64,000 nt of DNA from the IMG/VR virus record IMGVR_UViG_3300045988_162372; one strand, 5' to 3'. Position numbers and translations under genes: made by a program. Positions 1 through 64,000 of the stretch are shown here, piece after piece. How positions within the stretch are numbered: position 1 is the first letter of the stretch; every line of letters begins with the position of its first letter. Below the pieces are notes generated by a model. That model ran no database searches and had not been told where the DNA came from. It saw only the letters and a program-made list of their open reading frames with translations. The DNA comes from a virus.

Positions 1-1
1 A

Positions 2-358
2 TTTGCAAGCAGTTTGATAGTATGCGCCATATATGGCTTAAATCTGATTAATATTGGGGTTGCAACAATACTATTGCTTTGCGTTATTAACGCAGGATAC
101 GGTGGAGGGTTTTCTACTTTACCCACATTACTACAATCCAAATTCGGTATGGGGAATATCTCAACTATTCATGGTTTAGCATTAAGTGCTTGGGCGTGGG
201 CTGGGCTTTCAGGAAATCAGTTATCTAATCTTGTGATTAATAGAATGGGATTAGGATATGAACACCTGATAACAATAGTTGCTTGTTTATATTGCATTAG
301 CTTGATAATTACATTAACTATCAAAAATAAAATATGGAAAATAAAGAGAAACAATTAA
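2..358 (+). CDS. MFS-type transporter, C-terminal fragment (5' end outside window)
   Basis: Frame is open from the window edge. Hydrophobic TM-like segments and GGGFSTLP...GLALSAWAWAGLSGNQL resemble oxalate/formate-antiporter-like MFS permeases. Confidence 0.5.
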   Translation, partial: FASSLIVCAIYGLNLINIGVATILLLCVINAGYGGGFSTLPTLLQSKFGMGNISTIHGLALSAWAWAGLSGNQLSNLVINRMGLGYEHLITIVACLYCISLIITLTIKNKIWKIKRNN

Positions 359-687
359 TTGATGGCTTCATTGAAAAATATGAAGATAATGATTATTTTC
401 GCAACAAGTGTCTTTATATGTTAGACACAGATGAAATGATGAATCGTATTGATGAGAGAGACTGTTACCATGAATTTGGTGATGATTTATTAGATGAGTT
501 TGAAGATTATGAATTGATAAACTATCTTGAAAAAGAGGGGTATAACGTATCTGATAGAAAGATTGAGGATGAGAGCATCGTTGATATGATATACAGTATC
601 TGTAAGACATTGTCCCCACGAAGATATCTTGGTAAAGAAGATATGAAAGAGTTAATTAATGATTATATTGATACTTGGATTTGTTGA
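334..687 (+). CDS. Hypothetical acidic protein
   Basis: ATG-initiated 117-aa ORF, D/E-rich, tightly packed with neighbours; no motif recognised. Confidence 0.5.
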   Translation: MENKEKQLIDGFIEKYEDNDYFRNKCLYMLDTDEMMNRIDERDCYHEFGDDLLDEFEDYELINYLEKEGYNVSDRKIEDESIVDMIYSICKTLSPRRYLGKEDMKELINDYIDTWIC

Positions 688-704
688 TTTCAAAATATTT
701 TCGT

Positions 705-914
705 ATGTTTGCGGTGAGTTTTGAAGAATATATAGAAAAAGTCAAAAGTAATCTTTATTGCAATTTGTCCGAGGATGAAAAGAAAGTTTTTTATTCTTAT
801 GATTTCACCGAAGATGAAATTGATAATAACTTGGAATATTTCAAAGATTGTTATAACAATGATATATCTGCATATACCTCATTGTTATTTTTTGCTGATT
901 ATTTAAGAAAATAA
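705..914 (+). CDS. Hypothetical protein
   Basis: The ORF track starts at TTG 675; the first ATG is at 705. Same-strand packing. Confidence 0.4.
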   Translation: MFAVSFEEYIEKVKSNLYCNLSEDEKKVFYSYDFTEDEIDNNLEYFKDCYNNDISAYTSLLFFADYLRK

Positions 915-917
915 AAT

Positions 918-1655
918 ATGGGAAATATTAAATATAATGATGTAATAAGAAGTATCTCATATGACCAGCATGAGATACTATACAATATAATGAAGATGCA
1001 TAATAACGGAAAAGCGTTTGATTGCGATATTACATATAGTACAGGCAAGTTCTATGGTAAATTTAATGTCGAAACATTAGATGGAAATAAGGTTGAAATA
1101 GAGATTCCACAGCCTAAATTCAAGTTCGATGTATGCCCACAATCTGATGATGTGGTGCAAATTGAGGATGGAAAACTGTTGCCGTTGGAAGATAATAGTA
1201 TAAGCAGTATTGTAGTTGATTTACCTTTTGTTGTATCCCCACATACAGCACCAAGTATATTGAATGATAATGGGGATAAGAAAAAGAATATTATTTTTAA
1301 ACGGTTTTCAAGTTACTATCCGTAGTATACAATGCCTAAATCATACAGTCATTGGCTTAACGAAGCATATAGGGTGTTAAAAAATGAGGGAATTGTTGTA
1401 TTTAAAACACAATCTACTATTTCCGCACGTAAGAACATTATGATGCCCTATTATTCTTGGATGGAAGCAGAAAAAGCAGGTTTTTATACTTTGGACGAAT
1501 TCATCTTATTGGCAAAGAATAGACTTCATTCAGGCAAGATAAAAAAACAGGAACATGCAAGAAAATTTCATTCACATTTCTTTGTATTCAAGAAAAGTGT
1601 AAAAGAAAAACCAATAAATTACTATAAATTTAAAACAAATGGAAATAACAAATAA
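918..1655 (+). CDS. Putative DNA methyltransferase interrupted by one in-frame TAG (1323-1325)
   Basis: ORFs 918..1325 and 1332..1655 share one frame, separated by TAG plus 2 sense codons. The N part has SIVVDLPFVV (DPPY-like motif IV). The C part has WLNEAYRVLKNEGIVVFK...HSHFFVFKK, typical of the same MTase fold. Confidence 0.5.
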
Positions 1656-1944
1656 CTTTATGCAAATAAAAGAGCAAACCTTTGAACAAAAGGTAGAAAT
1701 GTATATGCAATGTGATAAGAAAAAACTTGCAGAAATGCTTGCGATGAGGGATATGATCGACGAACAGAAGAACAAAGAAAAAGAGAATATCGTAGAACCA
1801 TATTTTCCTAATAAATCAAGTTTACCTTATTGGTATAACAAATGCAAAACTTGGAGTGATTGCGTAAATCCTCATTATGATTGCATTAATTGTCCTTTAA
1901 GAGATGGGATGTCAATAAACAAGAAGACTGAAGTAACTTGTTGA
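1639..1944 (+). CDS. Hypothetical protein, Cys-rich C-terminus
   Basis: ATG ORF overlapping the upstream gene end; C-terminal CxxWSDCxxPHYDCxxC pattern. Confidence 0.5.
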   Translation: MEITNNFMQIKEQTFEQKVEMYMQCDKKKLAEMLAMRDMIDEQKNKEKENIVEPYFPNKSSLPYWYNKCKTWSDCVNPHYDCINCPLRDGMSINKKTEVTC

Positions 1945-1974
1945 ATATGATAATTTATTATTAGGATTAAACAA

Positions 1975-2313
1975 ATGATAGAAAAAGTTACAATTACTGA
2001 TAGTTTGCAAAAAGAAATATTAGTTAATAAAGATGTTAAATCATGGCTTGAAAAATTATCTGAAAAAATAGATATAATTGATAATATTCAAGAATTATAT
2101 ATTGATTATTCAATAACAAATAAAGCCATAAGAGCAGATATTTTGGTTAAGAATAATGTTCTTATAATGTTGAGACATATTATTGATGATGATAAGGATG
2201 ATATTGTTTCTTATTCAATATCTATCGGTAAGACAGTAATGGAAGTTAATTGGTGTGGTATAGAAAAATTAAATGATAAAATAAATGAAAACAAAAAGAA
2301 ATACAATTGGTGA
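1975..2313 (+). CDS. Hypothetical protein
   Basis: 112-aa ATG ORF in the same-strand array. Confidence 0.5.
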   Translation: MIEKVTITDSLQKEILVNKDVKSWLEKLSEKIDIIDNIQELYIDYSITNKAIRADILVKNNVLIMLRHIIDDDKDDIVSYSISIGKTVMEVNWCGIEKLNDKINENKKKYNW

Positions 2314-2749
2314 TGCAAGACATTACAAAGACGAAATCAAAGATTTAGTTGGGAAGAAACTGCCTATTTGCGTTGACTTTGATGGTTGTTTATGCGCTCA
2401 TCATTATCCAATGATAGGCAAAGAAAATAAACCATGTGTTGAAGTATTAAAGAAATGGCAAGAAAATGGAGTAGGCATCATTCTTGACACAATGCGTGAC
2501 GGTAAACAACTTGAAGAAGCTGTGCAATGGTGCAAGGATAGAGGAATTAAATTGTACGGTATAGGTAAAGAACCAGGACAAGAAAAGTGGACTACAAGCA
2601 ACAAATGTTATGGAATATTCAGTGTTGATGATAGAAATCTTGGAGTACCTTTGGTTATAGAAGAAGGCGAGAGGCCAAGAGTTGATTGGAAAAAGATTGA
2701 TGAGCTATATACAGAGCAAATTTTAGAAATGGCAAAACCATACAAGTGA
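2285..2749 (+). CDS. HAD-superfamily hydrolase-like protein
   Basis: ICVDFDGCL resembles HAD motif I (DxDxT/C); size and downstream ILDTMRDG are consistent with a small phosphatase. Confidence 0.45.
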   Translation: MKTKRNTIGDARHYKDEIKDLVGKKLPICVDFDGCLCAHHYPMIGKENKPCVEVLKKWQENGVGIILDTMRDGKQLEEAVQWCKDRGIKLYGIGKEPGQEKWTTSNKCYGIFSVDDRNLGVPLVIEEGERPRVDWKKIDELYTEQILEMAKPYK

Positions 2750-2750
2750 T

Positions 2751-3080
2751 ATGTTTATAAAAAAATTACCTAAAATTGTCGGAAAAAGATATGAACTACA
2801 GACAAACATTTATTATGTTCGTTTTAAAATTACAGACGAAAGTGAAATATATCTCGAAGATGTAATTATACATCCAAAATATCGTAGAAAAGGCTATTTG
2901 AGAAAGATAATGGATAATCTCTGCACTGAATACAAATGTTCTTTATTCTTTGAAAGCGCAAGAGATGAGCTTATTCCAATGTATGAGCATATAGGTGCTT
3001 TTGTCTATGAGCCTGACGAAAATGGAAATGTTTGTAGATGCAAAACAATGATATATGATCCTTTAGGCATAAATTATTGA
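2751..3080 (+). CDS. GNAT-family acetyltransferase-like protein
   Basis: VIIHPKYRRKGYLRKIMDNL matches the acetyl-CoA-binding R/Q-x-x-G-x-G/A motif A of GNATs. Confidence 0.5.
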   Translation: MFIKKLPKIVGKRYELQTNIYYVRFKITDESEIYLEDVIIHPKYRRKGYLRKIMDNLCTEYKCSLFFESARDELIPMYEHIGAFVYEPDENGNVCRCKTMIYDPLGINY

Positions 3081-3132
3081 TTTTCTTGTTAATCATAGTT
3101 ATATTATATAAAAGATAAATATAAACACAATT

Positions 3133-3351
3133 ATGCAACAATATAGAAGATTTAAATTTGTAAAACCCTTTGTAGACCACGGTGAAGTCGTGCCAGCAGG
3201 TTCTGAACTTACGCTTATGGGTGATAGAGTATTTTTCAATGGTGGTCAGATTATGCCAGGTTTGCACAACCTATTCTATAACCTTATTATGCAGGAGATA
3301 AAAAAACCTTATTACTTGAGAGAAGTTCCTATTCCATATAACAAAGTCTAA
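3133..3351 (+). CDS. Hypothetical protein
   Basis: 72-aa ATG ORF. Confidence 0.45.
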   Translation: MQQYRRFKFVKPFVDHGEVVPAGSELTLMGDRVFFNGGQIMPGLHNLFYNLIMQEIKKPYYLREVPIPYNKV

Positions 3352-3360
3352 TTTTAATTA

Positions 3361-3885
3361 ATGCATCCGATAGTAGAATATATCAAGAATAGTTGGAAAG
3401 AACATAGGAATAATTCTGATAAAAAAAATACCTTTGCAGTCAATAGATACATATTCCCTCAAATAGTAGATATGCTATCTGATTGCAAAGATATTGCTTT
3501 CATTTCCATTGGTGAGACAAAAGATTGCATTGAATATAATAAGTTTGAGGATTATGGGCATTATCTTAAAGATAGTAAAAACGTATTGAATATTGACTTT
3601 GATGATTTAGAATGCGATTTTACTTTTGAAGGATACAACTTTAAAGCAATTACTGACGAACAAGCAGTACAGATATATGATTTTCTCATGAAACATTCGG
3701 ATAAACATATTATCTGTCATTGCAGGGCAGGAAAGAGCAGAAGTGCAGCAATTTCAGAGTTTCTTTTGCAGATGTTTTCTGACAAATATGAAGAATGTGA
3801 AGCGAACAGAATAAATAGTGATAAAACTCCAAACGGAGAAGTATTAAGAAAATTAAAAAGAATATATTATGAATACCCAAACTAA
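3361..3885 (+). CDS. Cysteine-based (dual-specificity/tyrosine) phosphatase
   Basis: IICHCRAGKSRSAAI is the HCx5R(S/T) P-loop signature of PTP/DSP phosphatases. Confidence 0.7.
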   Translation: MHPIVEYIKNSWKEHRNNSDKKNTFAVNRYIFPQIVDMLSDCKDIAFISIGETKDCIEYNKFEDYGHYLKDSKNVLNIDFDDLECDFTFEGYNFKAITDEQAVQIYDFLMKHSDKHIICHCRAGKSRSAAISEFLLQMFSDKYEECEANRINSDKTPNGEVLRKLKRIYYEYPN

Positions 3886-4045
3886 AAGAAAAACTTTATA
3901 TACAGCTTATAATAATTTATACAAGTATTGCAAACGATTAGCTTTAAAGGTTTCAGATACATTTAGAAAAAGAGCTATAGAATGTTTGCATAAGATGTCT
4001 GATGAACAAATAAATGAACTATATAAACAATATAAAGAAAAATGA
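3869..4045 (+). CDS. Hypothetical small protein (58 aa; below ORF-track cutoff)
   Basis: Hand translation gives MNTQTKRKTLYTAYNNLYKYCKRLALKVSDTFRKRAIECLHKMSDEQINELYKQYKEK. It fills the gap exactly, overlaps the upstream stop, and shares ATGA with the downstream start. Confidence 0.5.
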   Translation: MNTQTKRKTLYTAYNNLYKYCKRLALKVSDTFRKRAIECLHKMSDEQINELYKQYKEK

Positions 4046-4686
4046 CAACTCAACAGATATGGTTCACTTCGGATATCCACGCCTTCCATAAAAACATCCT
4101 AAAACATTGTCCTGAACGGCAAAAGATATGTGGAGCAAAAGATGAAAACGATGTCGAAGCATGGGATAAGTGGATGATTGAGAAATGGAATTCTACCATT
4201 TCCAAGAAAGATATGGTGTATATTCTTGGAGATTTTGCCTTCGGCTCTCCTGAAAGTGTAAGAAAACTTTTGGATAAATTACACGGAAAGAAATTCCTTA
4301 TTCTTGGCAACCATGACAAATCTTCTGAACATCTTGATAATTATTTCGTGCAAATAACCCAACAGAAATTGGTAACATTTAAGAAGTCTAACTTTGATTT
4401 TCTTGACGAGGACTTTCAAGTATTTATGTGCCATTATCCGATGGTTACTTGGGCAAGTAAACATTATGGTGTGATAAATGCACATGGTCACTGTCATGGA
4501 AGATTGGATGATTATAATGAAGCATCAACAGATTTACGTGTAGATGTTGGAATTGATGGAAAACTTGCAAATTTCAAGTTCATTACCCTTGAACAAATAT
4601 ATAGGTATTTCAAAGAGAAAACCAAAGGAGAGAAGTTTATCCACTATGCGATGGAGAAGAAAAACGAGAACTTAATGGTGATATAA
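4042..4686 (+). CDS. Calcineurin-like metallophosphoesterase
   Basis: Ordered motifs SDIH, GDFAFG, LGNHD and HGHCHG. Confidence 0.8.
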   Translation: MTTQQIWFTSDIHAFHKNILKHCPERQKICGAKDENDVEAWDKWMIEKWNSTISKKDMVYILGDFAFGSPESVRKLLDKLHGKKFLILGNHDKSSEHLDNYFVQITQQKLVTFKKSNFDFLDEDFQVFMCHYPMVTWASKHYGVINAHGHCHGRLDDYNEASTDLRVDVGIDGKLANFKFITLEQIYRYFKEKTKGEKFIHYAMEKKNENLMVI

Positions 4687-4718
4687 TTATCTTTTAACAG
4701 TTTTTTAACACGGAATAT

Positions 4719-4749
4719 TTTGTCATATACAAATATATTCGTACCTTTG
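4719..4749 (+). promoter_or_regulatory. Bacteroidota-type promoter (-33 TTTG / -7 TAccTTTG)
   Basis: TTTG at 4719-4722, a 19-nt gap, then TACCTTTG at 4742-4749, about 55 nt upstream of the ATG at 4805. Confidence 0.7.
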
Positions 4750-4804
4750 CAACAGAAAACGAGAAAAGAACTCAAAGTTTAACATTTTAAAAAGACATTT
4801 AGTT

Positions 4805-5317
4805 ATGAGCAGAAAATTGAAAGTAGGAGAATCTGTACGAGTTAATGAAACTGGTGAATACGGAGTTATTAAAGGACGTGAGATTGTGCCTACTGATAGT
4901 AAGCGTATTGAAATTCAGTACATTGTGAAAACTGGTGAGGGAATTAACAAATGGAAGGCATATTCCAAGAAGGAGTTGTCGCCAATTGTCAAGACAAATA
5001 CGGAAGTATATCCAAAAGTATATACCAATATGTTCATTGATGACAAGACAGACCGTGAACTGATGTTGGTAGCCATTGTTGGCAAGAATTACGTTAACCA
5101 CAAGGTTCTTCGCATGGGATATGCTTTGCGTCATCCTCACGATGAGAGTAATACCAAGATGGCATTGAAGATTGCAAAGCATCGTGCTATTGAACGTCCT
5201 ATCTGCATCTTGGAAAGCTATTACAAGGGTGAGTTCAATGAAGATACTGTTAATTCATTGATGTCCGCAAAGGCTCGCTACATCTTTACTCATTTGGAGA
5301 ACTTTGTGAAGAAGTAA
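4805..5317 (+). CDS. Hypothetical protein
   Basis: 170-aa ATG ORF behind a consensus promoter. Confidence 0.65.
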   Translation: MSRKLKVGESVRVNETGEYGVIKGREIVPTDSKRIEIQYIVKTGEGINKWKAYSKKELSPIVKTNTEVYPKVYTNMFIDDKTDRELMLVAIVGKNYVNHKVLRMGYALRHPHDESNTKMALKIAKHRAIERPICILESYYKGEFNEDTVNSLMSAKARYIFTHLENFVKK

Positions 5318-5416
5318 ATCTTTGTAATTTAATTTTGTTGTTGTTTTTTGGAATGCGGAGGAAATAAGTCAATATGGCATTTGTTTCTTTCGCATTCTTT
5401 TATTATTTTGAAATAT

Positions 5417-5809
5417 ATGATCGATAATTCAAAAGAATATATAGCTTGTTCTGCCTTACATTATGATAACGGCAAAAAATATCATTTCATGGAAGGTTAT
5501 GGAATCAAAAGTGGCTTCGTAATAGGTGGATTACGTCATCCTTTCATTATGTCTGTTTTACCTGAAAATGTATATGTAGCAGAAGAAAGGCAAAAAGAAT
5601 TAAATCCAGAACTTGAATGGAACAAGGATTTAGAAAAACATGAAGTCATACAAGGTTTCATTACCTCGTATGGTCGTTTTGTCGATAGAAAAGAAGCAAT
5701 GAAAATAGCTTTGGAATGTGGTCAAGTTAAAAAAGAAGAACTTGGGAATGAAAGAATTGGTCTATTTTCAGAAGACATATTTCCCGAACAAGCGTATTAT
5801 GCAAAATAA
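5417..5809 (+). CDS. Hypothetical protein
   Basis: The track start at 5348 is TTG; the first ATG in frame is 5417. Confidence 0.5.
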   Translation: MIDNSKEYIACSALHYDNGKKYHFMEGYGIKSGFVIGGLRHPFIMSVLPENVYVAEERQKELNPELEWNKDLEKHEVIQGFITSYGRFVDRKEAMKIALECGQVKKEELGNERIGLFSEDIFPEQAYYAK

Positions 5810-5829
5810 TAACTATAAAAAATAATAGT

Positions 5830-6624
5830 ATGGCACAGAGTGGTTTTAAGAAGATATTGGTTATTGGCGATAACCATGAACAGATAATAAAGAAATATTC
5901 TGCCGACACAAAGGTAGAAAAGTACGTTTATATGAAACGTGATGATGCCGAGAAGAATCAACGCAAATATTTGAAATATTTGGACACGCTGTTGAATAAC
6001 ACGGAAATCAAGCTTCCAGAATACCAGAGAGAGGTATACCAAGACCTTTATATGGATATCAAGGAAATGGATGATTTTGAATATTACCTTTATGCAACAA
6101 AAGGCTGTACTTATGACGAAGACAATGGTGATGCCTTGACTGATAAGAATCCTAATGCACATTATCAATATGAAAAATGTTATCAGAAATCTCTTTTGAA
6201 ATATGGAGAGGAAGGTGAAGGAACATTCTCCAATCCGTTTCATTTGTTGGACGGAAGCCTATCATATTCAGCAAAGAAAGAAGATATTGATTGGAGCGTG
6301 GAACATATGTACCATATTGATATATATGAAGCAGCTTGGGATATTGTAGTCAATGGACGTGAACCACAAAACAAACAGGAGGAAATCATAAAGAATAATA
6401 TGTCAAGAAAGCTCAATTACTTTATGAATTTCAAAAACAAGGATGAATATGTAAAACATTCTTGCTCATTCTGGTGTTATGGAGTTGCAACTGATAAGGA
6501 ATATATTGAAATGGACGGAACAACAGAAGACAAGCAGTGGGTTGCGAACTTTTATGACAGATTTATTGTTCCTCTTCCTGATGATACATTACTTACAATA
6601 TATGAAGCGAAATCGTTAAATTAA
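5830..6624 (+). CDS. Hypothetical protein
   Basis: 264-aa ATG ORF. Confidence 0.6.
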   Translation: MAQSGFKKILVIGDNHEQIIKKYSADTKVEKYVYMKRDDAEKNQRKYLKYLDTLLNNTEIKLPEYQREVYQDLYMDIKEMDDFEYYLYATKGCTYDEDNGDALTDKNPNAHYQYEKCYQKSLLKYGEEGEGTFSNPFHLLDGSLSYSAKKEDIDWSVEHMYHIDIYEAAWDIVVNGREPQNKQEEIIKNNMSRKLNYFMNFKNKDEYVKHSCSFWCYGVATDKEYIEMDGTTEDKQWVANFYDRFIVPLPDDTLLTIYEAKSLN

Positions 6625-6650
6625 ACAAGAAACTTAAAAACCTTTCTACA

Positions 6651-7694
6651 ATGGATATATATGATATAATTGAGGAAGAATATGCCTCTTATGTGTTTAG
6701 AAACAAGACATTAAATACATTGGGTACATTCCTATTTGAAAGCCGTAGAATAAATGATGAGGTGAATGAGCTAACTAATAAAATATCTGATTATATTATG
6801 CAGAATCCATCTGTTGAATTACAAACAGGTACAAATGGAAAGATGTATTTTAAATATTTACCTAAATTTGATATAGGAACGAATTATTTCATGCTCTATC
6901 CTAATATCATAATAAAAATAATTTTATCAGATAAAAAAGGCAAATCAGACAGTTCGATTTCACCTTCCTCCAAAGAAGTTCCATTTAAAAATAATAAATT
7001 AAATAACCCTACTATTATAATTAGGCATACCAATACACGGCCTGTAATTGATAAAACTTTATTAGAAAATGCTTTAAGCCATGAAATAATGCATGGTTAT
7101 CGAATGTTACAAATATATTTGAGAAATGAAAAAGATAACGGTAATAGAGACGTTAAACGTCAAAAACTTTATAATAACATTTCTGATTTTACTAATGATG
7201 ATGAATTTGTACATCTTATTAAAACATCATATTATATTACGGATATAGATGAAATCAATGCTAATGCAGCTTCTGAAGCTCATTATATATTATCAAACAA
7301 AAATATCCATTTTTATAATTATAAAGAATATCTTAACAAAATACCTTTTTATGATAAAATAAATGAAATTAGAAATAATATTAATCTTATTAAAAATTTA
7401 ATCGCAAATAACGAAGAAAATAAAAAGATATTTGGACAAATAATTTCACTCGTCATTTATCAAGGAAAATATGAAAATAATCCATTAATTGCATTTAATA
7501 AGTTATATAATAGATTACAAAGAACATATACATATTGTATAAGACGTTTTTATGATATATTATGGTCAGCATTAGATAAAGATAATAGAGATAGAGTTTC
7601 TCCAATATATCAAAATAAAATGACACAAGAGGAATTGCATCGAGAATTATTAAAGTTATTAAAGGAAAGCAAAAGAAATGTTAAGAAAAAGTAA
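6651..7694 (+). CDS. Hypothetical protein with HExxH motif (possible zinc metallopeptidase)
   Basis: ALSHEIMHGYRM contains HExxH; nothing else recognised. Confidence 0.4.
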   Translation: MDIYDIIEEEYASYVFRNKTLNTLGTFLFESRRINDEVNELTNKISDYIMQNPSVELQTGTNGKMYFKYLPKFDIGTNYFMLYPNIIIKIILSDKKGKSDSSISPSSKEVPFKNNKLNNPTIIIRHTNTRPVIDKTLLENALSHEIMHGYRMLQIYLRNEKDNGNRDVKRQKLYNNISDFTNDDEFVHLIKTSYYITDIDEINANAASEAHYILSNKNIHFYNYKEYLNKIPFYDKINEIRNNINLIKNLIANNEENKKIFGQIISLVIYQGKYENNPLIAFNKLYNRLQRTYTYCIRRFYDILWSALDKDNRDRVSPIYQNKMTQEELHRELLKLLKESKRNVKKK

Positions 7695-7731
7695 TGTCAT
7701 AATTTTATTTTTTTTTTTTAACTAAAAATAT

Positions 7732-7762
7732 TTTGGTATGATTATTTAATATCATATCTTTG
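7732..7762 (+). promoter_or_regulatory. Bacteroidota-type promoter
   Basis: ATATTTTGG with TTTG at 7732-7735, a 19-nt gap, then TATCTTTG at 7755-7762. It follows a T-run and lies upstream of the ATG at 7791. Confidence 0.7.
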
Positions 7763-7790
7763 TAAGGCGAAATTAAAATTAAATATTATC

Positions 7791-9122
7791 ATGAAATTTG
7801 TAGAATTATTTGATAACGATATGAAACCAAAGTGGGATATAATAGAAAACATCCCACAGTTTGCAGCACTTAAGACAACCAAGCAAAGCAATACTTGGCA
7901 TAAAGAGGGTGATGCTCTTAGGCATACACGGCTTGTTGTTGAAAATATGCAAAGAGAATTGGATGAACAGAATATTGACAATCATTCTGCATATTATCTT
8001 GTAATGATGTCTGCCGCACTTTGTCATGACTTAGGCAAGGCAACTTCAACCAAATGGGATAAAGAGAAGAATGACTATGTATGTAATCATCATGGACAAG
8101 CAGGTGAGAATATTACCCGTATGTTGTTTTATGATGAGAAATTTATCATAAGGGAACTTGTATGCTATATGGTACGTTGGCATATGAATTTACATCATAT
8201 CTTGGATGATGAGGAAAAAGTTGATGAGAAACTGATAAATATGGCTCACGGATGGGTATCAATTCAAGATATGTTACTTCTCAACAAATGTGATTCTCTT
8301 GGAAGCCAGAATGACATTGAAACAAGAGAATTCCTTGAGAACAGATGGGATACCATTAAGGAAAGAGCAGAGAAGTTGGATGTATTTGATATGGTCTATG
8401 ATGATTATAATACGAAACATATATGTGAAAATCTGAATACTGCCCTAAATGCATCTAATCCAATTGCTCCATTTTCATTTATGACACTAAATTGGAGGGA
8501 TGTGCGAGAGTCTTGTAGTAATATATTGAGGCATACTCCTATAAATTGGAAAACAAATAATATAAAGATATTAAATCAATTCACTGTCTTTATGATGGTA
8601 GGTATTCCTGGAAGTGGTAAAGATACTATTATACGAAAATACTTAAATGATATTCCAACTGTATGTAGAGATGATATCCGCACTGAAATAGGTATTCAAG
8701 GAGAGAAGCCTATGGGTAATAAAGAACAGGAGAAGAAAGTGACTCAAATATTCGAGGAAAGAATGTTGGAATATTGCAAACAAGGTAAGAGTTTTGTTAT
8801 TAATAATACAAACCTTAAAAAGCAATACCGTAACAGATTCTTGGATATCATAAAGCCTTATAAACCAGTCGTGATTTATATTTATGTGGAAGCTCCGTCA
8901 ATAGTTGATAATTTTGCAAGACGTGCTGGACAAATAGATAAGGATATAATACGCAGGATGGCTTCAAACTTTGATTTCCCTTATCCTACGGAATATACTA
9001 CTTTGTGGCTCGATATACAAGGTGAACCACAATTCACTGAAATATATGGTAACGCAATGATGAGTCATATAATTCAAGATATGATGCAACCAAGAAAGAA
9101 GAAAGATGAACAAGAACATTAA
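7791..9122 (+). CDS. HD-domain phosphohydrolase fused to P-loop (polynucleotide-kinase-like) kinase
   Basis: N-terminal WHKEGDALRHT and AALCHDLGKA (HD motifs); C-terminal MMVGIPGSGKDT Walker A. Confidence 0.7.
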   Translation: MKFVELFDNDMKPKWDIIENIPQFAALKTTKQSNTWHKEGDALRHTRLVVENMQRELDEQNIDNHSAYYLVMMSAALCHDLGKATSTKWDKEKNDYVCNHHGQAGENITRMLFYDEKFIIRELVCYMVRWHMNLHHILDDEEKVDEKLINMAHGWVSIQDMLLLNKCDSLGSQNDIETREFLENRWDTIKERAEKLDVFDMVYDDYNTKHICENLNTALNASNPIAPFSFMTLNWRDVRESCSNILRHTPINWKTNNIKILNQFTVFMMVGIPGSGKDTIIRKYLNDIPTVCRDDIRTEIGIQGEKPMGNKEQEKKVTQIFEERMLEYCKQGKSFVINNTNLKKQYRNRFLDIIKPYKPVVIYIYVEAPSIVDNFARRAGQIDKDIIRRMASNFDFPYPTEYTTLWLDIQGEPQFTEIYGNAMMSHIIQDMMQPRKKKDEQEH

Positions 9123-9369
9123 TCTATTTGGTGAGGACATCACTAAAGAAATCGAAGCAGAGGAAAGGAAACATAAATATTCAGAAAGGGCTAAGAAAGC
9201 GGCCGAAACAAGGAAAAGACATAAGGCTGAACAAGAAGCCCTTTTTGATAAAATGTTCACCATTGCGAGAAGTGAATGTGATTTATTTGGTAATAAATAT
9301 ACCGACGAGGAAAGAAAAGAAGCTGAGAAATATATTAGGGAAAACTTTAAAAAAAGAAATAAGAAATGA
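9106..9369 (+). CDS. Hypothetical K/E-rich protein
   Basis: The ATG overlaps the upstream stop, and the end shares ATGA with the next gene. The alternative frame 9128..9394 lacks this coupling. Confidence 0.5.
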   Translation: MNKNINLFGEDITKEIEAEERKHKYSERAKKAAETRKRHKAEQEALFDKMFTIARSECDLFGNKYTDEERKEAEKYIRENFKKRNKK

Positions 9370-9785
9370 TAGTATCAGAAGAATTTTTGCTTGAGAAATT
9401 AAAAGGATACAAACAGAAAACTTGGTCAGGACATTGGACTAACAAGGGAAACATCCACTTTATTTTGTGGAATTTGTTAGGAATATTCAACGGACATTAT
9501 AATGTGGTTGTTAATCCAGAAACCTTTGAATATCGAGTTAAAAAGCATAGTGAATATGGTAATCTTGTTTCATACCTACCAACACAAGAAACAACCGTTT
9601 GGACAAAAGAAAATATGTCACAAGAACAAATAGATTATATTGAGCCTTGTATTGCCAAAACTTTGTATGATTTGCTATACCCTTCGATTTTTTCTTATAA
9701 TACAAAAGAAGGTTATTCCCAATGGTTATCCAATCTTCTTGTGGATGATGATACGTTTGAATTTACCTGGAAATGGCGAGAATAA
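9366..9785 (+). CDS. Hypothetical protein
   Basis: 139-aa ATG ORF, translationally coupled. Confidence 0.55.
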   Translation: MIVSEEFLLEKLKGYKQKTWSGHWTNKGNIHFILWNLLGIFNGHYNVVVNPETFEYRVKKHSEYGNLVSYLPTQETTVWTKENMSQEQIDYIEPCIAKTLYDLLYPSIFSYNTKEGYSQWLSNLLVDDDTFEFTWKWRE

Positions 9786-9802
9786 ATTAAAAAATATAAA
9801 AT

Positions 9803-10489
9803 ATGGAATATACTCTTGAAACAAGTTCAGAAACTTTTATTAATAAAATAAAAAAATTTCTTCATTATGGAAACATAATGATAGATTTGGAAACATTGTC
9901 TACCAGAACCAATGCATCCATAATAAGCGTTGCTGCCGTAGAATTTGGATTAAATGGTGATACTGGCAGGGAAATGATATTAAAAATCAAACCATCAGAA
10001 TGGGGAAAATATGATAGACATATTGATGGTAATACAATCGCATGGTGGATGGGACAAGATGCAGAGGCTGTTAAAAACCTTTTTGCAAAGGACGGGGAAG
10101 ATTTCACGTTGCTTGATGCCTTATCTCATTTGTCTGATTTTGTAAAAGAATGTGATATGCCTATACCAATTACGCAAGAACAAGAAATGACTGCCAGTTT
10201 TATGAGCAGTTTCAGATACAGTGATGTAAAAGACAAAAGGATTAAAGTATGGGGAAATGGTTCTACAATGGATATTACAATTCTTCAATCTGCTTATGAG
10301 TATTTCAATATGCAGATACCGTGGCAATATTGGGCTGTAAATGATGTGCGTACTATTGTGGATTTAAACCCTGAAATTAAAAAGAACTGTACTTTTGAAG
10401 GTGTGAAACATAATCCTATTGACGATTGTAATTATCAGATTAAATATATGACTGAAACAATTAAAAATATTAGAGAAAATAGATATTAA
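9803..10489 (+). CDS. DEDD-family 3'-5' exonuclease (DnaQ/exoribonuclease-like)
   Basis: MIDLETLS (Exo I), WGNGSTMDI (Exo II) and HNPIDDC (Exo III, DEDDh). Confidence 0.75.
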   Translation: MEYTLETSSETFINKIKKFLHYGNIMIDLETLSTRTNASIISVAAVEFGLNGDTGREMILKIKPSEWGKYDRHIDGNTIAWWMGQDAEAVKNLFAKDGEDFTLLDALSHLSDFVKECDMPIPITQEQEMTASFMSSFRYSDVKDKRIKVWGNGSTMDITILQSAYEYFNMQIPWQYWAVNDVRTIVDLNPEIKKNCTFEGVKHNPIDDCNYQIKYMTETIKNIRENRY

Positions 10490-10545
10490 TTTTTTTTACA
10501 AAAATTATATGTTGAAAATATTTTCGCATTAAAAAATTTAAAAAT

Positions 10546-10983
10546 ATGGCACTTTTGAAACTTATAGTTTATGCATTGTTAATTTGTACTGGGGTAATAG
10601 GGTTAATTTGCTTCGGATACTATTTATTATTCATCTTAAAAACTAATTTCGCAGAAACAAGAAAATATTTGGATCAATTTCCTGATAAATTTAAAAATTA
10701 TACTGATGAATATCATTCTTATTGTAATGGTGATATTCTAATACACTTATATGATAATAGGGATACAAAACGTTTGTACAATAGATATACAGTTACGATT
10801 GAATATAATTTATTGGGTTACATTATATATAATGATGCTATTAATATAATACGAGTACCGTATCCGTTTTTCAAAAAGGAAAGAAAGTGGCTTAATAATT
10901 TATTTAGACAAAAATATGAAAGAGTTAAAAAGCAAGAGATGAAAGAAATGAACAAATTAATAGAAGTAATGAAAAATAATTAG
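10546..10983 (+). CDS. Hypothetical membrane-anchored protein
   Basis: N-terminal hydrophobic helix LLKLIVYALLICTGVIGLICFGYYLLFIL; ends with TAG. Confidence 0.55.
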   Translation: MALLKLIVYALLICTGVIGLICFGYYLLFILKTNFAETRKYLDQFPDKFKNYTDEYHSYCNGDILIHLYDNRDTKRLYNRYTVTIEYNLLGYIIYNDAINIIRVPYPFFKKERKWLNNLFRQKYERVKKQEMKEMNKLIEVMKNN

Positions 10984-10987
10984 AAAT

Positions 10988-11215
10988 ATGGAAAAGAAAG
11001 AACTAAACGAACACAATGAGTGTTATTATTGCAAACTCATGTACCGTATTCCTGGTGATGCGCATATTGGTTGTAAGAAGTTTTGTGAAGGTAATAAATT
11101 TAATGCACATGGCATTAGATGTGGATGGGTCGTAATTATGCCGATGCTTGACCTTTGCAATTTTGATCCTGTGTGGAAAGAAACCATGTGTCCGAATTTT
11201 GAAGAAAATAAATAA
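10988..11215 (+). CDS. Hypothetical Cys-rich protein
   Basis: 75-aa ORF with 8 Cys, including CYYC. Confidence 0.45.
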   Translation: MEKKELNEHNECYYCKLMYRIPGDAHIGCKKFCEGNKFNAHGIRCGWVVIMPMLDLCNFDPVWKETMCPNFEENK

Positions 11216-11235
11216 AACATTAAAATCATACAAAC

Positions 11236-11826
11236 ATGAAAAAGTTAAAAGAATGTTATAATTTGTATATTAACGAATGTATTGATAAAGATGCACTTAA
11301 AAGTCTGAATGAAGATATTATCAAGTATACAACGGAGATTGAGGAGATTTTATGTGAAAATGAGAATGAATTAAGAAGTTGTGGATATCCTATTCCAGAT
11401 AGAAATAATGTCACTAAACCTATTTTCTATCTTCACATAAATACTTTTGGCGGTTCTGTATATGACGGTCTTGGAATATACAACATCATCAGGAAATTGT
11501 CAGAAGATTATAAAGTCATCGCCTATTGTCGTGGCTATATCATGTCTATGGGTATTCCTATTATCCTTGCTGCGACAGAACGTTATTCATACCCTGATAC
11601 CACGTTTATGATACATGAAATAAGTAGTTTCTATTGGGGGAAATTGACTGAGGCAAAAGAAAACCTGCAAGAAATTGAACGTCTAAACAAAGCTATATGT
11701 GATATTATTGTTAGACACACTTCAATTACACAAGATATGTTGGATGATTGGTATAAACATAAGAAAGATGTGTTTATGTCGGCACAACAAGCACTTGATT
11801 ATAAGTTGATTGATAAAATACTCTAA
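11236..11826 (+). CDS. ClpP-family (S14) serine protease
   Basis: INTFGGSVYDGLGIYN, CRGYIMSMGIPI (catalytic Ser context) and TFMIHE (His) match the ClpP fold order. Confidence 0.75.
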   Translation: MKKLKECYNLYINECIDKDALKSLNEDIIKYTTEIEEILCENENELRSCGYPIPDRNNVTKPIFYLHINTFGGSVYDGLGIYNIIRKLSEDYKVIAYCRGYIMSMGIPIILAATERYSYPDTTFMIHEISSFYWGKLTEAKENLQEIERLNKAICDIIVRHTSITQDMLDDWYKHKKDVFMSAQQALDYKLIDKIL

Positions 11827-11854
11827 TCAGTTATATTTTTTTAACGAAATATAT

Positions 11855-11885
11855 TTTGGTATAATTCTCTAATGTTGTACATTTG
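11855..11885 (+). promoter_or_regulatory. Bacteroidota-type promoter
   Basis: ATATTTTGG with TTTG at 11855-11858, a 19-nt gap, then TACATTTG at 11878-11885, upstream of the ATG at 11922. Confidence 0.7.
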
Positions 11886-11921
11886 CAATGTGAATAATAA
11901 AATACATATTGTAAATTAAAA

Positions 11922-12161
11922 ATGGAAAACAATGTTAGAGAATTTTTGGTATTGGAAGGTTATACAAATGATTTGTTGATGATAAATTCTTCAGGCTCAA
12001 TGAAAATGACAAGACTTATCAAGCTTGACCCAAACAATAAAGAATTGGATGAAGAAATTGTGGATATTGCTGTTACATCAACAAATGAATATGGAACGCA
12101 TCCGTTATTTGATGAGTTGCTTGGAAAGAAAATAAGATTAAAGGTAGAAATTTTGAAATAA
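11922..12161 (+). CDS. Hypothetical protein
   Basis: 79-aa ATG ORF behind a promoter. Confidence 0.55.
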   Translation: MENNVREFLVLEGYTNDLLMINSSGSMKMTRLIKLDPNNKELDEEIVDIAVTSTNEYGTHPLFDELLGKKIRLKVEILK

Positions 12162-12176
12162 TAAAAAGAGAATTGA

Positions 12177-13043
12177 ATGGCAATAAACCTTTTAAAAATT
12201 AACGCAGAAGCCGTACTATGTACGGGTGATTTGCATGGAAACCTGAATAGCATTGGATACCAGATTAAACAGTTTGGTATCCAAAATTCAGTTCTGATAT
12301 GTTGTGGGGATATTGGATTAGGCTTTAATAAGTTGGAATATTATAAACAATACTTGAATAAGTTGAAGAAGGTATTGACCAAATATAATGATTATGTCAT
12401 TCTTCTTAGGGGTAATCATGATGATAAGGCGTATTTCGACAATAAGCTCATTAATGATAAAAGGATTAAGGCGGTTTCTGATTATACAATAGTGCAGGTA
12501 TATCCTATGGATGATACAGAATGCCTTTCTCTTCCATACAATGTGTTATGTGTCGGTGGAGCTACCTCAATTGACAGAATGCACAGAATTAGTGTAAACA
12601 ACAAACTGTTGATGGAATATTCCAAACATCATAATATGGAAACTTTGGAGGAAGCAAAAAAGAATTGTCTGAAATGTTATTGGGAAGACGAAGCACCTGT
12701 ATATGATGAAGAGACACTGAATGAGATTAAGGAACAAGGAATTACCATTGATGCTGTAACAACACATACTTGTCCATCTTTCTGTCAACCATTGACTAAG
12801 GATGGCATTCGATATTGGATGCAGTTTGACACTAATCTTGAAAAAGATATTGACAATGAACGCAACGTGATGGATAAACTTTATGATAAGTTGATAGAGG
12901 ATAAACACCCATTATCTGTATGGTGTTATGGCCATTATCATTATCATCATAATGACAGTATTAATGGAATAAGATATTACCTCCTTGATATGGAGAGAAA
13001 TGGAAAGATGGATATAATAACGATATATAAAAGTGGAAAATAA
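12177..13043 (+). CDS. Metallophosphoesterase (Ser/Thr-phosphatase-like)
   Basis: Motifs GDLHGN, CCGDIGLG, LRGNHDD and YGHYHYHH. Confidence 0.75.
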   Translation: MAINLLKINAEAVLCTGDLHGNLNSIGYQIKQFGIQNSVLICCGDIGLGFNKLEYYKQYLNKLKKVLTKYNDYVILLRGNHDDKAYFDNKLINDKRIKAVSDYTIVQVYPMDDTECLSLPYNVLCVGGATSIDRMHRISVNNKLLMEYSKHHNMETLEEAKKNCLKCYWEDEAPVYDEETLNEIKEQGITIDAVTTHTCPSFCQPLTKDGIRYWMQFDTNLEKDIDNERNVMDKLYDKLIEDKHPLSVWCYGHYHYHHNDSINGIRYYLLDMERNGKMDIITIYKSGK

Positions 13044-13347
13044 GATAGATTATAAAGAACAAATATTTCAGTTAAAGCATTTGCATCAACAAACAGGACA
13101 AGTAATTGATAAAATGTCGTTGTTGGAAATAGATGCAGAACATATGTATGCAAGAAACATTCTTTATCTATTATTTTCAATAATGAGGAAGAATTTGAAT
13201 ACATTGGATGAGTTTTTGCAAATACTAAATGACATAGAACATGAACAAGAGGAAGGACATAAACTTATCAAACGAATATACTCTAAAACTTGGTTCGCAA
13301 ATTCTTCTGGGATAGAAATTTCAAATGATAACGAGACAAAAACTTAA
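13033..13347 (+). CDS. Hypothetical protein
   Basis: GTG start overlapping the upstream end; start uncertain. Confidence 0.45.
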   Translation: MENKIDYKEQIFQLKHLHQQTGQVIDKMSLLEIDAEHMYARNILYLLFSIMRKNLNTLDEFLQILNDIEHEQEEGHKLIKRIYSKTWFANSSGIEISNDNETKT

Positions 13348-13353
13348 TATATA

Positions 13354-13887
13354 ATGAAAGGAATAATTGCAATAAAAAATATATCGGATGTAATCACAAA
13401 TTCTTCAAGCGAAGTGTTTATGTTACAAACTGATGGTGTCATTAAAGGTATTAAAAATAACATTGAAAAATATCACAATGAACATATGTGGTATCACAAC
13501 GATTTTTCTGAACTTCCTGATGATATTAAACAGCTATTAGGCGGTGAGGATATTTTAAATGAAGCGGAAAAAATGCTCAATGAATCTTCTGGCGAAGGTG
13601 GAGAAATTAACATTTATGATTGGGAGGACGCATATAACGGATATTGCAAAATATACAAAAAACATTCCAAGAGTTTCACACCCGAACAGTGGGCAAAAAA
13701 AATTGATATACCATTGGAAGAATTGAAGAAAATCATTGTGGTTGATGTGGATTGGGCAGCTAAAAGTACTATCTCCATGTTAAAAGAACGTTATAATGTT
13801 GTCTTTGAAGGAGATATTTATTACGAATCAAAATATAGTGATGCCTTTGCGTATGCTTCCTATGCTAACGGAGAAAACTATCTATAA
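13354..13887 (+). CDS. ITNSS-motif paralog family protein (member 1 of 5)
   Basis: N-terminus is IKNISDVITNSSSEVFML, a motif shared with the ORFs at 16231, 17823, 18242 and 18667. Confidence 0.7.
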   Translation: MKGIIAIKNISDVITNSSSEVFMLQTDGVIKGIKNNIEKYHNEHMWYHNDFSELPDDIKQLLGGEDILNEAEKMLNESSGEGGEINIYDWEDAYNGYCKIYKKHSKSFTPEQWAKKIDIPLEELKKIIVVDVDWAAKSTISMLKERYNVVFEGDIYYESKYSDAFAYASYANGENYL

Positions 13888-13902
13888 CAAAAATTTTTGA
13901 AT

Positions 13903-14580
13903 ATGAAACACTACGATTCTATTCCAAGTATCAAAGAGGACAAATCTTTGGTCGGAGAAAATATTTTTGCTTTTAATAAATTGGACGGACAAAACTTCTG
14001 TGCAAAATATTCTCCAAAAGTGAATGAATTTACAATGTTTGGCAGTAGAACACAAAATGTGGATGAAACTTCCGAACAATTCGGAGATGCTGTTAGATAT
14101 TTCAAAGCTAACTTGGAGACACCGTTGAAAGAAGTTATTAAAAATAACAAAGGGAAAAATCAAATCTTTCATGGTATTGAAGAGATAACATTTTTCTTTG
14201 AATGGTATGGTGAGCATAGTTTTGCTGGTTTTCATCAGCCTAATGAAACATTAAAACTTGCATTAATAGATGTTTTTTTGAAAAAGAAAGGTTATATTGA
14301 GCCTAAAATATTTGTTGATATATTCTATGATAATCCATCAATAGAAACACCATTATTGGTATATAGTGGAAAATTGACAAATGATTTCATAAAGGCAATT
14401 CAAGAAAATGACTATACAGAAGCAAATTGTAACTTAAATGAGGTAAAAGAAGGCGTTGTCTGCAAACGTTCAACACTTCTGAAAGGGCAAAGACTTCCAA
14501 TGGTAAAGATTAAAACACAATGGTGGCTTGATAAATTGCATAGCACATTCTCAGAAGAACAATGCAAGAAATTAGAATAA
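13903..14580 (+). CDS. ATP-dependent RNA ligase (small, Rnl-type nucleotidyltransferase)
   Basis: FNKLDGQNF (motif I, KxDG), FFFEWYGE (III), EGVVCK (IV) and VKIKT (V). The track start 13897 is TTG; the ATG is at 13903. Confidence 0.7.
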   Translation: MKHYDSIPSIKEDKSLVGENIFAFNKLDGQNFCAKYSPKVNEFTMFGSRTQNVDETSEQFGDAVRYFKANLETPLKEVIKNNKGKNQIFHGIEEITFFFEWYGEHSFAGFHQPNETLKLALIDVFLKKKGYIEPKIFVDIFYDNPSIETPLLVYSGKLTNDFIKAIQENDYTEANCNLNEVKEGVVCKRSTLLKGQRLPMVKIKTQWWLDKLHSTFSEEQCKKLE

Positions 14581-14622
14581 GATAATAAAAAGGATTTATT
14601 AACAATTAAAATTGAATATAAT

Positions 14623-16167
14623 ATGACAAAAGAAATTTTCACGCTGTCAGAAAATGCGAAACTGGAATATTCTTGTACAGTAGTTCAAATTGGGGAAGTA
14701 AAACCTGTTGAAGGTTCAGACTTTCTTGGTTCAACACTAGTAAATGGTAATCCTATAGTTGTGCGCAAAGACCAAATCAAGGAGGGTGATATAATGATAT
14801 ATGCCCCTATTGAAACTGTGCTTAACAAACAATTTCTCTCTGTAAACAACCTATTTGAAATTGGAGAAAAAGAACTGAATTCAAATTTTAAGGAAGTTCA
14901 AGCACTTATCAATGAGGGAAAGAAAGAAGATGCTAAGAAAAAGGTGGGCTTCTTTAATAAGCATGGTCGTGTGAAGCTTATCCGCTTGCGTGGGTGTCCG
15001 TCTATGGGTTTCCTTATTGAAAAGGAGTCACTTGTAAAGTGGAAACCTAAGTTGCAGGACGTTGATTTCTCTCAATACGTGGATAAGGACTTTGATACCA
15101 TTGATGGGGAACTCTTTGTCAAGGTATATGTGCCTTATGTACCACCTATAAGAACAAGGGATAAATCAGCAAAACGAGACAAGAAATTAAAAAGATTTTC
15201 AAGACTTATTGAAGGTGAATTTAAGTTTCATTACGATACACAACAACTTGCTCGTAACATTCATCTGATTAAGCCAGATGATAAAGTGTTAATAACCAAC
15301 AAATTACATGGCACGAGCTTCATTTGCGCTAACATATTGACAAAGAAACCTGTTCAGCTTTCCAACATTCAAAAGCTCTTTAACAAGATGTCTAATAAAA
15401 AGATTAAGAAGTTAAAAAAGCAGAATGCTACTCACTATGCAGATAAGAAAAGATTGGAAAATCAAATCAAGCAGTATGAAAAGATTAAGAGACCTACATA
15501 TACTGTCGGATATGGTAATATCTATTCTTCTCATACTGTCATTAAAAATCAGTATATTAATAGTGGTGTAAATAGTGGCTTCTATGGAGTGGATATTTGG
15601 GGAGTATACGATAAGATTATGAAACCTTATATTCCACAAGGTATGACGTTGTATGGCGAAATCTGCGGTTATCTTGACGCTACTGGCAAGATGATACAGA
15701 AGGGTTACGACTATGGCTGCAAAGTAGGCGAAAATTTTTTGATGCCGTATCGTATCACCACTACAAAAGAAGACCATACTAAGAAGGAATGGACTGTGAA
15801 AGAGGTATATGATTGGACTGTCAAACTCTTGAAAGAACATCCTGAATTAAAAAAGAATGTAAGACCTATTACAATTCTTTACAGTGGTACATTAAAGGAC
15901 TTGTATCCAGAAATTAGTGTTTCTGATCATTGGCATGAGAATGTTCTTGAAACTATGAGAAATGATAAGGAACATTTCGGAATGGAAGAGCTTGAACCTG
16001 AATGTATCAATAAAGTTCCGAGAGAAGGAATTGTCTTGAGAATTATGGAAGACCCTGTGGCTGAGGCATTTAAGTTGAAGAGTTTCCGCTTTCTTGACAG
16101 AGAGAGGTCTGAAATGGACAAGGGACAAGTTGATATGGAAATGGCTGATGCCTACACTGAACAATAA
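14623..16167 (+). CDS. RNA ligase with N-terminal OB-like domain
   Basis: NKLHGTSF (motif I variant), LYGEICG (IIIa), EGIVLR (IV) and FKLKS (V). The N-terminal part is VVQIGEVKPVEGSDFLG... Confidence 0.65.
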   Translation: MTKEIFTLSENAKLEYSCTVVQIGEVKPVEGSDFLGSTLVNGNPIVVRKDQIKEGDIMIYAPIETVLNKQFLSVNNLFEIGEKELNSNFKEVQALINEGKKEDAKKKVGFFNKHGRVKLIRLRGCPSMGFLIEKESLVKWKPKLQDVDFSQYVDKDFDTIDGELFVKVYVPYVPPIRTRDKSAKRDKKLKRFSRLIEGEFKFHYDTQQLARNIHLIKPDDKVLITNKLHGTSFICANILTKKPVQLSNIQKLFNKMSNKKIKKLKKQNATHYADKKRLENQIKQYEKIKRPTYTVGYGNIYSSHTVIKNQYINSGVNSGFYGVDIWGVYDKIMKPYIPQGMTLYGEICGYLDATGKMIQKGYDYGCKVGENFLMPYRITTTKEDHTKKEWTVKEVYDWTVKLLKEHPELKKNVRPITILYSGTLKDLYPEISVSDHWHENVLETMRNDKEHFGMEELEPECINKVPREGIVLRIMEDPVAEAFKLKSFRFLDRERSEMDKGQVDMEMADAYTEQ

Positions 16168-16170
16168 ATA

Positions 16171-16198
16171 AATCCCCACAATACGAAAAGTGGGGATT
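16171..16198 (+). terminator. Stem-loop downstream of the RNA ligase gene
   Basis: AATCCCCAC (16171-16179) pairs with GTGGGGATT (16190-16198) as a 9-bp stem; the U-tract is weak. Confidence 0.5.
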
Positions 16199-16230
16199 TC
16201 AAATATTAAACTCTAAAAATTGTAGAAATT

Positions 16231-16740
16231 ATGAAGAAAATTAACATTAAATCATTGACGGACGTGATTACAAACTCTTCGACAGAGATATTCACAATCT
16301 ATAATAAAGAGGCTGTTAATAAAATCAAACAGATGGTTAATTCTATACTTGCGCTGAGTGACGCTACTTCTAATCTGACATTCGATGACTTGTTTGAGGT
16401 TGATTATCGTCTTTACGATTATGGAACGGGAGAACTTATCATAAATCTTGTAGAAAAACTGAAAGAAAAAGGCTATATAGAACATGCAGAAGCTATCAAT
16501 GCTACCGTTACAACGGAAGAAGAATTGTGGAACTATTCCAAACAAAACAATATCTATGATGTTGTTATGGAAATTATCGAAAAAATTGATGATGATAATT
16601 ACGACGATTACCGTATAATAGATGGTATTCATATCAAAGCCAAAAATAATCCTAATGTGGATAAAGCAAAACTTGACAAGGCGGTTGATATGCTTAATAA
16701 CATCGACCACATCTTTGAACAATACGCTTCTTATTGCTAA
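16231..16740 (+). CDS. ITNSS-motif paralog family protein (member 2 of 5)
   Basis: IKSLTDVITNSSTEIFTI at the N-terminus; acidic C-terminal half. Confidence 0.7.
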   Translation: MKKINIKSLTDVITNSSTEIFTIYNKEAVNKIKQMVNSILALSDATSNLTFDDLFEVDYRLYDYGTGELIINLVEKLKEKGYIEHAEAINATVTTEEELWNYSKQNNIYDVVMEIIEKIDDDNYDDYRIIDGIHIKAKNNPNVDKAKLDKAVDMLNNIDHIFEQYASYC

Positions 16741-16745
16741 ATGAC

Positions 16746-16876
16746 AAAATCACAGTGCATTGTGATTTTTGAAGAAATAAGATAATTTTGAAACATTGTT
16801 GAGTATAAAATTCACATTACAGTGTGATTTTGCATTAATTAACGTCAAATATTTGCATATGTCAGATATTTGACGT
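16746..16876 (+). promoter_or_regulatory. Cluster of three inverted repeats in an intergenic region
   Basis: AAAATCACA-N6-TGTGATTTT (16746-16769). TCACA-N6-TGTGA again at about 16812-16827. ACGTCAAATAT-N13-ATATTTGACGT (16842-16876). Confidence 0.5.
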
Positions 16877-16901
16877 ATTTTTGTGTTCAAATAAAAGGAT
16901 T

Positions 16902-17162
16902 ATGATTAAGAAGAATAAAGGATTGAGAAATGCAATAAAAAAAGCGGAAGAGAAATATTGTGAAGCATCTTCTGCATTGCAGTTGATAAAACAATATGTA
17001 GTGTTTCAAGGGTTTGATGATGAAACGCCTGAAATATCTATTGCCTCTGGTGATGAAATAATTGCATTGTATAAAGGAAGAGAAATTGATAGAAACGGAA
17101 TAATAGACCTTATGGAAATACGAGGTTTTATCACACCCGAAGATTTTGGATTTTACAATTAA
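16902..17162 (+). CDS. Hypothetical protein
   Basis: First ATG in the ORF 16881..17162. Confidence 0.5.
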   Translation: MIKKNKGLRNAIKKAEEKYCEASSALQLIKQYVVFQGFDDETPEISIASGDEIIALYKGREIDRNGIIDLMEIRGFITPEDFGFYN

Positions 17163-17181
17163 CAAAAGAATATGAAAGATT

Positions 17182-17523
17182 ATGCTGAGATTATTCAATT
17201 ACAAAGAAACAAACTTAAATCATCTGGTACATGAACTTCAACGAGAAAAAGTCATTGAAGGATATGTATCTTGGGAACGATTAGATAGGTTTAATGATAA
17301 CCATGACTATCAAATCTTAGAATGGGATAAATTTAGAAAGGAAAGAAAGGTATCTTTTTGGTGGAAATGTACAACCATCTTCTTTTTCATCTATTATCTT
17401 TTGGTGTTGATATATTGTTTGTTAAAACTATTGTTCACTGGTAGTTTCTATATATCAACTCAAAGCACATTGGGAAAAATACAAATGAAATGGGCTGATA
17501 AAATTAAATTTGATATCGCATGA
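17182..17523 (+). CDS. Hypothetical membrane protein
   Basis: Hydrophobic segment WWKCTTIFFFIYYLLVLIYCLLKLLF. Confidence 0.5.
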   Translation: MLRLFNYKETNLNHLVHELQREKVIEGYVSWERLDRFNDNHDYQILEWDKFRKERKVSFWWKCTTIFFFIYYLLVLIYCLLKLLFTGSFYISTQSTLGKIQMKWADKIKFDIA

Positions 17524-17822
17524 AATACAGGCTACCAAGAAAATTAAAGAAAGCTGTCAAGAAATGTATTATCATTTCTGGCGTTGATACGAATTCTAAA
17601 CTGACCACAATTAGGGTAGTCGGTAATGTCAAATATGTCGGAAGACATACAAAATATACTAAAAAGGCAATTAGAATTCTTAGACAAAGAGATTATGACG
17701 CATTCCATAAACGATTAGTAAACATTTTAAAAAATTCATACGCTAAAAGTATAAATAAAGAAAATTTAAAATTTTCAAAGGTTTTGTATGATTGGGATAT
17801 TATTATCAGGGAGAAAAATTAA
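17520..17822 (+). CDS. Hypothetical basic protein
   Basis: ATGA overlap with the upstream gene; K/R-rich. Confidence 0.5.
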   Translation: MKYRLPRKLKKAVKKCIIISGVDTNSKLTTIRVVGNVKYVGRHTKYTKKAIRILRQRDYDAFHKRLVNILKNSYAKSINKENLKFSKVLYDWDIIIREKN

Positions 17823-18224
17823 ATGAAAAAGATTATTAAGAACGTATCAGATGTGATTACGAATTCTTCCAGTGAAGTTTTCGTGATGAATAAAGAAGAT
17901 GCTTGTGAAATTGCGCTCTTCGATAAAGACAATGAAACCTATGATTGTATTTCAATTCATAAGATGGATGAGAATTGGGTGAGAACACAAGGAAGTTGGG
18001 AAGCACAAATGATTTGCGACCTTCTTAAAATTAACAATCCATTCAATGAGAATTTCTATCCAGATGAAGATGATTGGTCTGAATTTGTAGATGAACATTT
18101 GGATGATATGAAAGAGAATGTATTTGGAAAATACTACATAGACATTGAAGACCATTTTGCTAATGCGGAAGAAATCCTTGAATTTTCAAGAAGCCATTGT
18201 GAATGGTCTGACTATAGACATTAA
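17823..18224 (+). CDS. ITNSS-motif paralog family protein (member 3 of 5)
   Basis: IKNVSDVITNSSSEVFVMNKEDA; strongly acidic; collinear with member 4. Confidence 0.7.
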   Translation: MKKIIKNVSDVITNSSSEVFVMNKEDACEIALFDKDNETYDCISIHKMDENWVRTQGSWEAQMICDLLKINNPFNENFYPDEDDWSEFVDEHLDDMKENVFGKYYIDIEDHFANAEEILEFSRSHCEWSDYRH

Positions 18225-18241
18225 AAACTAAAATAGAAAAT

Positions 18242-18652
18242 ATGAAACAATGTTTTATAATTAAATCAATCAGTGATATCATTACGAACTCGTCTTCCGA
18301 AGTTTTTGTTTTGAACAAGGAAGATGCAAGATATTTTGCAATACGTTCATTTGATGAAGATACTTGTGATTGTATTTCAGTTACTAAAATGGACTATGGT
18401 TGGATATACGAACTAGGACGTTTTGAGACAGAAATTTTCCAAACATTGCTTGGGATAGCTGACGAGTTATTGTCCAGAGATACTACACCAACAGAAGAAG
18501 AGTGGAATGCTTTTTGTTTGAAATATTCGGATGAAATAGAAGAAAAGGTACTTAACAAATACATTATTGAAATCGAAGATCATTACCTTAATGCAATTGA
18601 AGAAATTGATAAGGCACGTGATAAATGTTTATATTATGAGAACTTACACTAA
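18242..18652 (+). CDS. ITNSS-motif paralog family protein (member 4 of 5)
   Basis: IKSISDIITNSSSEVFVLNKEDA; shares CDCIS..KMD and IEIEDH..NA.EEI blocks with member 3. Confidence 0.7.
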   Translation: MKQCFIIKSISDIITNSSSEVFVLNKEDARYFAIRSFDEDTCDCISVTKMDYGWIYELGRFETEIFQTLLGIADELLSRDTTPTEEEWNAFCLKYSDEIEEKVLNKYIIEIEDHYLNAIEEIDKARDKCLYYENLH

Positions 18653-18666
18653 AAAAAAATATAATT

Positions 18667-19116
18667 ATGAAATATCATTTACTAAAAATCAAATCAATTA
18701 CAGATGTGATAACTAACTCATCTACAGAAGTATTTTTGTTGAAAAATACAAATGCATTCAAAGAGTTGAATGACTCATTGCGTTCGCTAAAAGCTGATTA
18801 TATCTTTAATACCGAAGAGGTATTAAAAGAATATCTTTCCGATTGTTATGAAGGTAATTCGTATAAATATGAATATTTATCAAACTTCTTGGATTCTAAT
18901 CCGTTGGCTAATTATGACTTTATCTATATGGTCAAAGATAATCTTAAGAAATCTTTTGATGAAACATGGGAATTTGTCAAATCGTGCTATCTGCCTTTGA
19001 TCGGCTATGCGGTCATTACTACTGAAGACGATTGCCTTTCTGATATGCAGTCGTTGGAATTGGATAAGATATGTGAGTTCAAATCAAAACACGGCGGATT
19101 TTTTGACCGCTACTAA
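18667..19116 (+). CDS. ITNSS-motif paralog family protein (member 5 of 5)
   Basis: IKSITDVITNSSTEVFLL at the N-terminus. Confidence 0.7.
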   Translation: MKYHLLKIKSITDVITNSSTEVFLLKNTNAFKELNDSLRSLKADYIFNTEEVLKEYLSDCYEGNSYKYEYLSNFLDSNPLANYDFIYMVKDNLKKSFDETWEFVKSCYLPLIGYAVITTEDDCLSDMQSLELDKICEFKSKHGGFFDRY

Positions 19117-19129
19117 AAATAAGGGAAAA

Positions 19130-19678
19130 ATGAGGATATATGTCGTTTTGAAATTCCCTTCTCTGCTGACAGATGATAACATCTTTCTGAGTGAAGAGGA
19201 CGCTTATAAATGCGCATCACAGTTGGGAAGGGAATACAAAGTTCACTCTTATCTCGTGAATGAAAGTTATGAAGCGAATGAGAAATTCCTTTGGCGAGTT
19301 TCCATATATAATGATGGAAATAATAAAGTAGATAAAGTGATTGGAAAACCAGAGAAAGAATTGGTGCGCTACTTCGATACTGATAATGAGAGCTATATGT
19401 TCCTAATTCCATCATATACCTATGATGAAGCTTTGAACAAAGCATTGGCTTATTATAAGGATATCGAAAGTAAACCCGAAAAATACAACTTCCTTAAAGA
19501 AAAATTAATATCCAAGAAAACGGATTTCTATCATAAAGGATTGCCATATAAATGCCCTACCTACGAACTTGGGACAAATAACATTCTTCTTAGAAAAGAC
19601 GAATATATTAACTACGCAGTCTTGACAAAAGAACAGTCAAACATTGTTTCTAAATTTAACATCATTTATCTCGGATAA
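19130..19678 (+). CDS. Hypothetical protein
   Basis: An internal ATG (MRIYVVLKF) lies just after the upstream stop. The track ORF from 19007 overlaps the preceding gene. Confidence 0.55.
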   Translation: MRIYVVLKFPSLLTDDNIFLSEEDAYKCASQLGREYKVHSYLVNESYEANEKFLWRVSIYNDGNNKVDKVIGKPEKELVRYFDTDNESYMFLIPSYTYDEALNKALAYYKDIESKPEKYNFLKEKLISKKTDFYHKGLPYKCPTYELGTNNILLRKDEYINYAVLTKEQSNIVSKFNIIYLG

Positions 19679-19702
19679 TTTTTATTTTTCAAATCTTTGT
19701 TA

Positions 19703-19710
19703 TATCTTTG
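19703..19710 (+). promoter_or_regulatory. -7 box TAtcTTTG
   Basis: TATCTTTG lies 31 nt upstream of the ATG at 19741; no clean -33 TTTG found. Confidence 0.5.
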
Positions 19711-19740
19711 CAATGTGAAACTTAAAAAACAGAGTATCAA

Positions 19741-20202
19741 ATGAAACAGGAAATCACAGAAAAACAGGAGGCTTACCTTTGTGTGTGCTTTCTATTAAAA
19801 AAACTTGGATACAAAGAGGGTTCAAGGGCTTCAGTTGTAATATTTGATGACGATTATATATATGATGAAGATCCTGACCATCCTGAAAGTCATAAAAAGG
19901 GTGAGATGCGTTTCTATGACCACTATTATAAAAACAGTGATGAGGATACCAATCGTTGTGAGATGCCCACATTGGAAGAGATTAATATGTGGTTGTTGAA
20001 ACAGAAGGGCTATTATGTAGGAATTAATATCAATGATGGTAAACACTTTGATTACACTGTTTACGAAAAACAGAAAGGATGTACTATCAGCCTATTTGAA
20101 TGGGTAGGAATTATTCACGGCATTAGTGAAAGCCTTAATCCAGAAGAATCATATATTAAAGGTTTTAGAAGTATATTGACAAAACTAAAAACATCGAAAT
20201 AA
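19741..20202 (+). CDS. Hypothetical protein
   Basis: 153-aa ATG ORF. Confidence 0.6.
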   Translation: MKQEITEKQEAYLCVCFLLKKLGYKEGSRASVVIFDDDYIYDEDPDHPESHKKGEMRFYDHYYKNSDEDTNRCEMPTLEEINMWLLKQKGYYVGININDGKHFDYTVYEKQKGCTISLFEWVGIIHGISESLNPEESYIKGFRSILTKLKTSK

Positions 20203-20205
20203 ATT

Positions 20206-21189
20206 ATGGCAAAGAAAATCAGCAAGGACAAATGGGTAGGTCTAAAAATGAGAAACCTCCCCGATTATAATTACAGTGCGATTTGGAGCAATCTGGTTAC
20301 AATCCGTCTTGACAAAGGCGAGGTAATGGAACTTCCACCTGACCAGAGCGAATTCTATGATGTCTCTCTTGGTAACAAATGTACCACTGGAAAATGTAAT
20401 TTTTGTTATGTGGCAGCAAATCCAAATGGAAAATACTATGAGGATATTTGCGAAACTTGGAAAAAGTGGATGTCATTGTATCCAGATAAGTATGATGATA
20501 AAGGTAATTTACTAACTATCAAACCTTTACAAATAGCAATAGGAAGTGAGGGAGAGCCTTTGGAACATCCAAATATATGTGATTTCCTCAAAACGGTATA
20601 CGAAACGGATGTTGTTCCTAACTACACAACTAATGGTGTGATTCTTTCATATTGGGATAAGCCTGAAAGCAAGTATTATCAAAAAGCAAATGATATCCTT
20701 GCTGTAACATCTCTTTATGTTGGCGGTGTTGCGGTCAGCTTTGGAAACAAGGCACTTCGTCAATATGCAAAGAACGCTATTGAAGGATTGCTTGCAAAAG
20801 GTAATTGTCATGTTATGATACATCATATCATTTCGACAATGGAAAGTGTGGATGAATTTGTTGAATGTTGGAAAGAATATGGCGACAAGATTAAAAATCA
20901 TGTATTGCTTCCATTGATGCCTTCTGGTAGAAGCAAAAAAGGTATTGATGACGGCGTGTTTGAATATCTTGAGAAGGTTGTAAAGGAGAATAATATAGGT
21001 AATGTTGCCTTTGGTGCGCACTTTATCAAGTATCTTGAAAAATCAGACAAGATTAAGACATGGCTTTATCCTGCTGAGAGTTATTCAAAAAACGTAATCC
21101 TTACAAAAGACTGTGTACAGATTACACCAAGTTCATTTGATTTGAAACCTATCAAAAAGATTGATTTAAGTAATATTAATTTAAAATAA
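20206..21189 (+). CDS. Radical-SAM-like protein (non-canonical Cys cluster)
   Basis: GNKCTTGKCNFCYV is CX4CX2C rather than CX3CX2C. It is followed by IAIGSEGEPLEHP, which resembles the GGE SAM-binding motif. Confidence 0.45.
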   Translation: MAKKISKDKWVGLKMRNLPDYNYSAIWSNLVTIRLDKGEVMELPPDQSEFYDVSLGNKCTTGKCNFCYVAANPNGKYYEDICETWKKWMSLYPDKYDDKGNLLTIKPLQIAIGSEGEPLEHPNICDFLKTVYETDVVPNYTTNGVILSYWDKPESKYYQKANDILAVTSLYVGGVAVSFGNKALRQYAKNAIEGLLAKGNCHVMIHHIISTMESVDEFVECWKEYGDKIKNHVLLPLMPSGRSKKGIDDGVFEYLEKVVKENNIGNVAFGAHFIKYLEKSDKIKTWLYPAESYSKNVILTKDCVQITPSSFDLKPIKKIDLSNINLK

Positions 21190-21190
21190 A

Positions 21191-21445
21191 ATGATAAATA
21201 TTAAACGATTTTTATGTCATCATAAATATGATTATATTATATGCGAAGATGTCATTGCTAATATTGAAAATGACAATGATGATTTAGAAGATGAATCACT
21301 TTATATGGCAATTGTATATTGTCCGAAATGTGGAAAAATATTTCTAAAAACAAGGATTTTCAATAATATGTTATCTGGCATTGACAAAATAAGAGAATTT
21401 CAAAGAATTACTAAGAAAAGTATTAAAAAAATAACAGTTAAGTAA
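21191..21445 (+). CDS. Hypothetical protein, possible zinc ribbon
   Basis: CHHK...CPKCGK pattern. Confidence 0.45.
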   Translation: MINIKRFLCHHKYDYIICEDVIANIENDNDDLEDESLYMAIVYCPKCGKIFLKTRIFNNMLSGIDKIREFQRITKKSIKKITVK

Positions 21446-21448
21446 AAT

Positions 21449-21961
21449 ATGACACAAATTATTAAAAATACAGAGCTAATCACCTCATTAATTAAACAAG
21501 TAATCGAACACGAAGGTACTGGTGATAAGATATATAATTATTATGCTAATGTTTGCCGCTTAGTACCAGATAAAGTAATAATGGTAGATGACTTTACCGA
21601 ATTATTATATCCTATTTATTATCAAAAAGTTGCTGATGATTTGAATTTGCATAATAAAAAATGTTTCATCAGCATCCCTATTACAGGTGTTGAAGAACAA
21701 GCAAGAGAAGAATGTAAAAAGGTGCAAAAACTATTCTCTGAATATTTGACAGATTGTGAAGTATTCTCACCATTTGAAGTTGCTCCTGAAAAGAATATGC
21801 CTGATTCCTATTATATGGGTAAAGATATTGAACAACTTATGAATTGTAATATTATGATACAAATGAACGGATGGGAAAATAGTAAAGGATGTAGAGTAGA
21901 GAATTTCGTTGCAGATACTTATAACATTGAAAAGATTCCTGTTGATAGTTTGTTTATTTAA
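21449..21961 (+). CDS. DUF4406 / nucleoside 2-deoxyribosyltransferase-like protein
   Basis: CFISIPITG...FSPFE...MNGWENSKGCRVE fits the pattern of that fold. Confidence 0.5.
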   Translation: MTQIIKNTELITSLIKQVIEHEGTGDKIYNYYANVCRLVPDKVIMVDDFTELLYPIYYQKVADDLNLHNKKCFISIPITGVEEQAREECKKVQKLFSEYLTDCEVFSPFEVAPEKNMPDSYYMGKDIEQLMNCNIMIQMNGWENSKGCRVENFVADTYNIEKIPVDSLFI

Positions 21962-21990
21962 TCTAATAAGAAAATTATATTTCTACATTT

Positions 21991-22029
21991 AAAAAACAGA
22001 TACTTAAATCAGTATCTGTTTTTTTTTTT
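21991..22029 (+). terminator. Rho-independent terminator (A-run / hairpin / T11)
   Basis: AAAAAACAGATACT-TAAATC-AGTATCTG followed by 11 T. Confidence 0.85.
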
Positions 22030-22072
22030 AATATTTATATGAAGAAATAATATTTTTATAATTCTTTAAAAT

Positions 22073-23057
22073 ATGTGTTTAATTACTTCACAATTTAAAG
22101 CATATACACCTACAAGCGAGATAACGGCATATAAACTTGTCAAGAAAGCGACTAACAAGGAAAATATCTATTATTCTCCATTTCAAGGAGCTGTATATGA
22201 TTTTAATTCAAAAACTTCTCCCATACAATTATCAACTGGTAAAAAGAAAGAAACTGCTTCGACAAATCATGGTAATAAGAATTCATGGGGGGGGGTGGCT
22301 TCATGCTTTGCTTAATCCAAGCGAATACCCTTTATATCAAGACAAATATGTTATTCTAAGAGTAACAATACCCACATACCATGAAGATAATGATGGAAAT
22401 AGAATTGACACTGTTGTTTATATTTCAGACAATATGAATGAAATATGTACTAATAATATGAACATCTATAATGAAGTAATAGATATAAATTCTGCAAAGG
22501 TTAATTTATCAAGTGTTCCAATAAATTTTGAATTACCAGAAGGCATTAACATATCTTATAGTGGCAACAATATTAATCTTACTGTCAATTCACATAGCTA
22601 TACATTAGTAACAAGTTCTCCTAATTTTAATTCTTCTGTACAATGGGCAAAAGTTAAACCTGCTTCTGACATTATATCTGAATTTACTGATTTGCCTCAA
22701 TCCTACAAAGCAGCTAAACAATACTTCAATGGTAAAAATGATACCTCTATCATTAAACAGCTAGAAACAGAATACGAAAGGAAAAATAATAACAATATAT
22801 GTTATGAAGCAATAACAAAACTACAAGATGGGGAATATTTGCCTTCAATTGGCGAATTAAATGAGATAATTCAATATCAACATTACATTAACTACGAATT
22901 AAAACGTAATAACTCTGATAAACTTATCCAAAATGCTACATATTTTAGTAGCACACCATATTCGATTAATAATGTGTGGACTGTTAATGCAGAATATCTG
23001 ACGATATATAATTACTATTCAAGACAGAACAAATGTCTATTCTTACCTGTTAGATAA
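22073..23057 (+). CDS. DUF1566-like (lectin-fold) protein, frame broken at a G9 tract
   Basis: The N-terminal frame (22073..22315) and C-terminal frame (to 23057) are joined by removing one G from 22287-22295. The C-terminus has YLPSIGELNEI...TYFSSTPYSINNVWTV...LFLPVR, which resembles DUF1566. Confidence 0.6.
22287..22295 (+). repeat. Homopolymer G9 inside a coding sequence
   Basis: Counted directly: attcatGGGGGGGGGtgg. Confidence 0.95.
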
Positions 23058-23064
23058 TAATATA

Positions 23065-23096
23065 AATCCTACCAACATTTTGTAATTGGTAGGATT
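23065..23096. terminator. Bidirectional terminator at the convergence of the + and - gene blocks
   Basis: AATCCTACCAA (23065-23075) pairs with TTGGTAGGATT (23086-23096) as an 11-bp stem, with A/T-rich flanks on both sides. Confidence 0.75.
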
Positions 23097-23105
23097 ATTT
23101 CTTTT

Positions 23106-23996
23106 CTAAGAATTCCAAATGTCAAATGCTTGTATTATTTGTTCCTTGATATAAGGAAGTTTTATCTTTTCATATTCCCCATTATCTTTTAACCATATAA
23201 TACGCCTATCTATAACATCATAGCCCAAATTTTCAAGCATCATCGAATACAAACTAAGCTGAATGGTATAATGAGAGAGAGCTTCATCTATCATATCATC
23301 AAATGGTTGTAACATTGTAATGTTATTGTTACGATTGTAACTCTTTGATAATGAGGTATTTGTTTTAAAATCGGTCAAAATTATACTCCATTTATCTTTA
23401 TATTTATATGCTAATGTAGTATCTGCCGTACCACAGAATACTTCTCTAATACCAAATTTATTTCCTAATGGCATATACATCTTACATTCGGGAAGCAATG
23501 GATATATCTCTGGTATATTTAACAAATCTTGCCAATATTTCTGTATCGCATCTTGCTTTGGCCCATACGGTATCAAATAACCATCTTCGTATTGAGGCTT
23601 GATTACATCACATATTTCCTCCTCTTTTAAGTTTGTTATAAACCTTTGTAAGTTCTCCCCATAAAGATGTACACTTGATCCGTTGTTTGTTGCCTTAATA
23701 TTATTCTCGTGCCACATCCTTTGTACCTGTTCTTTTGTTGAATCATATTTAAGGGCATACCTCAATGCAATCTCATCCCAATCACTTTCAGGTTCATATC
23801 TTGCAATAATAGTAGATGCTGATGGTATCTTTTCAATAACAGTACCATCAGCGTTATGCAAATTGTATATATGTCCTTCTTCAATAAATTCCAGATTAGC
23901 AAAAGATGAAAGGATATGCTCTCTCATCTTTGTTACCTCTATTGGTTCTGGATTTTCCTTTAACCTTTTTTCTATATCACTTTTATGTATTAACAT
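23106..23996 (-). CDS. PD-(D/E)XK nuclease (RecB/Cas4-like exonuclease)
   Basis: GTAD...ILTDFKT...YTIQLSLY matches D...(D/E)xK...QxxxY; ends with TAG. Confidence 0.6.
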   Translation of the reverse strand: MLIHKSDIEKRLKENPEPIEVTKMREHILSSFANLEFIEEGHIYNLHNADGTVIEKIPSASTIIARYEPESDWDEIALRYALKYDSTKEQVQRMWHENNIKATNNGSSVHLYGENLQRFITNLKEEEICDVIKPQYEDGYLIPYGPKQDAIQKYWQDLLNIPEIYPLLPECKMYMPLGNKFGIREVFCGTADTTLAYKYKDKWSIILTDFKTNTSLSKSYNRNNNITMLQPFDDMIDEALSHYTIQLSLYSMMLENLGYDVIDRRIIWLKDNGEYEKIKLPYIKEQIIQAFDIWNS

Positions 23997-25563
23997 ATTT
24001 CTTTTTCAAATTAAAGTATTTATTCTTATCAAAATATGGCAGATATTCTTCATAGAAATCTTTACTTTTTGTAAACTGCCAATAAGGTTCAATGTCTTCT
24101 TCCTCATTATTGCTATTGTCTTTTGAAAATAACCAGGCAACAACAAAATTGTCTTTGGGAAGATTATTATCTATCGAAATTCCAATGTAACCACTCGGTG
24201 TTTGTCCTTGTATTCTGCAAGGCTTTTGCAAATCAATCTCTATTTTGATACAGTTCTCGTCATCATCACAAATAGTCATATGTTTACCAATCTGTTTTAC
24301 AGAAACAACACGAAATGGCAACGCTCCATTAGCTTTAAATGATGCGCAGTCATCATATTCAATAATATCATTTTTAGTGAGGATTTTCAATGTAGAAAGA
24401 AAATCATTAACAGCAATTATATGACCATACGGATCTATGATAGTATCATCACTATAACTGTATGTATTAAATCCGTTTACTTTAATTACGACACTATCAA
24501 TTGTTAAACCGTCATAACAGGTTGTAGTTATTTCGGAATTGGTTGTATATATGTCTGAAGCATCTCCACCAGTGAAAACAAAGAAATCGTGGGAATATAA
24601 TTCGTATAAGGCTTTCTGTAAATCATTCTTATCTTGTTTCTTCTCGCCATCTGTGCTATATGCTTTGTGATTTGTTTCCAATTGTTTCCAATCCATATTT
24701 GCAGGGAACAATTGTAATCCTGGTACATATTTTATACCAAGTTCCTTACAATCAGCCTTTGTAAGAGAGAATATTGTTGTATTATCTCCACCTATTTGTT
24801 TTACGATGACAGCATCTATCTCGATGTTATTCAGTTTGTCAATTTTCCCAACAACGACATAAGTCCTTTCAATGTTCTGAAAATCTTCTTCCCCTTGCAA
24901 TACAAGGGCATACTTATCCCCTCTATTGAATGATAATTGCGGAAGATAGTCTTGTTTCTTCGATGGTAACGACTTTATATTATTTTCATTTCCATCAATT
25001 TCTGCCATTAAAAAACTCTCATCATTAATAATGATGTCAGTTCTTTTGATAGAACACTTTTGTCTATTAATATATTTGTATGTCTGTACCTTTATTTCCA
25101 TACCATTACTATCAAAACCTAATATTTGATATGGCAACACTTCTCCTTTATAAAAGGAGGCATATCCATGTCCGTAATCAATATTATGGTGCGCTTTTAT
25201 TTTTAGGCAATGATATAAATCAAATAAAGGCATTAATTTACCGTTTGGTAGACATACAGTCTTTTCATCTATCTTTCTGATACCTTTGACCACGCCGAAA
25301 ATAAAACTTAGAGTACCATCAGAATTTCTATTGTGCATTGTACGACCGTGATCTATTTCCACTGTAATCTCGGAATATGGCGTATATATGTAATTTGTCA
25401 AATCTATCATTTGTGACGGATTAGAAGCGTTAAAATCAGCTATTGAATCTACTGGTATAGTTATTTTTGTATCATCCATATAACTGATTTCCACTGTTTG
25501 TTCAACCTCATTATAAGATGTGCTTTTTATCAATCTATCTATTTCATTAGAAATTGAGGGCAT
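23983..25563 (-). CDS. Hypothetical protein (526 aa)
   Basis: Long ATG ORF overlapping the downstream gene by 14 nt. Confidence 0.7.
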   Translation of the reverse strand: MPSISNEIDRLIKSTSYNEVEQTVEISYMDDTKITIPVDSIADFNASNPSQMIDLTNYIYTPYSEITVEIDHGRTMHNRNSDGTLSFIFGVVKGIRKIDEKTVCLPNGKLMPLFDLYHCLKIKAHHNIDYGHGYASFYKGEVLPYQILGFDSNGMEIKVQTYKYINRQKCSIKRTDIIINDESFLMAEIDGNENNIKSLPSKKQDYLPQLSFNRGDKYALVLQGEEDFQNIERTYVVVGKIDKLNNIEIDAVIVKQIGGDNTTIFSLTKADCKELGIKYVPGLQLFPANMDWKQLETNHKAYSTDGEKKQDKNDLQKALYELYSHDFFVFTGGDASDIYTTNSEITTTCYDGLTIDSVVIKVNGFNTYSYSDDTIIDPYGHIIAVNDFLSTLKILTKNDIIEYDDCASFKANGALPFRVVSVKQIGKHMTICDDDENCIKIEIDLQKPCRIQGQTPSGYIGISIDNNLPKDNFVVAWLFSKDNSNNEEEDIEPYWQFTKSKDFYEEYLPYFDKNKYFNLKKKYVNT

Positions 25564-25589
25564 TTCTCATATATGTTATACTATTTATT

Positions 25590-26714
25590 TTATTTCACCA
25601 TTGCCGTCATTGCCGACTCAAGCTCTTTTTCAACCTTAATGATTTCTTCTTCCGTTGCTTTCCTATTTTTGGTTGCTTCCTCATGGATTGCTTGTACTTC
25701 TTTCAGCGTTTCGATGAGTCTTGCAGTAGTGGTACGCAGGGTTTCCACATCAACGACACTTCTTTCACTTTCTTTAGCAACATATATACTGTTTTGTTTC
25801 AAAAGTTCAGAATTCTTCAAAAGAATTTGATTAGTAGTATCACTGATTTTCTTCTGTGCATCAATGTTATTCTTCTGATTGTTCAACGCAACAGCAATTG
25901 ATAGCTGGTTTCTCCACACTGGAATTGTTGTGGAAATAATGCTTTGAGCTTTGTCTGCAACTGAAAGATTGTTATACTGTACAGTTCTAATCTGTGGAAG
26001 TGATTGTTTGATGACATATCTAAGTGTAAACATATCATTCAAACGCCTTTCAAGATTATTCTTGAACACTTGTGTATCTTGTATCTCAGTGGCAGTATAT
26101 TTGTCAGGATTCTGTTCCATATCTTGAATGGAACTTTCTAATTCTTCTACCTTTATCTTTCCTGCGATGATAAGTTCCTCAATCTGTTGACCATATAGAA
26201 TATTATTATCGAACATAACCTGCAAGGCATTATTATCACGTAAAGCAAGCATTCGCATTGCAGTAATCTTCTTGGATATTTCATCCACGTTCTGTGCAAT
26301 GCTGTCATATTTCTTCATTATCTTTTCAACTGATTTTACTAAATTCTTCAAAATAGGTATTCTACTGAGGAATTTCTTGATAGGTGATATATCCTCAAAA
26401 TCATCAAGCTCAACATAGCCAAGTTCAGTAAGTAAGTTGTCCACCAATGTGCCGATTTCTCCACACTTTGATGTCCTTACAGCATTCAAGAAATCATTGG
26501 AATACTTCGTCATAGAAGTCTGCAAATCAGAGCCAAAACTTGATACCGAGTTAATGTCTTTGACGACAAGACAAGAATTCAATCTGTTATATTTAGCTTT
26601 TTCCTCTTCTGTTAAGTTTGCAAGATTAATCTCTCCGTTCTCGCTTACTCTTTTTACCAATGCATTAGTAACTATTTTCTCTTTGTTTTCGATATTGTTG
26701 TTGTTATTTTCCAT
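25590..26714 (-). CDS. telA: TelA/YaaN-like toxic-anion-resistance family protein
   Basis: LTEEEKAKYNRL...VSSFGSDLQTSMTKYSNDFLNAVRTSKCGEIGTLVDNL parallels the TelA N-terminal region; 374 aa is the typical length. Confidence 0.7.
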   Translation of the reverse strand: MENNNNNIENKEKIVTNALVKRVSENGEINLANLTEEEKAKYNRLNSCLVVKDINSVSSFGSDLQTSMTKYSNDFLNAVRTSKCGEIGTLVDNLLTELGYVELDDFEDISPIKKFLSRIPILKNLVKSVEKIMKKYDSIAQNVDEISKKITAMRMLALRDNNALQVMFDNNILYGQQIEELIIAGKIKVEELESSIQDMEQNPDKYTATEIQDTQVFKNNLERRLNDMFTLRYVIKQSLPQIRTVQYNNLSVADKAQSIISTTIPVWRNQLSIAVALNNQKNNIDAQKKISDTTNQILLKNSELLKQNSIYVAKESERSVVDVETLRTTTARLIETLKEVQAIHEEATKNRKATEEEIIKVEKELESAMTAMVK

Positions 26715-26828
26715 ATTTATTCTAATTATGTTGTTAAATTAATAATAGGTAGGTATCTAATTGTTGCCAATCAAACACCTACCATTGTCAAAAGATAAGA
26801 GAGATACATCGTTTGTTCTCAAATTGGT

Positions 26829-27347
26829 TTAGAATGGCAAATCATCATCGCTATCACCATTAACCAAAGGAATCTTCAAGCCTGAATTATCGACAACAGC
26901 TTGTTGCTCAGGTGTCAACATCTTAGTCTGTGTTTTTGGAATTTCCACTTCACTTGTTTGCTTTGAAGCGGATACTGGTGCTGCTTGTGATGTTTGATTT
27001 CCGTTTCCATCATTATTCCTATTGCTTGACTCTGAGAAATAAATCATTTCTGCACGGATATTTCTTCCAACCTCACAATTACCAGTGATTTTATTAGGAT
27101 AAACATTATCTGAATATTCCCCGATCACATTAATAGGTCTTCCCTTAGTCAGATACTTCTGAATGTTCATACCTTGTGTTGTAAAACAAGTTACTGAAAA
27201 CCAATAAGTGATAGGATTTCCTTGTTCATCCTTTGCATCACCAAACTCGTTATTTGCCATACGGAAGTGAATGTATTCCCTTCCCGATTGTGTAGTTTTC
27301 TTAACAGCGTCAGAAACAACTCTTCCGCTGAGTGTCATAATTCTCAT
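26829..27347 (-). CDS. ssb: Single-stranded DNA-binding protein
   Basis: OB-fold-like N-terminus (LSGRVVSDAV...WFSVTCF), a low-complexity linker, and the canonical acidic tail DSDDDLPF. Confidence 0.85.
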   Translation of the reverse strand: MRIMTLSGRVVSDAVKKTTQSGREYIHFRMANNEFGDAKDEQGNPITYWFSVTCFTTQGMNIQKYLTKGRPINVIGEYSDNVYPNKITGNCEVGRNIRAEMIYFSESSNRNNDGNGNQTSQAAPVSASKQTSEVEIPKTQTKMLTPEQQAVVDNSGLKIPLVNGDSDDDLPF

Positions 27348-27405
27348 TTCTTTTTATTCTTTTTAAATTGTTCAACAATATGTTTTCCTTTATGTTTTCT
27401 CGATG

Positions 27406-27413
27406 CAAATATA
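27406..27413 (-). promoter_or_regulatory. -7 box TAtaTTTG (minus strand)
   Basis: The + strand CAAATATA lies about 60 nt upstream of the ssb ATG. Confidence 0.45.
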
Positions 27414-27459
27414 CTACTTTTTCTCGAAATATAAAACTGTTTAATGGTTTTTAACATTG

Positions 27460-28257
27460 TTATTTTCTGATTATATCCAATAGCTTTTCCCTGTTATATT
27501 CGTCATTCAATACAAAAGCATCATGCTCAGTCCATATATTCCTTATATATGTCAAGTTCAATTCTTCATTGACTTGTCTAACTTCTTCCTTGTATATAAA
27601 ACGTCCATATTTCTTCCCATCTGAAAAATCAGTATTCCAGTCAATACCTTTCTTTTCTTTTAGAAGTGCAATCTGTTCATCAGTATTCAAATTGAGAAGT
27701 TCTTTATGGGAAAGATATGTTTGTGCTGCCTGTTGTTTTGAATTTTTAATGCAGTCATTCTGTCTATAGAGACACCACGCAAACATATCGTTTTCGTTTG
27801 GTACATTCCAAGCCTTGCAATCAAATTCAACAAGTTTCTGGCCTTCTACCATCTGTATCATATCACTTTGTGAACAAGGCGTATTCAATAAATCCATTGT
27901 TACCATATGATTGAACTTTGATGCTGCCATAGCTGCTGCGATTGACTGCAATTTGCATAAGCGATATCCGAAGAACGTATCAGTTGTTGGTGTGTCAAAA
28001 TCAGATAATGCCATAGTAATTTCATCTGATTGCACATACGCAAATTTGCATCCGCCAATATTCTTGCAAAGATACTTGGCGGTTTCATTCATATAATGAA
28101 TAAACTTGTTATCAAATGGTTTTTCATACTTATTTTTAATCAATTTTGAGAATGCTCTTCCGTCAAGCATCATTATTACATACTGATTAGGCACAAGCCT
28201 ATAATCTGACAAACTCCTATAATATAAACATTTATCTTCTAGATTCTTAAAATTCAT
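27460..28257 (-). CDS. Thg1-like protein (tRNA-His guanylyltransferase / 3'-5' polymerase family)
   Basis: MLDGRAFSKL...KPFD...FAYVQSDEITM...RLCKLQSIAAAMAASKF follows the Thg1 core motifs. Confidence 0.75.
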   Translation of the reverse strand: MNFKNLEDKCLYYRSLSDYRLVPNQYVIMMLDGRAFSKLIKNKYEKPFDNKFIHYMNETAKYLCKNIGGCKFAYVQSDEITMALSDFDTPTTDTFFGYRLCKLQSIAAAMAASKFNHMVTMDLLNTPCSQSDMIQMVEGQKLVEFDCKAWNVPNENDMFAWCLYRQNDCIKNSKQQAAQTYLSHKELLNLNTDEQIALLKEKKGIDWNTDFSDGKKYGRFIYKEEVRQVNEELNLTYIRNIWTEHDAFVLNDEYNREKLLDIIRK

Positions 28258-28323
28258 TTCCCTCTCTTTTTATTTTAACTAAAAAAAAACTATATTTTAT
28301 AGAATAAAATGTTTTAATAAAAA

Positions 28324-28722
28324 TTAAATTAGTTTGGCTATAAGTTCTGTATATTTATCAAATAATCCATCTGGATATTCCTTTAATGTTCCATTCTTGT
28401 CAATAGGGATTTTCTTACCAAGAAATTTGACGTAATATCCATAAACTTGTTTTTCTTTTATTTGCGCCAAAATATCTGTATAAACAAGTTGGTTGTTAGT
28501 GCAAACAAGCAATTCATCATTTGGTTTATAGATAGAACAATACTCATTTTTAATATCTCTCGCAACTACTTCATTTTCTTCTATTTCTGTAACATTTATG
28601 ACACTACCTTGTCCATAAACACATTCAATTATAAATTTTCCATCAATAAGATATTTGCTTACACAAATGTCATTTTCAATATAAAGTGATTCTCCATATT
28701 TCTCAGCATAGTCATCAAGCAT
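28324..28722 (-). CDS. Hypothetical protein
   Basis: First ATG in the ORF 28324..28731 (the track start is TTG). Confidence 0.55.
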   Translation of the reverse strand: MLDDYAEKYGESLYIENDICVSKYLIDGKFIIECVYGQGSVINVTEIEENEVVARDIKNEYCSIYKPNDELLVCTNNQLVYTDILAQIKEKQVYGYYVKFLGKKIPIDKNGTLKEYPDGLFDKYTELIAKLI

Positions 28723-28824
28723 ATAAAACAATGTATTTTCAGGAAAACGACCTTTCTTATATTCCTTGTCTTTATATTCATCACTGTCATATTTTTTGAT
28801 ACACTTACGTATAACATCAGCACG

Positions 28825-28971
28825 TTATTCAACAGTTAGACTATGTATTTTCTCTATCCATTTGTCCTTCCAACTATTGAGGAAAAATTCTCTTTTATTT
28901 TTCTCTTCCAATCTTTGCTTATATTCATCACTTTCAAGATATTTCTTCAATGATTCTACTATACTCCCCAT
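28825..28971 (-). CDS. Hypothetical small protein (48 aa)
   Basis: Hand translation gives MGSIVESLKKYLESDEYKQRLEEKNKREFFLNSWKDKWIEKIHSLTVE. It fills an otherwise unexplained gap, and its ATG overlaps the upstream stop. Confidence 0.4.
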   Translation of the reverse strand: MGSIVESLKKYLESDEYKQRLEEKNKREFFLNSWKDKWIEKIHSLTVE

Positions 28972-29252
28972 GACTTTGTTTTTTTATAAAATTTCTCTGT
29001 TTGTATCTGCTTTTTAATCTTTTCCCTATCTTCTTCTGTTAGAATACGATTTTTGTTTTTTCCTATGTGCCATTTTCCACAAACTTGACATTTATATATT
29101 GAATATTTATGTATTGTTTGTGGCTTCAGATTCATCTTTCTTGCCATAACAAGAGCTTCTTCTTGTGTCGCATAACATTTCTTCGACTTGTATTGTTTCT
29201 CACCGTTCTCGTTATAATGAGAGAACGTATAATGGGTATTCTTCTCGCACAT
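28959..29252 (-). CDS. Hypothetical protein with CxxC zinc-ribbon-like element
   Basis: YKCQVCGKWH. Confidence 0.5.
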   Translation of the reverse strand: MCEKNTHYTFSHYNENGEKQYKSKKCYATQEEALVMARKMNLKPQTIHKYSIYKCQVCGKWHIGKNKNRILTEEDREKIKKQIQTEKFYKKTKSWGV

Positions 29253-29264
29253 AGTAATTTGGTT

Positions 29265-29855
29265 TTAAAGATTGTCAAAATTCTCAATGAACCAATTGGC
29301 GGCACATCTTGCTTCTTCTTTAGTTAGCCATTTCTGGTTTTTATTTTCATCAATCACATCAAATTTTCCTATCTTTGCATACCAGTGCGTACCATTATCC
29401 CATTGAATGTATCTTACGTCATCCAAAGACATCTTTTCATCGTCTGGATAAACTAATTTCTCCTTAATTACTGTTTCGATAACCTCAAGGGTGGAATTGT
29501 CAACTAGTGACACCATTTCTTTATTCAAATAGAATTTTACACCTTTATTGAAAAGGTTTATTTCTGATTGAAGCATCAAGTTTTCAACCTTAGTAGCCAC
29601 AATGACCCACGGCAATCCTTGATTTTCTGGTTTCTGTGCCGTGATTTCCACAATATAAGGGAAACGATGTTCGTAATGGCCTACGCCACCTATACTGAGA
29701 TACCTAAAATAATCAGCAACACCTTCCTTAAAATAACTTTTTCCATAGGTGTTAAAATGCTCTTTGATGGTATTAATGGAATCAGCTAACAGATACCAAT
29801 GCCCTTTATCATTTTCCTTACCTTTGTTTCGTATTTTTGCAAATGTATAACTCAT
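29265..29855 (-). CDS. Hypothetical protein
   Basis: 196-aa ATG ORF. Confidence 0.6.
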   Translation of the reverse strand: MSYTFAKIRNKGKENDKGHWYLLADSINTIKEHFNTYGKSYFKEGVADYFRYLSIGGVGHYEHRFPYIVEITAQKPENQGLPWVIVATKVENLMLQSEINLFNKGVKFYLNKEMVSLVDNSTLEVIETVIKEKLVYPDDEKMSLDDVRYIQWDNGTHWYAKIGKFDVIDENKNQKWLTKEEARCAANWFIENFDNL

Positions 29856-29890
29856 AGCTTATTCTCTTATTTCTTCTAAGTTTGATAATG

Positions 29891-29898
29891 CAAAGATA
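29891..29898 (-). promoter_or_regulatory. -7 box TAtcTTTG (minus strand)
   Basis: The + strand CAAAGATA lies 36 nt upstream of the ATG at 29855. Confidence 0.5.
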
Positions 29899-29941
29899 AG
29901 GCAATATATTGGAATAAAGAAATTATAATCGTTAATTAATA

Positions 29942-30550
29942 CTAATCTCTCCACAATTTATTATCGACAATAAATTTCCTAACCTTATCAGGAACATAAA
30001 AGTTTATAGTCTTACCCTGCCTTATTTCTCTTCTGATAAATGTTGAACTCAGGTTTGAAAGAGGACAATTATGCAATATCTTTATATTTTTGATATTGTA
30101 TTTGTTTTCCAAATTATTTATTTCTTTCTCGCAATCAATATTACCTCTTGGGATAACAATAATATTAACCATTGATAACAATTCATCAATTTTGTACCAA
30201 TTATCCAACTGTTTCACATTATCAGCACCAACAATCAGAGAGAACTCCACATTATAAGACAATTCCTGTAATTTTTTAACTGTATTATAAGTATATGTCG
30301 GTCTTGATAACATTTCTTCAATGTAAGAATAAGACATTCGTCTATTTTCGATATCACAAATAGATAACTCAATCATGTTACATCTCATACTGAAATCTGC
30401 TAATTCGTTACCAGTATATTTAAATGGTGCATCTGGGCTTGGTATAAATAATACTTTGTCAACATTAGCATTGTTTAATACATAGTTAGCGATCATTAAA
30501 TGCCCGTTATGAATAGGATTAAATGTTCCGATAAATAAAGCTGTTGTCAT
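29942..30550 (-). CDS. nadD: Nicotinate/nicotinamide mononucleotide adenylyltransferase
   Basis: FIGTFNPIHNGHL (the (T/H)xGH motif) and the C-terminal SSTFIRREI (ISSTxxR). Confidence 0.85.
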   Translation of the reverse strand: MTTALFIGTFNPIHNGHLMIANYVLNNANVDKVLFIPSPDAPFKYTGNELADFSMRCNMIELSICDIENRRMSYSYIEEMLSRPTYTYNTVKKLQELSYNVEFSLIVGADNVKQLDNWYKIDELLSMVNIIVIPRGNIDCEKEINNLENKYNIKNIKILHNCPLSNLSSTFIRREIRQGKTINFYVPDKVRKFIVDNKLWRD

Positions 30551-30900
30551 TTACTATTTTTCTTTATTAAATAATTACATGTTCCAGTTTTCCTATGTAT
30601 GCAGTTTGTCAAACAATCATTACAGAATAGTTTACCATCGCTGTTTTTCTTTAATATTATAAAATGATATTTGCAATAATCGTCCTCTTCTGGTATATCT
30701 AAATTGTCCTGTTTTTCAACATCGTTTTTTAAAACTATTTCTTTAGGTTCTTCATCTTCCCATTTGACTTCTGGAAATAATCCAGAAGGGAGTTGAATAA
30801 CTGTTGTAGTTGCACTACTCATTAACCAAAACTCTTCTCTTTTAGAAGGTTTTTCTGAAAAAAGGTACAATTCTTCGTCTTTATCTCTTGCTATCCACAT
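30547..30900 (-). CDS. Hypothetical protein
   Basis: ATGA-coupled ORF; the N-terminus MWIARDKDEELYLFSEKPSK is also echoed in the small ORF 35799..35909. Confidence 0.55.
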   Translation of the reverse strand: MWIARDKDEELYLFSEKPSKREEFWLMSSATTTVIQLPSGLFPEVKWEDEEPKEIVLKNDVEKQDNLDIPEEDDYCKYHFIILKKNSDGKLFCNDCLTNCIHRKTGTCNYLIKKNSK

Positions 30901-30903
30901 AGT

Positions 30904-31098
30904 TTATTCCTCCTCTGTTAAAGTATCATCAGGAATATCGTTCCACTTTTCGATGAAGATATTGAGATATTCCCCATATTCTTCATCAGACCATCCATGC
31001 AATGATTGCATTACTGCTTTAAGTTCACCTTCTTCGGCTATTCTTAAAAGACCGCCTATAAATACTCTGAATATGTTATTCTTACAAATCTTTGCCAT
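30904..31098 (-). CDS. Hypothetical protein
   Basis: 64-aa ATG ORF, tightly packed. Confidence 0.45.
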   Translation of the reverse strand: MAKICKNNIFRVFIGGLLRIAEEGELKAVMQSLHGWSDEEYGEYLNIFIEKWNDIPDDTLTEEE

Positions 31099-31100
31099 AG

Positions 31101-32219
31101 TTATTCCTCCCAGTTTATCTTAGTAGTTGTAATATAACCTTTAGGGCAAGCATTATCAAAGGCATCTTTTCTCGTCTTATAGATAGTCTGTTCTATTAAA
31201 CGCTCATTGTTATTGGTTTCTTCCCTATACACATTCACCCATCCCTCTTTCTTTTCTGGAAGCATCATAAGATCTTCATCTTTCGGGTTCTGTGAATCAA
31301 CTATGTACCCATCAATACCATAGAATAAAACTTCTTCAAAATCCCCGTCAAAAGCTGTAACACAAGCAACGATTTTATAATAATCACCATTAATTCTGTC
31401 AAAGCAAATAATCCTTGCCTTTCTTCCATCTCTTGTGCATACTGGCTTGCCTTGTTTAGCCGAGTTAATATCGAATGGGGTTAATGTAGGTTTATCATCA
31501 CAACCTTTAAAGTGGGAAGTAAACTTGTCATCACACCAATATTTGATATTCTCGATAATCTTATTTACATCTTTCATCATTACCTCCTCACTGCTATATT
31601 TTGTTTCAGAATGAATAAAATAATCGTAAGCACCACTATCTTTTGTTTGCAATTCAATATGCCACGGCTGTGAAGTACCAATATAACGCCTATCAAAAAC
31701 TCGTGCAATAATTGCAAGTGAATGAGGGTTATCACAAGTGAAGAAAATCATAAATCTATCCTTGCAATGGCCGCAACAACTTTCTGTTGTGCATACATCT
31801 GAAATTGAATTTAGCACATCACAAATCTGAATGCATTCTTTATCCATATTTCCGTCATAATTATCTTTCTTTTCTTCCATATCTTCTTTGTTTTTAATTT
31901 CTATTGATATTGTCTCATTTACCATATTATATGTAGTAATAATTGAATTATTAGTAAATATAGGCTTTACAAATACTTTGTACCGTTGCATGGTAATATT
32001 ATGTATCTCCATATTACTGAAAATATAAGGTTCTCCGACCTTTTCAAGTTTCTTGAAGACAACCGATGCACCATCCAATCTACCAGAACAATCCCCTGTT
32101 ATGTGCCTATCTGCCAAACATCCTTTATTATTAAATCCACAATTAATACAAGTAATATCCCTAATACATTGATACCATTCACCATTGTACTCGAATATCT
32201 CTCCTATCTGGTGTTCCAT
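31101..32219 (-). CDS. Hypothetical Cys-rich protein
   Basis: 372-aa ATG ORF. Confidence 0.65.
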   Translation of the reverse strand: MEHQIGEIFEYNGEWYQCIRDITCINCGFNNKGCLADRHITGDCSGRLDGASVVFKKLEKVGEPYIFSNMEIHNITMQRYKVFVKPIFTNNSIITTYNMVNETISIEIKNKEDMEEKKDNYDGNMDKECIQICDVLNSISDVCTTESCCGHCKDRFMIFFTCDNPHSLAIIARVFDRRYIGTSQPWHIELQTKDSGAYDYFIHSETKYSSEEVMMKDVNKIIENIKYWCDDKFTSHFKGCDDKPTLTPFDINSAKQGKPVCTRDGRKARIICFDRINGDYYKIVACVTAFDGDFEEVLFYGIDGYIVDSQNPKDEDLMMLPEKKEGWVNVYREETNNNERLIEQTIYKTRKDAFDNACPKGYITTTKINWEE

Positions 32220-32259
32220 AACTAACTTAATTTTAATCCTAATTTATTATCATCTATTT

Positions 32260-32664
32260 TCACCAATTCGGGTTATCATGGATATTTCCAATTACCGTAA
32301 CAGCCTTGCAAACGCTCAAAGCGCAGTAGTATTTGCACTCTGCATCAAATACGAATGATGCGCTATTACCATCCCATATGACAACTGCATTCACTTCACC
32401 GTCTATTCCAGTGTAGAAGTTAGCATATTCCAATCCTTGCACAATATCACCCTCGTATATGTCCTTACCGTTCTTATCAGACAATCCAGTGAATTGCCCG
32501 ATAGTATCTTGATTGACAAGGAAAAGCTTAACTGTATCATTTACTTCATCTTTAATGTAATACTTGCCATCTTTGCAATATAACCATCCATACACCCAAA
32601 GATTGTTGTCGATACACTTGCCCCTGAATTTTATCGTTCTCATTTTATACTCACTTTTTTCCAT
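32260..32664 (-). CDS. YopX-family protein
   Basis: KFRGK...WVYGWLY...IGQFTGLSDKNGKDIYEGDIV...VIGNIHDNP is the classic YopX pattern. Confidence 0.8.
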   Translation of the reverse strand: MEKSEYKMRTIKFRGKCIDNNLWVYGWLYCKDGKYYIKDEVNDTVKLFLVNQDTIGQFTGLSDKNGKDIYEGDIVQGLEYANFYTGIDGEVNAVVIWDGNSASFVFDAECKYYCALSVCKAVTVIGNIHDNPNW

Positions 32665-32770
32665 AATTTATATTTTTTTTATATAGTTTATGTATTATTA
32701 TTTGAACAATGCAAAAATGGCCAAAAACTTGGAATTATACAAATGCTATATGTTAATATTCTACAATGAG

Positions 32771-33049
32771 TTAATATTGTGGAAATTTCTTAGCAAAATT
32801 CTTTTTAAAATATTCTTTTCTGATTATTATACGGTGAGGTGTATTCACCTCTTTAAGAATAACACATCTTATAATTATATTCTCGTCAAAAAGTACCTCA
32901 ATATCCTTGATATACATATATTCTGTGTTTGGTGTATTTTTGAAATAATATGCACACTCCTTATATAACTTATTACGTTTCGTTATCATATGATAAACAA
33001 AACATATCATTCCAATAATCCACACAGAAACAACTATAAATGGAAACAT
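32771..33049 (-). CDS. Hypothetical small membrane protein
   Basis: N-terminal TM segment MFPFIVVSVWIIGMICFVY. Confidence 0.5.
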   Translation of the reverse strand: MFPFIVVSVWIIGMICFVYHMITKRNKLYKECAYYFKNTPNTEYMYIKDIEVLFDENIIIRCVILKEVNTPHRIIIRKEYFKKNFAKKFPQY

Positions 33050-33409
33050 GTCTATTTCGTTTTTATTTCTATATATTTGTTCTTAATATACCATAACAGC
33101 ATCTCGCCCAATACATCATAGTTTTTTCAATCCCATTCCCAATTCTTGCAGGTGCTGCATTTGCTGCACATCTAAAACTTGCTTTGATTTCATAATTCTT
33201 ATTTTTCAAATCCGATAGACAGTTTTAATGCCATGTCGGACAGTTACTGCAACTTGATTGAAATTTCGCTATATATCTCTTTGTATGATGGCTTAACAAT
33301 ATCGTACTTCCATCCTACAATTTCGTATATAGACGTTTCTTTGCCTATTGCAATTTTATTCCCTAATAGAATATGAATTGCATCTTTCACTCTTCGTTTA
33401 ATATTCATA

Positions 33410-34078
33410 TCATTTTACAAGATTAAAATCATAGACAAACACATAAGGATTACTTTCCCAAGTACCCTTACCACTCACCTTATCAATAAGTTCAGCATAC
33501 GATTCTTTTGGAGATGCTTTGAAGTAAATCTTACTACCGTTTGTCTTGTCGTAATTTACATAGTATTTATGTGCAACTCCATCCCATTCCAATCCTTCCT
33601 TCAAGCAATCTTCATCGCTTATGTCTTGCAACCGCTGTATGCAGACGTTGGTGATGCGGATTTGGTGGGGCATGTATATAGATTTCACATACATTTTGTT
33701 AGTATATGCAATAGGAGGTATAGCTACATCTTTACCATCTTTTATAAAGAACAAGAACTCATCAGTGTCTCTATAAGCGTAACATTTATATCCTGCATCT
33801 TTATAGGATTGAGCAATAGCAACTATTTCACCTACCTTATATTTAGGATGATTTAATAGATAATTGAAACATTCTTTCTTTTCTGTCTCAGACATATTCT
33901 TCACTCTTAATGCAAAGTCATTTTCCCAATTCTCTATGTCTTCGTCATCCCAATCAAAATCAGGATTAACCCTTTCAAAGGCATCAGATGTCTTTATTAT
34001 TCTTCTTGTCTGAGTCTTTCTACCGTCAAGCACCGCTTTCGTGAGCAAAAATTTATCATTGAACATTATCTTCTGCAT
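33410..34078 (-). CDS. ASCH-domain-like protein
   Basis: The N-terminus KAVLDGRKTQTRRII is typical of phage ASCH proteins. Confidence 0.55.
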   Translation of the reverse strand: MQKIMFNDKFLLTKAVLDGRKTQTRRIIKTSDAFERVNPDFDWDDEDIENWENDFALRVKNMSETEKKECFNYLLNHPKYKVGEIVAIAQSYKDAGYKCYAYRDTDEFLFFIKDGKDVAIPPIAYTNKMYVKSIYMPHQIRITNVCIQRLQDISDEDCLKEGLEWDGVAHKYYVNYDKTNGSKIYFKASPKESYAELIDKVSGKGTWESNPYVFVYDFNLVK

Positions 34079-34497
34079 GACATCACCTCCATTGTTGCTT
34101 CATTCTGATGCCCATTAGCAAAATACGGCTGTTGATACTCACGTCCTTGCTCATCAATGCACTCAAAACGGAAATATAAACTGTATAGACATTTTATATT
34201 GTAATCGCTAATTACTCTGCCTATATGTGACCGATGTCTTGTTCCATTACCACATTCATTTGCCATTTTATCATAATCAGGAATGGCTGCGGCAACTATA
34301 TTGCAAAACACTCTCCATTGCTTTTTAACAATTTCTGCATTGCGCTGCACGTATTGGTTATATTCAAGTTCGACTTTACGACCTATTACATCGTTAATAC
34401 TATTGCATTTTGACAACAATACGTCATATTCCAATGCCTGTTCTTCGGAATCAAACCTTGTTCCGTCATTGCATTCGTAAATAGTTATCTTCTTCAT
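34066..34497 (-). CDS. Hypothetical protein
   Basis: First ATG (the track start 34506 is GTG). Confidence 0.55.
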   Translation of the reverse strand: MKKITIYECNDGTRFDSEEQALEYDVLLSKCNSINDVIGRKVELEYNQYVQRNAEIVKKQWRVFCNIVAAAIPDYDKMANECGNGTRHRSHIGRVISDYNIKCLYSLYFRFECIDEQGREYQQPYFANGHQNEATMEVMSCRR

Positions 34498-34595
34498 AAT
34501 CCTCACTTTTTAATTAGTTTAATTACTTTCTGCAATCCTACTTCGAGAGCTTGCTCATAATTATCAAATCTTTCATATAAATTGTTTCAAGGAAA

Positions 34596-34615
34596 CCCCA
34601 CCCTTTAGGATGGGG
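34596..34615 (-). other. GC-rich stem-loop in the leader of the 34497 gene
   Basis: The minus-strand RNA is CCCCAUCC-UAAA-GGGUGGGG: 8 bp including one G-U. The + strand equivalent has a C-A mismatch. It is followed by UUU. Confidence 0.5.
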
Positions 34616-34670
34616 AGGAATTTAAACTTGCCTTTTATTTGTTAAACATTTAATTTTATAATTCACTTTG

Positions 34671-34701
34671 CAAAGATACAAATGTTTTCGTAGAAAACAA
34701 A
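34671..34701 (-). promoter_or_regulatory. Bacteroidota-type promoter (minus strand)
   Basis: The + strand has CAAAGATA at 34671-34678, a 19-nt gap, then CAAA at 34698-34701. Confidence 0.65.
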
Positions 34702-34793
34702 ATTATTTTGCAAAAATCATAATATTTTATACGTTTTTTAATTTTACCAGATATTTTTTAATATAAAAGATAAAAAAAAAACAACTCACGGAA

Positions 34794-35183
34794 ATGCTGC
34801 TTACGACAAAGGTACATATTGACAATGGTTTTAAGGACTTCCAAGTCCTTAAAATGATGTGCTATCATTCTGCAAGAATGTACAATGTCGGTTTGTATTC
34901 CGTCCGTCAGCATTTTTTCAATACGGAAGAATACCTGTCGTATTACAACAATTATCATCTCTGCAAGACAAACGAGAATTACTCTCTTCTCATTACGGAT
35001 ACTGGCCAACAAATTCTCAGAATTGTGGACAGGGATATGCACTCGTTCTTCGGTCTATTGAAACTGAAGAAACTGGGCAAATATTCCAACCCGATACACT
35101 TGCCGAAGTACAAGGACGAGGAAGGTCTTATGACCTGTTACATAATCTCTATGAAAAATATTATAACTAAAAGTTGCGATTAA
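34794..35183 (+). pseudogene. Truncated TnpB (IS200/IS605-family OrfB, RNA-guided nuclease) N-terminal fragment
   Basis: SARMYNVGLYSVRQHFF...YSLLITDTGQQILRIVDRDMHSFFGLLKLKK...PKYKDEEG matches the TnpB N-terminal region. It stops at 129 aa, so no RuvC part is present. It is on the opposite strand to all its neighbours. Confidence 0.55.
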
Positions 35184-35200
35184 TAATACTTTATAAACCA

Positions 35201-35713
35201 CTATATCACTATCACTTCTTTTTGGAAATTGCTGCTTTTTTGAACAGACACATTTTTATTTAATTTTTTATATATGTTAATAGAACAATCATGAAATCTC
35301 CATAATAATTTTAAGTCTCTAATAGCTTCAGAATTATTTATGAAATCTTCTTTCTCTTTTTCTGATAATATTACTTCTTTATCTAATTTTCTTGTATTGT
35401 AAAAATAGTCCTTTACACGTTTAAATAGTGCATTATTTTTTTCAGAATTTTTAACAATACATTCTTCGTATAATTTTAAATCTCTAAAAATTGAATCATT
35501 ATTTTCTTTAATAACTTTTTGTTCAAGAAAATCAATCTGTCTTTTTTCAGGTTCTTTATTCTGAAAAATAAATTTCATTTGTTTAACATGTAATCCGAAT
35601 GAAAATGCTAAACTATGATACATTTGTCTTTTCTTATCCATATTTAATATTTTTATTGCTTTTTCATTTGGCTCGGATATCTTAAAAGTTTTGTGTTTTT
35701 TACTTTTTTCCAT
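35201..35713 (-). CDS. Hypothetical K/N-rich protein
   Basis: 170-aa ATG ORF, visibly more AT-rich than its flanks, behind its own promoter. Confidence 0.55.
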   Translation of the reverse strand: MEKSKKHKTFKISEPNEKAIKILNMDKKRQMYHSLAFSFGLHVKQMKFIFQNKEPEKRQIDFLEQKVIKENNDSIFRDLKLYEECIVKNSEKNNALFKRVKDYFYNTRKLDKEVILSEKEKEDFINNSEAIRDLKLLWRFHDCSINIYKKLNKNVSVQKSSNFQKEVIVI

Positions 35714-35742
35714 ATGTTTATCTCCTATTTTTATTTACATCA

Positions 35743-35774
35743 CAAAGATAAACAAAAAAGTGATAACAAACAAA
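35743..35774 (-). promoter_or_regulatory. Bacteroidota-type promoter (minus strand)
   Basis: The + strand has CAAAGATA at 35743-35750, a 20-nt gap, then CAAA at 35771-35774. Confidence 0.6.
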
Positions 35775-35788
35775 TATTTGTTACCACT
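35754..35788 (-). terminator. Rho-independent terminator (minus strand)
   Basis: AGTGATAACAAA/TTTGTTACCACT stem with 1 mismatch and a 6-nt loop, followed on the minus strand by T6. Confidence 0.55.
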
Positions 35789-35798
35789 TTAATATATT

Positions 35799-35909
35799 TT
35801 ATAGATTATTGAAGACTTCTTTTACTTCTTCCAAATAACCATCAAATTGTTTTGGCTTGTTTTGGAAAATCCATTCACAACCATCTATATCTACTGCAAT
35901 CCACGCCAT
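35799..35909 (-). CDS. Hypothetical small ORF (36 aa), possible gene remnant
   Basis: MAWIAVDIDGCEWIFQNKPKQFDGYLEEVKEVFNNL resembles the N-terminus of the 30547..30900 product. Confidence 0.35.
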   Translation of the reverse strand: MAWIAVDIDGCEWIFQNKPKQFDGYLEEVKEVFNNL

Positions 35910-36088
35910 AAGTAATCTCTTATTTAATTTTCCTATATACAACATTGTTGATTTCGTTTATATAACAATTTTCTAATGCAAATAGACGATTTAAATATAA
36001 TATACACAAATACAAGATGTTAATAATACAAAAAAATCTCACTCTCATTTGACGAAAGTAAGACCTTTTTGTTGATAGAGGATATATT

Positions 36089-36388
36089 TTAAAACCCGAC
36101 ATTATGCCATATCTTCATATCACCACTGTTCCCTTCTGGGTGATTAACAACTCTATCAACTTTATCCACCGCATTCTTTACCGCCTCAATTGCATTTTTT
36201 ATTTCCTCGCTGTCGTCCACATCAAAATCTTGATAAAAGGCATCAATTAGTTCATCGACTGAATCCTTGAATTTATAATAAGGTTCTTCGCATTGATATT
36301 TGCTTGCCCATTCTTTTAACATCTTGGATGCTATATCTAAAACTTTCTGTTTCAAGTCAGATTCTGTTAATACGATTGTTTGTTTCAT
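36089..36388 (-). CDS. Hypothetical acidic protein
   Basis: 99-aa ATG ORF. Confidence 0.55.
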   Translation of the reverse strand: MKQTIVLTESDLKQKVLDIASKMLKEWASKYQCEEPYYKFKDSVDELIDAFYQDFDVDDSEEIKNAIEAVKNAVDKVDRVVNHPEGNSGDMKIWHNVGF

Positions 36389-36531
36389 AATAATATAAAA
36401 TTACTTTGCTTTGCTTTATTTTAATATAAATATTAAAACGTAAACTTATAAATAACTAAATTGTACTTCTATTGATTCTATTTCTAAGACAATCGTAACG
36501 TTTTCATTTGAAAAAAAAAAATCTCAAATCG

Positions 36532-36939
36532 TTATTGCTGTTTCTTGCTATGTATATATTTCTTATAATATATTATTCGGGTTGGTAAACCATATTCTTT
36601 CGCCAAATCAATCATGTGTTTTGTTCCCCTGCTTTCACCATCCCAAAATGCGATTAAGGCATCAGCAACTTTAGTCATTTCCTTATTTCTTCTGTATCCT
36701 GCACTTTTACCATATTTTTTCCAATCAGCAGGATATTCTAATACTTTCAAACCAAATTCTTCTGCAAATTGTTTGCCTATTGTATCAGTACCTCTTGCAC
36801 AACCGCATATAATCTGAATATCACAATCTTTTAATACATCTGATAATATTTTTAAACATTTCTCTTTGAGAAGACTATAATCGTAGAATTGTCTTGAACC
36901 TGCTATGATTACTTTAAATATTGGTTTATTATTTTTCAT
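36532..36939 (-). CDS. DUF2493 / SLOG-superfamily (YspA-like) protein
   Basis: IIAGSR...ICGCARGTDTIGKQFAEE...PADWKKYGKSAGYRRNKEM...FWDGESRGTKHMI. Confidence 0.75.
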   Translation of the reverse strand: MKNNKPIFKVIIAGSRQFYDYSLLKEKCLKILSDVLKDCDIQIICGCARGTDTIGKQFAEEFGLKVLEYPADWKKYGKSAGYRRNKEMTKVADALIAFWDGESRGTKHMIDLAKEYGLPTRIIYYKKYIHSKKQQ

Positions 36940-37459
36940 TTAATTTTTCCAAAACATAATCAACAATTCTTTCAACTGATTTCTCATTTTTAACGCACTC
37001 GTAACTAATATCATACCTTTCAAGGATCGCCTTTACATCCTTATCAATTTGTTTTGCTTCATCAATAGTTTGTAGTCTTCCCTCAACCTGATAATCATTA
37101 TTTCTTTCAATAAAGAATAATTTATTGTTGAAACGATTGTATTGTTCTATTATAAAATCATTAAAATAATCTGATTTTTCTTTATTATAATATATTGAAA
37201 GTAATAAAGGACTATCAGTTATAATAACATCTACTTTATCTTTTAAACGCCATATTTTATGGAATTGTTTGCCAAAAATATATATCTGGTCATCCATTGT
37301 CTTAAATGATTCTTCCCAAACCTTATCTTTTGCAAATTCAAGAGCCATTTCGCAATTAATTCCTTTCTTTTTCAATTCGTAAAATACACCACTTGCAGTC
37401 GTTGATTTCCCCGAACCTGGGCCACCAATTAGGTTAATAATCAATGTATTGTCTTTCAT
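36929..37459 (-). CDS. P-loop NTPase / kinase-like protein
   Basis: Walker A motif LIGGPGSGKST. Confidence 0.6.
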   Translation of the reverse strand: MKDNTLIINLIGGPGSGKSTTASGVFYELKKKGINCEMALEFAKDKVWEESFKTMDDQIYIFGKQFHKIWRLKDKVDVIITDSPLLLSIYYNKEKSDYFNDFIIEQYNRFNNKLFFIERNNDYQVEGRLQTIDEAKQIDKDVKAILERYDISYECVKNEKSVERIVDYVLEKLNEK

Positions 37460-37464
37460 TTTAT

Positions 37465-37890
37465 TTATAAATTTAAATCGTTTAATACTTTTTCCACATT
37501 TCTCCTAAAAATTCCAACGTAATAATCAGATACACCTTCTGGGAAACGTTGGCTTAATTTTACACATTCCTTCTCTAACGTTTCTCTTGCATTTAACTGT
37601 GCTTGTTCTTTGGTAAAATGGCTGCACTCCCAATCAATTACCATCGCTTTCCAATCCATTTTCTTTTCGTTGAAATAATGGTCTAACCAATATTCAATAT
37701 GATGGTTGTTATGATGCCGATGCCATCTTTGTACATCTGGATAAACCATGAATATCTTTAACCACGGCTTTTCAATATCATGGAAAAGATATTTGAATTT
37801 CCAACATTTAAGATTCAACGCTGTCATTTGAAAAGCACACCAATGAGCAAACCAATATTTGAAACTGCTTCTTTCTTCTTTTGTAAACAT
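37465..37890 (-). CDS. Hypothetical His-rich protein
   Basis: HDIEKPW...RWHRHHNNHH; the first ATG is 37890. Confidence 0.5.
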   Translation of the reverse strand: MFTKEERSSFKYWFAHWCAFQMTALNLKCWKFKYLFHDIEKPWLKIFMVYPDVQRWHRHHNNHHIEYWLDHYFNEKKMDWKAMVIDWECSHFTKEQAQLNARETLEKECVKLSQRFPEGVSDYYVGIFRRNVEKVLNDLNL

Positions 37891-37892
37891 AA

Positions 37893-38324
37893 TCAATTAC
37901 TTTTTTCCGTTTCTTTTGCGTATTCAGTATATGTATCAAAAACATATTCAAAATTTTCTACATAATCAGGGAATTTCAATATTAACTTAGGGTTGTTTAA
38001 AACTTTGTTATAAACTTTCTCTCCGCAACCAACAATATGCGCACACAAATCCCAAAAGCCGTCATCACTAACACTTAGCACTTCACTATTATTCGGAAAA
38101 GCATATTTATCACCATATTTTAGCAAAGAATATTCTTTCACCTTGTCTTGCAATATTTCTCTAAACGCTTTTGCATAATGTTTTGCTTCAATAATATCGT
38201 CATTGGTTAATTTCATTTTCTTGAAAATCTCTTGTGCCAAACTGTATCTTTTCTTGGTTTGCAACTTGCACATATTTGGCCAATCCAGTTCTTTAACTAA
38301 TTCCCAAAATATATTCTTGTTCAT
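37893..38324 (-). CDS. Hypothetical protein
   Basis: 143-aa ATG ORF. Confidence 0.55.
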   Translation of the reverse strand: MNKNIFWELVKELDWPNMCKLQTKKRYSLAQEIFKKMKLTNDDIIEAKHYAKAFREILQDKVKEYSLLKYGDKYAFPNNSEVLSVSDDGFWDLCAHIVGCGEKVYNKVLNNPKLILKFPDYVENFEYVFDTYTEYAKETEKSN

Positions 38325-38328
38325 GTGT

Positions 38329-38817
38329 TTAATTTTGTTTCTTATTTAAAATCTTAATTACTTCATCGGCTTTTTCTTTCGTCAAACCACCATAATAGGC
38401 ATCACAATTGACAAAATTGTCTTTCTGTTCATATAACATATCAATATCGTCATCAATGATGCAATAGCTCTCTATTTTATCTTCTGGATGTTTATCAAGG
38501 TAGTCCTCCATATATTTCTTAATTTCCAATCCTCTTATTGTACCCAAATATGGAGTTATCTCAAAATCTAATGGACTACCTCTAAAACCTACATTCTTTA
38601 GAATGCTTCTTAAACCATCAGTATGTCTCCAAGAGCTTGATATGACAGTCTTAGCACTTGTCTCCTGAATGATTCTCATATATTGCTTAACAGCTTCTGG
38701 GTCAAATTCTGATAAAGGATATGGTCTTACATCTCCACTCTCCGCACGTTTCCTATAATACGTTTCTGAATTAAAGACTCCATCCACGTCAATGAATATA
38801 ATCTTAATTTTACTCAT
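38329..38817 (-). CDS. HAD-superfamily phosphatase
   Basis: IIFIDVDGVFNSE is HAD motif I (DxDG). This N-terminal pattern is seen in HAD domains associated with RNA-repair proteins. Confidence 0.6.
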   Translation of the reverse strand: MSKIKIIFIDVDGVFNSETYYRKRAESGDVRPYPLSEFDPEAVKQYMRIIQETSAKTVISSSWRHTDGLRSILKNVGFRGSPLDFEITPYLGTIRGLEIKKYMEDYLDKHPEDKIESYCIIDDDIDMLYEQKDNFVNCDAYYGGLTKEKADEVIKILNKKQN

Positions 38818-38833
38818 CTCTTTTTTACCCTTA

Positions 38834-39064
38834 TTATATACTCCACAAAACTCTTTTGTCTTCTATATTATCAATTGCTTCAAAACTTGAATCAGTCATT
38901 GGTGTCCATTCCCCGTGTTGTACTGAAAAATCAACTGTATCAATTGATAGGTAAACATCTGTTACATTGTTTACCCCGTTTTCCTTTAAGAAACGGATAA
39001 TTCTATTTACGACTTCTGTATGCAAGTCTTTCCACTTTTCTTCAAGTTCGTTTTTCGGTGTCAT
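38834..39064 (-). CDS. Hypothetical protein
   Basis: 76-aa ATG ORF. Confidence 0.5.
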   Translation of the reverse strand: MTPKNELEEKWKDLHTEVVNRIIRFLKENGVNNVTDVYLSIDTVDFSVQHGEWTPMTDSSFEAIDNIEDKRVLWSI

Positions 39065-39090
39065 AACCCTTATAGTATCTGATTTATGTA

Positions 39091-39366
39091 TTATCTAATG
39101 AAATTCCACTTTGAAATTGTAAAACTATAATCATATTCATCATTTCTACATTTCTCAAATGAAGAATATGTCAATATATCTTTTCTTTCTGGTGTTACAA
39201 TTATAATTGTTCCCTCTTTGGGTAGCTCATTAACTTCCAAAGGCAATGCTTTGATGATTATATCTGAAAAACCTATCTTATCATCAGCATTTTCATTATA
39301 AAATACCTTTGGCTCAGTATAATCTTCGACAATGAAATGTCTGTCATTTATTATTATCTCTTTCAT
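39091..39366 (-). CDS. Hypothetical protein
   Basis: 91-aa ATG ORF behind a promoter. Confidence 0.55.
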   Translation of the reverse strand: MKEIIINDRHFIVEDYTEPKVFYNENADDKIGFSDIIIKALPLEVNELPKEGTIIIVTPERKDILTYSSFEKCRNDEYDYSFTISKWNFIR

Positions 39367-39398
39367 GAACGTAATATTGCTATTTTAAATTATCATCG

Positions 39399-39430
39399 CA
39401 AAGATACTACAAATTAACCATATTACCAAA
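39399..39430 (-). promoter_or_regulatory. Bacteroidota-type promoter (minus strand)
   Basis: The + strand has CAAAGATA at 39399-39406, a 20-nt gap, then CAAA at 39427-39430. Confidence 0.65.
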
Positions 39431-39451
39431 TAACATCTTAACTAAAGTTGG

Positions 39452-40317
39452 TTAATAATTCGTAATGAAGACCTCATCTGTACTTTTAGACTTGTTTTTT
39501 GCATGGTAACTGCAATTTCCGTAGCTATGATTAAAATGATGTACGTTATACTTCTTTGACCATTCAATCAACATTTCATTCTTGTTTCCCTTGTTTTCAA
39601 ACACATTGGATAAACCAAATCTTATTTCTCTTTCATTGAGATTATCCAATAATTCATATAATTGTCTCTCCTGTGTTTCATTCCATCCGTCCTGCTCATT
39701 GTATGAGGCACAAGTTATCAAATAAGGTGGGTCGCAATATACATAATCATCCTTTGACAACTTATCAACCTTTAATTCTGTGAAAGATTTATTTGTAAAT
39801 ATTACATCTTTTATTGTCTTATGGAAATTAATCAGATTCTGTTCTATTGTCTTATTAAATTGACTTCTATTCTTTCCAAACGGCATGTTATATTCGCCTT
39901 TTGAATTAAACCTTATCTGATGATTAAATGAGTAACATATCAAAACGAATAAGTCTATTGGATCTTTTTCTGTACTTTTATTATACATATTCCTGAAAAC
40001 ATTATAGCTTTCCTGATTATCTATTGTAAGATTATATTCCTCTATTTTGGAATATATTTCCTTTAAAATGTCATCAAGTGCCCTTGTCTGAAATGTCTTA
40101 AATATATCAATAACTGACCCGTTAATGTCATTGGCTATACGTTTCTTGGCATTGACATTTGCAACTACATTTCCACCACCAGTAAATAAATCTACAAACG
40201 TATTTATTTCATTTTTATGGGGGGGGGGAGTAAAATTATTGGTAATAGCTGTGGTAGCAATTTGTATTTTCCACCTGTGTAATTGAGTGGTGATTTAATC
40301 AATTTATTTCCATCCAT
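39452..40317 (-). CDS. dam: T4-Dam-like DNA adenine methyltransferase, frame broken at a C10 (G10 on +) tract
   Basis: The N-terminal fragment (ATG 40317) reads MDGNKLIKSPLNYTGGKYKLLPQLLPIILLPPP.. and stops at 40204. The downstream frame reads ..TFVDLFTGGGNV..YCDPPYLITCASYNE..KKYNVHHFNHSY..TDEVFITNY. The two frames join with 11 or 8 C but not with 10. Confidence 0.8.
40219..40228 (-). repeat. Homopolymer C10 (G10 on + strand) inside the dam coding sequence
   Basis: Counted directly: tttatGGGGGGGGGGag. Confidence 0.95.
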
Positions 40318-40335
40318 ATATTCTTTATTTTTCTG

Positions 40336-40367
40336 CAAAAATACAACAAGTTTTACTTATAAACAAA
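40336..40367 (-). promoter_or_regulatory. Bacteroidota-type promoter for dam (minus strand)
   Basis: The + strand has CAAAAATA at 40336-40343, a 20-nt gap, then CAAA at 40364-40367, 19 nt upstream of the ATG at 40317. Confidence 0.65.
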
Positions 40368-40532
40368 TATACTATGTTAAACAAAATAAAAATACCACCG
40401 TATTTCACAACAAAGTGGTATCATGATTTAGGCTTTTACCAAGTTCTAACAACAAAAGATATTTGACTATGCCTTTAATATTGCAAATGTACTACCTTTG
40501 TGTTAAACTGCAAAATATTTTCTTGACTTTTT

Positions 40533-41738
40533 TCAATCTTTTATCTCAAAAACGTCTTTAGCAGTAACTTGTTTCGGCTTTTCTTTCCTGTTTATCTTTT
40601 CATATTTCTCATCAATAATTATCAAATCTTTCCATTTGTCAAGTAGACCTGAATTATTAAGAAAGAATTTCCTTATGTTGTAAGTGTTATAATGCTTCAT
40701 ATAACCAATATACGAGTTAACGGTCATTATAAGTTTATCCAATCTCTTTTCATCAGGATTATTGAATAAGTTTCTCAATTTATAATACAATGAACCTTTT
40801 GTTCTATTCAAAACATATATTCTATTGGGTTTTATAACACTTCCAATAAACTGCACACCTTTTGTATAATGTTGAAAATATCTTTTATTTGGATGAATTG
40901 TCAATTTCAATTCCCTTTGGGCAAATTCAATTATCTTGTCCACCGAACTTTTCAATTTCTCTTTATCCGAGGATACTATCATAAAGTCATCAACATATCT
41001 GCCATAATATTTAAAACCAAGCGTTTCCTTGATAAATCTATCGAGTTTTGTCAAAAAGAAATTGGCAAAAATCTGTGATGTCAAATTACCAATGGGTAGT
41101 CCTCTTTCATATCCTACATTAAACAAACTCTTATTGGAGTCTAATTTAGCCCATAACGACTGGTCACCTCTTTTCTCGCAATTTAATTCTGGATGATGTA
41201 GAACAATCTGTTTGCATAATTCCCTAAGTTTCTCTTTCTTCCTATCATTTTCATAATATTCCACAATAAAATCGTCTATCATATCAGCCAATAACTGCTT
41301 ATTAATGCTCATAAAGAACGACTTTATATCCATCTTTAAAATCCAAGCATCCTTTGTATAATTCTCGGTACATTCCTTTATATACTCAAACATTGTTTTA
41401 ACGCCATACAATACACCCTTGCCCTCCATACACGAAAAGCTTTCTTTGATAAAATATTTTTCAAAATATGGCATTAATTCCTTGATGACAAGATGGTGTA
41501 CAATTCTATCCCTGAAATCGGCAGCAAATACCTCACGATAAACTGGAAATGTAACAACAAATGCTATTGACTTACCAATTTCGTATGTTCCATCGTTAAT
41601 ATCATCACATAAACGTGTGACTTTTTCTATATAGTCAATTTCGAACTCTCGTGCATTACTTGTATTTCTTTTGTTCTTAATACAATCTTCATACGCCTCG
41701 AAAACCTCACCGTAGCTAAAACAATATGCTTTTGCCAT
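40533..41738 (-). CDS. DGR reverse transcriptase
   Basis: YGRYVDDFMIVS (YxDD motif) and LPIGNLTSQIFANFFL (the (I/L)GxxxSQ motif characteristic of DGR RTs); immediately downstream of TR. Confidence 0.9.
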   Translation of the reverse strand: MAKAYCFSYGEVFEAYEDCIKNKRNTSNAREFEIDYIEKVTRLCDDINDGTYEIGKSIAFVVTFPVYREVFAADFRDRIVHHLVIKELMPYFEKYFIKESFSCMEGKGVLYGVKTMFEYIKECTENYTKDAWILKMDIKSFFMSINKQLLADMIDDFIVEYYENDRKKEKLRELCKQIVLHHPELNCEKRGDQSLWAKLDSNKSLFNVGYERGLPIGNLTSQIFANFFLTKLDRFIKETLGFKYYGRYVDDFMIVSSDKEKLKSSVDKIIEFAQRELKLTIHPNKRYFQHYTKGVQFIGSVIKPNRIYVLNRTKGSLYYKLRNLFNNPDEKRLDKLIMTVNSYIGYMKHYNTYNIRKFFLNNSGLLDKWKDLIIIDEKYEKINRKEKPKQVTAKDVFEIKD

Positions 41739-41981
41739 ATAGTGTTTATGAATTAATTATTTTATACATAAATAAAGGTTGGCTGTAAATTATAGCCAAC
41801 CAAATCATCCTTTTTGGGGATTAATTTCTGTAAAAAAACAGCCTGTGCATTTTATAATCAAAGGAAGGACGCACGTAATTGCTATTCCACTTATTGTTCC
41901 AATTGTTCAGATTCGCATTGTTCGTATTGCAATTCCAAGCATTCGTGGAGCTATTCTCGGCAGAAGCCCAGTAATTCGTAC
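41739..41981 (-). ncRNA. DGR template RNA region (TR plus a 120-nt spacer up to the RT start)
   Basis: No credible ORF. It contains TR and a spacer with the hairpin GGTTGGCT(41777-41784)/AGCCAACC(41794-41801). Confidence 0.55.
41859..41981 (-). repeat. DGR template repeat (TR)
   Basis: 123 bp matching 42729-42851 (offset 870). All 20 mismatches are T on the + strand, which is A on the sense strand, in TR. Confidence 0.9.
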
Positions 41982-42152
41982 ATTGTGCTATCTGGAATAC
42001 ATCAATCAAGACATATTATTAACGACCCTTTCGAGCTGTGTAGCACCCTTATAAAATTTCGCCGAATGGGATTCGGTAATCTTTCACAAGCTTCGGTCTC
42101 TCCTGTTTGCATGATTTTCTAATCACTTAACGCAAAACAAAACTCTGCCTTT

Positions 42153-42542
42153 TCAATGATAAATAGTTTCTTGTTTTGAAAAATTTGCGGTTTTTTCGGT
42201 AAAACCTCTCCATTTTATGAATTGTTCATGTATATTTTTCATCAATGGGTAAATGTTGGAAAATTCCTTTGCACTTAATAGCTTTAAATCTATACATAAT
42301 TTCATGCACAACTTTATATTCTCAAAATAACACTGGAATTGTTTCATATATTTTAATCTCTCTGACATATTCTCCGTAGTGTTAATTATGTTAATCAAAG
42401 ACAACATTCTAATTGCAGATCGTTTTGCTTCTTCACCAATTATATATTTATAAGATTTATTAATTTTATTTATTTTCGGTAATAATAATTTTACCATCTC
42501 ATAGGAGTCAACAAAAATCTGTAGTTTTGTATAATGTCCCAT
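42153..42542 (-). CDS. avd: DGR accessory variability determinant (Avd-like four-helix-bundle protein)
   Basis: 129 aa, helical, lying between the target and TR as in BPP-1. The pattern LQIFVDSYEMVKLL..K..KYIIGEEAKRSAIRM.. resembles Avd / S23-IVS family proteins. Confidence 0.7.
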   Translation of the reverse strand: MGHYTKLQIFVDSYEMVKLLLPKINKINKSYKYIIGEEAKRSAIRMLSLINIINTTENMSERLKYMKQFQCYFENIKLCMKLCIDLKLLSAKEFSNIYPLMKNIHEQFIKWRGFTEKTANFSKQETIYH

Positions 42543-42590
42543 AATACTTGTTTCATTTTTTATTTTTATTATTTATGTGGAAATTAAAAG

Positions 42591-42621
42591 TTCTATGCGC
42601 TCGCTACACTCACGCATAGAA
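42591..42621 (-). promoter_or_regulatory. Stem-loop between target gene and avd
   Basis: TTCTATGCG/CGCATAGAA 9-bp stem with a 13-nt loop. Confidence 0.55.
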
Positions 42622-42644
42622 ACTTCAGCCTTTCATTACAATTA

Positions 42645-42668
42645 ATTGTGGGGATTTATCCCCACAAT
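42645..42668 (-). promoter_or_regulatory. GC-cored 10-bp stem / 4-nt loop hairpin downstream of VR (candidate DGR target-recognition hairpin or terminator)
   Basis: ATTGTGGGGA-TTTA-TCCCCACAAT, 44 nt past the target stop codon and 60 nt past the VR end. Confidence 0.6.
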
Positions 42669-42711
42669 AAACAAGCGTTGCTTGCTAAATACGCTTAAGG
42701 CTAATAGAGGC

Positions 42712-45354
42712 TTAATCAGCCTCAATAGCAAAGGAAGGACGCACGTAATAGCTACCCCACTTAATGCCCCAAAAGCCCAGAAGCGCATAGTTCGTACCGC
42801 AATGCCAAGCATACGTGGAGCTACCCTCGGCAGAAGCCCAGTAAGTCGTACCATCTCTCATTGGATAGCAATTTCCTGTAGTATAACCACCTTCACCTGC
42901 AATAATCTTATCACATGCTTTCTTTATAAGATACATTTGAGTAAATTGATCCCATAAATCTGCTCCGTCAGGTAAGAAACAACGTTTATTGGCAACACTA
43001 CCAGAACCGTGTGATGTAAGATTGTACATATTTACGAATTCCACTGCATCATACTTATCAGTACCAGTCTTCAAGTAGCCACTTTCTGCTGTATATGTCG
43101 CCATACTTTTATCTACACGCCAATCATTGATAGCCTTTGTATATGCTTCACCATTATAACGAGTGGTATTTCTAGTTGCTGTTGCACCTTCTTCATCCCA
43201 TGTAAATTTATTGTAGCCAACTTCTACATTTGATGTATTGGTAATCGTTGTGATATCCTCAGCATTTACTTGTCCATTCGTCCACTGTCTTGTAGTGTCG
43301 TTTAATACAGTTGCATAAATCTTATGAACCGCACCACCCGCATCACTTGCAACTACGTTGCCAGCACCATTTGCAATAGTCGGTGTTGAAACAGTAGGAT
43401 TAATATAAGTATCTGCATACACAATACCAATGGGTACATTACTTGAACTATATTTATAGTCTTTAGGATCTACCATCGTGTTATCGGCAAGAACAATTGC
43501 ACCAACTTTACCTTCAGAGAATTTTCTGTTGCCATCACCTCCTAATTCAAGACAAACAGTATTATTATCGGAAAGATTTGTTTTTGCAAAAGCACCATAC
43601 CATCTTTGAATACCTTCATAAGTATTCCAATCAGGATTAGCTTCTGGAAGAGCAGATGCAAGTGCTGTACATCCGCCAAAAATGCCTCTTGCATTAGCAA
43701 CCTTCAAGTTTGCAAGACAAGTTGCAGGAATTGAAGTAAGACTTGTGCAGTTACCAAACATTCTTTCCATCATAAGGTTTTTACCAGTCATTGCTTCAAG
43801 CAATCCACTAGGAATTGAAGTAATACCGCTACCATAGAAAGCATCTCTACAGTTAATATTATCTGACTTGATATTATAGAAAGCATCAGAAGCAAATCCT
43901 GTAATACCCTTACAGTTGTAGAAAGCCTGTCTCATATCAGTTAATTTACTTAAACCTCCAATAAATTCTCTATCAACTGTACCAGTGATCGATGTACAAC
44001 CATAGAATAAACGATATATAGTCGTTACATTAGGACAATCAGCGAACAAATCAGATGAAATCTCACCATTCATTTTTGAACAATTTGCAAATACTTCTGA
44101 CGCATTCGTAAGTGCTGTTAACCCTGCAAACATTCCAGTAGGTATTGAGCCAGTCATATTGGTATTATAAGCAAACATACCTGCTACGGTTGTTACGTTA
44201 GGACAACCATCAATTATTTTAATAGGTATAGGCTCTGTTAATCCTGTGCAATCTCTAAAAGTATAAGAAAAGTCTGTTGCTTTTTCACATCCACTAAACA
44301 ATCCTTTATTAGTATTTGCATTAAACGGCAAACTCTTTAATGAAGTACATTTTCTAAATGCATATGAAAAACTGGTAACATCAATGAACGAGTTAGTAGT
44401 GTCATACATAGGGATATCAGCTAGTTTACTACATCCTCTAAATGCTGATTCCATATTTGTAAGCAATGTATTACCCCACGCAATAACAGCAATTAAATAA
44501 TTTCTCATTGCATAATTGTCACTATTAACGATATTAGTACCATCAGAATCCTGAACATATTCACCATCTTCAACCCAATTGGATTGATCATCGCCTTGTG
44601 TATAAATTCTCTTGTAAGTACCATTGATAGTTACGTCATATACACCTGCACTTGCATAAGTATGCCAAATAGCTGCTTTATTATCAGCATAAGATTTTGC
44701 TTCATCAAAAATGCATTCAGGACTACCATCACCCCAGTCAACCGTATAACTATAAGTTGCTGTTGTACTTGGTTCAAAACTACCATCATCGCCGACTGAC
44801 ATTGTTGAGATACCGCTCTCTGTAACGCTATAGCCTAAATTTTCAGCAGCAGCTATGAATTCAGCAGCTTCTTCTTCCGAAAGATAATTATCAATATCAT
44901 TCATAGGAATAGTAAAGTTACCATCCATGATGGTATTCCCATATACATCCTGAATTAAATGTTCACTATAATCTGGCTCATTATCTACAGGTTCTGCTGT
45001 ATCGCCAGGATTTAAGTCCATAGTTGCAGGATCCATAGCAATAAGTTCTTTTGCAATCGTATTTAACGTTGCACCATTGTTACCTGCTACACCAAACTGC
45101 ATAGGAAGTACAACTGTACGTTTGTATGTCGTTGTAGCTTCTGGAATTTGGAATTCCAACACCATAGCGTTGGCACTTTTCAAACGTCTGATAAGTTCTG
45201 CATAACGGGCAAATGTTTCCGTATCACTCACATTAGTAATACCATTAAAACGCAACGCATTTGCAATATCTTCTTTTGAGCTTGCAATATTTGCCTTTGC
45301 ACCTTCAAGCTCCTGATATACAGCTTCAAGTTTTGTTTTTATTACGTTCGACAT
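42712..45354 (-). CDS. DGR target: tail-fibre/receptor-binding-like protein with BspA-type LRRs and a C-terminal lectin-fold (DUF1566-like) variable tip
   Basis: 880 aa. The central part has repeats of the form F..C..L..IP (AFRGCSKLADIP, AFRKCTSLKSLP, FRDCTGLTEPIP, FANCSKMNGEI, FYGCTSITGTV, FYNCKGITGF). The C-terminus is TYWASAEGSSTYAWHCGTNYALLGFWGIKWGSYYVRPSF. Confidence 0.8.
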   Translation of the reverse strand: MSNVIKTKLEAVYQELEGAKANIASSKEDIANALRFNGITNVSDTETFARYAELIRRLKSANAMVLEFQIPEATTTYKRTVVLPMQFGVAGNNGATLNTIAKELIAMDPATMDLNPGDTAEPVDNEPDYSEHLIQDVYGNTIMDGNFTIPMNDIDNYLSEEEAAEFIAAAENLGYSVTESGISTMSVGDDGSFEPSTTATYSYTVDWGDGSPECIFDEAKSYADNKAAIWHTYASAGVYDVTINGTYKRIYTQGDDQSNWVEDGEYVQDSDGTNIVNSDNYAMRNYLIAVIAWGNTLLTNMESAFRGCSKLADIPMYDTTNSFIDVTSFSYAFRKCTSLKSLPFNANTNKGLFSGCEKATDFSYTFRDCTGLTEPIPIKIIDGCPNVTTVAGMFAYNTNMTGSIPTGMFAGLTALTNASEVFANCSKMNGEISSDLFADCPNVTTIYRLFYGCTSITGTVDREFIGGLSKLTDMRQAFYNCKGITGFASDAFYNIKSDNINCRDAFYGSGITSIPSGLLEAMTGKNLMMERMFGNCTSLTSIPATCLANLKVANARGIFGGCTALASALPEANPDWNTYEGIQRWYGAFAKTNLSDNNTVCLELGGDGNRKFSEGKVGAIVLADNTMVDPKDYKYSSSNVPIGIVYADTYINPTVSTPTIANGAGNVVASDAGGAVHKIYATVLNDTTRQWTNGQVNAEDITTITNTSNVEVGYNKFTWDEEGATATRNTTRYNGEAYTKAINDWRVDKSMATYTAESGYLKTGTDKYDAVEFVNMYNLTSHGSGSVANKRCFLPDGADLWDQFTQMYLIKKACDKIIAGEGGYTTGNCYPMRDGTTYWASAEGSSTYAWHCGTNYALLGFWGIKWGSYYVRPSFAIEAD
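42729..42851 (-). repeat. DGR variable repeat (VR)
   Basis: It covers the last ~41 codons of the target ORF. 13 of the 14 TR AAY codons are altered here. Confidence 0.9.
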
Positions 45355-45396
45355 AATTTGATAAAAATCTATTGTTATTATGTTATTATTTTATAA

Positions 45397-45984
45397 TTAG
45401 ATGGTTAATTGAGAATGTATCTCTTGCGCACGAGGCATCAATGTGCCATCAATATAAGATATTGCTTCATTGATTTCTTGCTCAACAGCACCTACTCTAT
45501 TCTCCAACGCTTGCAGGTTTTCGATTGCGCCACCAGTCATCTCGCTGATTTTCTGATTAAGCACAATACCTTGTGCGGCAGACAATGCAACATCACTTGA
45601 ATTGGTTGTAAGGTTGTTAGCGACACCACCATTAGCTGCATTGTTTAATTTTGTATCCAGTTCTGCCTGTTGTGCGGTAGAAATAGGTTTGTCTACGTCT
45701 GATGTGTTATCCACATTCCCAAGACCAACTTGTTCTTTGGTCACACCGTGAGGATTGTCATTACGTGCTTCATGCATAGCAAGAGATTCGCCGATTGTCT
45801 GCATCATACCGTTTATCAATACACTTACTACTTCATCATCGGCATTCTTTGTGGATAGTGTTTCAACACCAGAAGCGTAGTTGATAGCAATCTCACCATA
45901 ATTCAATTGGTCTGCGGTAGGTATTTTAGGATTTCCATCCTCAAGTACTACATTGCTTCGTTTGTTTAAAACTGTTCTACTCAT
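45397..45984 (-). CDS. Tail-fibre-like protein
   Basis: LNYGEIAINY at the N-terminus. The NPHGVTKEQVGLGNVDNTSDVDKPIS motif is shared with the next ORF. There is a coiled-coil-like C-terminus. Confidence 0.6.
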   Translation of the reverse strand: MSRTVLNKRSNVVLEDGNPKIPTADQLNYGEIAINYASGVETLSTKNADDEVVSVLINGMMQTIGESLAMHEARNDNPHGVTKEQVGLGNVDNTSDVDKPISTAQQAELDTKLNNAANGGVANNLTTNSSDVALSAAQGIVLNQKISEMTGGAIENLQALENRVGAVEQEINEAISYIDGTLMPRAQEIHSQLTI

Positions 45985-46020
45985 TGATTACTTTTGATTT
46001 TTAATAAATTAGATTATTTT

Positions 46021-46362
46021 TTAGACATTATCTTCACACCATTTGATACGTGCCTCTAATGCACTTGTATCTTGTGCTTGCCAAGCATCTATTGTATTAT
46101 TCATTGAATAGCCTTGTGCCGCACTCCACGGAACTTGTGATAGATCAATACTCTGGCTTTCCTCTGTGGAATTGTAGATGTCAGAGATGTCCATTTTCTT
46201 TGATAGTGCCTCAGACAATGCTGTGGAAATAGGTTTGTTTGCGTCTGCAACATTCTCAACCTTGTCCAGACCCCATATTTGTGCGTTTGTTACCTCATGA
46301 GGATTACTTGCAGCAATATGGGCATCATACTGTGTTTTTAATTCGTTAGGGTTTAATGGCAT
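46021..46362 (-). CDS. Tail-fibre-like small protein
   Basis: NPHEVTNAQIWGLDKVENVADANKPIS is a copy of the motif in 45397..45984. The first ATG is 46362; the track start is GTG 46368. Confidence 0.55.
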   Translation of the reverse strand: MPLNPNELKTQYDAHIAASNPHEVTNAQIWGLDKVENVADANKPISTALSEALSKKMDISDIYNSTEESQSIDLSQVPWSAAQGYSMNNTIDAWQAQDTSALEARIKWCEDNV

Positions 46363-46421
46363 TTCCACTTTTTTTAATTGTTATTATTCATAAGATTTCT
46401 CTTTTTCATCTAATTTCGGCA

Positions 46422-46429
46422 CAAAAATA
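46422..46429 (-). promoter_or_regulatory. -7 box TAttTTTG (minus strand), candidate promoter of the fibre/DGR operon
   Basis: The + strand CAAAAATA lies 60 nt upstream of the ATG at 46362. Confidence 0.45.
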
Positions 46430-46837
46430 GAAAGAACCAACAAACTATTATATGCCTTCTATGAATTAATAGTCTATCAGCCTTTGCAATTTATATGGAG
46501 GTACGAATGCCATTCCATATTTATATGCCGTCATGTATGAAACTGGTAATAACCACATAAGACTGATAATAATCAATCATTCATATATAAATATTGTGTT
46601 TTGACGAGAAATAATCAAGAAATCTTATAAAATATTCGTTTATTTTTTTAGTAACAATGAGTAATTCCAAGCATCAATAATATAATATTTTCAAGTAACT
46701 GATTATACATTAACGCTTTCTCACAATATTTATATTTCAGTTCAATATATTTGATATATAATTTCTCTTTAAGCATATATTTTCTTTTATTCTTTTCTAT
46801 TATTATATACTTCACAATGTCTATTTTCAATAGTAAC

Positions 46838-46879
46838 AAAAAAAAAACGTGCGATGAAAATTAATCCCACCACACGTTT
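46838..46879 (-). terminator. Possible terminator (minus strand)
   Basis: AAACGTG/CACGTTT stem with a long loop, followed on the minus strand by T10. Confidence 0.4.
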
Positions 46880-46906
46880 ATAATGAATGATTATCAAATA
46901 ATAATG

Positions 46907-47080
46907 TTATCTATTGTCATTCATCCATTTAATTGACTTATAGAGTTCGTTTATTGTCTTATCCTTAAAATGACTTTTTGAACTGATTTCTTTTATTAAA
47001 CCCAGTACCGTATCATTATGTGGATTATTCTTGTAGATTTTCTTGATTATATACTTTCGTTTCTCATCTGTCGTTTTCAT
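46907..47080 (-). CDS. Hypothetical small basic protein
   Basis: First ATG in the ORF 46907..47113 (the track start is TTG). Confidence 0.45.
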   Translation of the reverse strand: MKTTDEKRKYIIKKIYKNNPHNDTVLGLIKEISSKSHFKDKTINELYKSIKWMNDNR

Positions 47081-47093
47081 ATTTTCTTTTTTT

Positions 47094-47975
47094 CTATTTA
47101 ATTTCTGTGCCAAATTCTATTGCTTTTGCATAAACCTCATCATTTTTCAAGTCAATATCCCCAATGGATGCCATACAATCCTTGAGAATGGTCATTTTCT
47201 TGCATATCTCAGGCTTGTATGTAACAATATCCTTGATACTCTCCTTTACACAAAAGTCAGTTGCCACACCACAAATATAGACTTTATCATATGTGTTTAA
47301 TTTATCTAACAATTGGGTATTCAAAGTGGTATCATTTGTTTCATTCTTAAATTCTACTGGCGCATAGAAATCACCTTCCACTTTCTTTGAAAGTATTTCT
47401 TCAGATATATTGCCTATTGTTGGAATGTTTGTTGTTTCAAGAATATAAGGTGTATATATGCATCCATCCGCTACGCTATATCCTGCCAATGGGATTTCTG
47501 CTTTGAATATTGAATAATGTTCTGTATAAGGATTTGTTCCTTTCTTAATATATTCCACATTATCTTTATTCTCCAAAACTTTCTTTAACTCATTACATAT
47601 TTCACATCCCCATGTGTTTTCTACGCAATGTGGAGGCCATGCAATCAATTTTTTACCTTTTTTCTCCAATTCTTTCAGGTAAGCAATAAGATATGCCTTA
47701 TAATAATGCGCTCGTACTTTTTTGCTTAACACATCATCCAATGTTATCTCGGTAAACGGTTCAACGTGCTTGTTCTCGCTATCATACCAAAACTCCGTAC
47801 TTGCAATATTATTCTTTGGATGATAATCCCTTGAAACAAATATCTTATCAACATCATTCTCTTTTAGAAAATTTGCAATATTTTTTGCTACCTTATCTCC
47901 ATTGGGAACACAAAGACTTCCATTTTTATGAATGAAGTCATTCTGCATATCAATTATGACAATTGCTGTTTTCAT
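47094..47975 (-). CDS. pncA: Nicotinamidase / isochorismatase-family cysteine hydrolase
   Basis: AIVIIDMQNDFI...GSLCVPNG at the N-terminus and the catalytic-Cys context YICGVATDFCV. Confidence 0.8.
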   Translation of the reverse strand: MKTAIVIIDMQNDFIHKNGSLCVPNGDKVAKNIANFLKENDVDKIFVSRDYHPKNNIASTEFWYDSENKHVEPFTEITLDDVLSKKVRAHYYKAYLIAYLKELEKKGKKLIAWPPHCVENTWGCEICNELKKVLENKDNVEYIKKGTNPYTEHYSIFKAEIPLAGYSVADGCIYTPYILETTNIPTIGNISEEILSKKVEGDFYAPVEFKNETNDTTLNTQLLDKLNTYDKVYICGVATDFCVKESIKDIVTYKPEICKKMTILKDCMASIGDIDLKNDEVYAKAIEFGTEIK

Positions 47976-47981
47976 TATTTT

Positions 47982-48260
47982 TCAGATTATAATTAAATTG
48001 TTAAACATATCTTTCAATTCAGTTAACGAGATAATCTTTGAATTTTCAGTATTCATAATATCATCAATTTCATTCTTGTCAATAATAACCTCATTGTTTT
48101 GTATTTCAATTAGTGTTACGTTGTTTTCATGTCTAATATACACACAATCGACAAGGACTCCTTTTATGCTATTAATATCCTTAATAATATAAATGAATTT
48201 CTCATTTTCATTTATATCAGTCAGGATTATATGTAATATATTATCGTTCCTTACTACCAT
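47982..48260 (-). CDS. Hypothetical protein
   Basis: 92-aa ATG ORF. Confidence 0.5.
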   Translation of the reverse strand: MVVRNDNILHIILTDINENEKFIYIIKDINSIKGVLVDCVYIRHENNVTLIEIQNNEVIIDKNEIDDIMNTENSKIISLTELKDMFNNLIII

Positions 48261-48328
48261 TGCGATTTATGTGGCATATCTTTTATACAACTATACCCAT
48301 AACATAAGTATATGATAGTAATATTTTC

Positions 48329-48556
48329 TCAAAGTTTTTTCAAATTGATTATCTTGATTGGGTCTTGTTCCACTTTTCTCGTTGCGTAATGATAGATAAC
48401 CACTATTGAATCGTTAACTTTTATAACGTTAACATACCTATCTTCATATATGATATTCTTCCTCTGCTCCAGCCTTACTCGTTTAACGTCTTCATCTATA
48501 CAAGATGAAAAAGTAAACAAAGAACATAATACTATTAATGTAATTATTTTTCTCAT
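48329..48556 (-). CDS. Putative lipoprotein
   Basis: Signal peptide plus lipobox: MRKIITLIVLCSLFTFSSC. Confidence 0.65.
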   Translation of the reverse strand: MRKIITLIVLCSLFTFSSCIDEDVKRVRLEQRKNIIYEDRYVNVIKVNDSIVVIYHYATRKVEQDPIKIINLKKL

Positions 48557-49015
48557 TTATTTATTTGCAATCTTTTCAATCATATTATACAACTCCTCAC
48601 CAATCTGGTTTTTGAAGTACCTTCCTTTTACAAAATCATTATATACTTGTTTTCTAATACGTTTCCTCGTCTTTCCATCAGCATATTGAGGGCAATTCGC
48701 CATAACTAGAAAATCAAAATACCTGTTGATAATAATAGTTGCTGCCTGTGTCCTTGAAAGTTTAATGTTTGTTGCCCTTGCAAAGGGTGTTTCAATTGTT
48801 TTACTCATTGTGTTGTCATTCATTTCTTTAATTGCTGACTTTCTAAACAATAAATCAAAATAATTATCATACCAATTGCCAAGAGATTTGATTGCTGCAT
48901 CTATTATGACTTTCTTTTTTTCATCAACTGGCTTCTTGTTACCATTTTCATCAAGGGTAACGAAAGGTATTCTATAATATTTGGTAAAATATTCCTTATA
49001 TTCTTTTCTATCCAT
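48557..49015 (-). CDS. Hypothetical protein
   Basis: 152-aa ATG ORF abutting the next gene (TAAATG). Confidence 0.6.
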   Translation of the reverse strand: MDRKEYKEYFTKYYRIPFVTLDENGNKKPVDEKKKVIIDAAIKSLGNWYDNYFDLLFRKSAIKEMNDNTMSKTIETPFARATNIKLSRTQAATIIINRYFDFLVMANCPQYADGKTRKRIRKQVYNDFVKGRYFKNQIGEELYNMIEKIANK

Positions 49016-49036
49016 AATATATCTATATTTTTCTGA

Positions 49037-49426
49037 TTATTTTTGTTTCTTATCTCTAAAATTTGCATTAAATAAGTTCAATGCTTCAGACATACAAGCG
49101 ATAAAAGTCGATTTATGTAATATGCTCCAACTTTTATCAACTAAAAACCAAGAGCCGTCATCTTCTCCCAATACTGCCGTGAAATAAGATTTATTTTTCT
49201 TGTCAAAGATGATTGCAACTCCTGTCTCATATAATGTCAATGCATACGCCCTTACTGTCTCGGTATCTTCATAATATCTTGCAACAATTCCTCCTTTCTC
49301 CATTGCATGTTTGTAGCCTTTATAGACTTTGCCATTGTTAACAATGGAAATCTCTTCATAATCATCACTTTCTGGTGACCATGCCGTATCCTCTCTGATT
49401 ATTCTGTCAATTTCTTGCCTATTCAT
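49037..49426 (-). CDS. Hypothetical protein
   Basis: 129-aa ATG ORF. Confidence 0.6.
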   Translation of the reverse strand: MNRQEIDRIIREDTAWSPESDDYEEISIVNNGKVYKGYKHAMEKGGIVARYYEDTETVRAYALTLYETGVAIIFDKKNKSYFTAVLGEDDGSWFLVDKSWSILHKSTFIACMSEALNLFNANFRDKKQK

Positions 49427-49432
49427 ATGTTC

Positions 49433-49714
49433 CTAATTATGCTCGCTCGTATCTGTTTCTTCTCCAAATATCTCAACAGCCATCTCTTTTGCTGATTTTT
49501 CACCCTTTCTCCGATGCATTTCACACATTCCATGTCCATCCCTTGAAATGTGTATAAGACCATCGTCAGACTCATCTTTGAACACACCACAATAATAACC
49601 CATCGGAAAATTGTCAACCACAAGTAGATAACGATGAATGCAATTACAACAACAATCACCATTATCTACCCATGATTTTCGACAATCCTTATCTGTGTAA
49701 CTATTGATTAACAT
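49433..49714 (-). CDS. Hypothetical Cys-rich protein
   Basis: DCCCNC...GHGMCEMH; preferred over the overlapping frame 49423..49662. Confidence 0.5.
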   Translation of the reverse strand: MLINSYTDKDCRKSWVDNGDCCCNCIHRYLLVVDNFPMGYYCGVFKDESDDGLIHISRDGHGMCEMHRRKGEKSAKEMAVEIFGEETDTSEHN

Positions 49715-49733
49715 AAGACAATAAATTCGACCA

Positions 49734-50783
49734 TTAAATCTTGTCTTTCAAGAAATCCTTTTCAAGAACATCCTGCCCAAGATTTTCAACCATTGTTTCC
49801 CAAGTCAAATCATCAGCAATCGTGGTATCAATCCAATCGGCTATATAATAAAGTTTGTTCGAACCTGCAATCACACCGAAAAGTATAGGGTCTTTCGCCT
49901 TGTCAACCTCTTTCTTCTTCTCAGCAGGTGTCATCTCAACAGCGTTTCCTTGTGGATCATAATGAAGGATTACATAATTGTCAAACACTTCAAGCATATC
50001 AACTTCTATCTTCTTCTTGATGATATCCAACGGAATTGTTCTTACATAATTAGCAATGTAATCCAAAGACAATGCTTTAGGACAATTCTTTGCGAATTTC
50101 ACAAGTGTTTCCTCTGTAAGAACCCTATACATTCCCTTTGCATAGAGAATGGACTCGTATTTATTGATAATCAAGTTTTCAAACAGTTTTTCTTTCAATG
50201 CGGCTTGTCCAGTCTTCTCAGTATAACCTATACAAGCAACATATTCATTCAAACGGTTACGGTATTTGTTAGCTTCTTCACTACTACTCAGTTTCACATC
50301 TGCAAAGAATTTAACCACATCGAATTTCTGTATTGTTTGCTTCTCCTGTTTTTCTGCATTCTTTTTTCTGAAATATCTTTTTACTGTATTCCATAAGGTT
50401 TCTTTCTCAGGATGCTTACTCTCCCATCTGTCAACAGAAAGTACAAAGTTGTTTGCACTCATTGTAGTTTTCTCAATGTTATGACGCATCTTATCCGATA
50501 GTGTCAAGTTAAAATCCGTCATATTTTCTTTTGCATTATTTGCAAAATAGTCTCTCAACGTTTCATAGTTGATTTCAGCTAACTTGTTATCAAGCACCGT
50601 AAAGTCTTGAAGTGACATATTCTGATTAAACTCAGAATTGTACTGTTTATCCTTCTTTTTCGACGCTTTCTTCTCAGCCATTATTTTATACTTTGGAAGA
50701 TCTTGATCAAGTTTAATTGTATCAAGGAATAAATTAACCCTTGTCTGTTCTTCGTTCAAAATAGGAATTTTCTTTTTTGCCAT
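49734..50783 (-). CDS. Hypothetical protein
   Basis: The ATG at 50783 (MAKKKIPILNEEQ) lies 34 nt downstream of a -7 box. Confidence 0.65.
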   Translation of the reverse strand: MAKKKIPILNEEQTRVNLFLDTIKLDQDLPKYKIMAEKKASKKKDKQYNSEFNQNMSLQDFTVLDNKLAEINYETLRDYFANNAKENMTDFNLTLSDKMRHNIEKTTMSANNFVLSVDRWESKHPEKETLWNTVKRYFRKKNAEKQEKQTIQKFDVVKFFADVKLSSSEEANKYRNRLNEYVACIGYTEKTGQAALKEKLFENLIINKYESILYAKGMYRVLTEETLVKFAKNCPKALSLDYIANYVRTIPLDIIKKKIEVDMLEVFDNYVILHYDPQGNAVEMTPAEKKKEVDKAKDPILFGVIAGSNKLYYIADWIDTTIADDLTWETMVENLGQDVLEKDFLKDKI

Positions 50784-50816
50784 AATCAATTTAATTTTTA
50801 AAGTTTTTCTTTGCTG

Positions 50817-50824
50817 CAAAGATA
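50817..50824 (-). promoter_or_regulatory. -7 box TAtcTTTG (minus strand)
   Basis: The + strand has CAAAGATA. Confidence 0.5.
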
Positions 50825-50937
50825 TAACAAATACCTGAATTATAGAAGTATTTTAATGTAAAAAATGTTAAAGAAGAGCAATCTTTCTTATATAAGACTA
50901 CTCTTCTTCTGAAAATAAAATAATAGATTTATATTTT

Positions 50938-51162
50938 TTAATTATTCAATCTCACACATTCATTTGGAGGTAGGACTTCAAATGCTGATTCATCAAATGA
51001 CCCATATGTGCCAAATTTTATTCTTCTGCTGTTTGTTTCATTCATCACAACAGTACCCATATCTTCTTCGCTGAATAACACCACATAAGCCTTTCCATCA
51101 ATAAAATTTCTTCCCAAATAGGGATATTTTTTGGGTGTAATATTCTTATCGTTTGTCGCCAT
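50938..51162 (-). CDS. Hypothetical protein
   Basis: First ATG (the track start 51180 is TTG). Confidence 0.5.
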   Translation of the reverse strand: MATNDKNITPKKYPYLGRNFIDGKAYVVLFSEEDMGTVVMNETNSRRIKFGTYGSFDESAFEVLPPNECVRLNN

Positions 51163-51176
51163 ACTATTATTAAATA

Positions 51177-51731
51177 TCAATATTTAAGATTATCCATTCT
51201 ATGCATCAAATCAGCCGCATCACTATAATCCTTTTTCTTTTTTACATCAACTGATGCCTTGTCTTTCAAAGTTTCAATTGCCTTCAAGAAAGCATTATTA
51301 AACTCGTCCTCAGTACATTTGTTCTCGAATATGTCACTAAGGGTTATATATGATGACATACTACTAACTCTCAGAACGTGTTCGTCATTTACGTTTTCTA
51401 TAACACTCACTATGTCGGCAACAACAGCATTATGCCTAAAATCTGAAACCGATAGAATCTTAATGTAACGTTTGGACTGATTATCTTTATTGCATAGACA
51501 AGTATCTACCAAATTAACATTGTTCTTGATAATATATGCTTGATATGCACTCTCTTTCGCTTCACGTAGTGAATGGAGTGCATCATAAATCTCGTTTTGT
51601 TTCTTGTCATTTTCCTTTAACAAGATTATATTGGCATTGATTTTCTCATTCAATTCTTCAATAGACATATCATTTATGCCCTTACTGCAACTTTTTGTAT
51701 CACATACTTTTGCACAAACTTTATCACTCAT
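51177..51731 (-). CDS. Hypothetical protein
   Basis: 184-aa ATG ORF. Confidence 0.6.
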   Translation of the reverse strand: MSDKVCAKVCDTKSCSKGINDMSIEELNEKINANIILLKENDKKQNEIYDALHSLREAKESAYQAYIIKNNVNLVDTCLCNKDNQSKRYIKILSVSDFRHNAVVADIVSVIENVNDEHVLRVSSMSSYITLSDIFENKCTEDEFNNAFLKAIETLKDKASVDVKKKKDYSDAADLMHRMDNLKY

Positions 51732-51772
51732 TTTTAATATAATTTATATAAATCGTTATTATTTATGCTATC

Positions 51773-52969
51773 TCAATCTTGGAAATGCTTTATTCCGCCT
51801 TCATAATCATTTATAGCGCAATCATTTCCCTCACATTCCTCATCCCAAGATTTGAAATGACGAATGGTTGATTTTCCATAATCATCATCTGTTGAAGATG
51901 ATACAAAATCAGGAAAATGGTCTGAAGTCATACTTGTATTACATGAATCCGTAAAAGATTTTCCTATATTATTATTGAACTCATACATTTCTTCAAAACT
52001 TTTCAATGCTTCTGCTATTGTTGTAGTTTCACTGATAAGCTTAGAATGCATAAAGTTATAAAAACTCTCATATTTCTCTTTATTATCCTTTTTCATAGGT
52101 TTATCGTCTTCATTTGTTTTAATATTATATTTTACTTTCAATTCATCATTATATTTTGTATTATTTCTTTCATAATGGCTCAAATATTGTATTATATTCT
52201 GTATTTGTTCTTTCTTTAATTCATTTAATATTTCAGAATTTTCAACAACATCTAAGAACATATGATTCTTTGCATTCCTAACAAATATCCTGCAAAGTTC
52301 GTATTGGGTTATTGTGTCTTCTGGTGCAGTAAAAACGGTTCCAATATTTGACAGAAACGTTTCTATGTCTGGAATGACTTCCTTAACAATCACGGAACTA
52401 TCTCTAACAGTAAAAGCAAAATTGCGTAATAAGCCAAAAATGATGCCAATTTGCGAATAATATAATTCTTGCCATTTTGGAATTGTTAGCTTATTGGATA
52501 CATAATAATCTTTTAACGCTTTATTTAAAAGAACAAATCCCTCCATTTGCTCCCTTATTTTCATATTTAAATCCAAATAGGCTTCTTGTTCTAACTTGCC
52601 ATCTGTCAACATTACTTTAAATGTATAATTATGTATGTAAATGCTCTTAAATCTATATATGTCTTTTCCTTTCCTATAAAATTCAGACATCTTATCAGAA
52701 TTTATTTGCAAAAACATATCATTTTTTTCTTCTGCGAACTTTTCCAATTCGAATTTAATAATTGCAATATGTTCATCTATCTTATTCTCTGTTTCCTTCC
52801 ATAAATGTGATATTTCTACCGTTGAACGTTCAAGTGATGTAAGCTCTCTTTCCTTATATTGAGAGAACAAATCATGATAGAAGTTATCATTGACAAATTC
52901 TTCATAATTAGAAGATGGCTTCGGTATCATAGCCTCCGTACTTGCCATATCATTAAAAATTTCTTCCAT
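51773..52969 (-). CDS. Hypothetical protein
   Basis: The ATG at 52969 (MEEIFNDM) follows a promoter. The track start 53008 would overlap the -7 box. Confidence 0.65.
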   Translation of the reverse strand: MEEIFNDMASTEAMIPKPSSNYEEFVNDNFYHDLFSQYKERELTSLERSTVEISHLWKETENKIDEHIAIIKFELEKFAEEKNDMFLQINSDKMSEFYRKGKDIYRFKSIYIHNYTFKVMLTDGKLEQEAYLDLNMKIREQMEGFVLLNKALKDYYVSNKLTIPKWQELYYSQIGIIFGLLRNFAFTVRDSSVIVKEVIPDIETFLSNIGTVFTAPEDTITQYELCRIFVRNAKNHMFLDVVENSEILNELKKEQIQNIIQYLSHYERNNTKYNDELKVKYNIKTNEDDKPMKKDNKEKYESFYNFMHSKLISETTTIAEALKSFEEMYEFNNNIGKSFTDSCNTSMTSDHFPDFVSSSTDDDYGKSTIRHFKSWDEECEGNDCAINDYEGGIKHFQD

Positions 52970-52997
52970 GTTTAATTGTATTTCTTTTTTTATACTG

Positions 52998-53029
52998 CAA
53001 ATATACAACTTTCCAAACGGACTTCCAAA
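52998..53029 (-). promoter_or_regulatory. Bacteroidota-type promoter (minus strand)
   Basis: The + strand has CAAATATA at 52998-53005, a 20-nt gap, then CAAA at 53026-53029. Confidence 0.65.
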
Positions 53030-53048
53030 TTATTTTGAAGAAATTTAT

Positions 53049-54110
53049 TCAAATTAATGCACTATCATACTCATTTACAACATCAAAAGCTTGTCTGAAC
53101 TCTTTCACTCTATCCATTTCATCGCAATGTGTAAGTTCAAGTTCAAATTTATATCCTTTAGCATCATTGTTTATCCTATTTTTTAAGGATGAGATGTCTA
53201 ATTTGCCATATCTAAAAATACCTTGATTTTCATTATAATGGTTTGTCCTATCCTCTTTTATATCTTTTGATAACTCTTGTCTTTGCGTATGATTTTCCAT
53301 CTCACCATCACCGTGCCTAGTAAGATACGGTCTGGTTACATAATGCGCTGTAACTTCTTCAACGTTCTTAATTTGTTTTACTATTTCCAAAGAATATGCT
53401 ATACCAGTATTAGACGGCGTAGTATCAGCAGTATCTTTCCCTGTATCAGAAAGTAATAATCCTTGACCATTTTCAAAGATTAAGTTCTCATATTCAAGAG
53501 TGTCAATAGGCTGTACAATTGTTTTCTCTTTCATGAAATAACAATCATTGATAAAATGCTTTTGCAGAACTACAGAATTCCAAATAGGTAGCCATGCGCC
53601 TCTTATCGTCAATTCTTTCTCATAGTATGCCTTAACCTTATTAAGATAGGCTATCTTATCGTCTAACCTAATGAACTCATCAAATAATAAATTTAACCCA
53701 CTATTCCATCTTCTTATAGTATTCCAGATTCCCATTCCACAAGAAGCCTTTCTTTTTCTTTGCTGTTCAGAAATAAGGTTTGCCAACGCATCATAAGGAG
53801 TTGACCATCTACATCTTGCATCCCTATATATGCGTTTTGGCTTTACAATGAGTGAATTGTATTCATTCACAAATTGGATAGGGTTAAGAATAAAAAAGCA
53901 AGAATAATAATTGTCAGCACCGTAATATGTTCCAGCTCCAAAATGTTGGAATGTAATATTTCCATCTTCTGTTAATATAGAATGCCCCCTTTGAGAACCC
54001 CCATTAGTAAGGACATTCAATACATTGTTAGAACACTTACTATATCTTGCAACTACAGTACCTTTACCTTCATCACCATAATTTGCTCCAATTACTATCC
54101 TTGCTTTCAT
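53049..54110 (-). CDS. Short adenylosuccinate-synthetase-family protein (PurA/PurZ-like)
   Basis: IVIGANYGDEGKGTVV (the PurA P-loop GDEGKG), NGGSQRGHSI and SCGMGIWNT parallel PurA motifs. At 353 aa it is shorter than bacterial PurA. Confidence 0.65.
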   Translation of the reverse strand: MKARIVIGANYGDEGKGTVVARYSKCSNNVLNVLTNGGSQRGHSILTEDGNITFQHFGAGTYYGADNYYSCFFILNPIQFVNEYNSLIVKPKRIYRDARCRWSTPYDALANLISEQQRKRKASCGMGIWNTIRRWNSGLNLLFDEFIRLDDKIAYLNKVKAYYEKELTIRGAWLPIWNSVVLQKHFINDCYFMKEKTIVQPIDTLEYENLIFENGQGLLLSDTGKDTADTTPSNTGIAYSLEIVKQIKNVEEVTAHYVTRPYLTRHGDGEMENHTQRQELSKDIKEDRTNHYNENQGIFRYGKLDISSLKNRINNDAKGYKFELELTHCDEMDRVKEFRQAFDVVNEYDSALI

Positions 54111-54113
54111 ATA

Positions 54114-54986
54114 TTACCATCTTATTTCATCTTGTTCGTTAATCATTGTTTCAGTCTTACTTACAGATGTTGTATTATTGACTGATTCAGAAATACACTC
54201 TTCAATTGTCTGTGCAAGATTGTTAACAGTTGAAGTCTTGAAATGAGTTCCAAGTAGCTGTCCGAATGTATTCTCAATCTCGTTTTTATGCCACCTATAG
54301 GAATCTCTCGGACTATCTACAGCAATATGGAAAACGTCATACTTTTCGCATACTTGTGAATATAATTCTTTCGTTTCGACATCTTTCTGTTCCGTTCCGT
54401 TAGTTGCAGCATTCAAATTTCTGTAAGGCAAATAAGGATTCAACGGCTCATCACCCATTGTAATGATAATACCCTTTCTTCCTTGCTTTTCAAAGCAATC
54501 CAACTTGGCATGTTTCAACCCCATATACCATGCGGCAGTATAACTTTCGTAGTTATTTCCTCCACCACCATGTTCCATATAAATCTTGTCAAGAGATTCG
54601 GCAATTCTAATATCACTTTCAAACTGTGACATTTGAATAGGTGCATCATCATATGCCAAATCGCCAATACCCATTACACAGAACTCAATATCTGTAAACT
54701 TCTCGTAGAGATTCTTGATAATCACACCAAGAGCCGATGCTACCTCTGAGCAAGCCTCTCCCATTGAACCAGTCACATCCAATGCAAGAATAACTGGAAT
54801 TGTATTGGGATGCTCATCACTATTGCAACACTCCCTGATAGAGAATTTCTTTGGGTCTAATGACTCATCAATTCTTGTGGCTTTATATTCCTGACCACTA
54901 ACTCTACCAGTATCTTTATCATAACTTCTGCCAAGCGAAGTTGAATAAACTGCAAAACTACGACTTGAAAATGAACCTGCTCCCAT
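54114..54986 (-). CDS. von Willebrand factor A (vWA) domain protein
   Basis: VILALDVTGSMG is a MIDAS DxSxS-type motif. Confidence 0.65.
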   Translation of the reverse strand: MGAGSFSSRSFAVYSTSLGRSYDKDTGRVSGQEYKATRIDESLDPKKFSIRECCNSDEHPNTIPVILALDVTGSMGEACSEVASALGVIIKNLYEKFTDIEFCVMGIGDLAYDDAPIQMSQFESDIRIAESLDKIYMEHGGGGNNYESYTAAWYMGLKHAKLDCFEKQGRKGIIITMGDEPLNPYLPYRNLNAATNGTEQKDVETKELYSQVCEKYDVFHIAVDSPRDSYRWHKNEIENTFGQLLGTHFKTSTVNNLAQTIEECISESVNNTTSVSKTETMINEQDEIRW

Positions 54987-55579
54987 TATTCTTCCTCCTC
55001 ACTATCTTCTGTATTATCTTCAACATCAAAATCAAACATCCCTTCAAAAGGATTATTCTTGTTTCCCATAAACATCGACATTGCCATCATCTGTCCAAGC
55101 CCGCTGTTGGTATTGCCTGAATTTCCACCCATCATCTGGCTGAACATCATCATTTTCATCATATTTCCAAGGCCCTTACCGTTCTTGAAGGAATTGCCAA
55201 ACATGGATACAATCTTTCCATAGAAATATGTGCTGCCCATAAAAACATGTCTTTCAGGAACAACCTGACGAACCTCACTGTTTTCGTAATCAATCACTGT
55301 GATAATCTTCTTATCAACGGCAGTAACACACTTAGGCTTGCCACCTACAAGAATAATATCGCCAACTTCTACTTTATTAGTAGGAATAACGAAAAACATT
55401 TCATCACCAACGTTGAAACAGAAATTAGTAACATTGGTAAGCGTTCCTTTTGTTACATTGTAAGTTTTATAACCATTGCTGCACTTGACTGCAATATTAC
55501 CATTCATTGTCAAACGGCACATACCAGGTGCAACCTTTCCAAACATGCCGTTAAAACTACTTTGCAAATTTTCTAACAT
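54986..55579 (-). CDS. Hypothetical protein with Met/Gly-rich low-complexity region and acidic tail
   Basis: GLGNMMKMMMFSQMMGGNSGNTNSGLGQMMAMSMFMG...EDNTEDSEEEE; TAATG overlap with the vWA gene. Confidence 0.6.
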   Translation of the reverse strand: MLENLQSSFNGMFGKVAPGMCRLTMNGNIAVKCSNGYKTYNVTKGTLTNVTNFCFNVGDEMFFVIPTNKVEVGDIILVGGKPKCVTAVDKKIITVIDYENSEVRQVVPERHVFMGSTYFYGKIVSMFGNSFKNGKGLGNMMKMMMFSQMMGGNSGNTNSGLGQMMAMSMFMGNKNNPFEGMFDFDVEDNTEDSEEEE

Positions 55580-55621
55580 AAGTCTTAAATTTTAAGTGTA
55601 TAATTGAATTTTTTATCACTG

Positions 55622-55629
55622 CAAAGATA
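55622..55629 (-). promoter_or_regulatory. -7 box TAtcTTTG (minus strand)
   Basis: The + strand CAAAGATA lies 43 nt upstream of the ATG at 55579. Confidence 0.5.
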
Positions 55630-55684
55630 CTACTTTTCTTTTTTATATCCAAGGTTTTATCTTAAAAAATTGTTAAAAATAACA

Positions 55685-56143
55685 TTATTTTTTAAGAAGA
55701 CTTCCAAGAACTTTGGAAATAATTTTACCGTTTGCTGATGGATATTTTTCTTTAACAATATTCATAAGTGGTTTCATATCTTTCATCGAAAGACTTTCTC
55801 CTGCTTTCTTGGTGAGGATATATGCTGATATACAGCCTCTCGTGTATTCTTCGATTTCTTCATCAGTCGGTTGTTCTGGAACAAACTGTTTGATAACATC
55901 AATTTCTTTTTGCTCATTATCAGCCAAATCCTTTCTTCCACCATCAATATATTGACGAATAGAGTCTTCCCTTTGTGACAGCATTTTCAAAAGAATTTTT
56001 GTTTCAGATATTTCATCCAAAGTAACACCATCTTTTTCTGCTTTTACCATCTCTGATTTAATCAGTTTCAAAACATTAAGCAATTCAATGTTTCTTTCCT
56101 TCATTGCATTTGCAATGAGTTTATCAATTTCTGTGTGTAACAT
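55685..56143 (-). CDS. GatB/YqeY-domain protein
   Basis: 152 aa. LNVLKLIKSEM...SQREDSIRQY..GGRKDLADNEQKEIDVIKQFVP...SMKDMKPLMNIVKEKY..ANGKIISKVL parallels YqeY. Confidence 0.75.
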   Translation of the reverse strand: MLHTEIDKLIANAMKERNIELLNVLKLIKSEMVKAEKDGVTLDEISETKILLKMLSQREDSIRQYIDGGRKDLADNEQKEIDVIKQFVPEQPTDEEIEEYTRGCISAYILTKKAGESLSMKDMKPLMNIVKEKYPSANGKIISKVLGSLLKK

Positions 56144-56157
56144 AATCTTTTTATAAT

Positions 56158-56601
56158 TTAAAAATTAATCGAATAATCTAATTTTGCTCTACTATTAAGA
56201 TGTACAATAATTCTATAATCATTTCTCGCTTCTTTCGGGTAAGTCGTTTTCAGAAATTCTTTTACTTCCTTATTACCAAACAAACAAAGAACCAAAACTC
56301 CACTATCAGTCTTGGGCATTGAATCTTCTTTAAACAGACAGATGAAATTATATTCATCATTAATATTTTCCCTAATATAAGAAGAAATCGGTATTAAAAA
56401 CTTCTTCCCATTTGTTTCAATGATAATACCTTGTTCATAAGGTATTTTTGAGGCATATTTCTTAAGCGATTCATTTTTGTCGTCTCCGATAAAGAAGCAT
56501 AACACATCTTTTCCACTACCTGTCAACTGATAAATTTTTAATTCATTAGATTTACCTGTTGATTCTTCATATTCGTCATAAAAGCAAATATTTGTAAACA
56601 T
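56158..56601 (-). CDS. Hypothetical protein
   Basis: 147-aa ATG ORF. Confidence 0.6.
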   Translation of the reverse strand: MFTNICFYDEYEESTGKSNELKIYQLTGSGKDVLCFFIGDDKNESLKKYASKIPYEQGIIIETNGKKFLIPISSYIRENINDEYNFICLFKEDSMPKTDSGVLVLCLFGNKEVKEFLKTTYPKEARNDYRIIVHLNSRAKLDYSINF

Positions 56602-56626
56602 ATCATATAAATTTTATAATATTTTC

Positions 56627-56794
56627 TCACTTTTTCTTCTTAATTATAGGAAGATTGCCTTGTCTTTTATAATAACACAGATCACACATATTCCTTGCAA
56701 CTGTCATTCTATATCCTCGAATACTATAATAAGTGTTTGTTACATTGCATATAGGGCATTTCCATGCTTTGTGACAATAATCATTTCTTATCAT
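56627..56794 (-). CDS. Hypothetical zinc-ribbon small protein (55 aa; below ORF-track cutoff)
   Basis: Hand translation gives MIRNDYCHKAWKCPICNVTNTYYSIRGYRMTVARNMCDLCYYKRQGNLPIIKKKK. It has CxxC pairs and overlaps the upstream stop. Confidence 0.45.
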   Translation of the reverse strand: MIRNDYCHKAWKCPICNVTNTYYSIRGYRMTVARNMCDLCYYKRQGNLPIIKKKK

Positions 56795-58178
56795 TTTTAA
56801 ATTGTTTAATTTTATTCAATAATTCTTCCTTTGTTATCTTTGGATTGACAAACGCAAATTTCATTAGCCAATACAAACATTCCTTAACCTTTGCGCAGGG
56901 TTCAATTCCTAACGCTTTCATTACATCATTGCCATTTACAGGTAATTTATAGTTTCCCATGCTCATACCTTCCTTCTTAAACTCTTCCAAACGTTTAATA
57001 ATATTCTCTACCTGACTTGGCATACAATATTCAGGACTATGAGCATTGTTATCAGCATCAATCAATTCAAGGCACTTCATCATATTGTCCCCAAGTTCAT
57101 ATTGCATTTTCCTGAGTGTCTTGTCTTTCATATGGTTACAATTATCCCCAAAGTTTTTCGTTCTCATGTGGTTTTTAACCAAAATCTGCACTGTTTTAAT
57201 GAAATCATTGGAATACTTCAAACGTCTGAGAATTGTATCGCACATCTCAGCAGAAACAAGTTCATGCTTATAGAAATGTACATTGCCATTATCATCAACA
57301 GTTCTTGTCTTGATTTTACCGATATCATGCAATAATGCTGCCATACGAAGTTGCAAATCATTCCTTGTATTCTCAACAACTTTCAATGTATGTTCCCAAA
57401 CATCTCCAAAATGGTACTTGTTTTGACTGAGATTATAAGTTTTTTCCAATTCAGGAATAACATATTTCATTGCACCAATGTCTTTTATAAGGTTCAATGC
57501 CATTACAGGATTATCGCAAACAAGCATTTTATTAAATTCATCTTGAATACGTTCTTTGGTAATAATTGAAAGTCTATCCACATTTCTTTTCATACCCTCA
57601 AAGGTTTCTTTCTCTATTTTCCATCCATAACGACTTGAGAAACGACACACCCTAAGTATCCTTAAAGGATCATCCAAAAATATCACGTCGGGTTCACTTG
57701 TTGTTCTAATTATATGATTTTTAATGTCACTATAACCCCTATCAGTTAAATCCAAATATACATTCTTTGAGATATCATAATACAAGGAATTAATTGTTAA
57801 ATCTCTCCGTTTGCAATCCTCTTCAATACTTCCAAATACAACTTCTGGATTACGACTATTTTTATCCTTATATTGTTCCTTTCTTGTCTGCACAACTTCC
57901 AATTCAATATCAGGAAACGCCGCCAATTGAAACATTGCAGTACCGTATGTAGGATATACAACTGGTTCATGTGTGAGCAACTTTTCTTTATATAACCAAT
58001 TGGCAAAGTCAATACCTCCATCAGGCAAATCAATACAAAGGTCAATATCTTTTATTTCGTGTCCTAAAATCTCATCACGGACACATCCACCAACTGCAAA
58101 ACAGTGGTTTTCAAACAAAGTGCCTTCAATAATGTCTTGAAGATAATCACATATCTGTATGTATAATTCGTGTGCCAT
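56781..58178 (-). CDS. cca: tRNA nucleotidyltransferase (CCA-adding enzyme) with HD domain
   Basis: FAVGGCVRDEILGHEIKDIDLCID (GGxVRD...DxD head) and AALLHDIGK (HD). Confidence 0.85.
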   Translation of the reverse strand: MAHELYIQICDYLQDIIEGTLFENHCFAVGGCVRDEILGHEIKDIDLCIDLPDGGIDFANWLYKEKLLTHEPVVYPTYGTAMFQLAAFPDIELEVVQTRKEQYKDKNSRNPEVVFGSIEEDCKRRDLTINSLYYDISKNVYLDLTDRGYSDIKNHIIRTTSEPDVIFLDDPLRILRVCRFSSRYGWKIEKETFEGMKRNVDRLSIITKERIQDEFNKMLVCDNPVMALNLIKDIGAMKYVIPELEKTYNLSQNKYHFGDVWEHTLKVVENTRNDLQLRMAALLHDIGKIKTRTVDDNGNVHFYKHELVSAEMCDTILRRLKYSNDFIKTVQILVKNHMRTKNFGDNCNHMKDKTLRKMQYELGDNMMKCLELIDADNNAHSPEYCMPSQVENIIKRLEEFKKEGMSMGNYKLPVNGNDVMKALGIEPCAKVKECLYWLMKFAFVNPKITKEELLNKIKQFKNDKK

Positions 58179-58210
58179 TATTCTATTATAAAATTTTCAA
58201 TATTGTTACA

Positions 58211-58735
58211 TTATCCACCGTAAACAAATATCACATTATTTTCCCAATCAAATATCTTGTAGATGAACATATAGTTAGCAATTTCTTCAATCCAAGTATA
58301 AGGATAACATATCCTCCACTTATATTCATCAGCAATACGAGTTTCAAACACATGGTTCAATGTATCCAATTCGTATCTGTAACTTCTAACGAGTTCTTCT
58401 TTAACTTTTTCTTCATCCTTATACTTTTCTTTGAATTTCTTTTCTGTATCCATCACATTTCTTACAGCAAGCTCTATAAGATTCTTGAATTGTTCTTTGT
58501 TCATCTTGCCGTAGAAACAATCTTCTTCTATATTTAAACTTGCATTGAATAATCGGCTAACATATTTCTCATCTTCATTCAGAAGAGTTGGCATAAGACT
58601 ATAAGCCGTATCATATAACATTTGTTCTTTATTTAAATCCTCTTCATAAGAAAATAATTCTTCATCAGATTTAACAGTCTGAACTTTATCTGCTAAAGTT
58701 TTAGGTATATTATAAAAACTTAATCTAAATCCCAT
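58211..58735 (-). CDS. Hypothetical protein
   Basis: 174-aa ATG ORF. Confidence 0.6.
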   Translation of the reverse strand: MGFRLSFYNIPKTLADKVQTVKSDEELFSYEEDLNKEQMLYDTAYSLMPTLLNEDEKYVSRLFNASLNIEEDCFYGKMNKEQFKNLIELAVRNVMDTEKKFKEKYKDEEKVKEELVRSYRYELDTLNHVFETRIADEYKWRICYPYTWIEEIANYMFIYKIFDWENNVIFVYGG

Positions 58736-58742
58736 ACATATA

Positions 58743-59069
58743 CTATTTTAAATTCATTGTTCCCCATAACCATTCATTATAGGGAATGTTTTTAGCCTTA
58801 TTAAATTCATCAATATCTTTATAAATTTCTTTTTCATCAATATCATTAGGGACAAATTCAATCTCACACGGTTTTGTAATTGGCCCAAACATATTGCTTT
58901 CAACAATATGGCCAAAATACAAGGGAGCAAAAGCTGCCATTTGTTCAAAAATGACATATTTTGGGTTAGTATCACTAAACATAATATTTTCTTGAATTGG
59001 AATACACCAATGAAATTTGTTGGGCTTTAATCTAAAAACTTTTCCTATATCTTCTGTCGTAAGTATCAT
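58743..59069 (-). CDS. Hypothetical protein
   Basis: 108-aa ATG ORF. Confidence 0.55.
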   Translation of the reverse strand: MILTTEDIGKVFRLKPNKFHWCIPIQENIMFSDTNPKYVIFEQMAAFAPLYFGHIVESNMFGPITKPCEIEFVPNDIDEKEIYKDIDEFNKAKNIPYNEWLWGTMNLK

Positions 59070-59071
59070 GT

Positions 59072-60403
59072 CTATTTCAATTTTAATTGTTCTTTTCTGA
59101 TGTTGATCAGCAAATCATTTACAAATTCAACGTCAATATCTTCTGGGAGAGTAGATGCAGCAATAGCTTCATCCATTACCTTTTTACGTTCATCAAGCAT
59201 TGATATTACTTCATCATACTCATACTTATGATTTTTTACATCAAGCAAAAATTCTCTATCTATTCCACGTCTATTAACTATGAAACCCTTACCTTGTGCA
59301 ATCTCCGTACACATTGCAATAAGTCTGAAAGCATGTGATACATTCTTCGCATCATAATTTTTATTCAAATTGCTTTCATAACGTACTGGATTACGATGTT
59401 TTTCCCAATCTTTATAATCCCGATAATCAATACAATGCTTCTGATAACCTGTCTGATTGTAACTAACCCAACAGATAGGTTTTTCTCCTTTTGAAACAGA
59501 GGAAAGGCGTAGTTCGTTAGACATTCCATCTTCACCTACCATTCCTTTGTAACCAATAGGTATTTGCTTATTGTACCAATTACACAATTGTAAAACATTA
59601 TGTATATCATAAAAATCTCTAATGAAATCCACCAAATTACAGAGCTGTTTTATACGATATTTACGAAGTAAATCCTCATTTTCCCCACTTCCTTTTATTT
59701 CAGCAACAATATCTTTCATTTCATATTTGTATATTTCATTATAAGCGTTGTCTTTCTGAAAGATATTACTCAAAGTAAGTAAATCTATTTCTTCATTTAA
59801 AAAGAAATTTCCCCAATCATAGTAACATCCATACACGTCATGCATATTCGGAATATTCACAAGTCCGCAATATTGCTGTTTCAACCCTCTATGTTCCAAC
59901 CAATTTTTAATGTTGCTACTACCTTGATTGTAAAAGGTATAAACAAAATCAAGAGGCTCAAGACGTTTTGTTACTGGGTTTACAATCTTCTTATTCAAAC
60001 CTCTACACTTGCGTATTTGTTCAACCGCATATCCCCCAAAAGGTTTAAAGCATTGCTTGGTTATGAATTTATCCCTATATTTCTTAAGCTCTGTCATAAT
60101 GGGATGTTCATATAATACTGCATTTCCATCCGCAAACAATGCTTCGAGAACAGTGGGGTTACTCTTAAGTAAAAGTAACATGAATTTGTTTAACTCATAC
60201 CACATAATATCATTAGTTTCATTATGTATCTCACTTTGATAATCCAATCCTAGACCAATAAGTTGCTCTGCTGGTGCTAAGTATACGCCTCCATAGTCTT
60301 CATCGGAAGATGGTGTACTAAGACCATATAAATGTGAACCTCTGCGGAACTCATATAACAATAAACCTTGTTTTTTAATGTCTTCAAATGTATATTTCTT
60401 CAT
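59072..60403 (-). CDS. Pol-beta-superfamily nucleotidyltransferase (PF10127-like, RNA-repair-associated 'RlaP' type)
   Basis: The N-terminus FRRGSHLYGLSTPSSDEDYGGVYLAP is the GSxxYG...SDxD pattern of that family. Confidence 0.6.
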   Translation of the reverse strand: MKKYTFEDIKKQGLLLYEFRRGSHLYGLSTPSSDEDYGGVYLAPAEQLIGLGLDYQSEIHNETNDIMWYELNKFMLLLLKSNPTVLEALFADGNAVLYEHPIMTELKKYRDKFITKQCFKPFGGYAVEQIRKCRGLNKKIVNPVTKRLEPLDFVYTFYNQGSSNIKNWLEHRGLKQQYCGLVNIPNMHDVYGCYYDWGNFFLNEEIDLLTLSNIFQKDNAYNEIYKYEMKDIVAEIKGSGENEDLLRKYRIKQLCNLVDFIRDFYDIHNVLQLCNWYNKQIPIGYKGMVGEDGMSNELRLSSVSKGEKPICWVSYNQTGYQKHCIDYRDYKDWEKHRNPVRYESNLNKNYDAKNVSHAFRLIAMCTEIAQGKGFIVNRRGIDREFLLDVKNHKYEYDEVISMLDERKKVMDEAIAASTLPEDIDVEFVNDLLINIRKEQLKLK

Positions 60404-60406
60404 ATT

Positions 60407-60712
60407 TTAATTCTCTTTTTTAAGTTCTTCGATTTTCTGTTGTAATATTTTCACTTCAAATTCGGCAACATTTAATTTATTTTGTAACCATTCCAATTTA
60501 GATTCTTTTTCTTTACCAACCTCAACAAATATAGCTTCCTCACTATTGATATCCGTGCAAATATATCCTTTGGAATTGACTGGTACAGCATCACAATTGT
60601 CTTCCAACGCACACCCTGCACAACGCCATTCTTCTTCATATGGTTTACAAACCATATAATCTTTTCCATTAAGAGTTATAATATCCCCTATTTTATAATC
60701 TGTTGTTTTCAT
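60407..60712 (-). CDS. Hypothetical protein
   Basis: 101-aa ATG ORF with Cys pairs and a C-terminal coiled coil. Confidence 0.55.
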   Translation of the reverse strand: MKTTDYKIGDIITLNGKDYMVCKPYEEEWRCAGCALEDNCDAVPVNSKGYICTDINSEEAIFVEVGKEKESKLEWLQNKLNVAEFEVKILQQKIEELKKEN

Positions 60713-60730
60713 AATTTTCTAATTCTACCG

Positions 60731-60738
60731 CAAATATA
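60731..60738 (-). promoter_or_regulatory. -7 box TAtaTTTG (minus strand)
   Basis: The + strand CAAATATA lies 19 nt upstream of the ATG at 60712. Confidence 0.45.
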
Positions 60739-60782
60739 CAAAAAAATTCCCATAACTCGAAAATTATAGGAATTAAATTATG

Positions 60783-61172
60783 TTAAAACCAAATATGTAT
60801 TTCGTCATTTCCTTTTTTATCACCTGAATGATAAAAATCTGTCATCTTCCCATTGATTGCACCGTAGCCCATTCCGTCATCTTGGAGTATCAAAGGAACA
60901 GTATCTAGGAGTTCGTTATCATTTTCAATATAAAATCTATCATTTTTCTTATCCTCCTTGAAACCGATATTCATTAACCCTTCTCTTAATGTGATATGAG
61001 GAATTAGAAATCCTTGAAAATCAAAATCAGCTTCAGTTAAATCCTCAACTTTTCTATTACCAAGTTTATAACCGTCTGGATATTTTGCGATTGATTTTTT
61101 TGTTTCCTTAAGCCATTTCGGTTCTTTTTTCTTCTTTTTCTTTTTCATCTCTTTCTTTAATTCTGTAAACAT
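60783..61172 (-). CDS. Hypothetical protein
   Basis: ATG ORF overlapping the upstream gene by 65 nt in a lysine-codon-rich stretch; start uncertain. Confidence 0.5.
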   Translation of the reverse strand: MFTELKKEMKKKKKKKEPKWLKETKKSIAKYPDGYKLGNRKVEDLTEADFDFQGFLIPHITLREGLMNIGFKEDKKNDRFYIENDNELLDTVPLILQDDGMGYGAINGKMTDFYHSGDKKGNDEIHIWF

Positions 61173-61674
61173 AATACTCTGCCATCAATGCCACGCATTC
61201 AGCTTCCAAGTCAATGTTTTGCTCTTTTAATTTCTCACAATCTTCCTGTGTTATATCGTGAATTGTCTTATTGTTTAATACTTCTTTGATTGTGTTATAA
61301 ATATCCAATTCCACTAACTTATTATAATGGTCTTTGGCCATATACTTCAACATCTCAACACAAGTGTTGTCATTGATAATCTTTTCGAAAAAATCAACAT
61401 CAAAGTCATTAATTTCTTTATAATATGGATCCATTATAACTCTCCGAATTATTGGAAAGATTACAACTGAAAAATCACTAAATGGAAAAATATCATCAAC
61501 ATATTTATCTTCATTGATAAGTTTCTTTGCCATTGTATGCATTGCTTTTGCCACACATTTCTTTTTGAAATTATCTTCAATTCTATCCAAAAATCCTAAT
61601 CTGTTCCAAAAATCAACAATTTCCTCGTCTGTATTGCAATCTTCAAATTTTAAATCTTTCACAAGTTCTATCAT
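61108..61674 (-). CDS. Hypothetical protein
   Basis: 188-aa ATG ORF. Confidence 0.6.
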   Translation of the reverse strand: MIELVKDLKFEDCNTDEEIVDFWNRLGFLDRIEDNFKKKCVAKAMHTMAKKLINEDKYVDDIFPFSDFSVVIFPIIRRVIMDPYYKEINDFDVDFFEKIINDNTCVEMLKYMAKDHYNKLVELDIYNTIKEVLNNKTIHDITQEDCEKLKEQNIDLEAECVALMAEYYVYRIKERDEKEKEEKRTEMA

Positions 61675-61738
61675 AATGTTCTAATTTAAATTGTTTATAT
61701 ATTATAAGATAACAAATCAACACAATAATATCAAGCCA

Positions 61739-62473
61739 TTAACCCTTATAAAAATCATATCCAAATAACGCAAAATCCCCTTTGCAAGGATCATCTGGAA
61801 ATATTTCTTTCAGTCTATCGGTTATTTCCACAACGGTTTTCCAATCATTACTTTTCCTATTTGTCAAACCTAATTCTCTTGCTGTATTCCCAACATGAAC
61901 ATCAAGAGGTATATACAATTCCGAACTTTCCACTCCGTTCCATATGCCAATATCAACTGGTGAATCTTTTCTAACCATCCACCGTAGAAACATACACATT
62001 CTCTTACAAGCACTGGTTGGCATCACAAACTTCTTCGACTTTGAACATATTTCTTGTAATTTATATGGTAATTCCTTGCCCTGATGTAGCCAATGTTCGG
62101 CAAGGAATTCTAACTTTCCATAACAGTCATATGTCTCAAATAAAATGCCAAATATTCTATGCAAATCCTCATATTTAACAAACCGATAAAAAACATCGTT
62201 ATTGTCTTTGAATTTTTCATATTTCCGATTCATCAACCATTCATAAGGTTTCCCTTCAAACATATCATCAATCACTTTGCACTTCTTGACAATTTGTTTC
62301 CTGTTACCAAACGCAAGATAGGCACTTATAAAACCACTGACTTCTATGTCTTGTATTTTAGTGTATTGTCTGGGAAATATGATAGGATCTTCTTTGAAAT
62401 ACTCCATATCTTCATATTTCTCAGCCAACTCTATCAATAATTGTTTTCTATCGTATTCTTGTAGATAATACAT
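61739..62473 (-). CDS. DUF2400 / TIGR02757-family protein
   Basis: FISAYLAFGNRKQI and CKRMCMFLRWMVRKDSPVDIGIWNGV..LYIPLDVHVGNTARELGL match that family's conserved blocks. Confidence 0.65.
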   Translation of the reverse strand: MYYLQEYDRKQLLIELAEKYEDMEYFKEDPIIFPRQYTKIQDIEVSGFISAYLAFGNRKQIVKKCKVIDDMFEGKPYEWLMNRKYEKFKDNNDVFYRFVKYEDLHRIFGILFETYDCYGKLEFLAEHWLHQGKELPYKLQEICSKSKKFVMPTSACKRMCMFLRWMVRKDSPVDIGIWNGVESSELYIPLDVHVGNTARELGLTNRKSNDWKTVVEITDRLKEIFPDDPCKGDFALFGYDFYKG

Positions 62474-62714
62474 TGTCTGTAATATGTTTTAAGTGTTCTG
62501 AAATCCGTATATTTTCCATTATCCTCGGCAAATATTGGTCAAGCAATTCCAATGTCTCTTTATGGTTAACATCCATATCAAGATTCCAATATATTCTCTT
62601 CCGTACTTCCAGGTGTTCGTTTTTAAGATATTTATCAACGAATTCTTGAAGATTTTGATATAGTATTTTGTCTTGATTACTCATAAAAATCTTTCTTCTT
62701 AATAAGTGTCTCAT
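62448..62714 (-). CDS. Hypothetical protein
   Basis: 88-aa ATG ORF overlapping the next gene by 26 nt. Confidence 0.5.
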   Translation of the reverse strand: MRHLLRRKIFMSNQDKILYQNLQEFVDKYLKNEHLEVRKRIYWNLDMDVNHKETLELLDQYLPRIMENIRISEHLKHITDNVLSTRIR

Positions 62715-62845
62715 TATATTCTTTCCAACTTTTCCTTTTATTCAAAAATGTTATCGGTACATCCTTTGCTGATGGGAATAAAGTTAAAGATATAAAGGGG
62801 CTAACATCACATTAACTCCTTTATATCGTTTTATGTGGTTATTTA

Positions 62846-63919
62846 TCACTTCTTAAAGAAGAGAACTACTCTATTCCAATTGTTTTCCGTGTATGGCTGT
62901 TCAGCATCGCCAATGCCTTCAGTTTCAATTCTATTAGCGTCAATACCGAATGTGTTTACCAATACTTTCTTAACAGATTCTGCTCTCTTGGTAGACAACA
63001 TTTTATTATAAGAGGTTGAACCAGTTTTCTTATCTGCATAACCTTTCAAAACAATGTTAAGTGTAGTATCGTTCTTCATCGCTTCTGCAATGCAGCTAAG
63101 ATTTGCCATCTGTACCTCGTCAACCTTGTATTTGTTGATTTGGAAGGAAACGACATTGGGAAGCGTAGGAGAAACGTCTTTGGTACTGATATAAACAGTA
63201 TCATGTACTGCCTTTGCTTTTTCAAGACTATCAGCCAAAGATTGATTAGCTGCTCGTAAATCATTAATCTTCCGATTCAACGCATTATATTCAACAGGAT
63301 CAATTACATTGACAAACTTGAAATTATGTGTGCCATTTGAATTCTTAAATTTGTAAGTTACACCAACTGATAAACTAACATATGAATGATCAATCGCTTT
63401 ATCAGGAAGATAGGTATATGCAGGAATAATATTTAATTGCCAAGCCTTCTTTTTATCGAAGTTCCAATTAATTTCTACGCCGCCTTTTACAGCTACACTA
63501 TTGCTGACATAATCATAGGTATGAAACCATCCTGTACCAAGTACACCAACAAACTCCCAATTTCTCGGCTCTCCCCTATATCCGCCAAATATATTTGAGA
63601 AGTTAAACAAAGCGTCAACTCCGAGCATTGTATGGTCTACAACTGTCTTCCCCAACTCGGAGAAACCTCCTTCCAATTCAATCTGCGCTCCGATATTAGG
63701 ATTGAAATATTTTCCAAATTTAATCGTTGCCATCGGATTGATGTTGGGCCAAAATGCATTAGTCTGGTGATGATTTTGCAAAGACCAACTTCCGCCTCCA
63801 TAAACGCCAATAAAAGCGTTGTCATACCATTTACTGTCTTTAACATCTGTCTGCAAGGTCTGCGCATTTACATTCATACACAGAATTGCTGAAAGAAACA
63901 AAAACAAAATCTTCTTCAT
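62846..63919 (-). CDS. OmpA-family outer-membrane protein (beta-barrel N-domain plus OmpA C-domain)
   Basis: Signal peptide MKKILFLFLSAILCMNVNAQ. The C-terminus LKGYADKKTGSTSYNKMLSTKRAESVKKVL is the OmpA peptidoglycan-binding motif. Confidence 0.8.
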   Translation of the reverse strand: MKKILFLFLSAILCMNVNAQTLQTDVKDSKWYDNAFIGVYGGGSWSLQNHHQTNAFWPNINPMATIKFGKYFNPNIGAQIELEGGFSELGKTVVDHTMLGVDALFNFSNIFGGYRGEPRNWEFVGVLGTGWFHTYDYVSNSVAVKGGVEINWNFDKKKAWQLNIIPAYTYLPDKAIDHSYVSLSVGVTYKFKNSNGTHNFKFVNVIDPVEYNALNRKINDLRAANQSLADSLEKAKAVHDTVYISTKDVSPTLPNVVSFQINKYKVDEVQMANLSCIAEAMKNDTTLNIVLKGYADKKTGSTSYNKMLSTKRAESVKKVLVNTFGIDANRIETEGIGDAEQPYTENNWNRVVLFFKK

Positions 63920-63965
63920 AATTTTTTACTTTTTTATAATTTTAAATTGTTTATTTTTAATACCG

Positions 63966-63996
63966 CAAAGATACGGTAATTTTTCTATTCGACAAA
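63966..63996 (-). promoter_or_regulatory. Bacteroidota-type promoter (minus strand)
   Basis: The + strand has CAAAGATA at 63966-63973, a 19-nt gap, then CAAA at 63993-63996, 47 nt upstream of the ATG at 63919. Confidence 0.7.
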
Positions 63997-64000
63997 ATAA

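Follow-up and report, generated by a model that had tools for sequence, protein, structure and literature searches.

What do five nucleic acid end-processing enzymes, encoded between positions 7791 and 16167 on the + strand, repair for the giant phage that carries them? The 64,000-nt stretch of DNA analyzed here (the window) belongs to a giant phage of the gut, one of the relatives of the Lak megaphages (Lak-like). An earlier note had listed the five as an HD-Pnk, a DEDDh exonuclease, a phosphoesterase and two RNA ligases, and had read them as a redundant defense against host RNA nucleases. All five ORFs lie where they were placed, their identities agree with domain and motif matches, and their catalytic motifs are intact (Table 1). 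Profile matches likewise showed that the Thg1-like, CCA-adding, PF10127 and YqeY proteins claimed elsewhere in the window are real; one of two proposed HAD phosphatases was confirmed as HAD_SAK_2, while the other is weakly supported. The repair enzymes make up only five of ~13 ORFs in the interval, interspersed with a ClpP-like protease and seven small ORFs that match no family, and a membrane protein is also among the unrelated genes of the region. The window uses the standard genetic code, and no tRNA genes or Rfam RNAs were found in it. Between 5.5 and 17.5 kb the + strand has a single strong terminator-like site, a consensus match only, located past the next ORF downstream of the large ligase.

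Table 1. Features of the window, with profile matches (E values) and remarks.
Feature	Coordinates	Strand	Matches and remarks
Putative second HAD phosphatase	2285-2749		LNS2 E=0.01; phrog labelled phosphoheptose isomerase
Cys-phosphatase-like protein, HCRAGKSRS P-loop	3361..3885	+	DSPc 0.0016, PTP-SAK 0.0072, both below cut-off; phrog_5614 2.5e-19
Second metallophosphoesterase, 214 aa	4042..4686	+	PF00149 9.3e-8; phrog_547 1.7e-46
264-aa ORF, possible accessory part	5830..6624	+	conserved neighbor upstream of HD-Pnk
HD-Pnk, 443 aa	7791..9122	+	PF01966 (HD) 2e-6; PF13671 (AAA_33) 1.4e-14
DEDDh 3'-5' exonuclease, Rv2179c-like, 228 aa	9803..10489	+	PF16473 3.7e-42; phrog_255 1.8e-51
ClpP-like protease	11236-11826		interspersed among repair genes
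79-aa ORF	11922..12161	+	always immediately upstream of phosphoesterase
Calcineurin-type metallophosphoesterase, 288 aa	12177..13043	+	PF00149 1.5e-11; phrog_1649 1.2e-20
Mini RNA ligase, 225 aa, nucleotidyltransferase domain only	13903..14580	+	PF09414 (RNA_ligase) 1.3e-7
Rnl5-type RNA ligase (predicted), 514 aa	14623..16167	+	PF21189 (PHA02142 OB-fold) and PF09414; phrog_968 1.7e-37
Terminator-like hairpin, 14-bp stem and T-run	16842..16876	+	after ORF following large ligase
Thg1-like 3'-5' nucleotidyltransferase	27460..28257	-	PF04446 3.1e-24; phrog_4717 1.5e-52
HAD_SAK_2 phosphatase, 'Swiss Army Knife' RNA-repair HAD family	38329..38817	-	PF18143 2.7e-20
YqeY-like protein	55685..56143	-	PF09424 1.3e-24; adjoins CCA-adding enzyme
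CCA-adding enzyme with HD domain	56781..58178	-	PolyA_pol, PolyA_pol_RNAbd, HD; TIGR02692 1.4e-74, below equivalog cut-off
RlaP, Pol-beta-type nucleotidyltransferase	59072..60403	-	PF10127 1.7e-22; phrog_388 1.6e-51

In the HD-Pnk, an N-terminal HD phosphoesterase domain is joined to a 5'-OH polynucleotide kinase of the P-loop type at the C-terminus. Among solved proteins, T4 Pnk, the CthPnkp kinase and Pnkp1 are closest to it in sequence, and its HD domain is similar to the one in the multifunctional CCA addition/repair protein. Across 24 homologues, H45, H79-D80, G271..K277, R293-D294..R297 and R377-R378 were invariant, and H101, H131 and D168 were kept in at least 90%. The exonuclease matches its profile over the full length (PF16473 positions 2-175 of 177) and has the motifs D28-x-E30, D157 and H203-x4-D208; its nearest solved relative by sequence, 8kel (3.4e-6), was deposited as an exodeoxyribonuclease. 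The calcineurin-type phosphoesterase, with D18-x-H20, G44-D45, G79-N-H-D82 and G252-H-x-H255, is, judging from its sequence, a candidate 2',3'-cyclic or 3'-phosphate end-healing enzyme. The 79-aa ORF, which has no match in Pfam or PHROG, directly precedes the phosphoesterase orthologue in relatives L006-L011, L105-L106, L109 and L111-L112 (44-96% identity). The 264-aa ORF, also with no Pfam or PHROG match, lies directly upstream of the HD-Pnk in L006, L007, L008 and L011 (51-97% identity), and the second metallophosphoesterase is found upstream of it in L006, L007, L011 and L017. The Cys-phosphatase-like protein matches the PTP-SAK family weakly, and its phrog carries no functional annotation.

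Both ligases were classed as RNA ligases with the motif I lysine kept; alignments and fold matches set both apart from DNA ligases and capping enzymes, and the motifs quoted in the earlier note were invariant across 30 homologues of each. The mini ligase (KLDG, residues 26-29; EGVV, 183-186) retains K26-x-D-G, E100, E183-G and K202-x-K204 even in family members only 31-45% identical. No solved structure was matched by its sequence, but its AF2 model (pLDDT 94), which ends ~20 aa past motif V, had TbREL1, T4 Rnl2, T4 Rnl1 and NgrRnl as top Foldseek matches (TMq ~0.6), with DNA ligases ranking lower and viral fold neighbors labelled RNA ligase 2. The mini ligase has a predicted Rnl2-like fold and is LigB-like in size and architecture. 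The large ligase, which starts 42 nt downstream, combines an N-terminal OB domain with a nucleotidyltransferase domain at the C-terminus and carries two large insertions (KLHG, 227-230; EGIV, 468-471), and K227, E346, E468-G469, K484 and K486 were invariant in its homologues. Its AF2 model (pLDDT 85) matched NgrRnl best (Foldseek E 4e-15, TMt 0.63; next family 1.6e-6), in line with profile matches to NgrRnl (3.9e-5) and to TIGR02306 RNA_lig_DRB0094 (2.2e-9, below the curated cut-off), and by fold and profile it is predicted to be of the Rnl5 type.

The closest characterized system is a region of Deinococcus radiodurans MP1 rather than the T4 Pnk/Rnl1 pair to which the earlier note compared the genes. 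The same enzyme types lie within 6 kb there: DraRnl with a 228-aa DEDDh exonuclease, and LigB-PARG-HD-Pnk, in which LigB consists of the nucleotidyltransferase domain only. Homology was demonstrable by hhalign for the HD-Pnk (DR_B0098; 99.3%, E 1.9e-20 over 342 columns spanning both domains) and the large ligase (DraRnl; 94.6%, E 6.5e-8), and similarity was moderate for the mini ligase (LigB; 63.7%, E 6.7e-5). The two phage ligases align to each other with an hhalign probability <1%; they belong to unrelated lineages and are not duplicates, so redundancy is the wrong frame. Since one bacterial locus holds a separate counterpart of each, the pair suggests a division of labor within one pathway. 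Of the earlier interpretation, the enzyme identities and the ligase class were borne out, and the genes are syntenic in divergent relatives; redundancy was not borne out, and tRNA substrates and a response to several different host nucleases are conjectural.

The cassette is collinear in L006 (90-99% identical) and, more tightly, in L008, where at 43-62% protein identity the five genes and the 79-aa ORF lie within ~5 kb in the order HD-Pnk, exonuclease, 79-aa ORF, phosphoesterase, mini ligase, Rnl5-type ligase. The phosphoesterase is syntenic throughout L006-L011, and the exonuclease adjoins the HD-Pnk in L006, L007, L008, L011 and L012. Synteny does not extend to the canonical Lak-A/B/C genomes, in which ~40 kb separate the two ligases and an HD-Pnk was not detected. 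At 11 of 13 huge-phage loci, another repair-type gene lies within 10 kb of a full-length HD-Pnk: an Rnl5-type ligase at eight, RlaP and YqeY at three each, Thg1 and the CCA-adding enzyme at two each. Under a rough chance model that ignores relatedness among loci, the eight Rnl5-type ligases compare with 2.0 expected (P ~1e-4), and the two ligases showed a weaker excess (together at 12 of 45 loci, 7.1 expected, P ~0.03). Linkage of the cassette genes is loose: 15 of 45 mini-ligase loci have no repair-type neighbor within 10 kb, and tblastn found almost no such linkage for the mini ligase outside Lak-like phages. In other phages an Rnl5-type ligase often lies 1-2.5 kb upstream of stand-alone kinase loci, and in Deinococcus, Pseudomonas and Runella a small ligase overlaps or abuts the HD-Pnk (also PMC6097658).

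We think it somewhat probable (about 0.6) that the cassette heals and seals nucleic acid ends, most likely repairing broken RNA, chiefly tRNA, during infection. This reading is supported by the intact domains and motifs, the RNA-ligase folds of both ligases, the homology of the HD-Pnk to its Deinococcus counterpart and of the large ligase to DraRnl and NgrRnl, the collinearity in relatives, and the tRNA and RNA enzymes that surround the HD-Pnk and ligases in huge phages. RlaP, whose family adds one or two nucleotides to 3' ends of damaged RNA (PMC12776372), adjoins the HD-Pnk in L016, L018 and L020; Thg1 lies near the HD-Pnk or ligases in L001, L012, L017, L113 and L114, and TROVE and Tpt1 (PTS_2-RNA) near the ligases in L001. 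The CCA-adding enzyme and YqeY are found ~9 kb upstream of the HD-Pnk in L008 and L011, with YqeY no more than a few hundred bases from the CCA enzyme or Rnl5-type ligase in these and L001; in L012 and L018 its distance to the ligase is 1.7-5 kb. The kinase domain would phosphorylate 5'-OH ends; the HD domain, the calcineurin-type phosphoesterase or both would open and remove 2',3' or 3' phosphates; and the exonuclease would trim damaged 3' ends. Joining would proceed by ATP-dependent ligation through lysyl-AMP (large-ligase K227, small-ligase K26), with the Rnl5-type enzyme sealing nick-like breaks in base-paired RNA and the domain-less LigB/Rnl2-like mini ligase serving a distinct step or substrate of that pathway. 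Lost terminal nucleotides would be rebuilt by enzymes encoded elsewhere in the window: RlaP, the CCA-adding and Thg1-like enzymes and the SAK-type phosphatases. We infer RNA as the substrate, this order of steps and a counter-defense purpose, which is the most likely role and was proposed before for jumbo phages. The published scheme combines several non-redundant ligases, Pnk, HAD-SAK, calcineurin or HD phosphatases, RlaP, CCA and Thg1 (PMC7824862, section 3.4.9), and for Lak phages an RNA-repair/counter-defense role was suggested for the RNA ligase, Thg1 and CCA enzyme, with tRNA repair proposed for the ligase (bioRxiv 10.1101/356790).

Against RNA repair we counted the loose linkage, the lack of tRNA genes in the window, the finding that LigB-type and Runella ligase-like proteins self-adenylylate but never ligated the substrates tested (PMC5397189, PMC6097658), and several points that favor DNA. 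The Deinococcus HD-Pnk, DraRnl and LigB, the nearest characterized homologues, are experimentally tied to DNA-damage recovery: rnl and DR_B0098 mutants are sensitive to ionizing radiation, and genome reconstitution is delayed without rnl (PMC6300522, section 12; PMC5397189). DraRnl accepts DNA as the 5'-phosphate strand and as the template (PMC5397189, PMC6300522), the Runella HD-Pnk is described as a DNA/RNA end-healing enzyme (in a title cited in PMC6097658), the exonuclease's relative carries the exodeoxyribonuclease label, and an SSB and a RecB-like ORF, the latter recognized by eye with no Pfam match, lie within 10-12 kb. The cassette might therefore mend DNA or RNA-DNA hybrid junctions, much as their Deinococcus homologues seem to, with the HD-Pnk healing, the exonuclease resecting and the Rnl5-type ligase sealing 3'-OH-ribonucleotide nicks, for example ribonucleotide-terminated nicks from phage replication or recombination, or host-nuclease breaks. 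We consider this unlikely: Rnl5 enzymes strictly require the 3'-OH partner to be RNA (PMC5397189), the authors of the Deinococcus work do not settle the substrate themselves, and the recurrent phage neighbors are the tRNA/RNA enzymes named above and HAD-SAK rather than genes of replication or recombination.

It seems more doubtful still that, instead of answering host attack, the genes routinely mature and quality-check the many tRNAs of the phage itself, by adding CCA, completing 5' ends and perhaps joining tRNA halves once introns are removed. The 3' CCA is not encoded by any of 25 tRNA genes found in Lak-like relatives, and the CCA-adding enzyme may do no more than mature phage tRNAs; Lak phages have ~30 tRNAs, some reportedly intron-containing, and their authors list Thg1 and CCA addition under maturation (10.1101/356790). 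Tpt1 near the ligases in L001 also recalls fungal-type splicing, in which kinase, cyclic phosphodiesterase, ligase and Tpt1 act together (PMC6379707, PMC6097658). However, the ordinary bacterial process needs no kinase/phosphoesterase, exonuclease and two ligases, the window yielded neither a splicing endonuclease nor tRNA genes, the long tRNA-Cys genes near the mini ligase owe their length in predicted folds to an extended extra arm and not to an anticodon-loop intron, and the sole tRNA-His seen in the Lak-like relatives already encodes G-1. That independently acquired accessory genes of nucleotide metabolism merely ended up side by side in some variable part of so large a genome is hardly credible. 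The interspersed genes, IS605/TnpB elements inserted in the region in relatives, gene order reshuffled among lineages and dispersal in Lak-A/B/C are consistent with such chance clustering, but the contiguity in L008, the excess of HD-Pnk with Rnl5-type ligase in unrelated huge phages and the linkage of the same enzyme types in Deinococcus argue against it.

RNA-end repair is already known in large phages; the cluster described here brings together the enzyme types of a poorly understood Deinococcus repair locus.

All five ORFs that the earlier note had described as an RNA repair toolkit at 7791-16167 exist and carry the domains it had assigned to them (see the table below). HD-Pnk joins an N-terminal HD phosphoesterase and a C-terminal P-loop 5´-OH kinase in one polypeptide, an architecture found in nearly all of the 120 HD-Pnk homologues listed, the exceptions being a few fragments or variants without an HD match. 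The nearest named relative of the HD domain is that of a multifunctional CCA addition/repair protein; among solved structures, the kinase domain comes closest to T4 Pnk, the Clostridium thermocellum Pnkp kinase and Pnkp1. H45, H79-D80, the P-loop G271..K277, R293-D294..R297 and R377-R378 are invariant in 24 homologues, the most distant 38% identical, with R293-D294..R297 at the positions of T4 Pnk Asp35 and Arg38. With its catalytic residues conserved, HD-Pnk is a predicted 2´,3´-phosphoesterase/5´-kinase. A search of cellular genomes returned three full-length Bacillota matches, the Runella HD-Pnk not being among the matches; many of the others were HD-only (mostly CCA-adding enzymes) or kinase-only.

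The exonuclease scores 144.5 bits against PF16473 (cut-off 27 bits) over profile positions 2-175 of 177 and has the DEDDh residues D28, E30, D157, H203 and D208, which make it a predicted member of the Rv2179c-like 3´-5´ exoribonuclease family. Between the five cassette enzymes lie a ClpP-like protease and seven small ORFs without a family assignment, so the cassette is not strictly contiguous in the window. The ClpP-family gene, between the exonuclease and the phosphoesterase, is kept in two relatives, L006 (a 359,564-bp metagenomic scaffold collinear with the window, with proteins 90-99% identical) and L007, and is absent from a third, L008; the top PHROG matches of its product are head maturation proteases, and the gene is remote from any structural genes recognised in the window. 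Four paralogous small ORFs with no Pfam or PHROG match have the N-terminal motif SD(V/I)ITNSS(S/T)E(V/I)F in common. One is directly 5´ of the mini ligase and one directly 3´ of the large ligase, and copies also flank the ligase in L005 and L006 and are absent from L008.

Features of the window, in order of position
Feature	Position	Strand	Description
HD-Pnk	7791-9122	+	PF01966 (residues 74-138); PF13671 (residues 266-396)
Exonuclease	9803-10489	+	PF16473 DEDDh (Rv2179c-like), full-length
ClpP-family protease	11236-11826	+	196 aa
Phosphoesterase	12177-13043	+	complete calcineurin-type metal-binding motif set
Paralogous small ORF	13354-13887	+	
Mini ligase	13903-14580	+	225 aa from ATG at 13903; PF09414; nucleotidyltransferase domain only
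Large ligase	14623-16167	+	514 aa; PF21189 OB domain (residues 19-69); PF09414 in C-terminal half
Paralogous small ORF	16231-16740	+	
Paralogous small ORF	17823-18224	+	
Paralogous small ORF	18242-18652	+	
Cell-type genes	25590-26714; 61739-62473; 62846-63919	-	
NadD-like cytidylyltransferase-fold and isochorismatase/nicotinamidase-like proteins	29942-30550; 47094-47975	-	
Cys-rich protein	31101-32219	-	372 aa
Diversity-generating retroelement, complete	40533-45354	-	
Reverse transcriptase of retroelement	40533-41738		
Template repeat (TR)	41859-41981		123 nt
bAvd-like gene	42153-42542		
Retroelement target protein	42712-45354		880 aa; DUF285/BspA-type repeats
Variable repeat (VR)	42729-42851		at 3´ end of target gene
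Adenylosuccinate-synthetase-like protein	53049-54110	-	353 aa

In the large ligase, K227-L-H-G, E346 (motif III), E468-G and K484-x-K486 are invariant in 30 homologues, as is E64 of the OB domain, which aligns with the NgrRnl Asp in 'EID'. We tested for the Rnl5 residues (motif I Lys, III Glu, IV Glu, V Lys and the acidic metal-complex contact of the OB domain) and found the catalytic residues and the OB acidic residue all present. Foldseek aligned the AlphaFold model (pLDDT 85) with the whole of Naegleria NgrRnl (E 4e-15, TMt 0.63), the next family following eight orders of magnitude behind (E 1.6e-6); the profile matches NgrRnl by sequence (3.9e-5), and hhalign with DraRnl gave 94.6% (E 6.5e-8), the aligned stretch spanning the OB domain up to and including motif I, where both read KLHGT. 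The protein therefore has the layout that defines Rnl5, with the OB module at the N-terminus and the nucleotidyltransferase domain at the C-terminus (PMC7261155). Since the score against TIGR02306, 36.7 bits, is far under the 151-bit equivalog cut-off, the subfamily is a divergent one, and insertions lie on both sides of motif III, between it and motif I and between it and motif IV. By sequence and model, the large ligase is a divergent, enlarged member of Rnl5, with a predicted Mn-dependent activity on duplex nicks that have a 3´-OH RNA end and a 5´-phosphate. In the close relative L005 (ENA ERZ24773548 NODE_203, 87 kb), the Rnl5-type ligase (7933-10969, 94-97% identical) takes the form of a 'fractured gene': an N-terminal part ending in ...NKLHG runs into an intein N-half starting with Cys, a separate 341-aa ORF, possibly a homing endonuclease, comes next, and the intein C-half, in another frame, ends HN and is followed by TSAIFANVL..., which puts the insertion exactly inside motif I, between G230 and T231.

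The mini ligase was rejected as a tandem duplicate of the large one (hhalign <1%). Its invariant columns, K26-x-D-G, E100, E183-G and K202-x-K204, hold even at 31-45% identity. The AF2 model (pLDDT 94) comprises the nucleotidyltransferase fold and two short helices only, and the protein ends ~20 residues past motif V, without the C-terminal domain that defines Rnl2. Its top PDB matches by Foldseek were REL1 and T4 Rnl2, with Rnl1, Rnl5 and Rnl3 almost equal (TMq 0.56-0.63); RNA ligases ranked above DNA ligases, no capping enzyme was among the top 50, and the neighbours in BFVD, among viral folds, were mostly labelled RNA ligase 2. Searches against solved structures, by sequence and by profile, and against plasmids by tblastn gave no match. 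The family is widespread in viral contigs, with 629 clusters at 50% identity and members of ~195-230 aa that align end to end. The earlier note's view of both ORFs as RNA ligases withstood the check set beforehand: both keep the motif I lysine, and neither classified as a DNA ligase or capping enzyme. The family assignment it had called for was reached for the large ligase, as Rnl5-type, and for the small one went as far as an RNA-ligase fold, with several families about equal and the Rnl2 C-terminal domain missing.

The earlier note had also treated these genes as a module, and in relatives this held in part. In L008, whose proteins are 43-62% identical to those of the window, HD-Pnk, the exonuclease, the 79-aa ORF that directly precedes the phosphoesterase, the phosphoesterase, the mini ligase and the Rnl5-type ligase form a contiguous run within ~5 kb, with a CCA-adding enzyme and YqeY 9 kb upstream of this run. 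A full-length HD-Pnk was present in 13 IMG/VR loci; another repair-type gene lies within 10 kb in 11 of them and an Rnl5-type ligase within 10 kb in eight, whereas a crude model of random placement would give ~2. In many phages whose Pnk-type kinase stands alone, too, an Rnl5-type ligase lies just upstream. For the Lak-type mini ligase, an Rnl5-type ligase is found within 10 kb at 12 of 45 loci (within 100 nt in five of those 12); the mini ligase is linked to HD-Pnk in the cassette here and in L006, L008, L009/L010, L105-L106, L109 and L111-L112, and in L118 the two adjoin, ~400 nt apart. However, gene order is reshuffled among lineages, and in Lak-A/B/C no HD-Pnk was found and the two ligases are ~40 kb apart. 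Taking the linkage together with the reshuffling and dispersal, we conclude that the cassette consolidates, in particular lineages, genes with a tendency to travel together and is not an obligatory operon. Searching the neighbourhoods of 73 distant mini-ligase loci with the window proteins gave almost no repair genes, tblastn perhaps being too insensitive. We also observed IS605/TnpB (Cas12f-like) elements in and around the cassette in relatives (L006 5938-7137 and 20255-21227; L007 12750-14424 and 18962-20200; L003 16008-17294), though not in the window; one in L007 sits between the 145-aa ORF after the exonuclease and the ClpP-like gene.

The trail from HD-Pnk (PMC6097658) led to Deinococcus (PMC6300522, PMC5397189). 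A tblastn search of plasmids with the large ligase did not find DraRnl, which is too divergent, and the megaplasmid MP1 was then fetched by accession. Within 6 kb, this D. radiodurans region holds DraRnl (DR_B0094), with which the Rnl5 family was founded; DR_B0095, a frameshifted DEDDh exonuclease of 228 aa; the HD-Pnk DR_B0098; the PARG DR_B0099; and LigB (DR_B0100), a 210-aa PF09414 protein (5.6e-33) that, like the 225-aa mini ligase, has no flanking domain. Four of the five phage enzyme types (HD-Pnk, Rnl5-type ligase, nucleotidyltransferase-only PF09414 ligase of ~210-225 aa and DEDDh exonuclease) are together there, and the cassette thus brings into a single run of co-oriented genes the enzyme types that Deinococcus has in two neighbouring operons. 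By hhalign, the phage HD-Pnk family matches DR_B0098 over both domains (99.3%, E 1.9e-20, 342 columns). The mini-ligase family matches LigB with moderate support (63.7%, E 6.7e-5, 145 columns; an N-terminal YPSI, KLDG and EGxVV in common) and a Deinococcus sp. KNUC1210 protein at 62.6%; for a 286-aa P. aeruginosa protein the value was only 2.3%, and for LigB against the Rnl5-like family only 3.3%. A small 'RNA ligase family protein' abuts HD-Pnk on plasmids of another Deinococcus and of Pseudomonas aeruginosa, as is reported for Runella (PMC6097658); in the bacterial loci the ligase ORF abuts or overlaps HD-Pnk. The Deinococcus region differs in having PARG, which the window does not have, and in lacking the calcineurin-type phosphoesterase. 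The phage Rnl5-type ligase has 514 aa and two insertions versus 342 aa, the phage genomic context relates to tRNA and the phenotype in Deinococcus to radiation resistance, and the carrier of the cassette is a phage, not a bacterium. The phage exonuclease was rejected as an orthologue of DR_B0095 (PF16473 versus PF00929, no pairwise similarity); the two are only analogous.

MP1 is a more exact comparison than T4 Pnk/Rnl1, with which the earlier note had contrasted the cassette, or Pnkp/Hen1, both of whose defining architectures the cassette fails. The chemistry predicted for the cassette is that of T4 Pnk and Rnl1 (5´ phosphorylation, 3´-phosphate removal and ATP-dependent sealing), and the window kinase keeps the P-loop Lys, the Asp35/Arg38 equivalents in RDDIR and an Arg near position 126. 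However, the phosphatase of HD-Pnk is an N-terminal HD domain where that of T4 is a C-terminal HAD domain, and no HAD domain was found in the window kinase protein; neither ligase has the Rnl1 architecture, with its C-terminal domain, and genes for an exonuclease and a metallophosphoesterase are added. Pnkp/Hen1 likewise combines kinase, calcineurin-type phosphoesterase and ligase, but fuses the three activities in one polypeptide, the ligase being of Rnl4 type, and depends on the Hen1 2´-O-methyltransferase; in the window they are separate polypeptides, and no Hen1 or methyltransferase match was obtained among ORFs of at least 100 aa. Runella slithyformis has a four-gene cluster encoding a ligase-like protein, HD-Pnk, Tpt1 and MTase-HIT (PMC6097658). 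Compared by description, not by sequence, it resembles the cassette in the linkage of a small ligase-like gene to HD-Pnk, an enzyme that heals ends (PMC6097658), and Tpt1 is also near ligases in the phage relative L001; Tpt1 and MTase-HIT were not found in the window. The jumbo-phage RNA repair catalogue of Iyer et al. 2021 (PMC7824862), which draws on an earlier Burroughs and Aravind survey, has several non-redundant ATP-dependent RNA ligases, polynucleotide kinase, RlaP, CCA-adding enzyme and Thg1, as well as HD, calcineurin and HAD-SAK phosphatases, in common with the window. It records co-occurrence per genome, in contrast to the defined collinear HD-Pnk/exonuclease/phosphoesterase/mini-ligase/Rnl5 cassette here, where the kinase comes with an HD domain and not a HAD phosphatase. 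XacN1, with three Rnl2 paralogues in that catalogue (PMC7824862), carries a mini-ligase homologue.

On established family knowledge and the conserved residues, HD-Pnk would heal the ends, the metallophosphoesterase would serve as a second 3´-end phosphoesterase, the exonuclease would trim, and the two ligases would seal via lysyl-AMP intermediates. Characterised Rnl5 enzymes seal duplex nicks with RNA on the 3´-OH side, so the large ligase should act on structured RNAs broken where they are base-paired. On its own, the T4 Rnl2 nucleotidyltransferase domain adenylylates itself and can seal nicks that are pre-adenylylated, but it is unable to carry nick sealing to completion. LigB and the ligase-like protein of Runella adenylylate themselves and ligated nothing tested, and NgrRnl without its OB domain is defective in adenylylation (PMC7261155). 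These properties make the role of the mini ligase the least certain step; it may need a partner, or an end type not yet tried.

RNA is most likely the substrate, since it is tRNA/RNA enzymes (RlaP, CCA-adding enzyme, Thg1, YqeY and HAD-SAK, with TROVE and Tpt1 in L001) that recur as neighbours in phages. The jumbo-phage scheme agrees (PMC7824862), and action of RlaP on damaged RNA ends has been demonstrated (PMC12776372). A more far-reaching reading, less likely than not at a probability of about 0.25, is that the cassette is a phage edition of the bacterial LigB/HD-Pnk and Rnl5/exonuclease system, with four enzyme types in one pathway acting on one substrate, and that broken structured RNA or tRNA, to which the same neighbours, HAD-SAK aside, would point, is the physiological substrate of the LigB, Rnl5 and HD-Pnk families. 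The domain-less mini ligase would then work with HD-Pnk and the Rnl5 ligase, for instance on a distinct end type or with a partner in trans; editosome ligases get their RNA binding from a partner protein (PMC3413154). From the phage literature we infer that the purpose would be to counter host ribonuclease defences.

The only genetics for these families come from Deinococcus, where the phenotypes are ionising-radiation sensitivity and delayed genome reconstitution and the HD-Pnk mutant is sensitive to mitomycin C; the best solved relative of the phage exonuclease is, in addition, labelled exodeoxyribonuclease, a DNA exonuclease. These observations would suit a cassette that repairs DNA or ribo-terminated nicks, which we consider rather unlikely against the recurrence of tRNA/RNA enzymes as neighbours. 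Chance clustering without functional meaning is also unlikely, because the linkage recurs across phages and bacteria.

A role in maturing tRNAs that the phage itself encodes is doubtful too. The 3´ CCA is encoded by none of 25 tRNA genes found in Lak-like relatives (L001, L090, L096, L097, L118 and seven tRNA-Cys loci), so the CCA-adding enzyme needs no 'repair' rationale, but the kinase, phosphoesterase, exonuclease and two ligases would be left unexplained. The tRNA-Cys(GCA) genes lie ~0.7-2.2 kb downstream of the mini ligase in seven of the 45 mini-ligase loci (L089, L101, L102, L104, L108, L129 and L130), 38 of those 45 being covered by the tRNA scan, and five of the seven are 84-97 nt long with a long extra arm, unusual for tRNA-Cys. 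The long genes were considered as intron carriers needing a ligase and rejected, ARAGORN folding a long extra arm and no anticodon-loop intron, which likewise tells against tRNA maturation. The tRNA-His gene of L001 has a genomically encoded G at -1, opposite C73.

The window has a G+C content of ~31%, and its genes switch from the + to the - strand at ~23 kb. A near-identity DNA search of the region against deposited phage records gave no match; similarities of the window proteins place it among Lak-like megaphages, the small ligase having 63-64% identity with its counterparts in every one of the 15 Lak-A/B/C genomes and in 'Lak_Megaphage_Sonny'. TAG recoding is known in Lak phages; TAG or TGA recoding in the window was rejected, as TAG terminates 12 ORFs and readthrough adds little. 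Scans of the window for tRNAs and Rfam families found nothing, and a sigma-70 promoter scan, with a model not applicable to Bacteroidota-type promoters, showed no enrichment over shuffles.

Several other features of the window were noted. In the diversity-generating retroelement, the template repeat pairs with the variable repeat with 20 of 20 mismatches at template adenines. The adenylosuccinate-synthetase-like protein matches phrog_1211, '2-aminooxy adenylosuccinate synthetase' (1.7e-35), a label that we presume may correspond to PurZ, which makes 2-aminoadenine DNA; the solved proteins most like it are ordinary PurA. Genes related to NAD are found alongside the repair genes: beside the NadD-like and isochorismatase/nicotinamidase-like proteins of the window, relatives have NAPRTase and ADP-ribosylglycohydrolase between the two ligases (L005 3385-5487; L008 18950-20128). 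The Cys-rich protein resembles the tRNA-wybutosine methyltransferase TYW3 below threshold and over a short stretch (4.6e-5; positions 13-49 of the profile only). The cell-type genes comprise TelA-like toxic-anion-resistance (9e-83), DUF2400 (1.8e-69) and OmpA-family proteins, the last with a signal-peptide-like N-terminus.

Phage RNA repair is an accepted counter-defence concept, and the cassette as such is no surprise; neither the concept nor the families of its parts are new, RNA ligase, Thg1 and CCA addition in Lak phages having been mentioned by Devoto et al. (10.1101/356790). In the literature searched, we found no description of the defined collinear cassette or of its correspondence to the Deinococcus LigB/HD-Pnk and Rnl/exonuclease loci. 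Its value is as a conserved version, compacted into five genes, of a system whose bacterial members have proved hard to assign to a function: Rnl5 physiology is described as 'uncharted', and natural targets are still sought for LigB-type proteins and HD-Pnk. That the same enzyme types are held together in megaphages beside enzymes that rebuild tRNA ends gives a concrete, testable hypothesis on the repair target, and the cassette supplies small proteins for reconstitution, including the 225-aa ligase. Prevotella, the presumed hosts, are rich in RNA-targeting defences, which makes the cassette a candidate for one of the factors behind the success of megaphages in the gut.

Follow-up and report, generated by a model that had tools for sequence, protein, structure and literature searches.

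The window analysed here, a stretch of 64,000 nucleotides of viral DNA, carries on its minus strand a DNA methyltransferase gene that is split between two reading frames at a run of ten C. Translation from the ATG at 40317 starts with MDGNKLIKSPLNYTGGKYKLLPQLLPIILLPPP... and gives MDGNKLIKSPLNYTGGKYKLLPQLLPIILLPPPIKMK, ending at a TAA at 40204-40206, 12 nt past the tract. The adjacent frame, read from the tract, continues as ..PPPHKNEINTFVDLFTGGGNV.. through YCDPPYLIT to a stop at 39452-39454. The elements of the gene are the following:

39452..40317, minus strand: T4-Dam-like (D12 class) N6-adenine DNA methyltransferase gene, putative OFF allele (both frames read)
40204..40317, minus strand: N-terminal frame, 37 codons and TAA, with a Y-T-G-G-K motif (translation)
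40219..40228, minus strand: C10 homopolymer (G10 on the plus strand), Pro-coding, located before motif I, length-variable (sequence and allele series)
39452..40218, minus strand: downstream frame with motif I FTGGG, the target-recognition region, DPPY and a T4-Dam-like C-terminus (translation)

The initial annotation had described the frames around the ATG at 40317 and the stop at 40204 and had located the break exactly at the 10 C (G10, 40219-40228), and translation reproduced both points. It had also stated that 11 or 8 C would restore the enzyme. When the tract was reset in silico, C11 and C8 indeed gave open proteins of 288 aa and 287 aa, respectively, and no open full-length protein was obtained with C9, C10 or C12. 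The run falls within codons 29-32 of the methyltransferase and its length lies in the range (at least about 7) considered prone to slippage. In the C10 allele, the first in-frame Met 3' of the tract is residue 109, beyond motif I, so that a restart product would be devoid of the AdoMet site. The GC content of the window is 31.8%. G/C runs of at least 9 were expected 0.01 times per window from dinucleotide shuffles versus 2 found, and the window contains no further G/C run of at least 6 besides those at 40219-40228 and 22287-22295. CCC is the least-used Pro codon of the window (6.5%).

The repaired protein matched the Pfam family PF02086 with an E-value of 2.4e-35 over profile positions 1-249/253 and a score of 122.9 bits (cut-off 22). 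It aligned over its full length (residues 11-287) with T4 Dam (1yfj, E-value of 1.6e-53), which was the best solved relative and ranked above E. coli Dam and DpnM. The resemblance to T4 Dam that had been noticed from the letters, C-terminus included, thus extends from end to end. The YTGGK, FTGGG and DPPY motifs, at positions 13-17, 45-49 and 196-199, respectively, are all invariant in homologue alignment A1. Their order is of the alpha-group type, with the YxGG/NK and AdoMet FxGxG motifs N-terminal and the catalytic DPPY C-terminal; fold family and motif order are those of T4 Dam (PDB 1yfj, 1q0s). K17 of the methyltransferase aligns with K11 of T4 Dam, and the residues facing T4 Dam K11, R116 and P126 are conserved. 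These three T4 Dam residues are reported to be contact residues (Horton et al. 2005). Owing to the homology with T4 Dam and to the residues aligned with K11, R116 and P126, the methyltransferase probably targets the adenine of GATC.

T4 Dam differs from the window enzyme in the loop that holds the prolines. It lacks the 7-residue insertion with the Pro run, the alignment leaving a 7-residue gap opposite PIILLPP, and has no homopolymer there. Among 24 homologues, the loop from the invariant Pro31 to motif I varies in length by about 1-10 residues. When the intact allele was modelled with AlphaFold (mean pLDDT of 87, pTM of 0.87), residues 29-37 joined helix 17-28 to strand 38-44 as an irregular stretch, with a local dip in confidence. 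The tract codes for 2-4 Pro in this surface loop, ahead of the strand leading into FTGGG. In view of the variable loop, the gap in T4 Dam and the irregular segment of the model, in-frame length changes should be tolerated, which agrees with the length-tolerant poly-Pro loop proposed in the initial annotation; the natural variants PP, PPP, PPPP and PLP fit this tolerance.

Upstream of the gene and on the same strand lies a complete diversity-generating retroelement (DGR). In order of increasing coordinates, the features preceding the methyltransferase are:

40336..40367, minus strand: Bacteroidota-type promoter motif TTTG-N20-TATTTTTG, ending 18 nt 5' of the ATG (motif scan)
40383..40422, minus strand: stable hairpin trailed by a U run, separating the DGR reverse transcriptase from the methyltransferase promoter (MFE of -15.3 kcal/mol, z = -2.6)
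40533-41738, minus strand: DGR reverse transcriptase
41859-41981: DGR template repeat, 123 nt
42153-42542, minus strand: bAvd-like gene of the DGR
42712-45354, minus strand: DGR target gene, 880 aa
42729-42851: DGR variable repeat

Bacteroidota-type promoter motifs are about three-fold enriched in the window (19 versus 6.2 +/- 2.5 expected), and alignment showed that the one before the methyltransferase is kept in relatives. The initial annotation had given the gene a consensus promoter of its own 19 nt upstream. The promoter stands as a Bacteroidota-type motif; the spacing was corrected to 18 nt, and a sigma-70 promoter scan around the gene returned nothing beyond chance. A simple terminator scan around the gene likewise gave nothing beyond chance and missed the hairpin at 40383-40422, which is plausibly a terminator insulating the methyltransferase from the DGR operon. 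Because this hairpin with its U run and then the promoter motif precede the gene, the methyltransferase is a separate predicted transcription unit. The template and variable repeats of the DGR differ at 20 positions, 20/20 of which are template adenines. On its downstream side, the methyltransferase is followed by small ORFs and by genes of the RNA-repair type, HAD_SAK_2 among them. No restriction gene (res, hsd) was found among the neighbours, so that the methyltransferase is regarded as an orphan enzyme. An Rfam scan of the entire window gave no match. Elsewhere in the window, a PurZ-like PHROG match at 53049-54110 raised the idea of a Z-genome, which was rejected: the protein keeps the GDEGKG motif of PurA and weakly matches only cellular PurA structures.

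Near-identical relatives of the gene were found in a large protein collection. Among them are an intact 288-aa protein (P0001, 99% identity) in a cluster of 97 sequences, and P0005, which corresponds to the 178-aa C-terminal fragment of the window, is indexed in 87 blocks and belongs to a cluster of 48 distinct sequences. P0001 and P0005 are located on contigs of up to 352-371 kb. We collected the DNA of 31 loci from different studies and assemblers, with at least 97% nucleotide identity and identical flanks, hereafter lineage A. The tract takes at least 9 states in this lineage, and the out-of-frame ones occupy both alternative frames. As the loci were fetched by exact protein sequence, the following list of alleles does not give ON:OFF frequencies:

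ACT+C8: L013, in frame at the tract, second lesion in the gene
ACT+C9: L012, out of frame
ACT+C10: window, L009, L011 and L018, out of frame
ACT+C11: L003-L005 and L015, in frame; L015 has a second lesion
ACT+C12: L006 and L008, out of frame
A+C10: L021-L025, in frame
A+C11: L010, out of frame
ACCCCT+C7: L007, out of frame
ACCCCT+C5: L026-L033, in frame

The intact lineage A proteins are 286, 287 or 288 aa long, with the linkers LLPPPH, LLPPH, LPPPH, LPLPH, LPLHH and LPPH. Several pairs of loci differ at the tract and hardly or not at all elsewhere in the sequence compared. L008 (C12) and L009 (C10) are identical in their downstream coding sequence, as are L007 and L010, which also have different tracts, and L012 (C9) differs from L013 (C8) by 1 substitution over about 6.6 kb aligned. 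The tract mutates faster than the surrounding sequence. Predicted ON and OFF alleles are mixed among the SNP haplogroups. For instance, the MKENALIK haplogroup comprises L006, L008 and L009, which are OFF, together with the intact P0132 and P0133. The initial annotation had suggested examining tract length in related genomes, with a homopolymer-free, uninterrupted gene as the outcome contrary to its proposal; the relatives were found to possess the homopolymer, at variable length, and both ON and OFF alleles occur.

The search was extended to other collections. A gapped DNA pattern scan recovered 1 locus in JGI metagenome contigs (L018, C10, belonging to a decayed lineage described below) and none in GTDB genomes, so that nothing points to a prophage copy among the species representatives. 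A distant blastn search of the GenBank phages (INPHARED) with the 1.2-kb region found no close relative, the only matches being methyltransferases of Lactococcus 949-group phages at about 68%. No close relative was found in IMG/VR viral contigs either, where homologues have at most 63% identity and no tract.

Downstream of the break, the protein of the window copy is identical to that of L021-L025 over the 248 codons that separate motif I (FVDLF) from the stop, with 0 non-synonymous and 2-6 synonymous differences. Within lineage A, dN/dS is 0.03-0.3, OFF-OFF pairs included. Since its downstream protein equals that of intact alleles and dN/dS is in this range, the window copy is to be read as a clean OFF allele and no decayed pseudogene. 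The rest of the gene is also intact in the OFF alleles L006-L010 and L019, the last of which belongs to a second lineage, but not in the group L011-L015 and L018 described below.

This second lineage (lineage B, P0003 cluster) has 68% protein identity and a different gene neighbourhood, with no DGR upstream. P0003 reads TCA-CCC-CCC-CCC-CCC-CAT, that is C13 in frame, at the same codon positions as the window tract. In the same lineage, L020 carries C10 and stays in frame, and L019 carries C11 and is frameshifted, its ORF being called from a GTG at MDLFTGGG. Synonymous sites are saturated between lineages A and B, with about 106 synonymous differences and a dN of 0.22. A third lineage (lineage C, P0016 cluster) has 62% protein identity, likewise a different set of neighbouring genes, a contig/locus GC content of 24.8% and C11 at the loop position; on a contig of this cluster, the N-terminal ORF ends in ..LLPPPPIGRNNW* right after the tract and is accompanied by a 173-aa C-terminal ORF. 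A pure run of C10-C13 is therefore present at one loop position in three lineages, each of which has in-frame and frameshifted alleles. Interrupted tracts were also encountered: C5AC5 in P0002, PPLP in P0106 and C4TC5 in P0121. The tract is restricted in its distribution. In 80 IMG/VR homologues with 45-63% identity, C runs at the loop region never exceed 4, and of the 120 best cluster representatives only 4 have at least 3 Pro in the loop. In a simple NJ tree computed with the loop masked, and drawn without support values, all the proteins with a Pro run fall in one clade, which fits an old origin of the tract and its later retention.

The second long G/C run of the window interrupts another gene:

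22073..23057, plus strand: second tract-broken gene, with G9 at 22287-22295 and a weak Lcl_C/DUF1566-like C-terminus

The G9 links an upstream frame (ATG at 22073, ...NKNSWGG) to a 306-aa ORF ending at 23057, and a G8 or G11 at 22287-22295 would give an intact fusion of 327/328 aa. Relatives of this gene include intact proteins of 327-333 aa reading NSWGGW, NSWGGGW or NSLGGGW, one with the interrupted form NSLGAGW, and large clusters of truncated 263-aa calls reading MVIRIHGGGGW. At the DNA level, the alleles are G8, G9, G12 and GGGGGGAGGG. Homologues at 56-57% identity do not have the run. The C10 and G9 tracts are both OFF in the window.

The frameshifted state of the methyltransferase can be accounted for in several ways. 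It could be a sequencing or assembly error, the true allele being C11 or C8 and the C10 a miscall or the consensus of a mixed population. Long G/C homopolymers are prone to sequencing error, homopolymers of all kinds differ among the assemblies compared, and the window gene is otherwise perfect. Such an error is no longer needed as an explanation, because independent assemblies frequently show the frameshifted state: the 178-aa C-terminal ORF is indexed in 87 blocks, the 48 distinct sequences of its cluster come from a variety of studies and assemblers, and the range of C8-C13 exceeds what +/-1 miscalls would produce. Moreover, the frame is repaired by +1 for the C10 and by -1 for the G9, and these opposite corrections argue against one systematic homopolymer miscall, as no single bias mends both. 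We therefore regard an error as improbable. A still more improbable account is programmed recoding, in which the C10 allele would be functional through -1 ribosomal frameshifting or RNA polymerase slippage. On a C run, a tRNA-Pro finds a perfect match again after stepping back one base, and long homopolymers make polymerases slip. OFF alleles could plausibly be rescued at a low level, and methylation may require very little Dam. Recoding is nevertheless very unlikely, because the relatives occupy all three frames (in frame, +1 and +2, the out-of-frame alleles having spacers of 49, 50 and 52 nt) without a fixed offset, and in-frame alleles are common.

The adaptive bet-hedging role considered below is well motivated, and its main rival is neutral decay, in which the methyltransferase would be dispensable, the C run its most mutable spot and the frameshifts the beginning of gene loss. 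Part of lineage A does look like this. L011-L015 and L018 share a further 1-bp deletion, fixed in this group and situated about 150 nt 3' of the tract (AACGGGTCAG to AAC-GGCCAG) while their tract still drifts between C8 and C11, and a 5' deletion in L014 has removed the promoter, the N-terminus and the tract. This second frameshift and this deletion indicate that the gene is dispensable and can decay, and truncated 144-aa calls are also present in the methyltransferase clusters. Non-coding A/T runs, which had been expected to be stable, are equally variable: the run at 36511-36521 has lengths of 7, 8, 9, 10 and 11 in L003-L010, and the T-run at 22019-22029 has lengths of 9-11 among the second-gene loci. 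Such variation between assemblies is biological or technical, and some of the tract variation could be assembly noise. As these control runs vary too, we dropped length variation alone as a mark of the C tract, and the case rests on composition, position and conservation. On these grounds decay fares less well. It predicts accumulating interruptions, like those in P0121, P0002 and P0106, whereas three lineages with saturated synonymous sites retain an uninterrupted run of the least-used Pro codon. Outside the decayed lineage, the OFF alleles have no further lesions and dN/dS stays at 0.03-0.3, and ON and OFF alleles are mixed among haplogroups. Neutral decay of the gene is thus an unlikely explanation, though a more serious one than error or recoding.

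We favour the reading in which the C run is hypermutable and serves as a contingency locus toggling the phage Dam, and give it a probability of roughly 0.6. A slippable coding repeat, a length polymorphism covering both intact and broken frames, and a repeat that is kept while its flanks diverge have all been seen. The G tract of the second gene behaves alike, and phages offer precedents for the mechanism in T2 agt, in the polyG tracts of Fletchervirus and in the G8 of BPP-1 bpm. On the evidence of the alleles compared, a slippage-prone coding homopolymer is what yields the putative ON and OFF methyltransferase alleles in three lineages. The proposed sequence of events is the following. The phage is an AT-rich gut phage with Bacteroidota-type promoters. 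Slipped-strand mispairing during phage replication would toggle the frame at high frequency, the gain or loss of a single C moving the gene among one intact (ON) and two broken (OFF) frames, and phage populations would become mixed for Dam activity. The benefit would be a hedge against two kinds of host, those restricting GATC when it is unmethylated and those restricting it when it is methylated. As the allele of the infecting parent would set the methylation state of the burst DNA, the phenotype would run one generation behind the genotype. Slippage of the ribosome or the polymerase may permit slight expression from OFF alleles. Restriction pressure on GATC-type sites is plausible, since GATC is depleted about five-fold in the window (35 observed versus 195 expected) and CCGG and CGCG have 0 sites. 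Our broader proposal is possible, and is put forward more tentatively: the poly-C Dam switch would be kept by selection in several large-gut-phage lineages, producing bet-hedging populations of mixed methylation with a one-generation lag, and together with the poly-G switch and an adjacent active DGR it would make up three layered diversification devices within a single genome.

The orphan methyltransferases of phages are usually viewed as fixed anti-restriction equipment, a view that a conserved stochastic switch would change. If the proposal is right, the methylomes of gut phages would be heterogeneous by design, gene content would be a poor guide to host range where such genes are concerned, and automated annotation would systematically call them pseudogenes or fragments, as in the protein collection used here, where the gene is mostly represented by a 178-aa C-terminal piece. 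The observations add evidence from natural populations of uncultured phages to recent laboratory work on the contingency loci of T-even phages. The locus also lends itself to testing, as its ON and OFF alleles can be cloned directly.

Phase-variable methyltransferases, or phasevarions, are known in cells, for instance the Type III mod genes of Haemophilus, Neisseria and Moraxella and the homopolymer-containing methyltransferases of Helicobacter and Campylobacter. The resemblance lies in a simple repeat situated towards the 5' end of a DNA methyltransferase coding sequence, which makes ON/OFF expression stochastic in those genes and would do so here; locked alleles with an interrupted repeat also occur in both. 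Phasevarions differ in being cellular and mostly components of Type III or Type I systems, and their switching re-programmes host gene expression, whereas the enzyme described here is an orphan alpha-class phage Dam with no restriction partner nearby. The initial annotation had assigned the gene the architecture of a phasevarion; the repeat with its ON and OFF alleles bears this out, and membership in a Type III or Type I restriction-modification system does not apply to an orphan phage Dam.

Contingency loci have already been documented in phages (Gomez, Barrick and Waters 2025, bioRxiv, PMC12633550), and the locus is best placed among these, here in a Dam-type methyltransferase and with unusually strong comparative evidence that the tract has been retained. 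In T2, frameshifts in A runs of agt toggle DNA glucosylation, escape from TgvAB being traded against sensitivity to McrA/BC (PMC12633550). The parallel is close: in both cases, a phage DNA-modification enzyme would be switched by +/-1 frameshifts in a coding homopolymer, and the same trade-off is proposed between modification-dependent and modification-sensitive restriction. The two cases differ in that agt encodes a glucosyltransferase with A runs of about 9 and was demonstrated experimentally in a cultured coliphage, whereas the present locus comes from uncultured gut phages, has C10-C13 in a Dam-type methyltransferase and is documented by comparison only, the tract being conserved across diverged lineages.

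A polyG tract in a methylase of the DGR phage BPP-1 (Liu et al. 2004) is mentioned in the same paper (cited in PMC12633550). In the BPP-1 record, a G8 located in the adenine methylase gene bpm is the only G/C run of at least 7 of the genome. BPP-1 and the window thus have in common a DGR and a homopolymer within a DNA adenine methylase gene. They differ in that bpm is of the N6_N4 type (DPPY-first), with its tract in the middle of the gene and in a genome of 65% GC. We know of no study of switching at bpm.

Hypermutable polyG tracts that give ON and OFF subpopulations are also described, in the account given by the citing paper, for Fletchervirus, a Campylobacter phage (Sorensen et al. 2021, Cell Rep 35:109214, cited in PMC12633550). 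According to that account, these are likewise coding G/C homopolymers (7-11 in Fletchervirus) in an AT-rich phage; in contrast to the methyltransferase tract they lie in receptor-binding proteins and not in a DNA methyltransferase. By analogy, the G9 tract at 22287-22295 may be the closer counterpart of the Fletchervirus loci.

In one sampled lineage of related loci (L011-L015 and L018, from other metagenome assemblies), the methyltransferase gene carries, about 150 nt 3' of the homopolymeric tract, a second 1-bp deletion which is fixed (AACGGGTCAG -> AAC-GGCCAG). In a single genome of this lineage, L014, the promoter, the N-terminus and the tract itself are deleted, the 3' end of a reverse transcriptase (RT) gene being fused to the middle of the methyltransferase gene.

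The window contains a second G/C run, located in the following gene:

22073-23057, plus strand: gene broken near its 5' end by a G9 homopolymer (tract at 22287-22295).

Among relatives of this gene, intact forms of 327-333 aa exhibit G8, G11 or an interrupted run, and numerous truncated calls of 263 aa exhibit G12. The C-terminus of the protein weakly matches Lcl_C/DUF1566-like domains. Length variation also affects non-coding A/T runs among assemblies that otherwise resemble each other closely (loci L003-L010 and L034-L041), with 7 to 11 residues at 36511-36521 and 9 to 11 at 22019-22029. Homopolymer instability, or else assembly noise, is therefore widespread across this phage group.

The region upstream of the methyltransferase gene comprises:

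40533-45354, minus strand: complete diversity-generating retroelement (DGR), directly upstream, made of a target gene, a bAvd-like gene and an RT gene.
40484-40514, minus strand: second Bacteroidota-type promoter motif, just past the RT stop.

The DGR target is a protein of 880 aa with DUF285/BspA-like repeats. The template and variable repeats of the DGR are located at 41859-41981 and 42729-42851, respectively, and all their mismatches (20/20) fall at template adenines. A hairpin followed by a U run is found about 60-90 nt after the second promoter motif, in a stretch reaching about 40383. Together, these elements could mark out a tiny transcription unit in the gap that separates the DGR from the methyltransferase, although their arrangement could equally be fortuitous.

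In L026-L033, which belong to other phages bearing the interrupted, in-frame (locked) ACCCCT+C5 allele, a second methyltransferase (N6_N4_Mtase) adjoins the Dam gene. At L039, a Dam-family gene (PF05869) is located two genes upstream of a relative of the second-tract gene. These phages thus possess several DNA methyltransferases.

Using expected counts derived from trinucleotides, several palindromes were found to be strongly avoided over the whole window (observed/expected): GATC (35/195), CTAG (12/62), CATG (111/256), GGCC (18/48), CCGG (0/33) and CGCG (0/19). This avoidance suggests a heavy restriction pressure on the phage, which would include GATC, the presumed methyltransferase target.

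Two further genes were annotated:

53049-54110, minus strand: short adenylosuccinate-synthetase-like protein of 353 aa (PurZ-type PHROG phrog_1211, 1.7e-35).
25590-26714: TelA-like gene.

The former retains the PurA motif GDEGKG, and its structural matches are weak and restricted to cellular PurA. Numerous genes of RNA-repair or tRNA-maintenance type are located at 7791-9122, 14623-16167, 38329-38817, 56781-58178 and 59072-60403, their types comprising HD plus AAA_33 kinase-like, RNA ligase, HAD_SAK_2, CCA-adding/polyA polymerase family and RlaP; Thg1 is also present in relatives. This set is consistent with a large phage countering tRNA-targeting defences.

Follow-up and report, generated by a model that had tools for sequence, protein, structure and literature searches.

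A diversity-generating retroelement in a jumbo phage, with a second target gene in a related genome

The window analysed here, a stretch of 64,000 nt of viral DNA, carries on its minus strand a cassette in which a long target gene is followed by an Avd (accessory variability determinant) gene, a TR, a spacer and an RT gene. An earlier note on this DNA had read the arrangement as a complete diversity-generating retroelement (DGR), a reading supported by the TR/VR pair and by the RT and Avd matches. The coordinates it gave for the target, the Avd-like ORF, the RT and the 120-nt spacer agree with the ORF list. The features are as follows.

45397-45984 and 46021-46368, minus strand: two small co-oriented ORFs directly upstream of target gene 1, with phage tail-fibre repeats
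42712-45354, minus strand: target gene 1, an ORF of 880 aa with VR1 at its C-terminus
42729-42851, minus strand: VR1 (variable repeat), 123 nt, the last 41 codons but five of target gene 1
42729-42744, minus strand: A-free, relatively GC-rich, IMH-like 3' end of VR1, sense GTGCGTCCTTCCTTTG, 16 nt, the same in TR
42700-42728, minus strand: 29-nt element directly 3' of VR1, sense CTATTGAGGCTGATTAAGCCTCTATTAGC, covering the last codons and the stop codon
42645-42668, minus strand: perfect 10-bp hairpin between target gene 1 and Avd, ATTGTGGGGA-TAAA-TCCCCACAAT, from the DNA fold
42153-42542, minus strand: Avd, 129 aa, from Avd profile matches
41859-41981, minus strand: TR, 123 nt, with 38 A, 28 of them in 14 AAY codons
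41739-41858, minus strand: TR-RT spacer, 120 nt, with three hairpins predicted in MFE folds (41828-41841, 41802-41827 and 41777-41801)
40533-41738, minus strand: DGR RT, 401 aa, with LPIGNLTSQ and YVDD

The repeat pair, its hairpins and the accessory genes

The TR/VR pair was recovered twice, by an independent ungapped alignment and by a repeat finder (family D1). TR and VR1 are 84% identical over 123 nt, homology ending at both boundaries in the ungapped alignment, and on the sense (minus) strand all 20 mismatches fall on TR adenines (10 to G, seven to T and three to C). Were 20 mismatches placed at random, the probability that all would land on the 38 TR adenines is 6.7e-13 (hypergeometric). 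Both methods reproduce the count in the earlier note of 20 mismatches in 123 bp, every one at a TR adenine, and the independent alignment gave none at a non-adenine TR position in the window pair. Read in the target frame, VR1 is changed at 13 of the 14 TR AAY codons (N to T, G, Y, H, G, Y, L, G, F, G, I, G and Y), exactly the list reported before, and the third codon positions of TR hold no adenine at all. The 14 AAY codons alone allow 15^14 = 2.9e16 variants, matching the previous estimate of about 3x10^16 tip variants; with every A-containing TR codon counted, the figure is 2.5e22 protein variants, and a stop can be reached from a single TR codon only (AAG). A spurious 62-aa ORF (41821-42009) overlaps TR.

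The adenine-free 3' 16 nt had been described as identical in both copies, as the alignment confirms. Among the 15 VR copies read as DNA, 14 keep these letters; the exception, L041, has a single C-to-T change. This end is the IMH-like limit of homology and, by analogy with BPP-1, may play a role in homing. The 29-nt element that follows VR1 contains a hairpin core (GAGGCT-GATTA-AGCCTC, 42707-42723), and the DNA fold of 42640-42760 reaches -22 kcal/mol (z = -4.7). These 29 nt recur after the second VR in L041, L043, L044 and L045, and with one difference in L018; past the element the two VR loci diverge, and TR is not followed by it. BPP-1 has a hairpin downstream of its IMH (Wu et al. 2018, PMC5758913), and by analogy the 29-nt hairpin probably guides replacement of VR by cDNA. 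The perfect hairpin at 42645-42668 could serve in termination or processing; lacking a T-run, it was passed over by the terminator scan.

Avd matches phrog_3206, 'Avd protein of DGR', at 4.9e-13, as well as PF22296 bAvd (8e-6; 26.8 bits, below the cut-off of 40) and NF033474 (1.8e-7; 31.4 bits, below the cut-off of 80). Its size and its place between target and TR agree with BPP-1 and phage F2. The 120-nt spacer is presumed, by comparison with the Sp region of BPP-1, to be part of the DGR RNA; the Avd-RT intergenic RNA as a whole has a fold z-score of only -1.5, and the DGR RNA region has no family match in Rfam. The RT matches RVT_1 of Pfam at 1.5e-19 and phrog_1423 at 1.3e-81, and both motifs earlier ascribed to it, YVDD and IGNLTSQ, lie in its ORF, the latter as LPIGNLTSQ. 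Its best PDB sequence match is 8ub7_A, the Brt of Bordetella phage BPP-1 (5.8e-26, versus 8e-9 for the group II RT 6ar1). In the phage collection searched, its closest relatives are the RTs of Bacteroides phages F2, F4 and Bacuni_F1 (45-47% identity), and phage F2 carries both Avd and an A-specific TR/VR pair. The identical RT protein occurs on 57 contigs, disrupted on none.

The target gene and its carrier

Target gene 1 is modular. Its N-terminal region has no function assigned by profiles and is followed by a PKD-like segment (about aa 190-245) and a DUF285/BspA-type LRR region (about aa 295-570; Pfam DUF285, 5e-12), with sub-threshold Pfam matches to LRR_5 and PKD_4. The protein also matches phrog_9915, a PHROG of unknown function, at 2e-42, and belongs to clusters, built at 90% identity, with 42, 159 and 27 members. 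The VR lies at the end of a C-terminal DUF1566/C-type-lectin-like domain (about aa 602-880). This VR domain has no Pfam match even at E = 10. The AlphaFold model proposed in the earlier note was obtained as an AF2 model of the last 279 aa (pLDDT 86.7), and it resembles a C-type lectin. Its best Foldseek match is 4eps, a Bacteroides ovatus pilin (E 3.8e-7), the Lcl C-terminal domain 8q4e giving E 0.047, and the BFVD matches are DUF1566 phage proteins (E 5e-9), some annotated as tail fibre. Thus VR1 is modelled within a DUF1566/C-type-lectin-like fold like that of pilin 4EPS, the reference fold of the largest Bacteroides DGR target class (bioRxiv 10.1101/2024.11.15.621889). The target architecture, once called unusual, proves ordinary: the gene order is that of BPP-1 and of Bacteroides phage F2, and the VR domain is 4EPS-like.

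The carrier is a jumbo phage of roughly 340-365 kb and 31% GC, its related contigs measuring 312-367 kb, and its host is probably a gut Bacteroidota. The two ORFs upstream of target gene 1 match PF22337 Phage_fiber_rpt (1.7e-6) and many tail-fibre PHROGs. The label 'tail-fibre-like' given to the target therefore holds for its neighbourhood, whereas the protein itself shows only the PKD-like, DUF285/BspA-LRR and unknown-function PHROG matches. From its position in a tail-fibre gene cluster, target 1 is most likely a receptor-binding protein.

Variation across assemblies and a second target gene

Transfer of sequence from TR to VR, specific to adenines, is ongoing or recent in natural populations. 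The window and an assembly from another sample, L009 (ERZ1314577 NODE_1), differ at 20 of 13,206 aligned nt; of these mismatches, 19 fall in VR, and each of the 19 coincides with a TR adenine. No two of the 15 VR copies read as DNA are alike, and substitutions occupy 270 of 570 A positions as against nine of 1,230 non-A positions. TR itself is almost unchanged between assemblies, apart from the single-SNP alleles T16G and T55C and two further A-to-T changes in L023. The T55C allele recurs in the cognate VRs of L010, L012, L014 and L046, and T16G in those of L011 and L013. The earlier description of the DGR as apparently active is borne out by L009 and by these copied TR SNPs; the assemblies establish activity for the phage lineage, rather than for the exact genome of the window at this moment. 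Non-A mismatches to the cognate TR occur as well in a few VRs (L013 and L042), at positions 16, 22 and 31 within the 5' third; to account for them, mixed strains or partial 5' conversion must be invoked.

The same pattern is seen in the proteins. VR peptides are all distinct in 40 of 40 long-target proteins, with an entropy of 2.9 bits at AAY positions and mostly at or close to 0.2 bits elsewhere (maximum 0.9). The residues found at AAY positions are the 15 that AAY codons can reach, plus one Trp and one Lys. Adenines in AAY codons are changed at a rate of 63% in the VR copies, other adenines at 2.7%; selection keeps the scaffold residues, adenines outside AAY codons being almost never changed.

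No further TR-like or VR-like copy is present in the 64-kb window, but a search for additional VRs, as earlier suggested, does find one in related genomes. The second target gene encodes 346 aa, with an N-terminal domain of unknown fold, a DUF1566-like C-terminus and VR2 at its end. In ERZ4231321 NODE_2 (339,736 bp), a relative 93.8% identical to the window over the cassette region, the cassette occupies about 217-222 kb; the 346-aa gene, encoded on the other strand, is found at about 297-298 kb, some 76 kb away. TR and VR2 of this relative show 22 differences, 21 at A and one at position 0, the homology boundary, and the 29-nt hairpin element recurs unaltered after VR2. The pattern is the same in L041, L043 and L044, and L018 carries the element with one difference. 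Among 85 short-target proteins there are 65 distinct VR peptides. As judged from the repeat sequences, the same TR appears to serve two target genes in this phage lineage. The second target lies outside the window; by collinearity it would be found about 35 kb past the left end, and it is probably present in the 351,506-bp contig to which the window belongs, physical linkage to the cassette being seen only in the relative. The word 'complete' thus fits the cassette, from target through Avd, TR and spacer to RT, but not the whole set of targets in the lineage.

Competing explanations and relation to known systems

Could the RT belong to another class, such as those of group II introns, retrons or Abi/DRT defence, and adjoin the repeat pair by coincidence? 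Its best NCBIfam matches are models of group II RT/maturase, retron St85 and Drt3a, yet their scores are well under the cut-offs (85 versus 300, 66 versus 235 and 59 versus 200 bits), and among solved structures BPP-1 Brt beats the group II RT by 17 orders of magnitude. The Rfam search turned up no intron or retron RNA, the nearest RT relatives all adjoin Avd and A-specific TR/VR pairs, and the motif is the DGR-type IGxxxSQ; coincidence is scarcely credible. Equally hard to credit is an origin of the VR diversity in homologous recombination or gene conversion among alleles, or in mixed strains assembled into chimeras. The target gene does have a mosaic body (87-99% identity between relatives, with the cassette at about 99%), and some VRs carry a few non-A differences in their 5' third. 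Recombination, however, cannot confine 270 substitutions to TR adenines, of which 47% are substituted against 0.7% of positions elsewhere, nor can it explain the restriction, one Trp and one Lys apart, to 15 AAY-reachable residues. A relic, its cassette intact but inactive and its TR/VR differences old, is very unlikely. The window by itself gives no date for the 20 changes, but L009, which otherwise agrees with it at 99.99% of positions in 13.2 kb, has a VR that differs at 19 adenine positions. The VR is particular to each assembly, VRs have taken up recent TR SNPs, and the RT is undisrupted.

The role of target 1 is less secure than the mechanism, which would be the same were the protein another surface binder (a virion decoration or a mucus/glycan adhesin) or not a virion protein at all. 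This alternative is rather unlikely, but deserves weight: target 1 lacks a tail-fibre profile match, in fold it comes closest to a bacterial pilus adhesin and not to a phage fibre, and the second target lies among small, non-structural-looking ORFs. Against it stand the two co-oriented ORFs with tail-fibre repeats directly upstream, the resemblance of the LRR part to annotated tail proteins of Klebsiella phages, the tail-fibre-annotated BFVD matches and the finding that tail proteins make up most viral DGR targets (Roux et al. 2021, PMC8144416). A receptor-binding protein is favoured.

The region is, with high confidence, a functional DGR of a jumbo phage that transfers sequence from TR to VR with adenine specificity and has a second target in a related genome. 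On the BPP-1 paradigm, minus-strand transcription of the cassette would yield an RNA that includes TR and the 120-nt spacer, and the RT, together with Avd, would reverse-transcribe this RNA, misincorporating opposite template adenines. The cDNA would then take the place of VR, with the A-free 3' end and probably also the 29-nt hairpin after each VR as guides. The codons randomised are 14 Asn codons in the C-terminal strands and loops of the DUF1566/C-type-lectin-like binding domain.

The mechanism is known and very common in gut phages, and the novelty is modest while the evidence is strong. With BPP-1 (mtd-avd-TR-brt) the window shares the order of target, Avd, TR, spacer and RT, adenine-specific mismatches, a VR at the 3' end of the target in a C-type-lectin-type fold, an A-free repeat end, a hairpin after VR only, and Brt as the best solved-structure match. 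It differs in its RT, which is only distantly similar (E 6e-26, the alignment falling into two segments), in its VR domain, which is of DUF1566/CLec2-like and not Mtd type, and in its hairpin, which is richer in AT and has a core of 6 bp; the phage is also about eight times larger, with a second, non-adjacent target in its lineage. Bacteroides phages F2, F4 and Bacuni_F1 have the closest RTs in the phage collection searched (45-47%), Avd, the same order and a TR just upstream of RT. These temperate siphoviruses, roughly 30-40 kb in size, have short targets and a TR-RT spacer of about 40 nt, whereas the jumbo phage has a spacer of 120 nt, an 880-aa target with PKD-like and BspA-LRR modules, and one TR for two targets in its lineage. 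The VR domain also resembles those of the 'domain group 1' Bacteroides DGR targets, whose reference fold is the Type V pilin 4EPS, and DUF1566-type VRs form category 'd' of a survey of DGRs (Wu et al. 2018, PMC5758913). The use of one TR for several VRs, recognised by A-only differences, is shared with the DGRs of Treponema denticola and Legionella. Non-adjacent targets occur in 45 of 372 surveyed DGRs; phage-associated DGRs have theirs within 50 kb in nearly every case, and beyond 100 kb the targets are essentially non-phage (Wu et al. 2018, PMC5758913). Here, by contrast, about 76 kb separate cassette and second target within a single phage genome, and what is new is a DGR in a jumbo phage with a second, distant target sharing its TR.

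The repeat pair and its cassette

The region is a diversity-generating retroelement (DGR) of standard mechanism in which every defining feature that could be tested was found, and it is almost certainly functional. The earlier note had interpreted it in this way, and that interpretation is supported by the adenine-specific differences between the template repeat (TR) and the variable repeat (VR), a DGR-type reverse transcriptase (RT), the accessory protein Avd, the C-terminal position of the VR in its target and the variation of the VR among assemblies. The top repeat family returned by a repeat finder for the window is the pair 41859-41981 (TR) and 42729-42851 (VR). In an ungapped alignment on the sense strand the two differ at 20 positions, 20/20 of them TR adenines (changed to G in 10 cases, to T in 7 and to C in 3). 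There are 38 adenines in the TR, and the probability that 20 randomly placed mismatches would all land on them is 6.7e-13. Homology stops at both borders, and the final 16 nt of TR and VR have the same sequence and contain no A. Translated in the target frame the TR reads TNYWASAENSSTNAWNCNTNNANLNNWNNKWNSNYVRPSF; it holds 14 AAY (Asn) codons, of which 13 are altered in the VR, and third codon positions are free of adenine. The VR ends five codons upstream of the target stop. The numbers that had been offered for this pair proved correct throughout, the independent alignment yielding the same two repeats with all mismatches at TR adenines. The elements are arranged as follows, in 5'-to-3' order.

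Features of the DGR, in order along the minus strand
45354-42712, minus strand: target ORF, 880 aa, first in order
42542-42153, minus strand: Avd-like ORF, 129 aa, between target and TR
41981-41859, minus strand: TR, 123-nt repeat
between TR and RT ORF, minus strand: spacer, 120 nt
41738-40533, minus strand: RT ORF, 401 aa, last in order

This gene order is canonical and the VR domain belongs to a known type, so that the 'unusual target architecture' once ascribed to the locus is unsupported.

RTs of the DGR clade are recognised by an [I/L/V]GxxxSQ motif together with YxDD. The RT contains LPIGNLTSQ (IGNLTSQ) and YVDD, and on these motifs would belong to that clade. It matches the profiles RVT_1 and phrog_1423, a phage RT family (1.3e-81). 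Its best PDB match, at 5.8e-26, is 8ub7, the aligned sequence of which is 100% identical to brt of BPP-1, the Bordetella phage with the reference DGR; a group II RT reaches only 8e-9. The closest phage RTs, with 45-47% identity, are those of the Bacteroides uniformis phages F2, F4 and Bacuni_F1, and these come from DGR cassettes. In the annotation of F2, bAvd adjoins the RT, and at the F2 locus and in four IMG/VR relatives the TR/VR mismatches fall almost entirely at adenines (12/12 to 13/14). Identity as a group II intron, retron or Drt3a RT was considered and rejected, the NCBIfam scores all lying well under their cut-offs. An Rfam search of 40000-46000 at E <= 1 gave no match, thus no intron or retron RNA, and no family for the DGR RNA. 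The Avd-like ORF matches phrog_3206, 'Avd protein of DGR', at 4.9e-13, and its matches to Pfam bAvd and NCBIfam DivGenRetAVD are significant and lie under the curated cut-offs; the cassette thus appears to encode the accessory protein Avd.

A Dam-type N6-adenine DNA methyltransferase gene adjoins the RT downstream (39452-40338, minus strand). It is split in the window by a 1-nt deletion within a C-run into the ORFs 40204-40338 and 39452-39988. Among related loci from other assemblies it is intact (288 aa) in L011, L012 and L042, and the 178-aa form of the window recurs in L009, L013, L016 and L046. The C-run may be a homopolymer subject to phase variation, or the split gene may be a pseudogene.

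Variation in natural populations

An identical RT protein was found in 90 blocks of the assembly collection and on 57 contigs, including contigs of 312,870 and 364,413 bp. RT-bearing contigs of this size indicate that the carrier is a jumbo phage; a megablast of the locus against the INPHARED phages gave no match, which places it outside the GenBank phage records of that collection. The earlier description of the element as 'apparently active' is upheld by these populations, in which the VR differs among assemblies and is not monomorphic, while the TR is nearly invariant. Six independent loci each have a VR of their own, and their TRs show at most a single SNP. The alignment of the window with ERZ1314577 NODE_1 spans 13,206 bases and contains one gap and 20 mismatches, of which 19 fall at TR adenines inside the VR. 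All 15 VR copies read as DNA are distinct, with substitutions at 270/570 adenine positions as against 9/1,230 other positions. At the protein level, 40 different VR peptides occur among 40 sequences of the long target (the 880-aa ORF, target 1). The 14 AAY positions have an entropy of 2.9 bits, whereas most others are at about 0.2 and none exceeds 0.9. One Trp and one Lys aside, the residues found at AAY positions are the 15 to which an AAY codon gives access.

The direction of transfer, from TR to VR, is visible in TR alleles that reappear in cognate VRs: the single-SNP allele T55C in L010, L012, L014 and L046, and T16G in L011 and L013. Together these comparisons of sequence, as indirect evidence from populations, strongly suggest that transfer is unidirectional and active in nature. 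The adenines of the AAY codons are altered in 63% of cases, whereas the ten remaining adenines are altered in 2.7%, which argues for selection for the scaffold after mutagenesis.

A few loci depart from the general pattern. The VR of target 1 in L013 (4888-5010) and in L042 (4038-4160) differs from the cognate TR at the non-adenine positions 16, 22, 31 and 55, with a further such difference at 99 in L013. Positions 16, 22 and 31 lie in the 5' third of the VR, and the differences may reflect mixed strains or conversion tracts ending before the 5' end is reached. The TR of L023 (576-698) carries, besides T55C, two A-to-T changes at positions 5 and 26, both in AAY codons, and is in this respect unlike all other TRs. 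Two changes on adenines have P ~0.1, which is non-significant alone, and they raise the question of whether mutagenic homing occasionally reaches the TR. L021 and L023, independent short contigs, both break at about 42553-42555 of the window, between target and Avd. In L021 window positions 55667-56154 are joined straight to 42555, and L023 is without some 9 kb (about 29450-38531). These may be either structural variants or assembly breaks in a hairpin-rich intergenic region.

Mobile-element insertions vary among otherwise near-identical phage genomes. L010 has a resolvase and an IS605-type OrfB/TnpB downstream of the RT (7851-9696), and a LAGLIDADG homing endonuclease is found in several relatives (L011/L013/L042/L046, at about 8-10 kb).

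Two targets and the hairpin beside their variable repeats

In target 1, Pfam identifies a DUF285/BspA-type LRR in the middle of the protein and, below threshold, a PKD-like segment; the last 263 aa gave no match at E <= 10. Since Pfam gave nothing there, the fold of the C-terminus was taken from AlphaFold2 (AF2) and Foldseek. When 1.84 billion representative proteins were searched exhaustively with HMMER, the C-terminal 278 aa had only 33 relatives, and 24 of these formed the input alignment for AF2. The resulting model is a confident one, with a pLDDT of 86.7 and a pTM of 0.87. Its best Foldseek match in the PDB is 4eps, a fimbrial protein of Bacteroides ovatus (E 3.8e-7), followed by 8q4e, the C-terminal domain of Legionella Lcl (DUF1566). 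Among viral models, several of the top matches bear the name DUF1566 and one is labelled a tail fibre protein. The C-type-lectin fold on which the earlier note had proposed to check the target is borne out by these matches to 4eps, Lcl_C and DUF1566, and the VR is thus predicted to sit at the C-terminus within a variation-tolerant C-type-lectin-type fold. The largest class of variable proteins in Bacteroides DGRs has 4EPS as one of its reference folds (bioRxiv 10.1101/2024.11.15.621889), and VRs of DUF1566 type form category 'd' in Wu et al. 2018 (PMC5758913). Neither target reaches the gathering score of DUF1566/Lcl_C (PF07603), the second, short target scoring 21.8 bits against a cut-off of 34.9. 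As the likeness of fold is clear and the Pfam score falls short, the VR domain resembles DUF1566 in function and is not a member at the level of sequence.

The label 'tail-fibre-like' makes target 1 a putative tail fibre by its context: two upstream ORFs carry tail-fibre repeats (Phage_fiber_rpt). The target's own PHROG is of no known function. Its LRR part is about 29% identical to a Klebsiella phage sequence labelled 'tail protein' in one record. The body of target 1 (42712-45354) has 87-93% nucleotide identity to L010, L012 and L014, where the adjacent Avd-TR-RT segment is about 99% identical; a body so much more diverged than the cassette suggests a receptor-binding-like gene that is evolving or recombining fast outside the VR too. 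One relative, the 174-aa variant P0006, joins the initial 18 residues of the long target in frame to its final 156. Either this is a misassembly, or a natural deletion within the gene has left the VR domain alone.

Just 3' of the A-free end of the VR lies a hairpin, in the sense orientation CTATTGAGGCTGATTAAGCCTCTATTAGC, and the DNA fold of this region has z = -4.7. The element stands 3' of both known VRs and not 3' of the TR, which is followed by unrelated sequence. Within the repeat no sequence difference of the IMH versus IMH* kind was seen, the A-free 16-nt end being common to TR and VR. Across more distant relatives (the loci L001, L007, L017, L019, L020 and L022 and phage F2) the hairpin has no consistent structure and no covariation. 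A structured, self-priming DGR RNA would consist of TR plus spacer. MFE folding predicts three hairpins in the RNA of the 120-nt spacer; z is -1.5 for the whole intergenic RNA between Avd and RT, which gives no statistical support, and similarity among the relatives is either too high or too low for an analysis of covariation. Promoter and terminator scans gave no enrichment over shuffles and are uninformative.

The search for further VRs matching this TR, suggested in the earlier note, had a divided outcome: a scan of the 64-kb window with the A-masked TR found no additional copy, but a second VR is present in relatives. Scans of this type gave one match in IMG/VR and three in the metagenome collection, 0 of these contigs holding both cassette and second target. 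The IMG/VR match, to the A-masked 3' part of the TR, is in L018, a contig of 216,649 bp. It falls at the 3' end of a distinct 346-aa gene whose product starts MCLISQSLKPFVAKKD..., with neither Avd nor RT nearby. The L018 VR equals the TR at all non-A positions except 0, the homology border, and 55, where it has the T55C allele. The 29-nt hairpin element of target 1 comes next, with a single difference, and beyond it the two loci diverge. The short gene is common and hypervariable; it forms 55 clusters at 90% identity, some of 197 or 61 members, and occurs on contigs of 330-367 kb. Its VR peptides (65 distinct among 85 sequences) show the same entropy pattern as those of the long target. Cassette and short gene are found together on ERZ4231321 NODE_2_length_339736, the cassette at 215,757-226,962 (L046, 93.8% identical to window 38829-46727) and the short gene within 294,554-303,045 (L045) on the opposite strand. 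There the TR differs from the VR of target 1 at 20 positions, all A, and from that of the short target (VR2) at 22, of which 21 are at A and the other is position 0. It is thus very likely that the lineage uses a second, remote target, and the window's own genome probably does so as well. The gene is absent from the 64-kb window itself; collinearity would place it on the plus strand, some 35 kb before window position 1.

The C-terminus of the short target matches Lcl_C/DUF1566 below threshold. Its model (pLDDT 85.1) has a beta-rich N-terminal domain, and at full length it gave no significant Foldseek match in the PDB. The gene lies among small, early-looking and apparently non-structural ORFs, with DNA-metabolism genes as neighbours in related phages. 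In the more distant L019 and L020 this gene recurs, but its VR has diverged and no RT lies within 10 kb; such a VR presumably answers to another TR. In L045 a Y1 transposase and TnpB (2130-3804) adjoin the short target. A 306-aa ORF of the window (22137-23057, plus strand) is a distant paralogue of the short-target family (hhalign probability 96.7%, E 3.5e-10, both domains covered; Lcl_C below threshold) and is located at a strand-switch point. Having no VR that matches the TR, it would be an undiversified or former target-like gene.

The carrier genome and comparison with known DGRs

At about 22000-23100 of the window the GC skew and the coding strand flip: genes on the left lie on the plus strand, those on the right on the minus strand. 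The convergent blocks end at about 23057 (plus-strand ORFs) and 23106 (minus-strand ORFs), and the switch may mark a replication terminus or the boundary of two transcription modules. A dispersed repeat of 58-80 nt, with about 70-75% identity and in both orientations (7708-7787, 11831-11931, 19655-19756, 29874-29945 and 50815-50872), may be a phage promoter or regulatory motif. The window also carries a set for RNA repair and tRNA maturation (7791-9122, 14623-16167, 56781-58178 and 59072-60403), comprising an RNA ligase, a polynucleotide-kinase-like protein, a tRNA-nucleotidyltransferase-like gene and a second nucleotidyltransferase gene. There are no tRNA genes in the 64 kb. A tellurite-resistance-like gene lies at 25590-26714. 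The ORF 53049-54110 (minus strand) encodes a PurZ-sized adenylosuccinate-synthetase homologue of 353 aa (phrog_1211). A PurZ reading, implying a 2-aminoadenine genome, is unsupported, the best PDB matches being ordinary PurA (~1e-7); no DatZ/MazZ-like partner was found nearby, 6/8 of the ORFs scanned around it being without any Pfam match.

The cassette itself is not news, since the workings of DGRs are well understood and gut phages very often carry them; of the high-quality gut viral genomes with an RT, 85.7% have a TR/VR pair (Nayfach et al. 2021, PMC8241571). What distinguishes this DGR is that its host is a jumbo phage, that its two targets lie about 76 kb from one another and have a hairpin element in common, and that the public population data are unusually rich. 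Dozens of public assemblies with an identical RT, each with its own VR, amount to a natural experiment and a data set on tolerated adenines. It is a speculative and rather improbable extension that one DGR diversifies two functionally different binders, a large protein of the tail-fibre cluster and a small 346-aa protein, possibly an intracellular or secreted non-virion one, with the hairpin as a portable 'address tag'. If the small protein were a non-virion binder, for example one tracking variable host defence or surface factors, a phage DGR would here serve a new purpose, and the 29-nt hairpin would be a tag for recruiting new genes as DGR targets.

In a survey of 224 jumbo phages, C-type-lectin domains of the FGS type, which error-prone RTs diversify, were not found (Iyer et al. 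2021, PMC7824862); the present case is a phage of about 340-365 kb whose DGR is active. In phage-associated DGRs non-adjacent targets are known and nearly always lie within 50 kb (Wu et al. 2018, PMC5758913), whereas the distance of some 76 kb observed here in one phage genome is beyond that typical range. The hairpin flanking the VR mirrors the inverted repeat downstream of the IMH in BPP-1 (PMC5758913). That one TR serves two genes so far apart, both with the same 29-nt hairpin, supports the hairpin and the A-free end as a candidate portable signal for target recognition.
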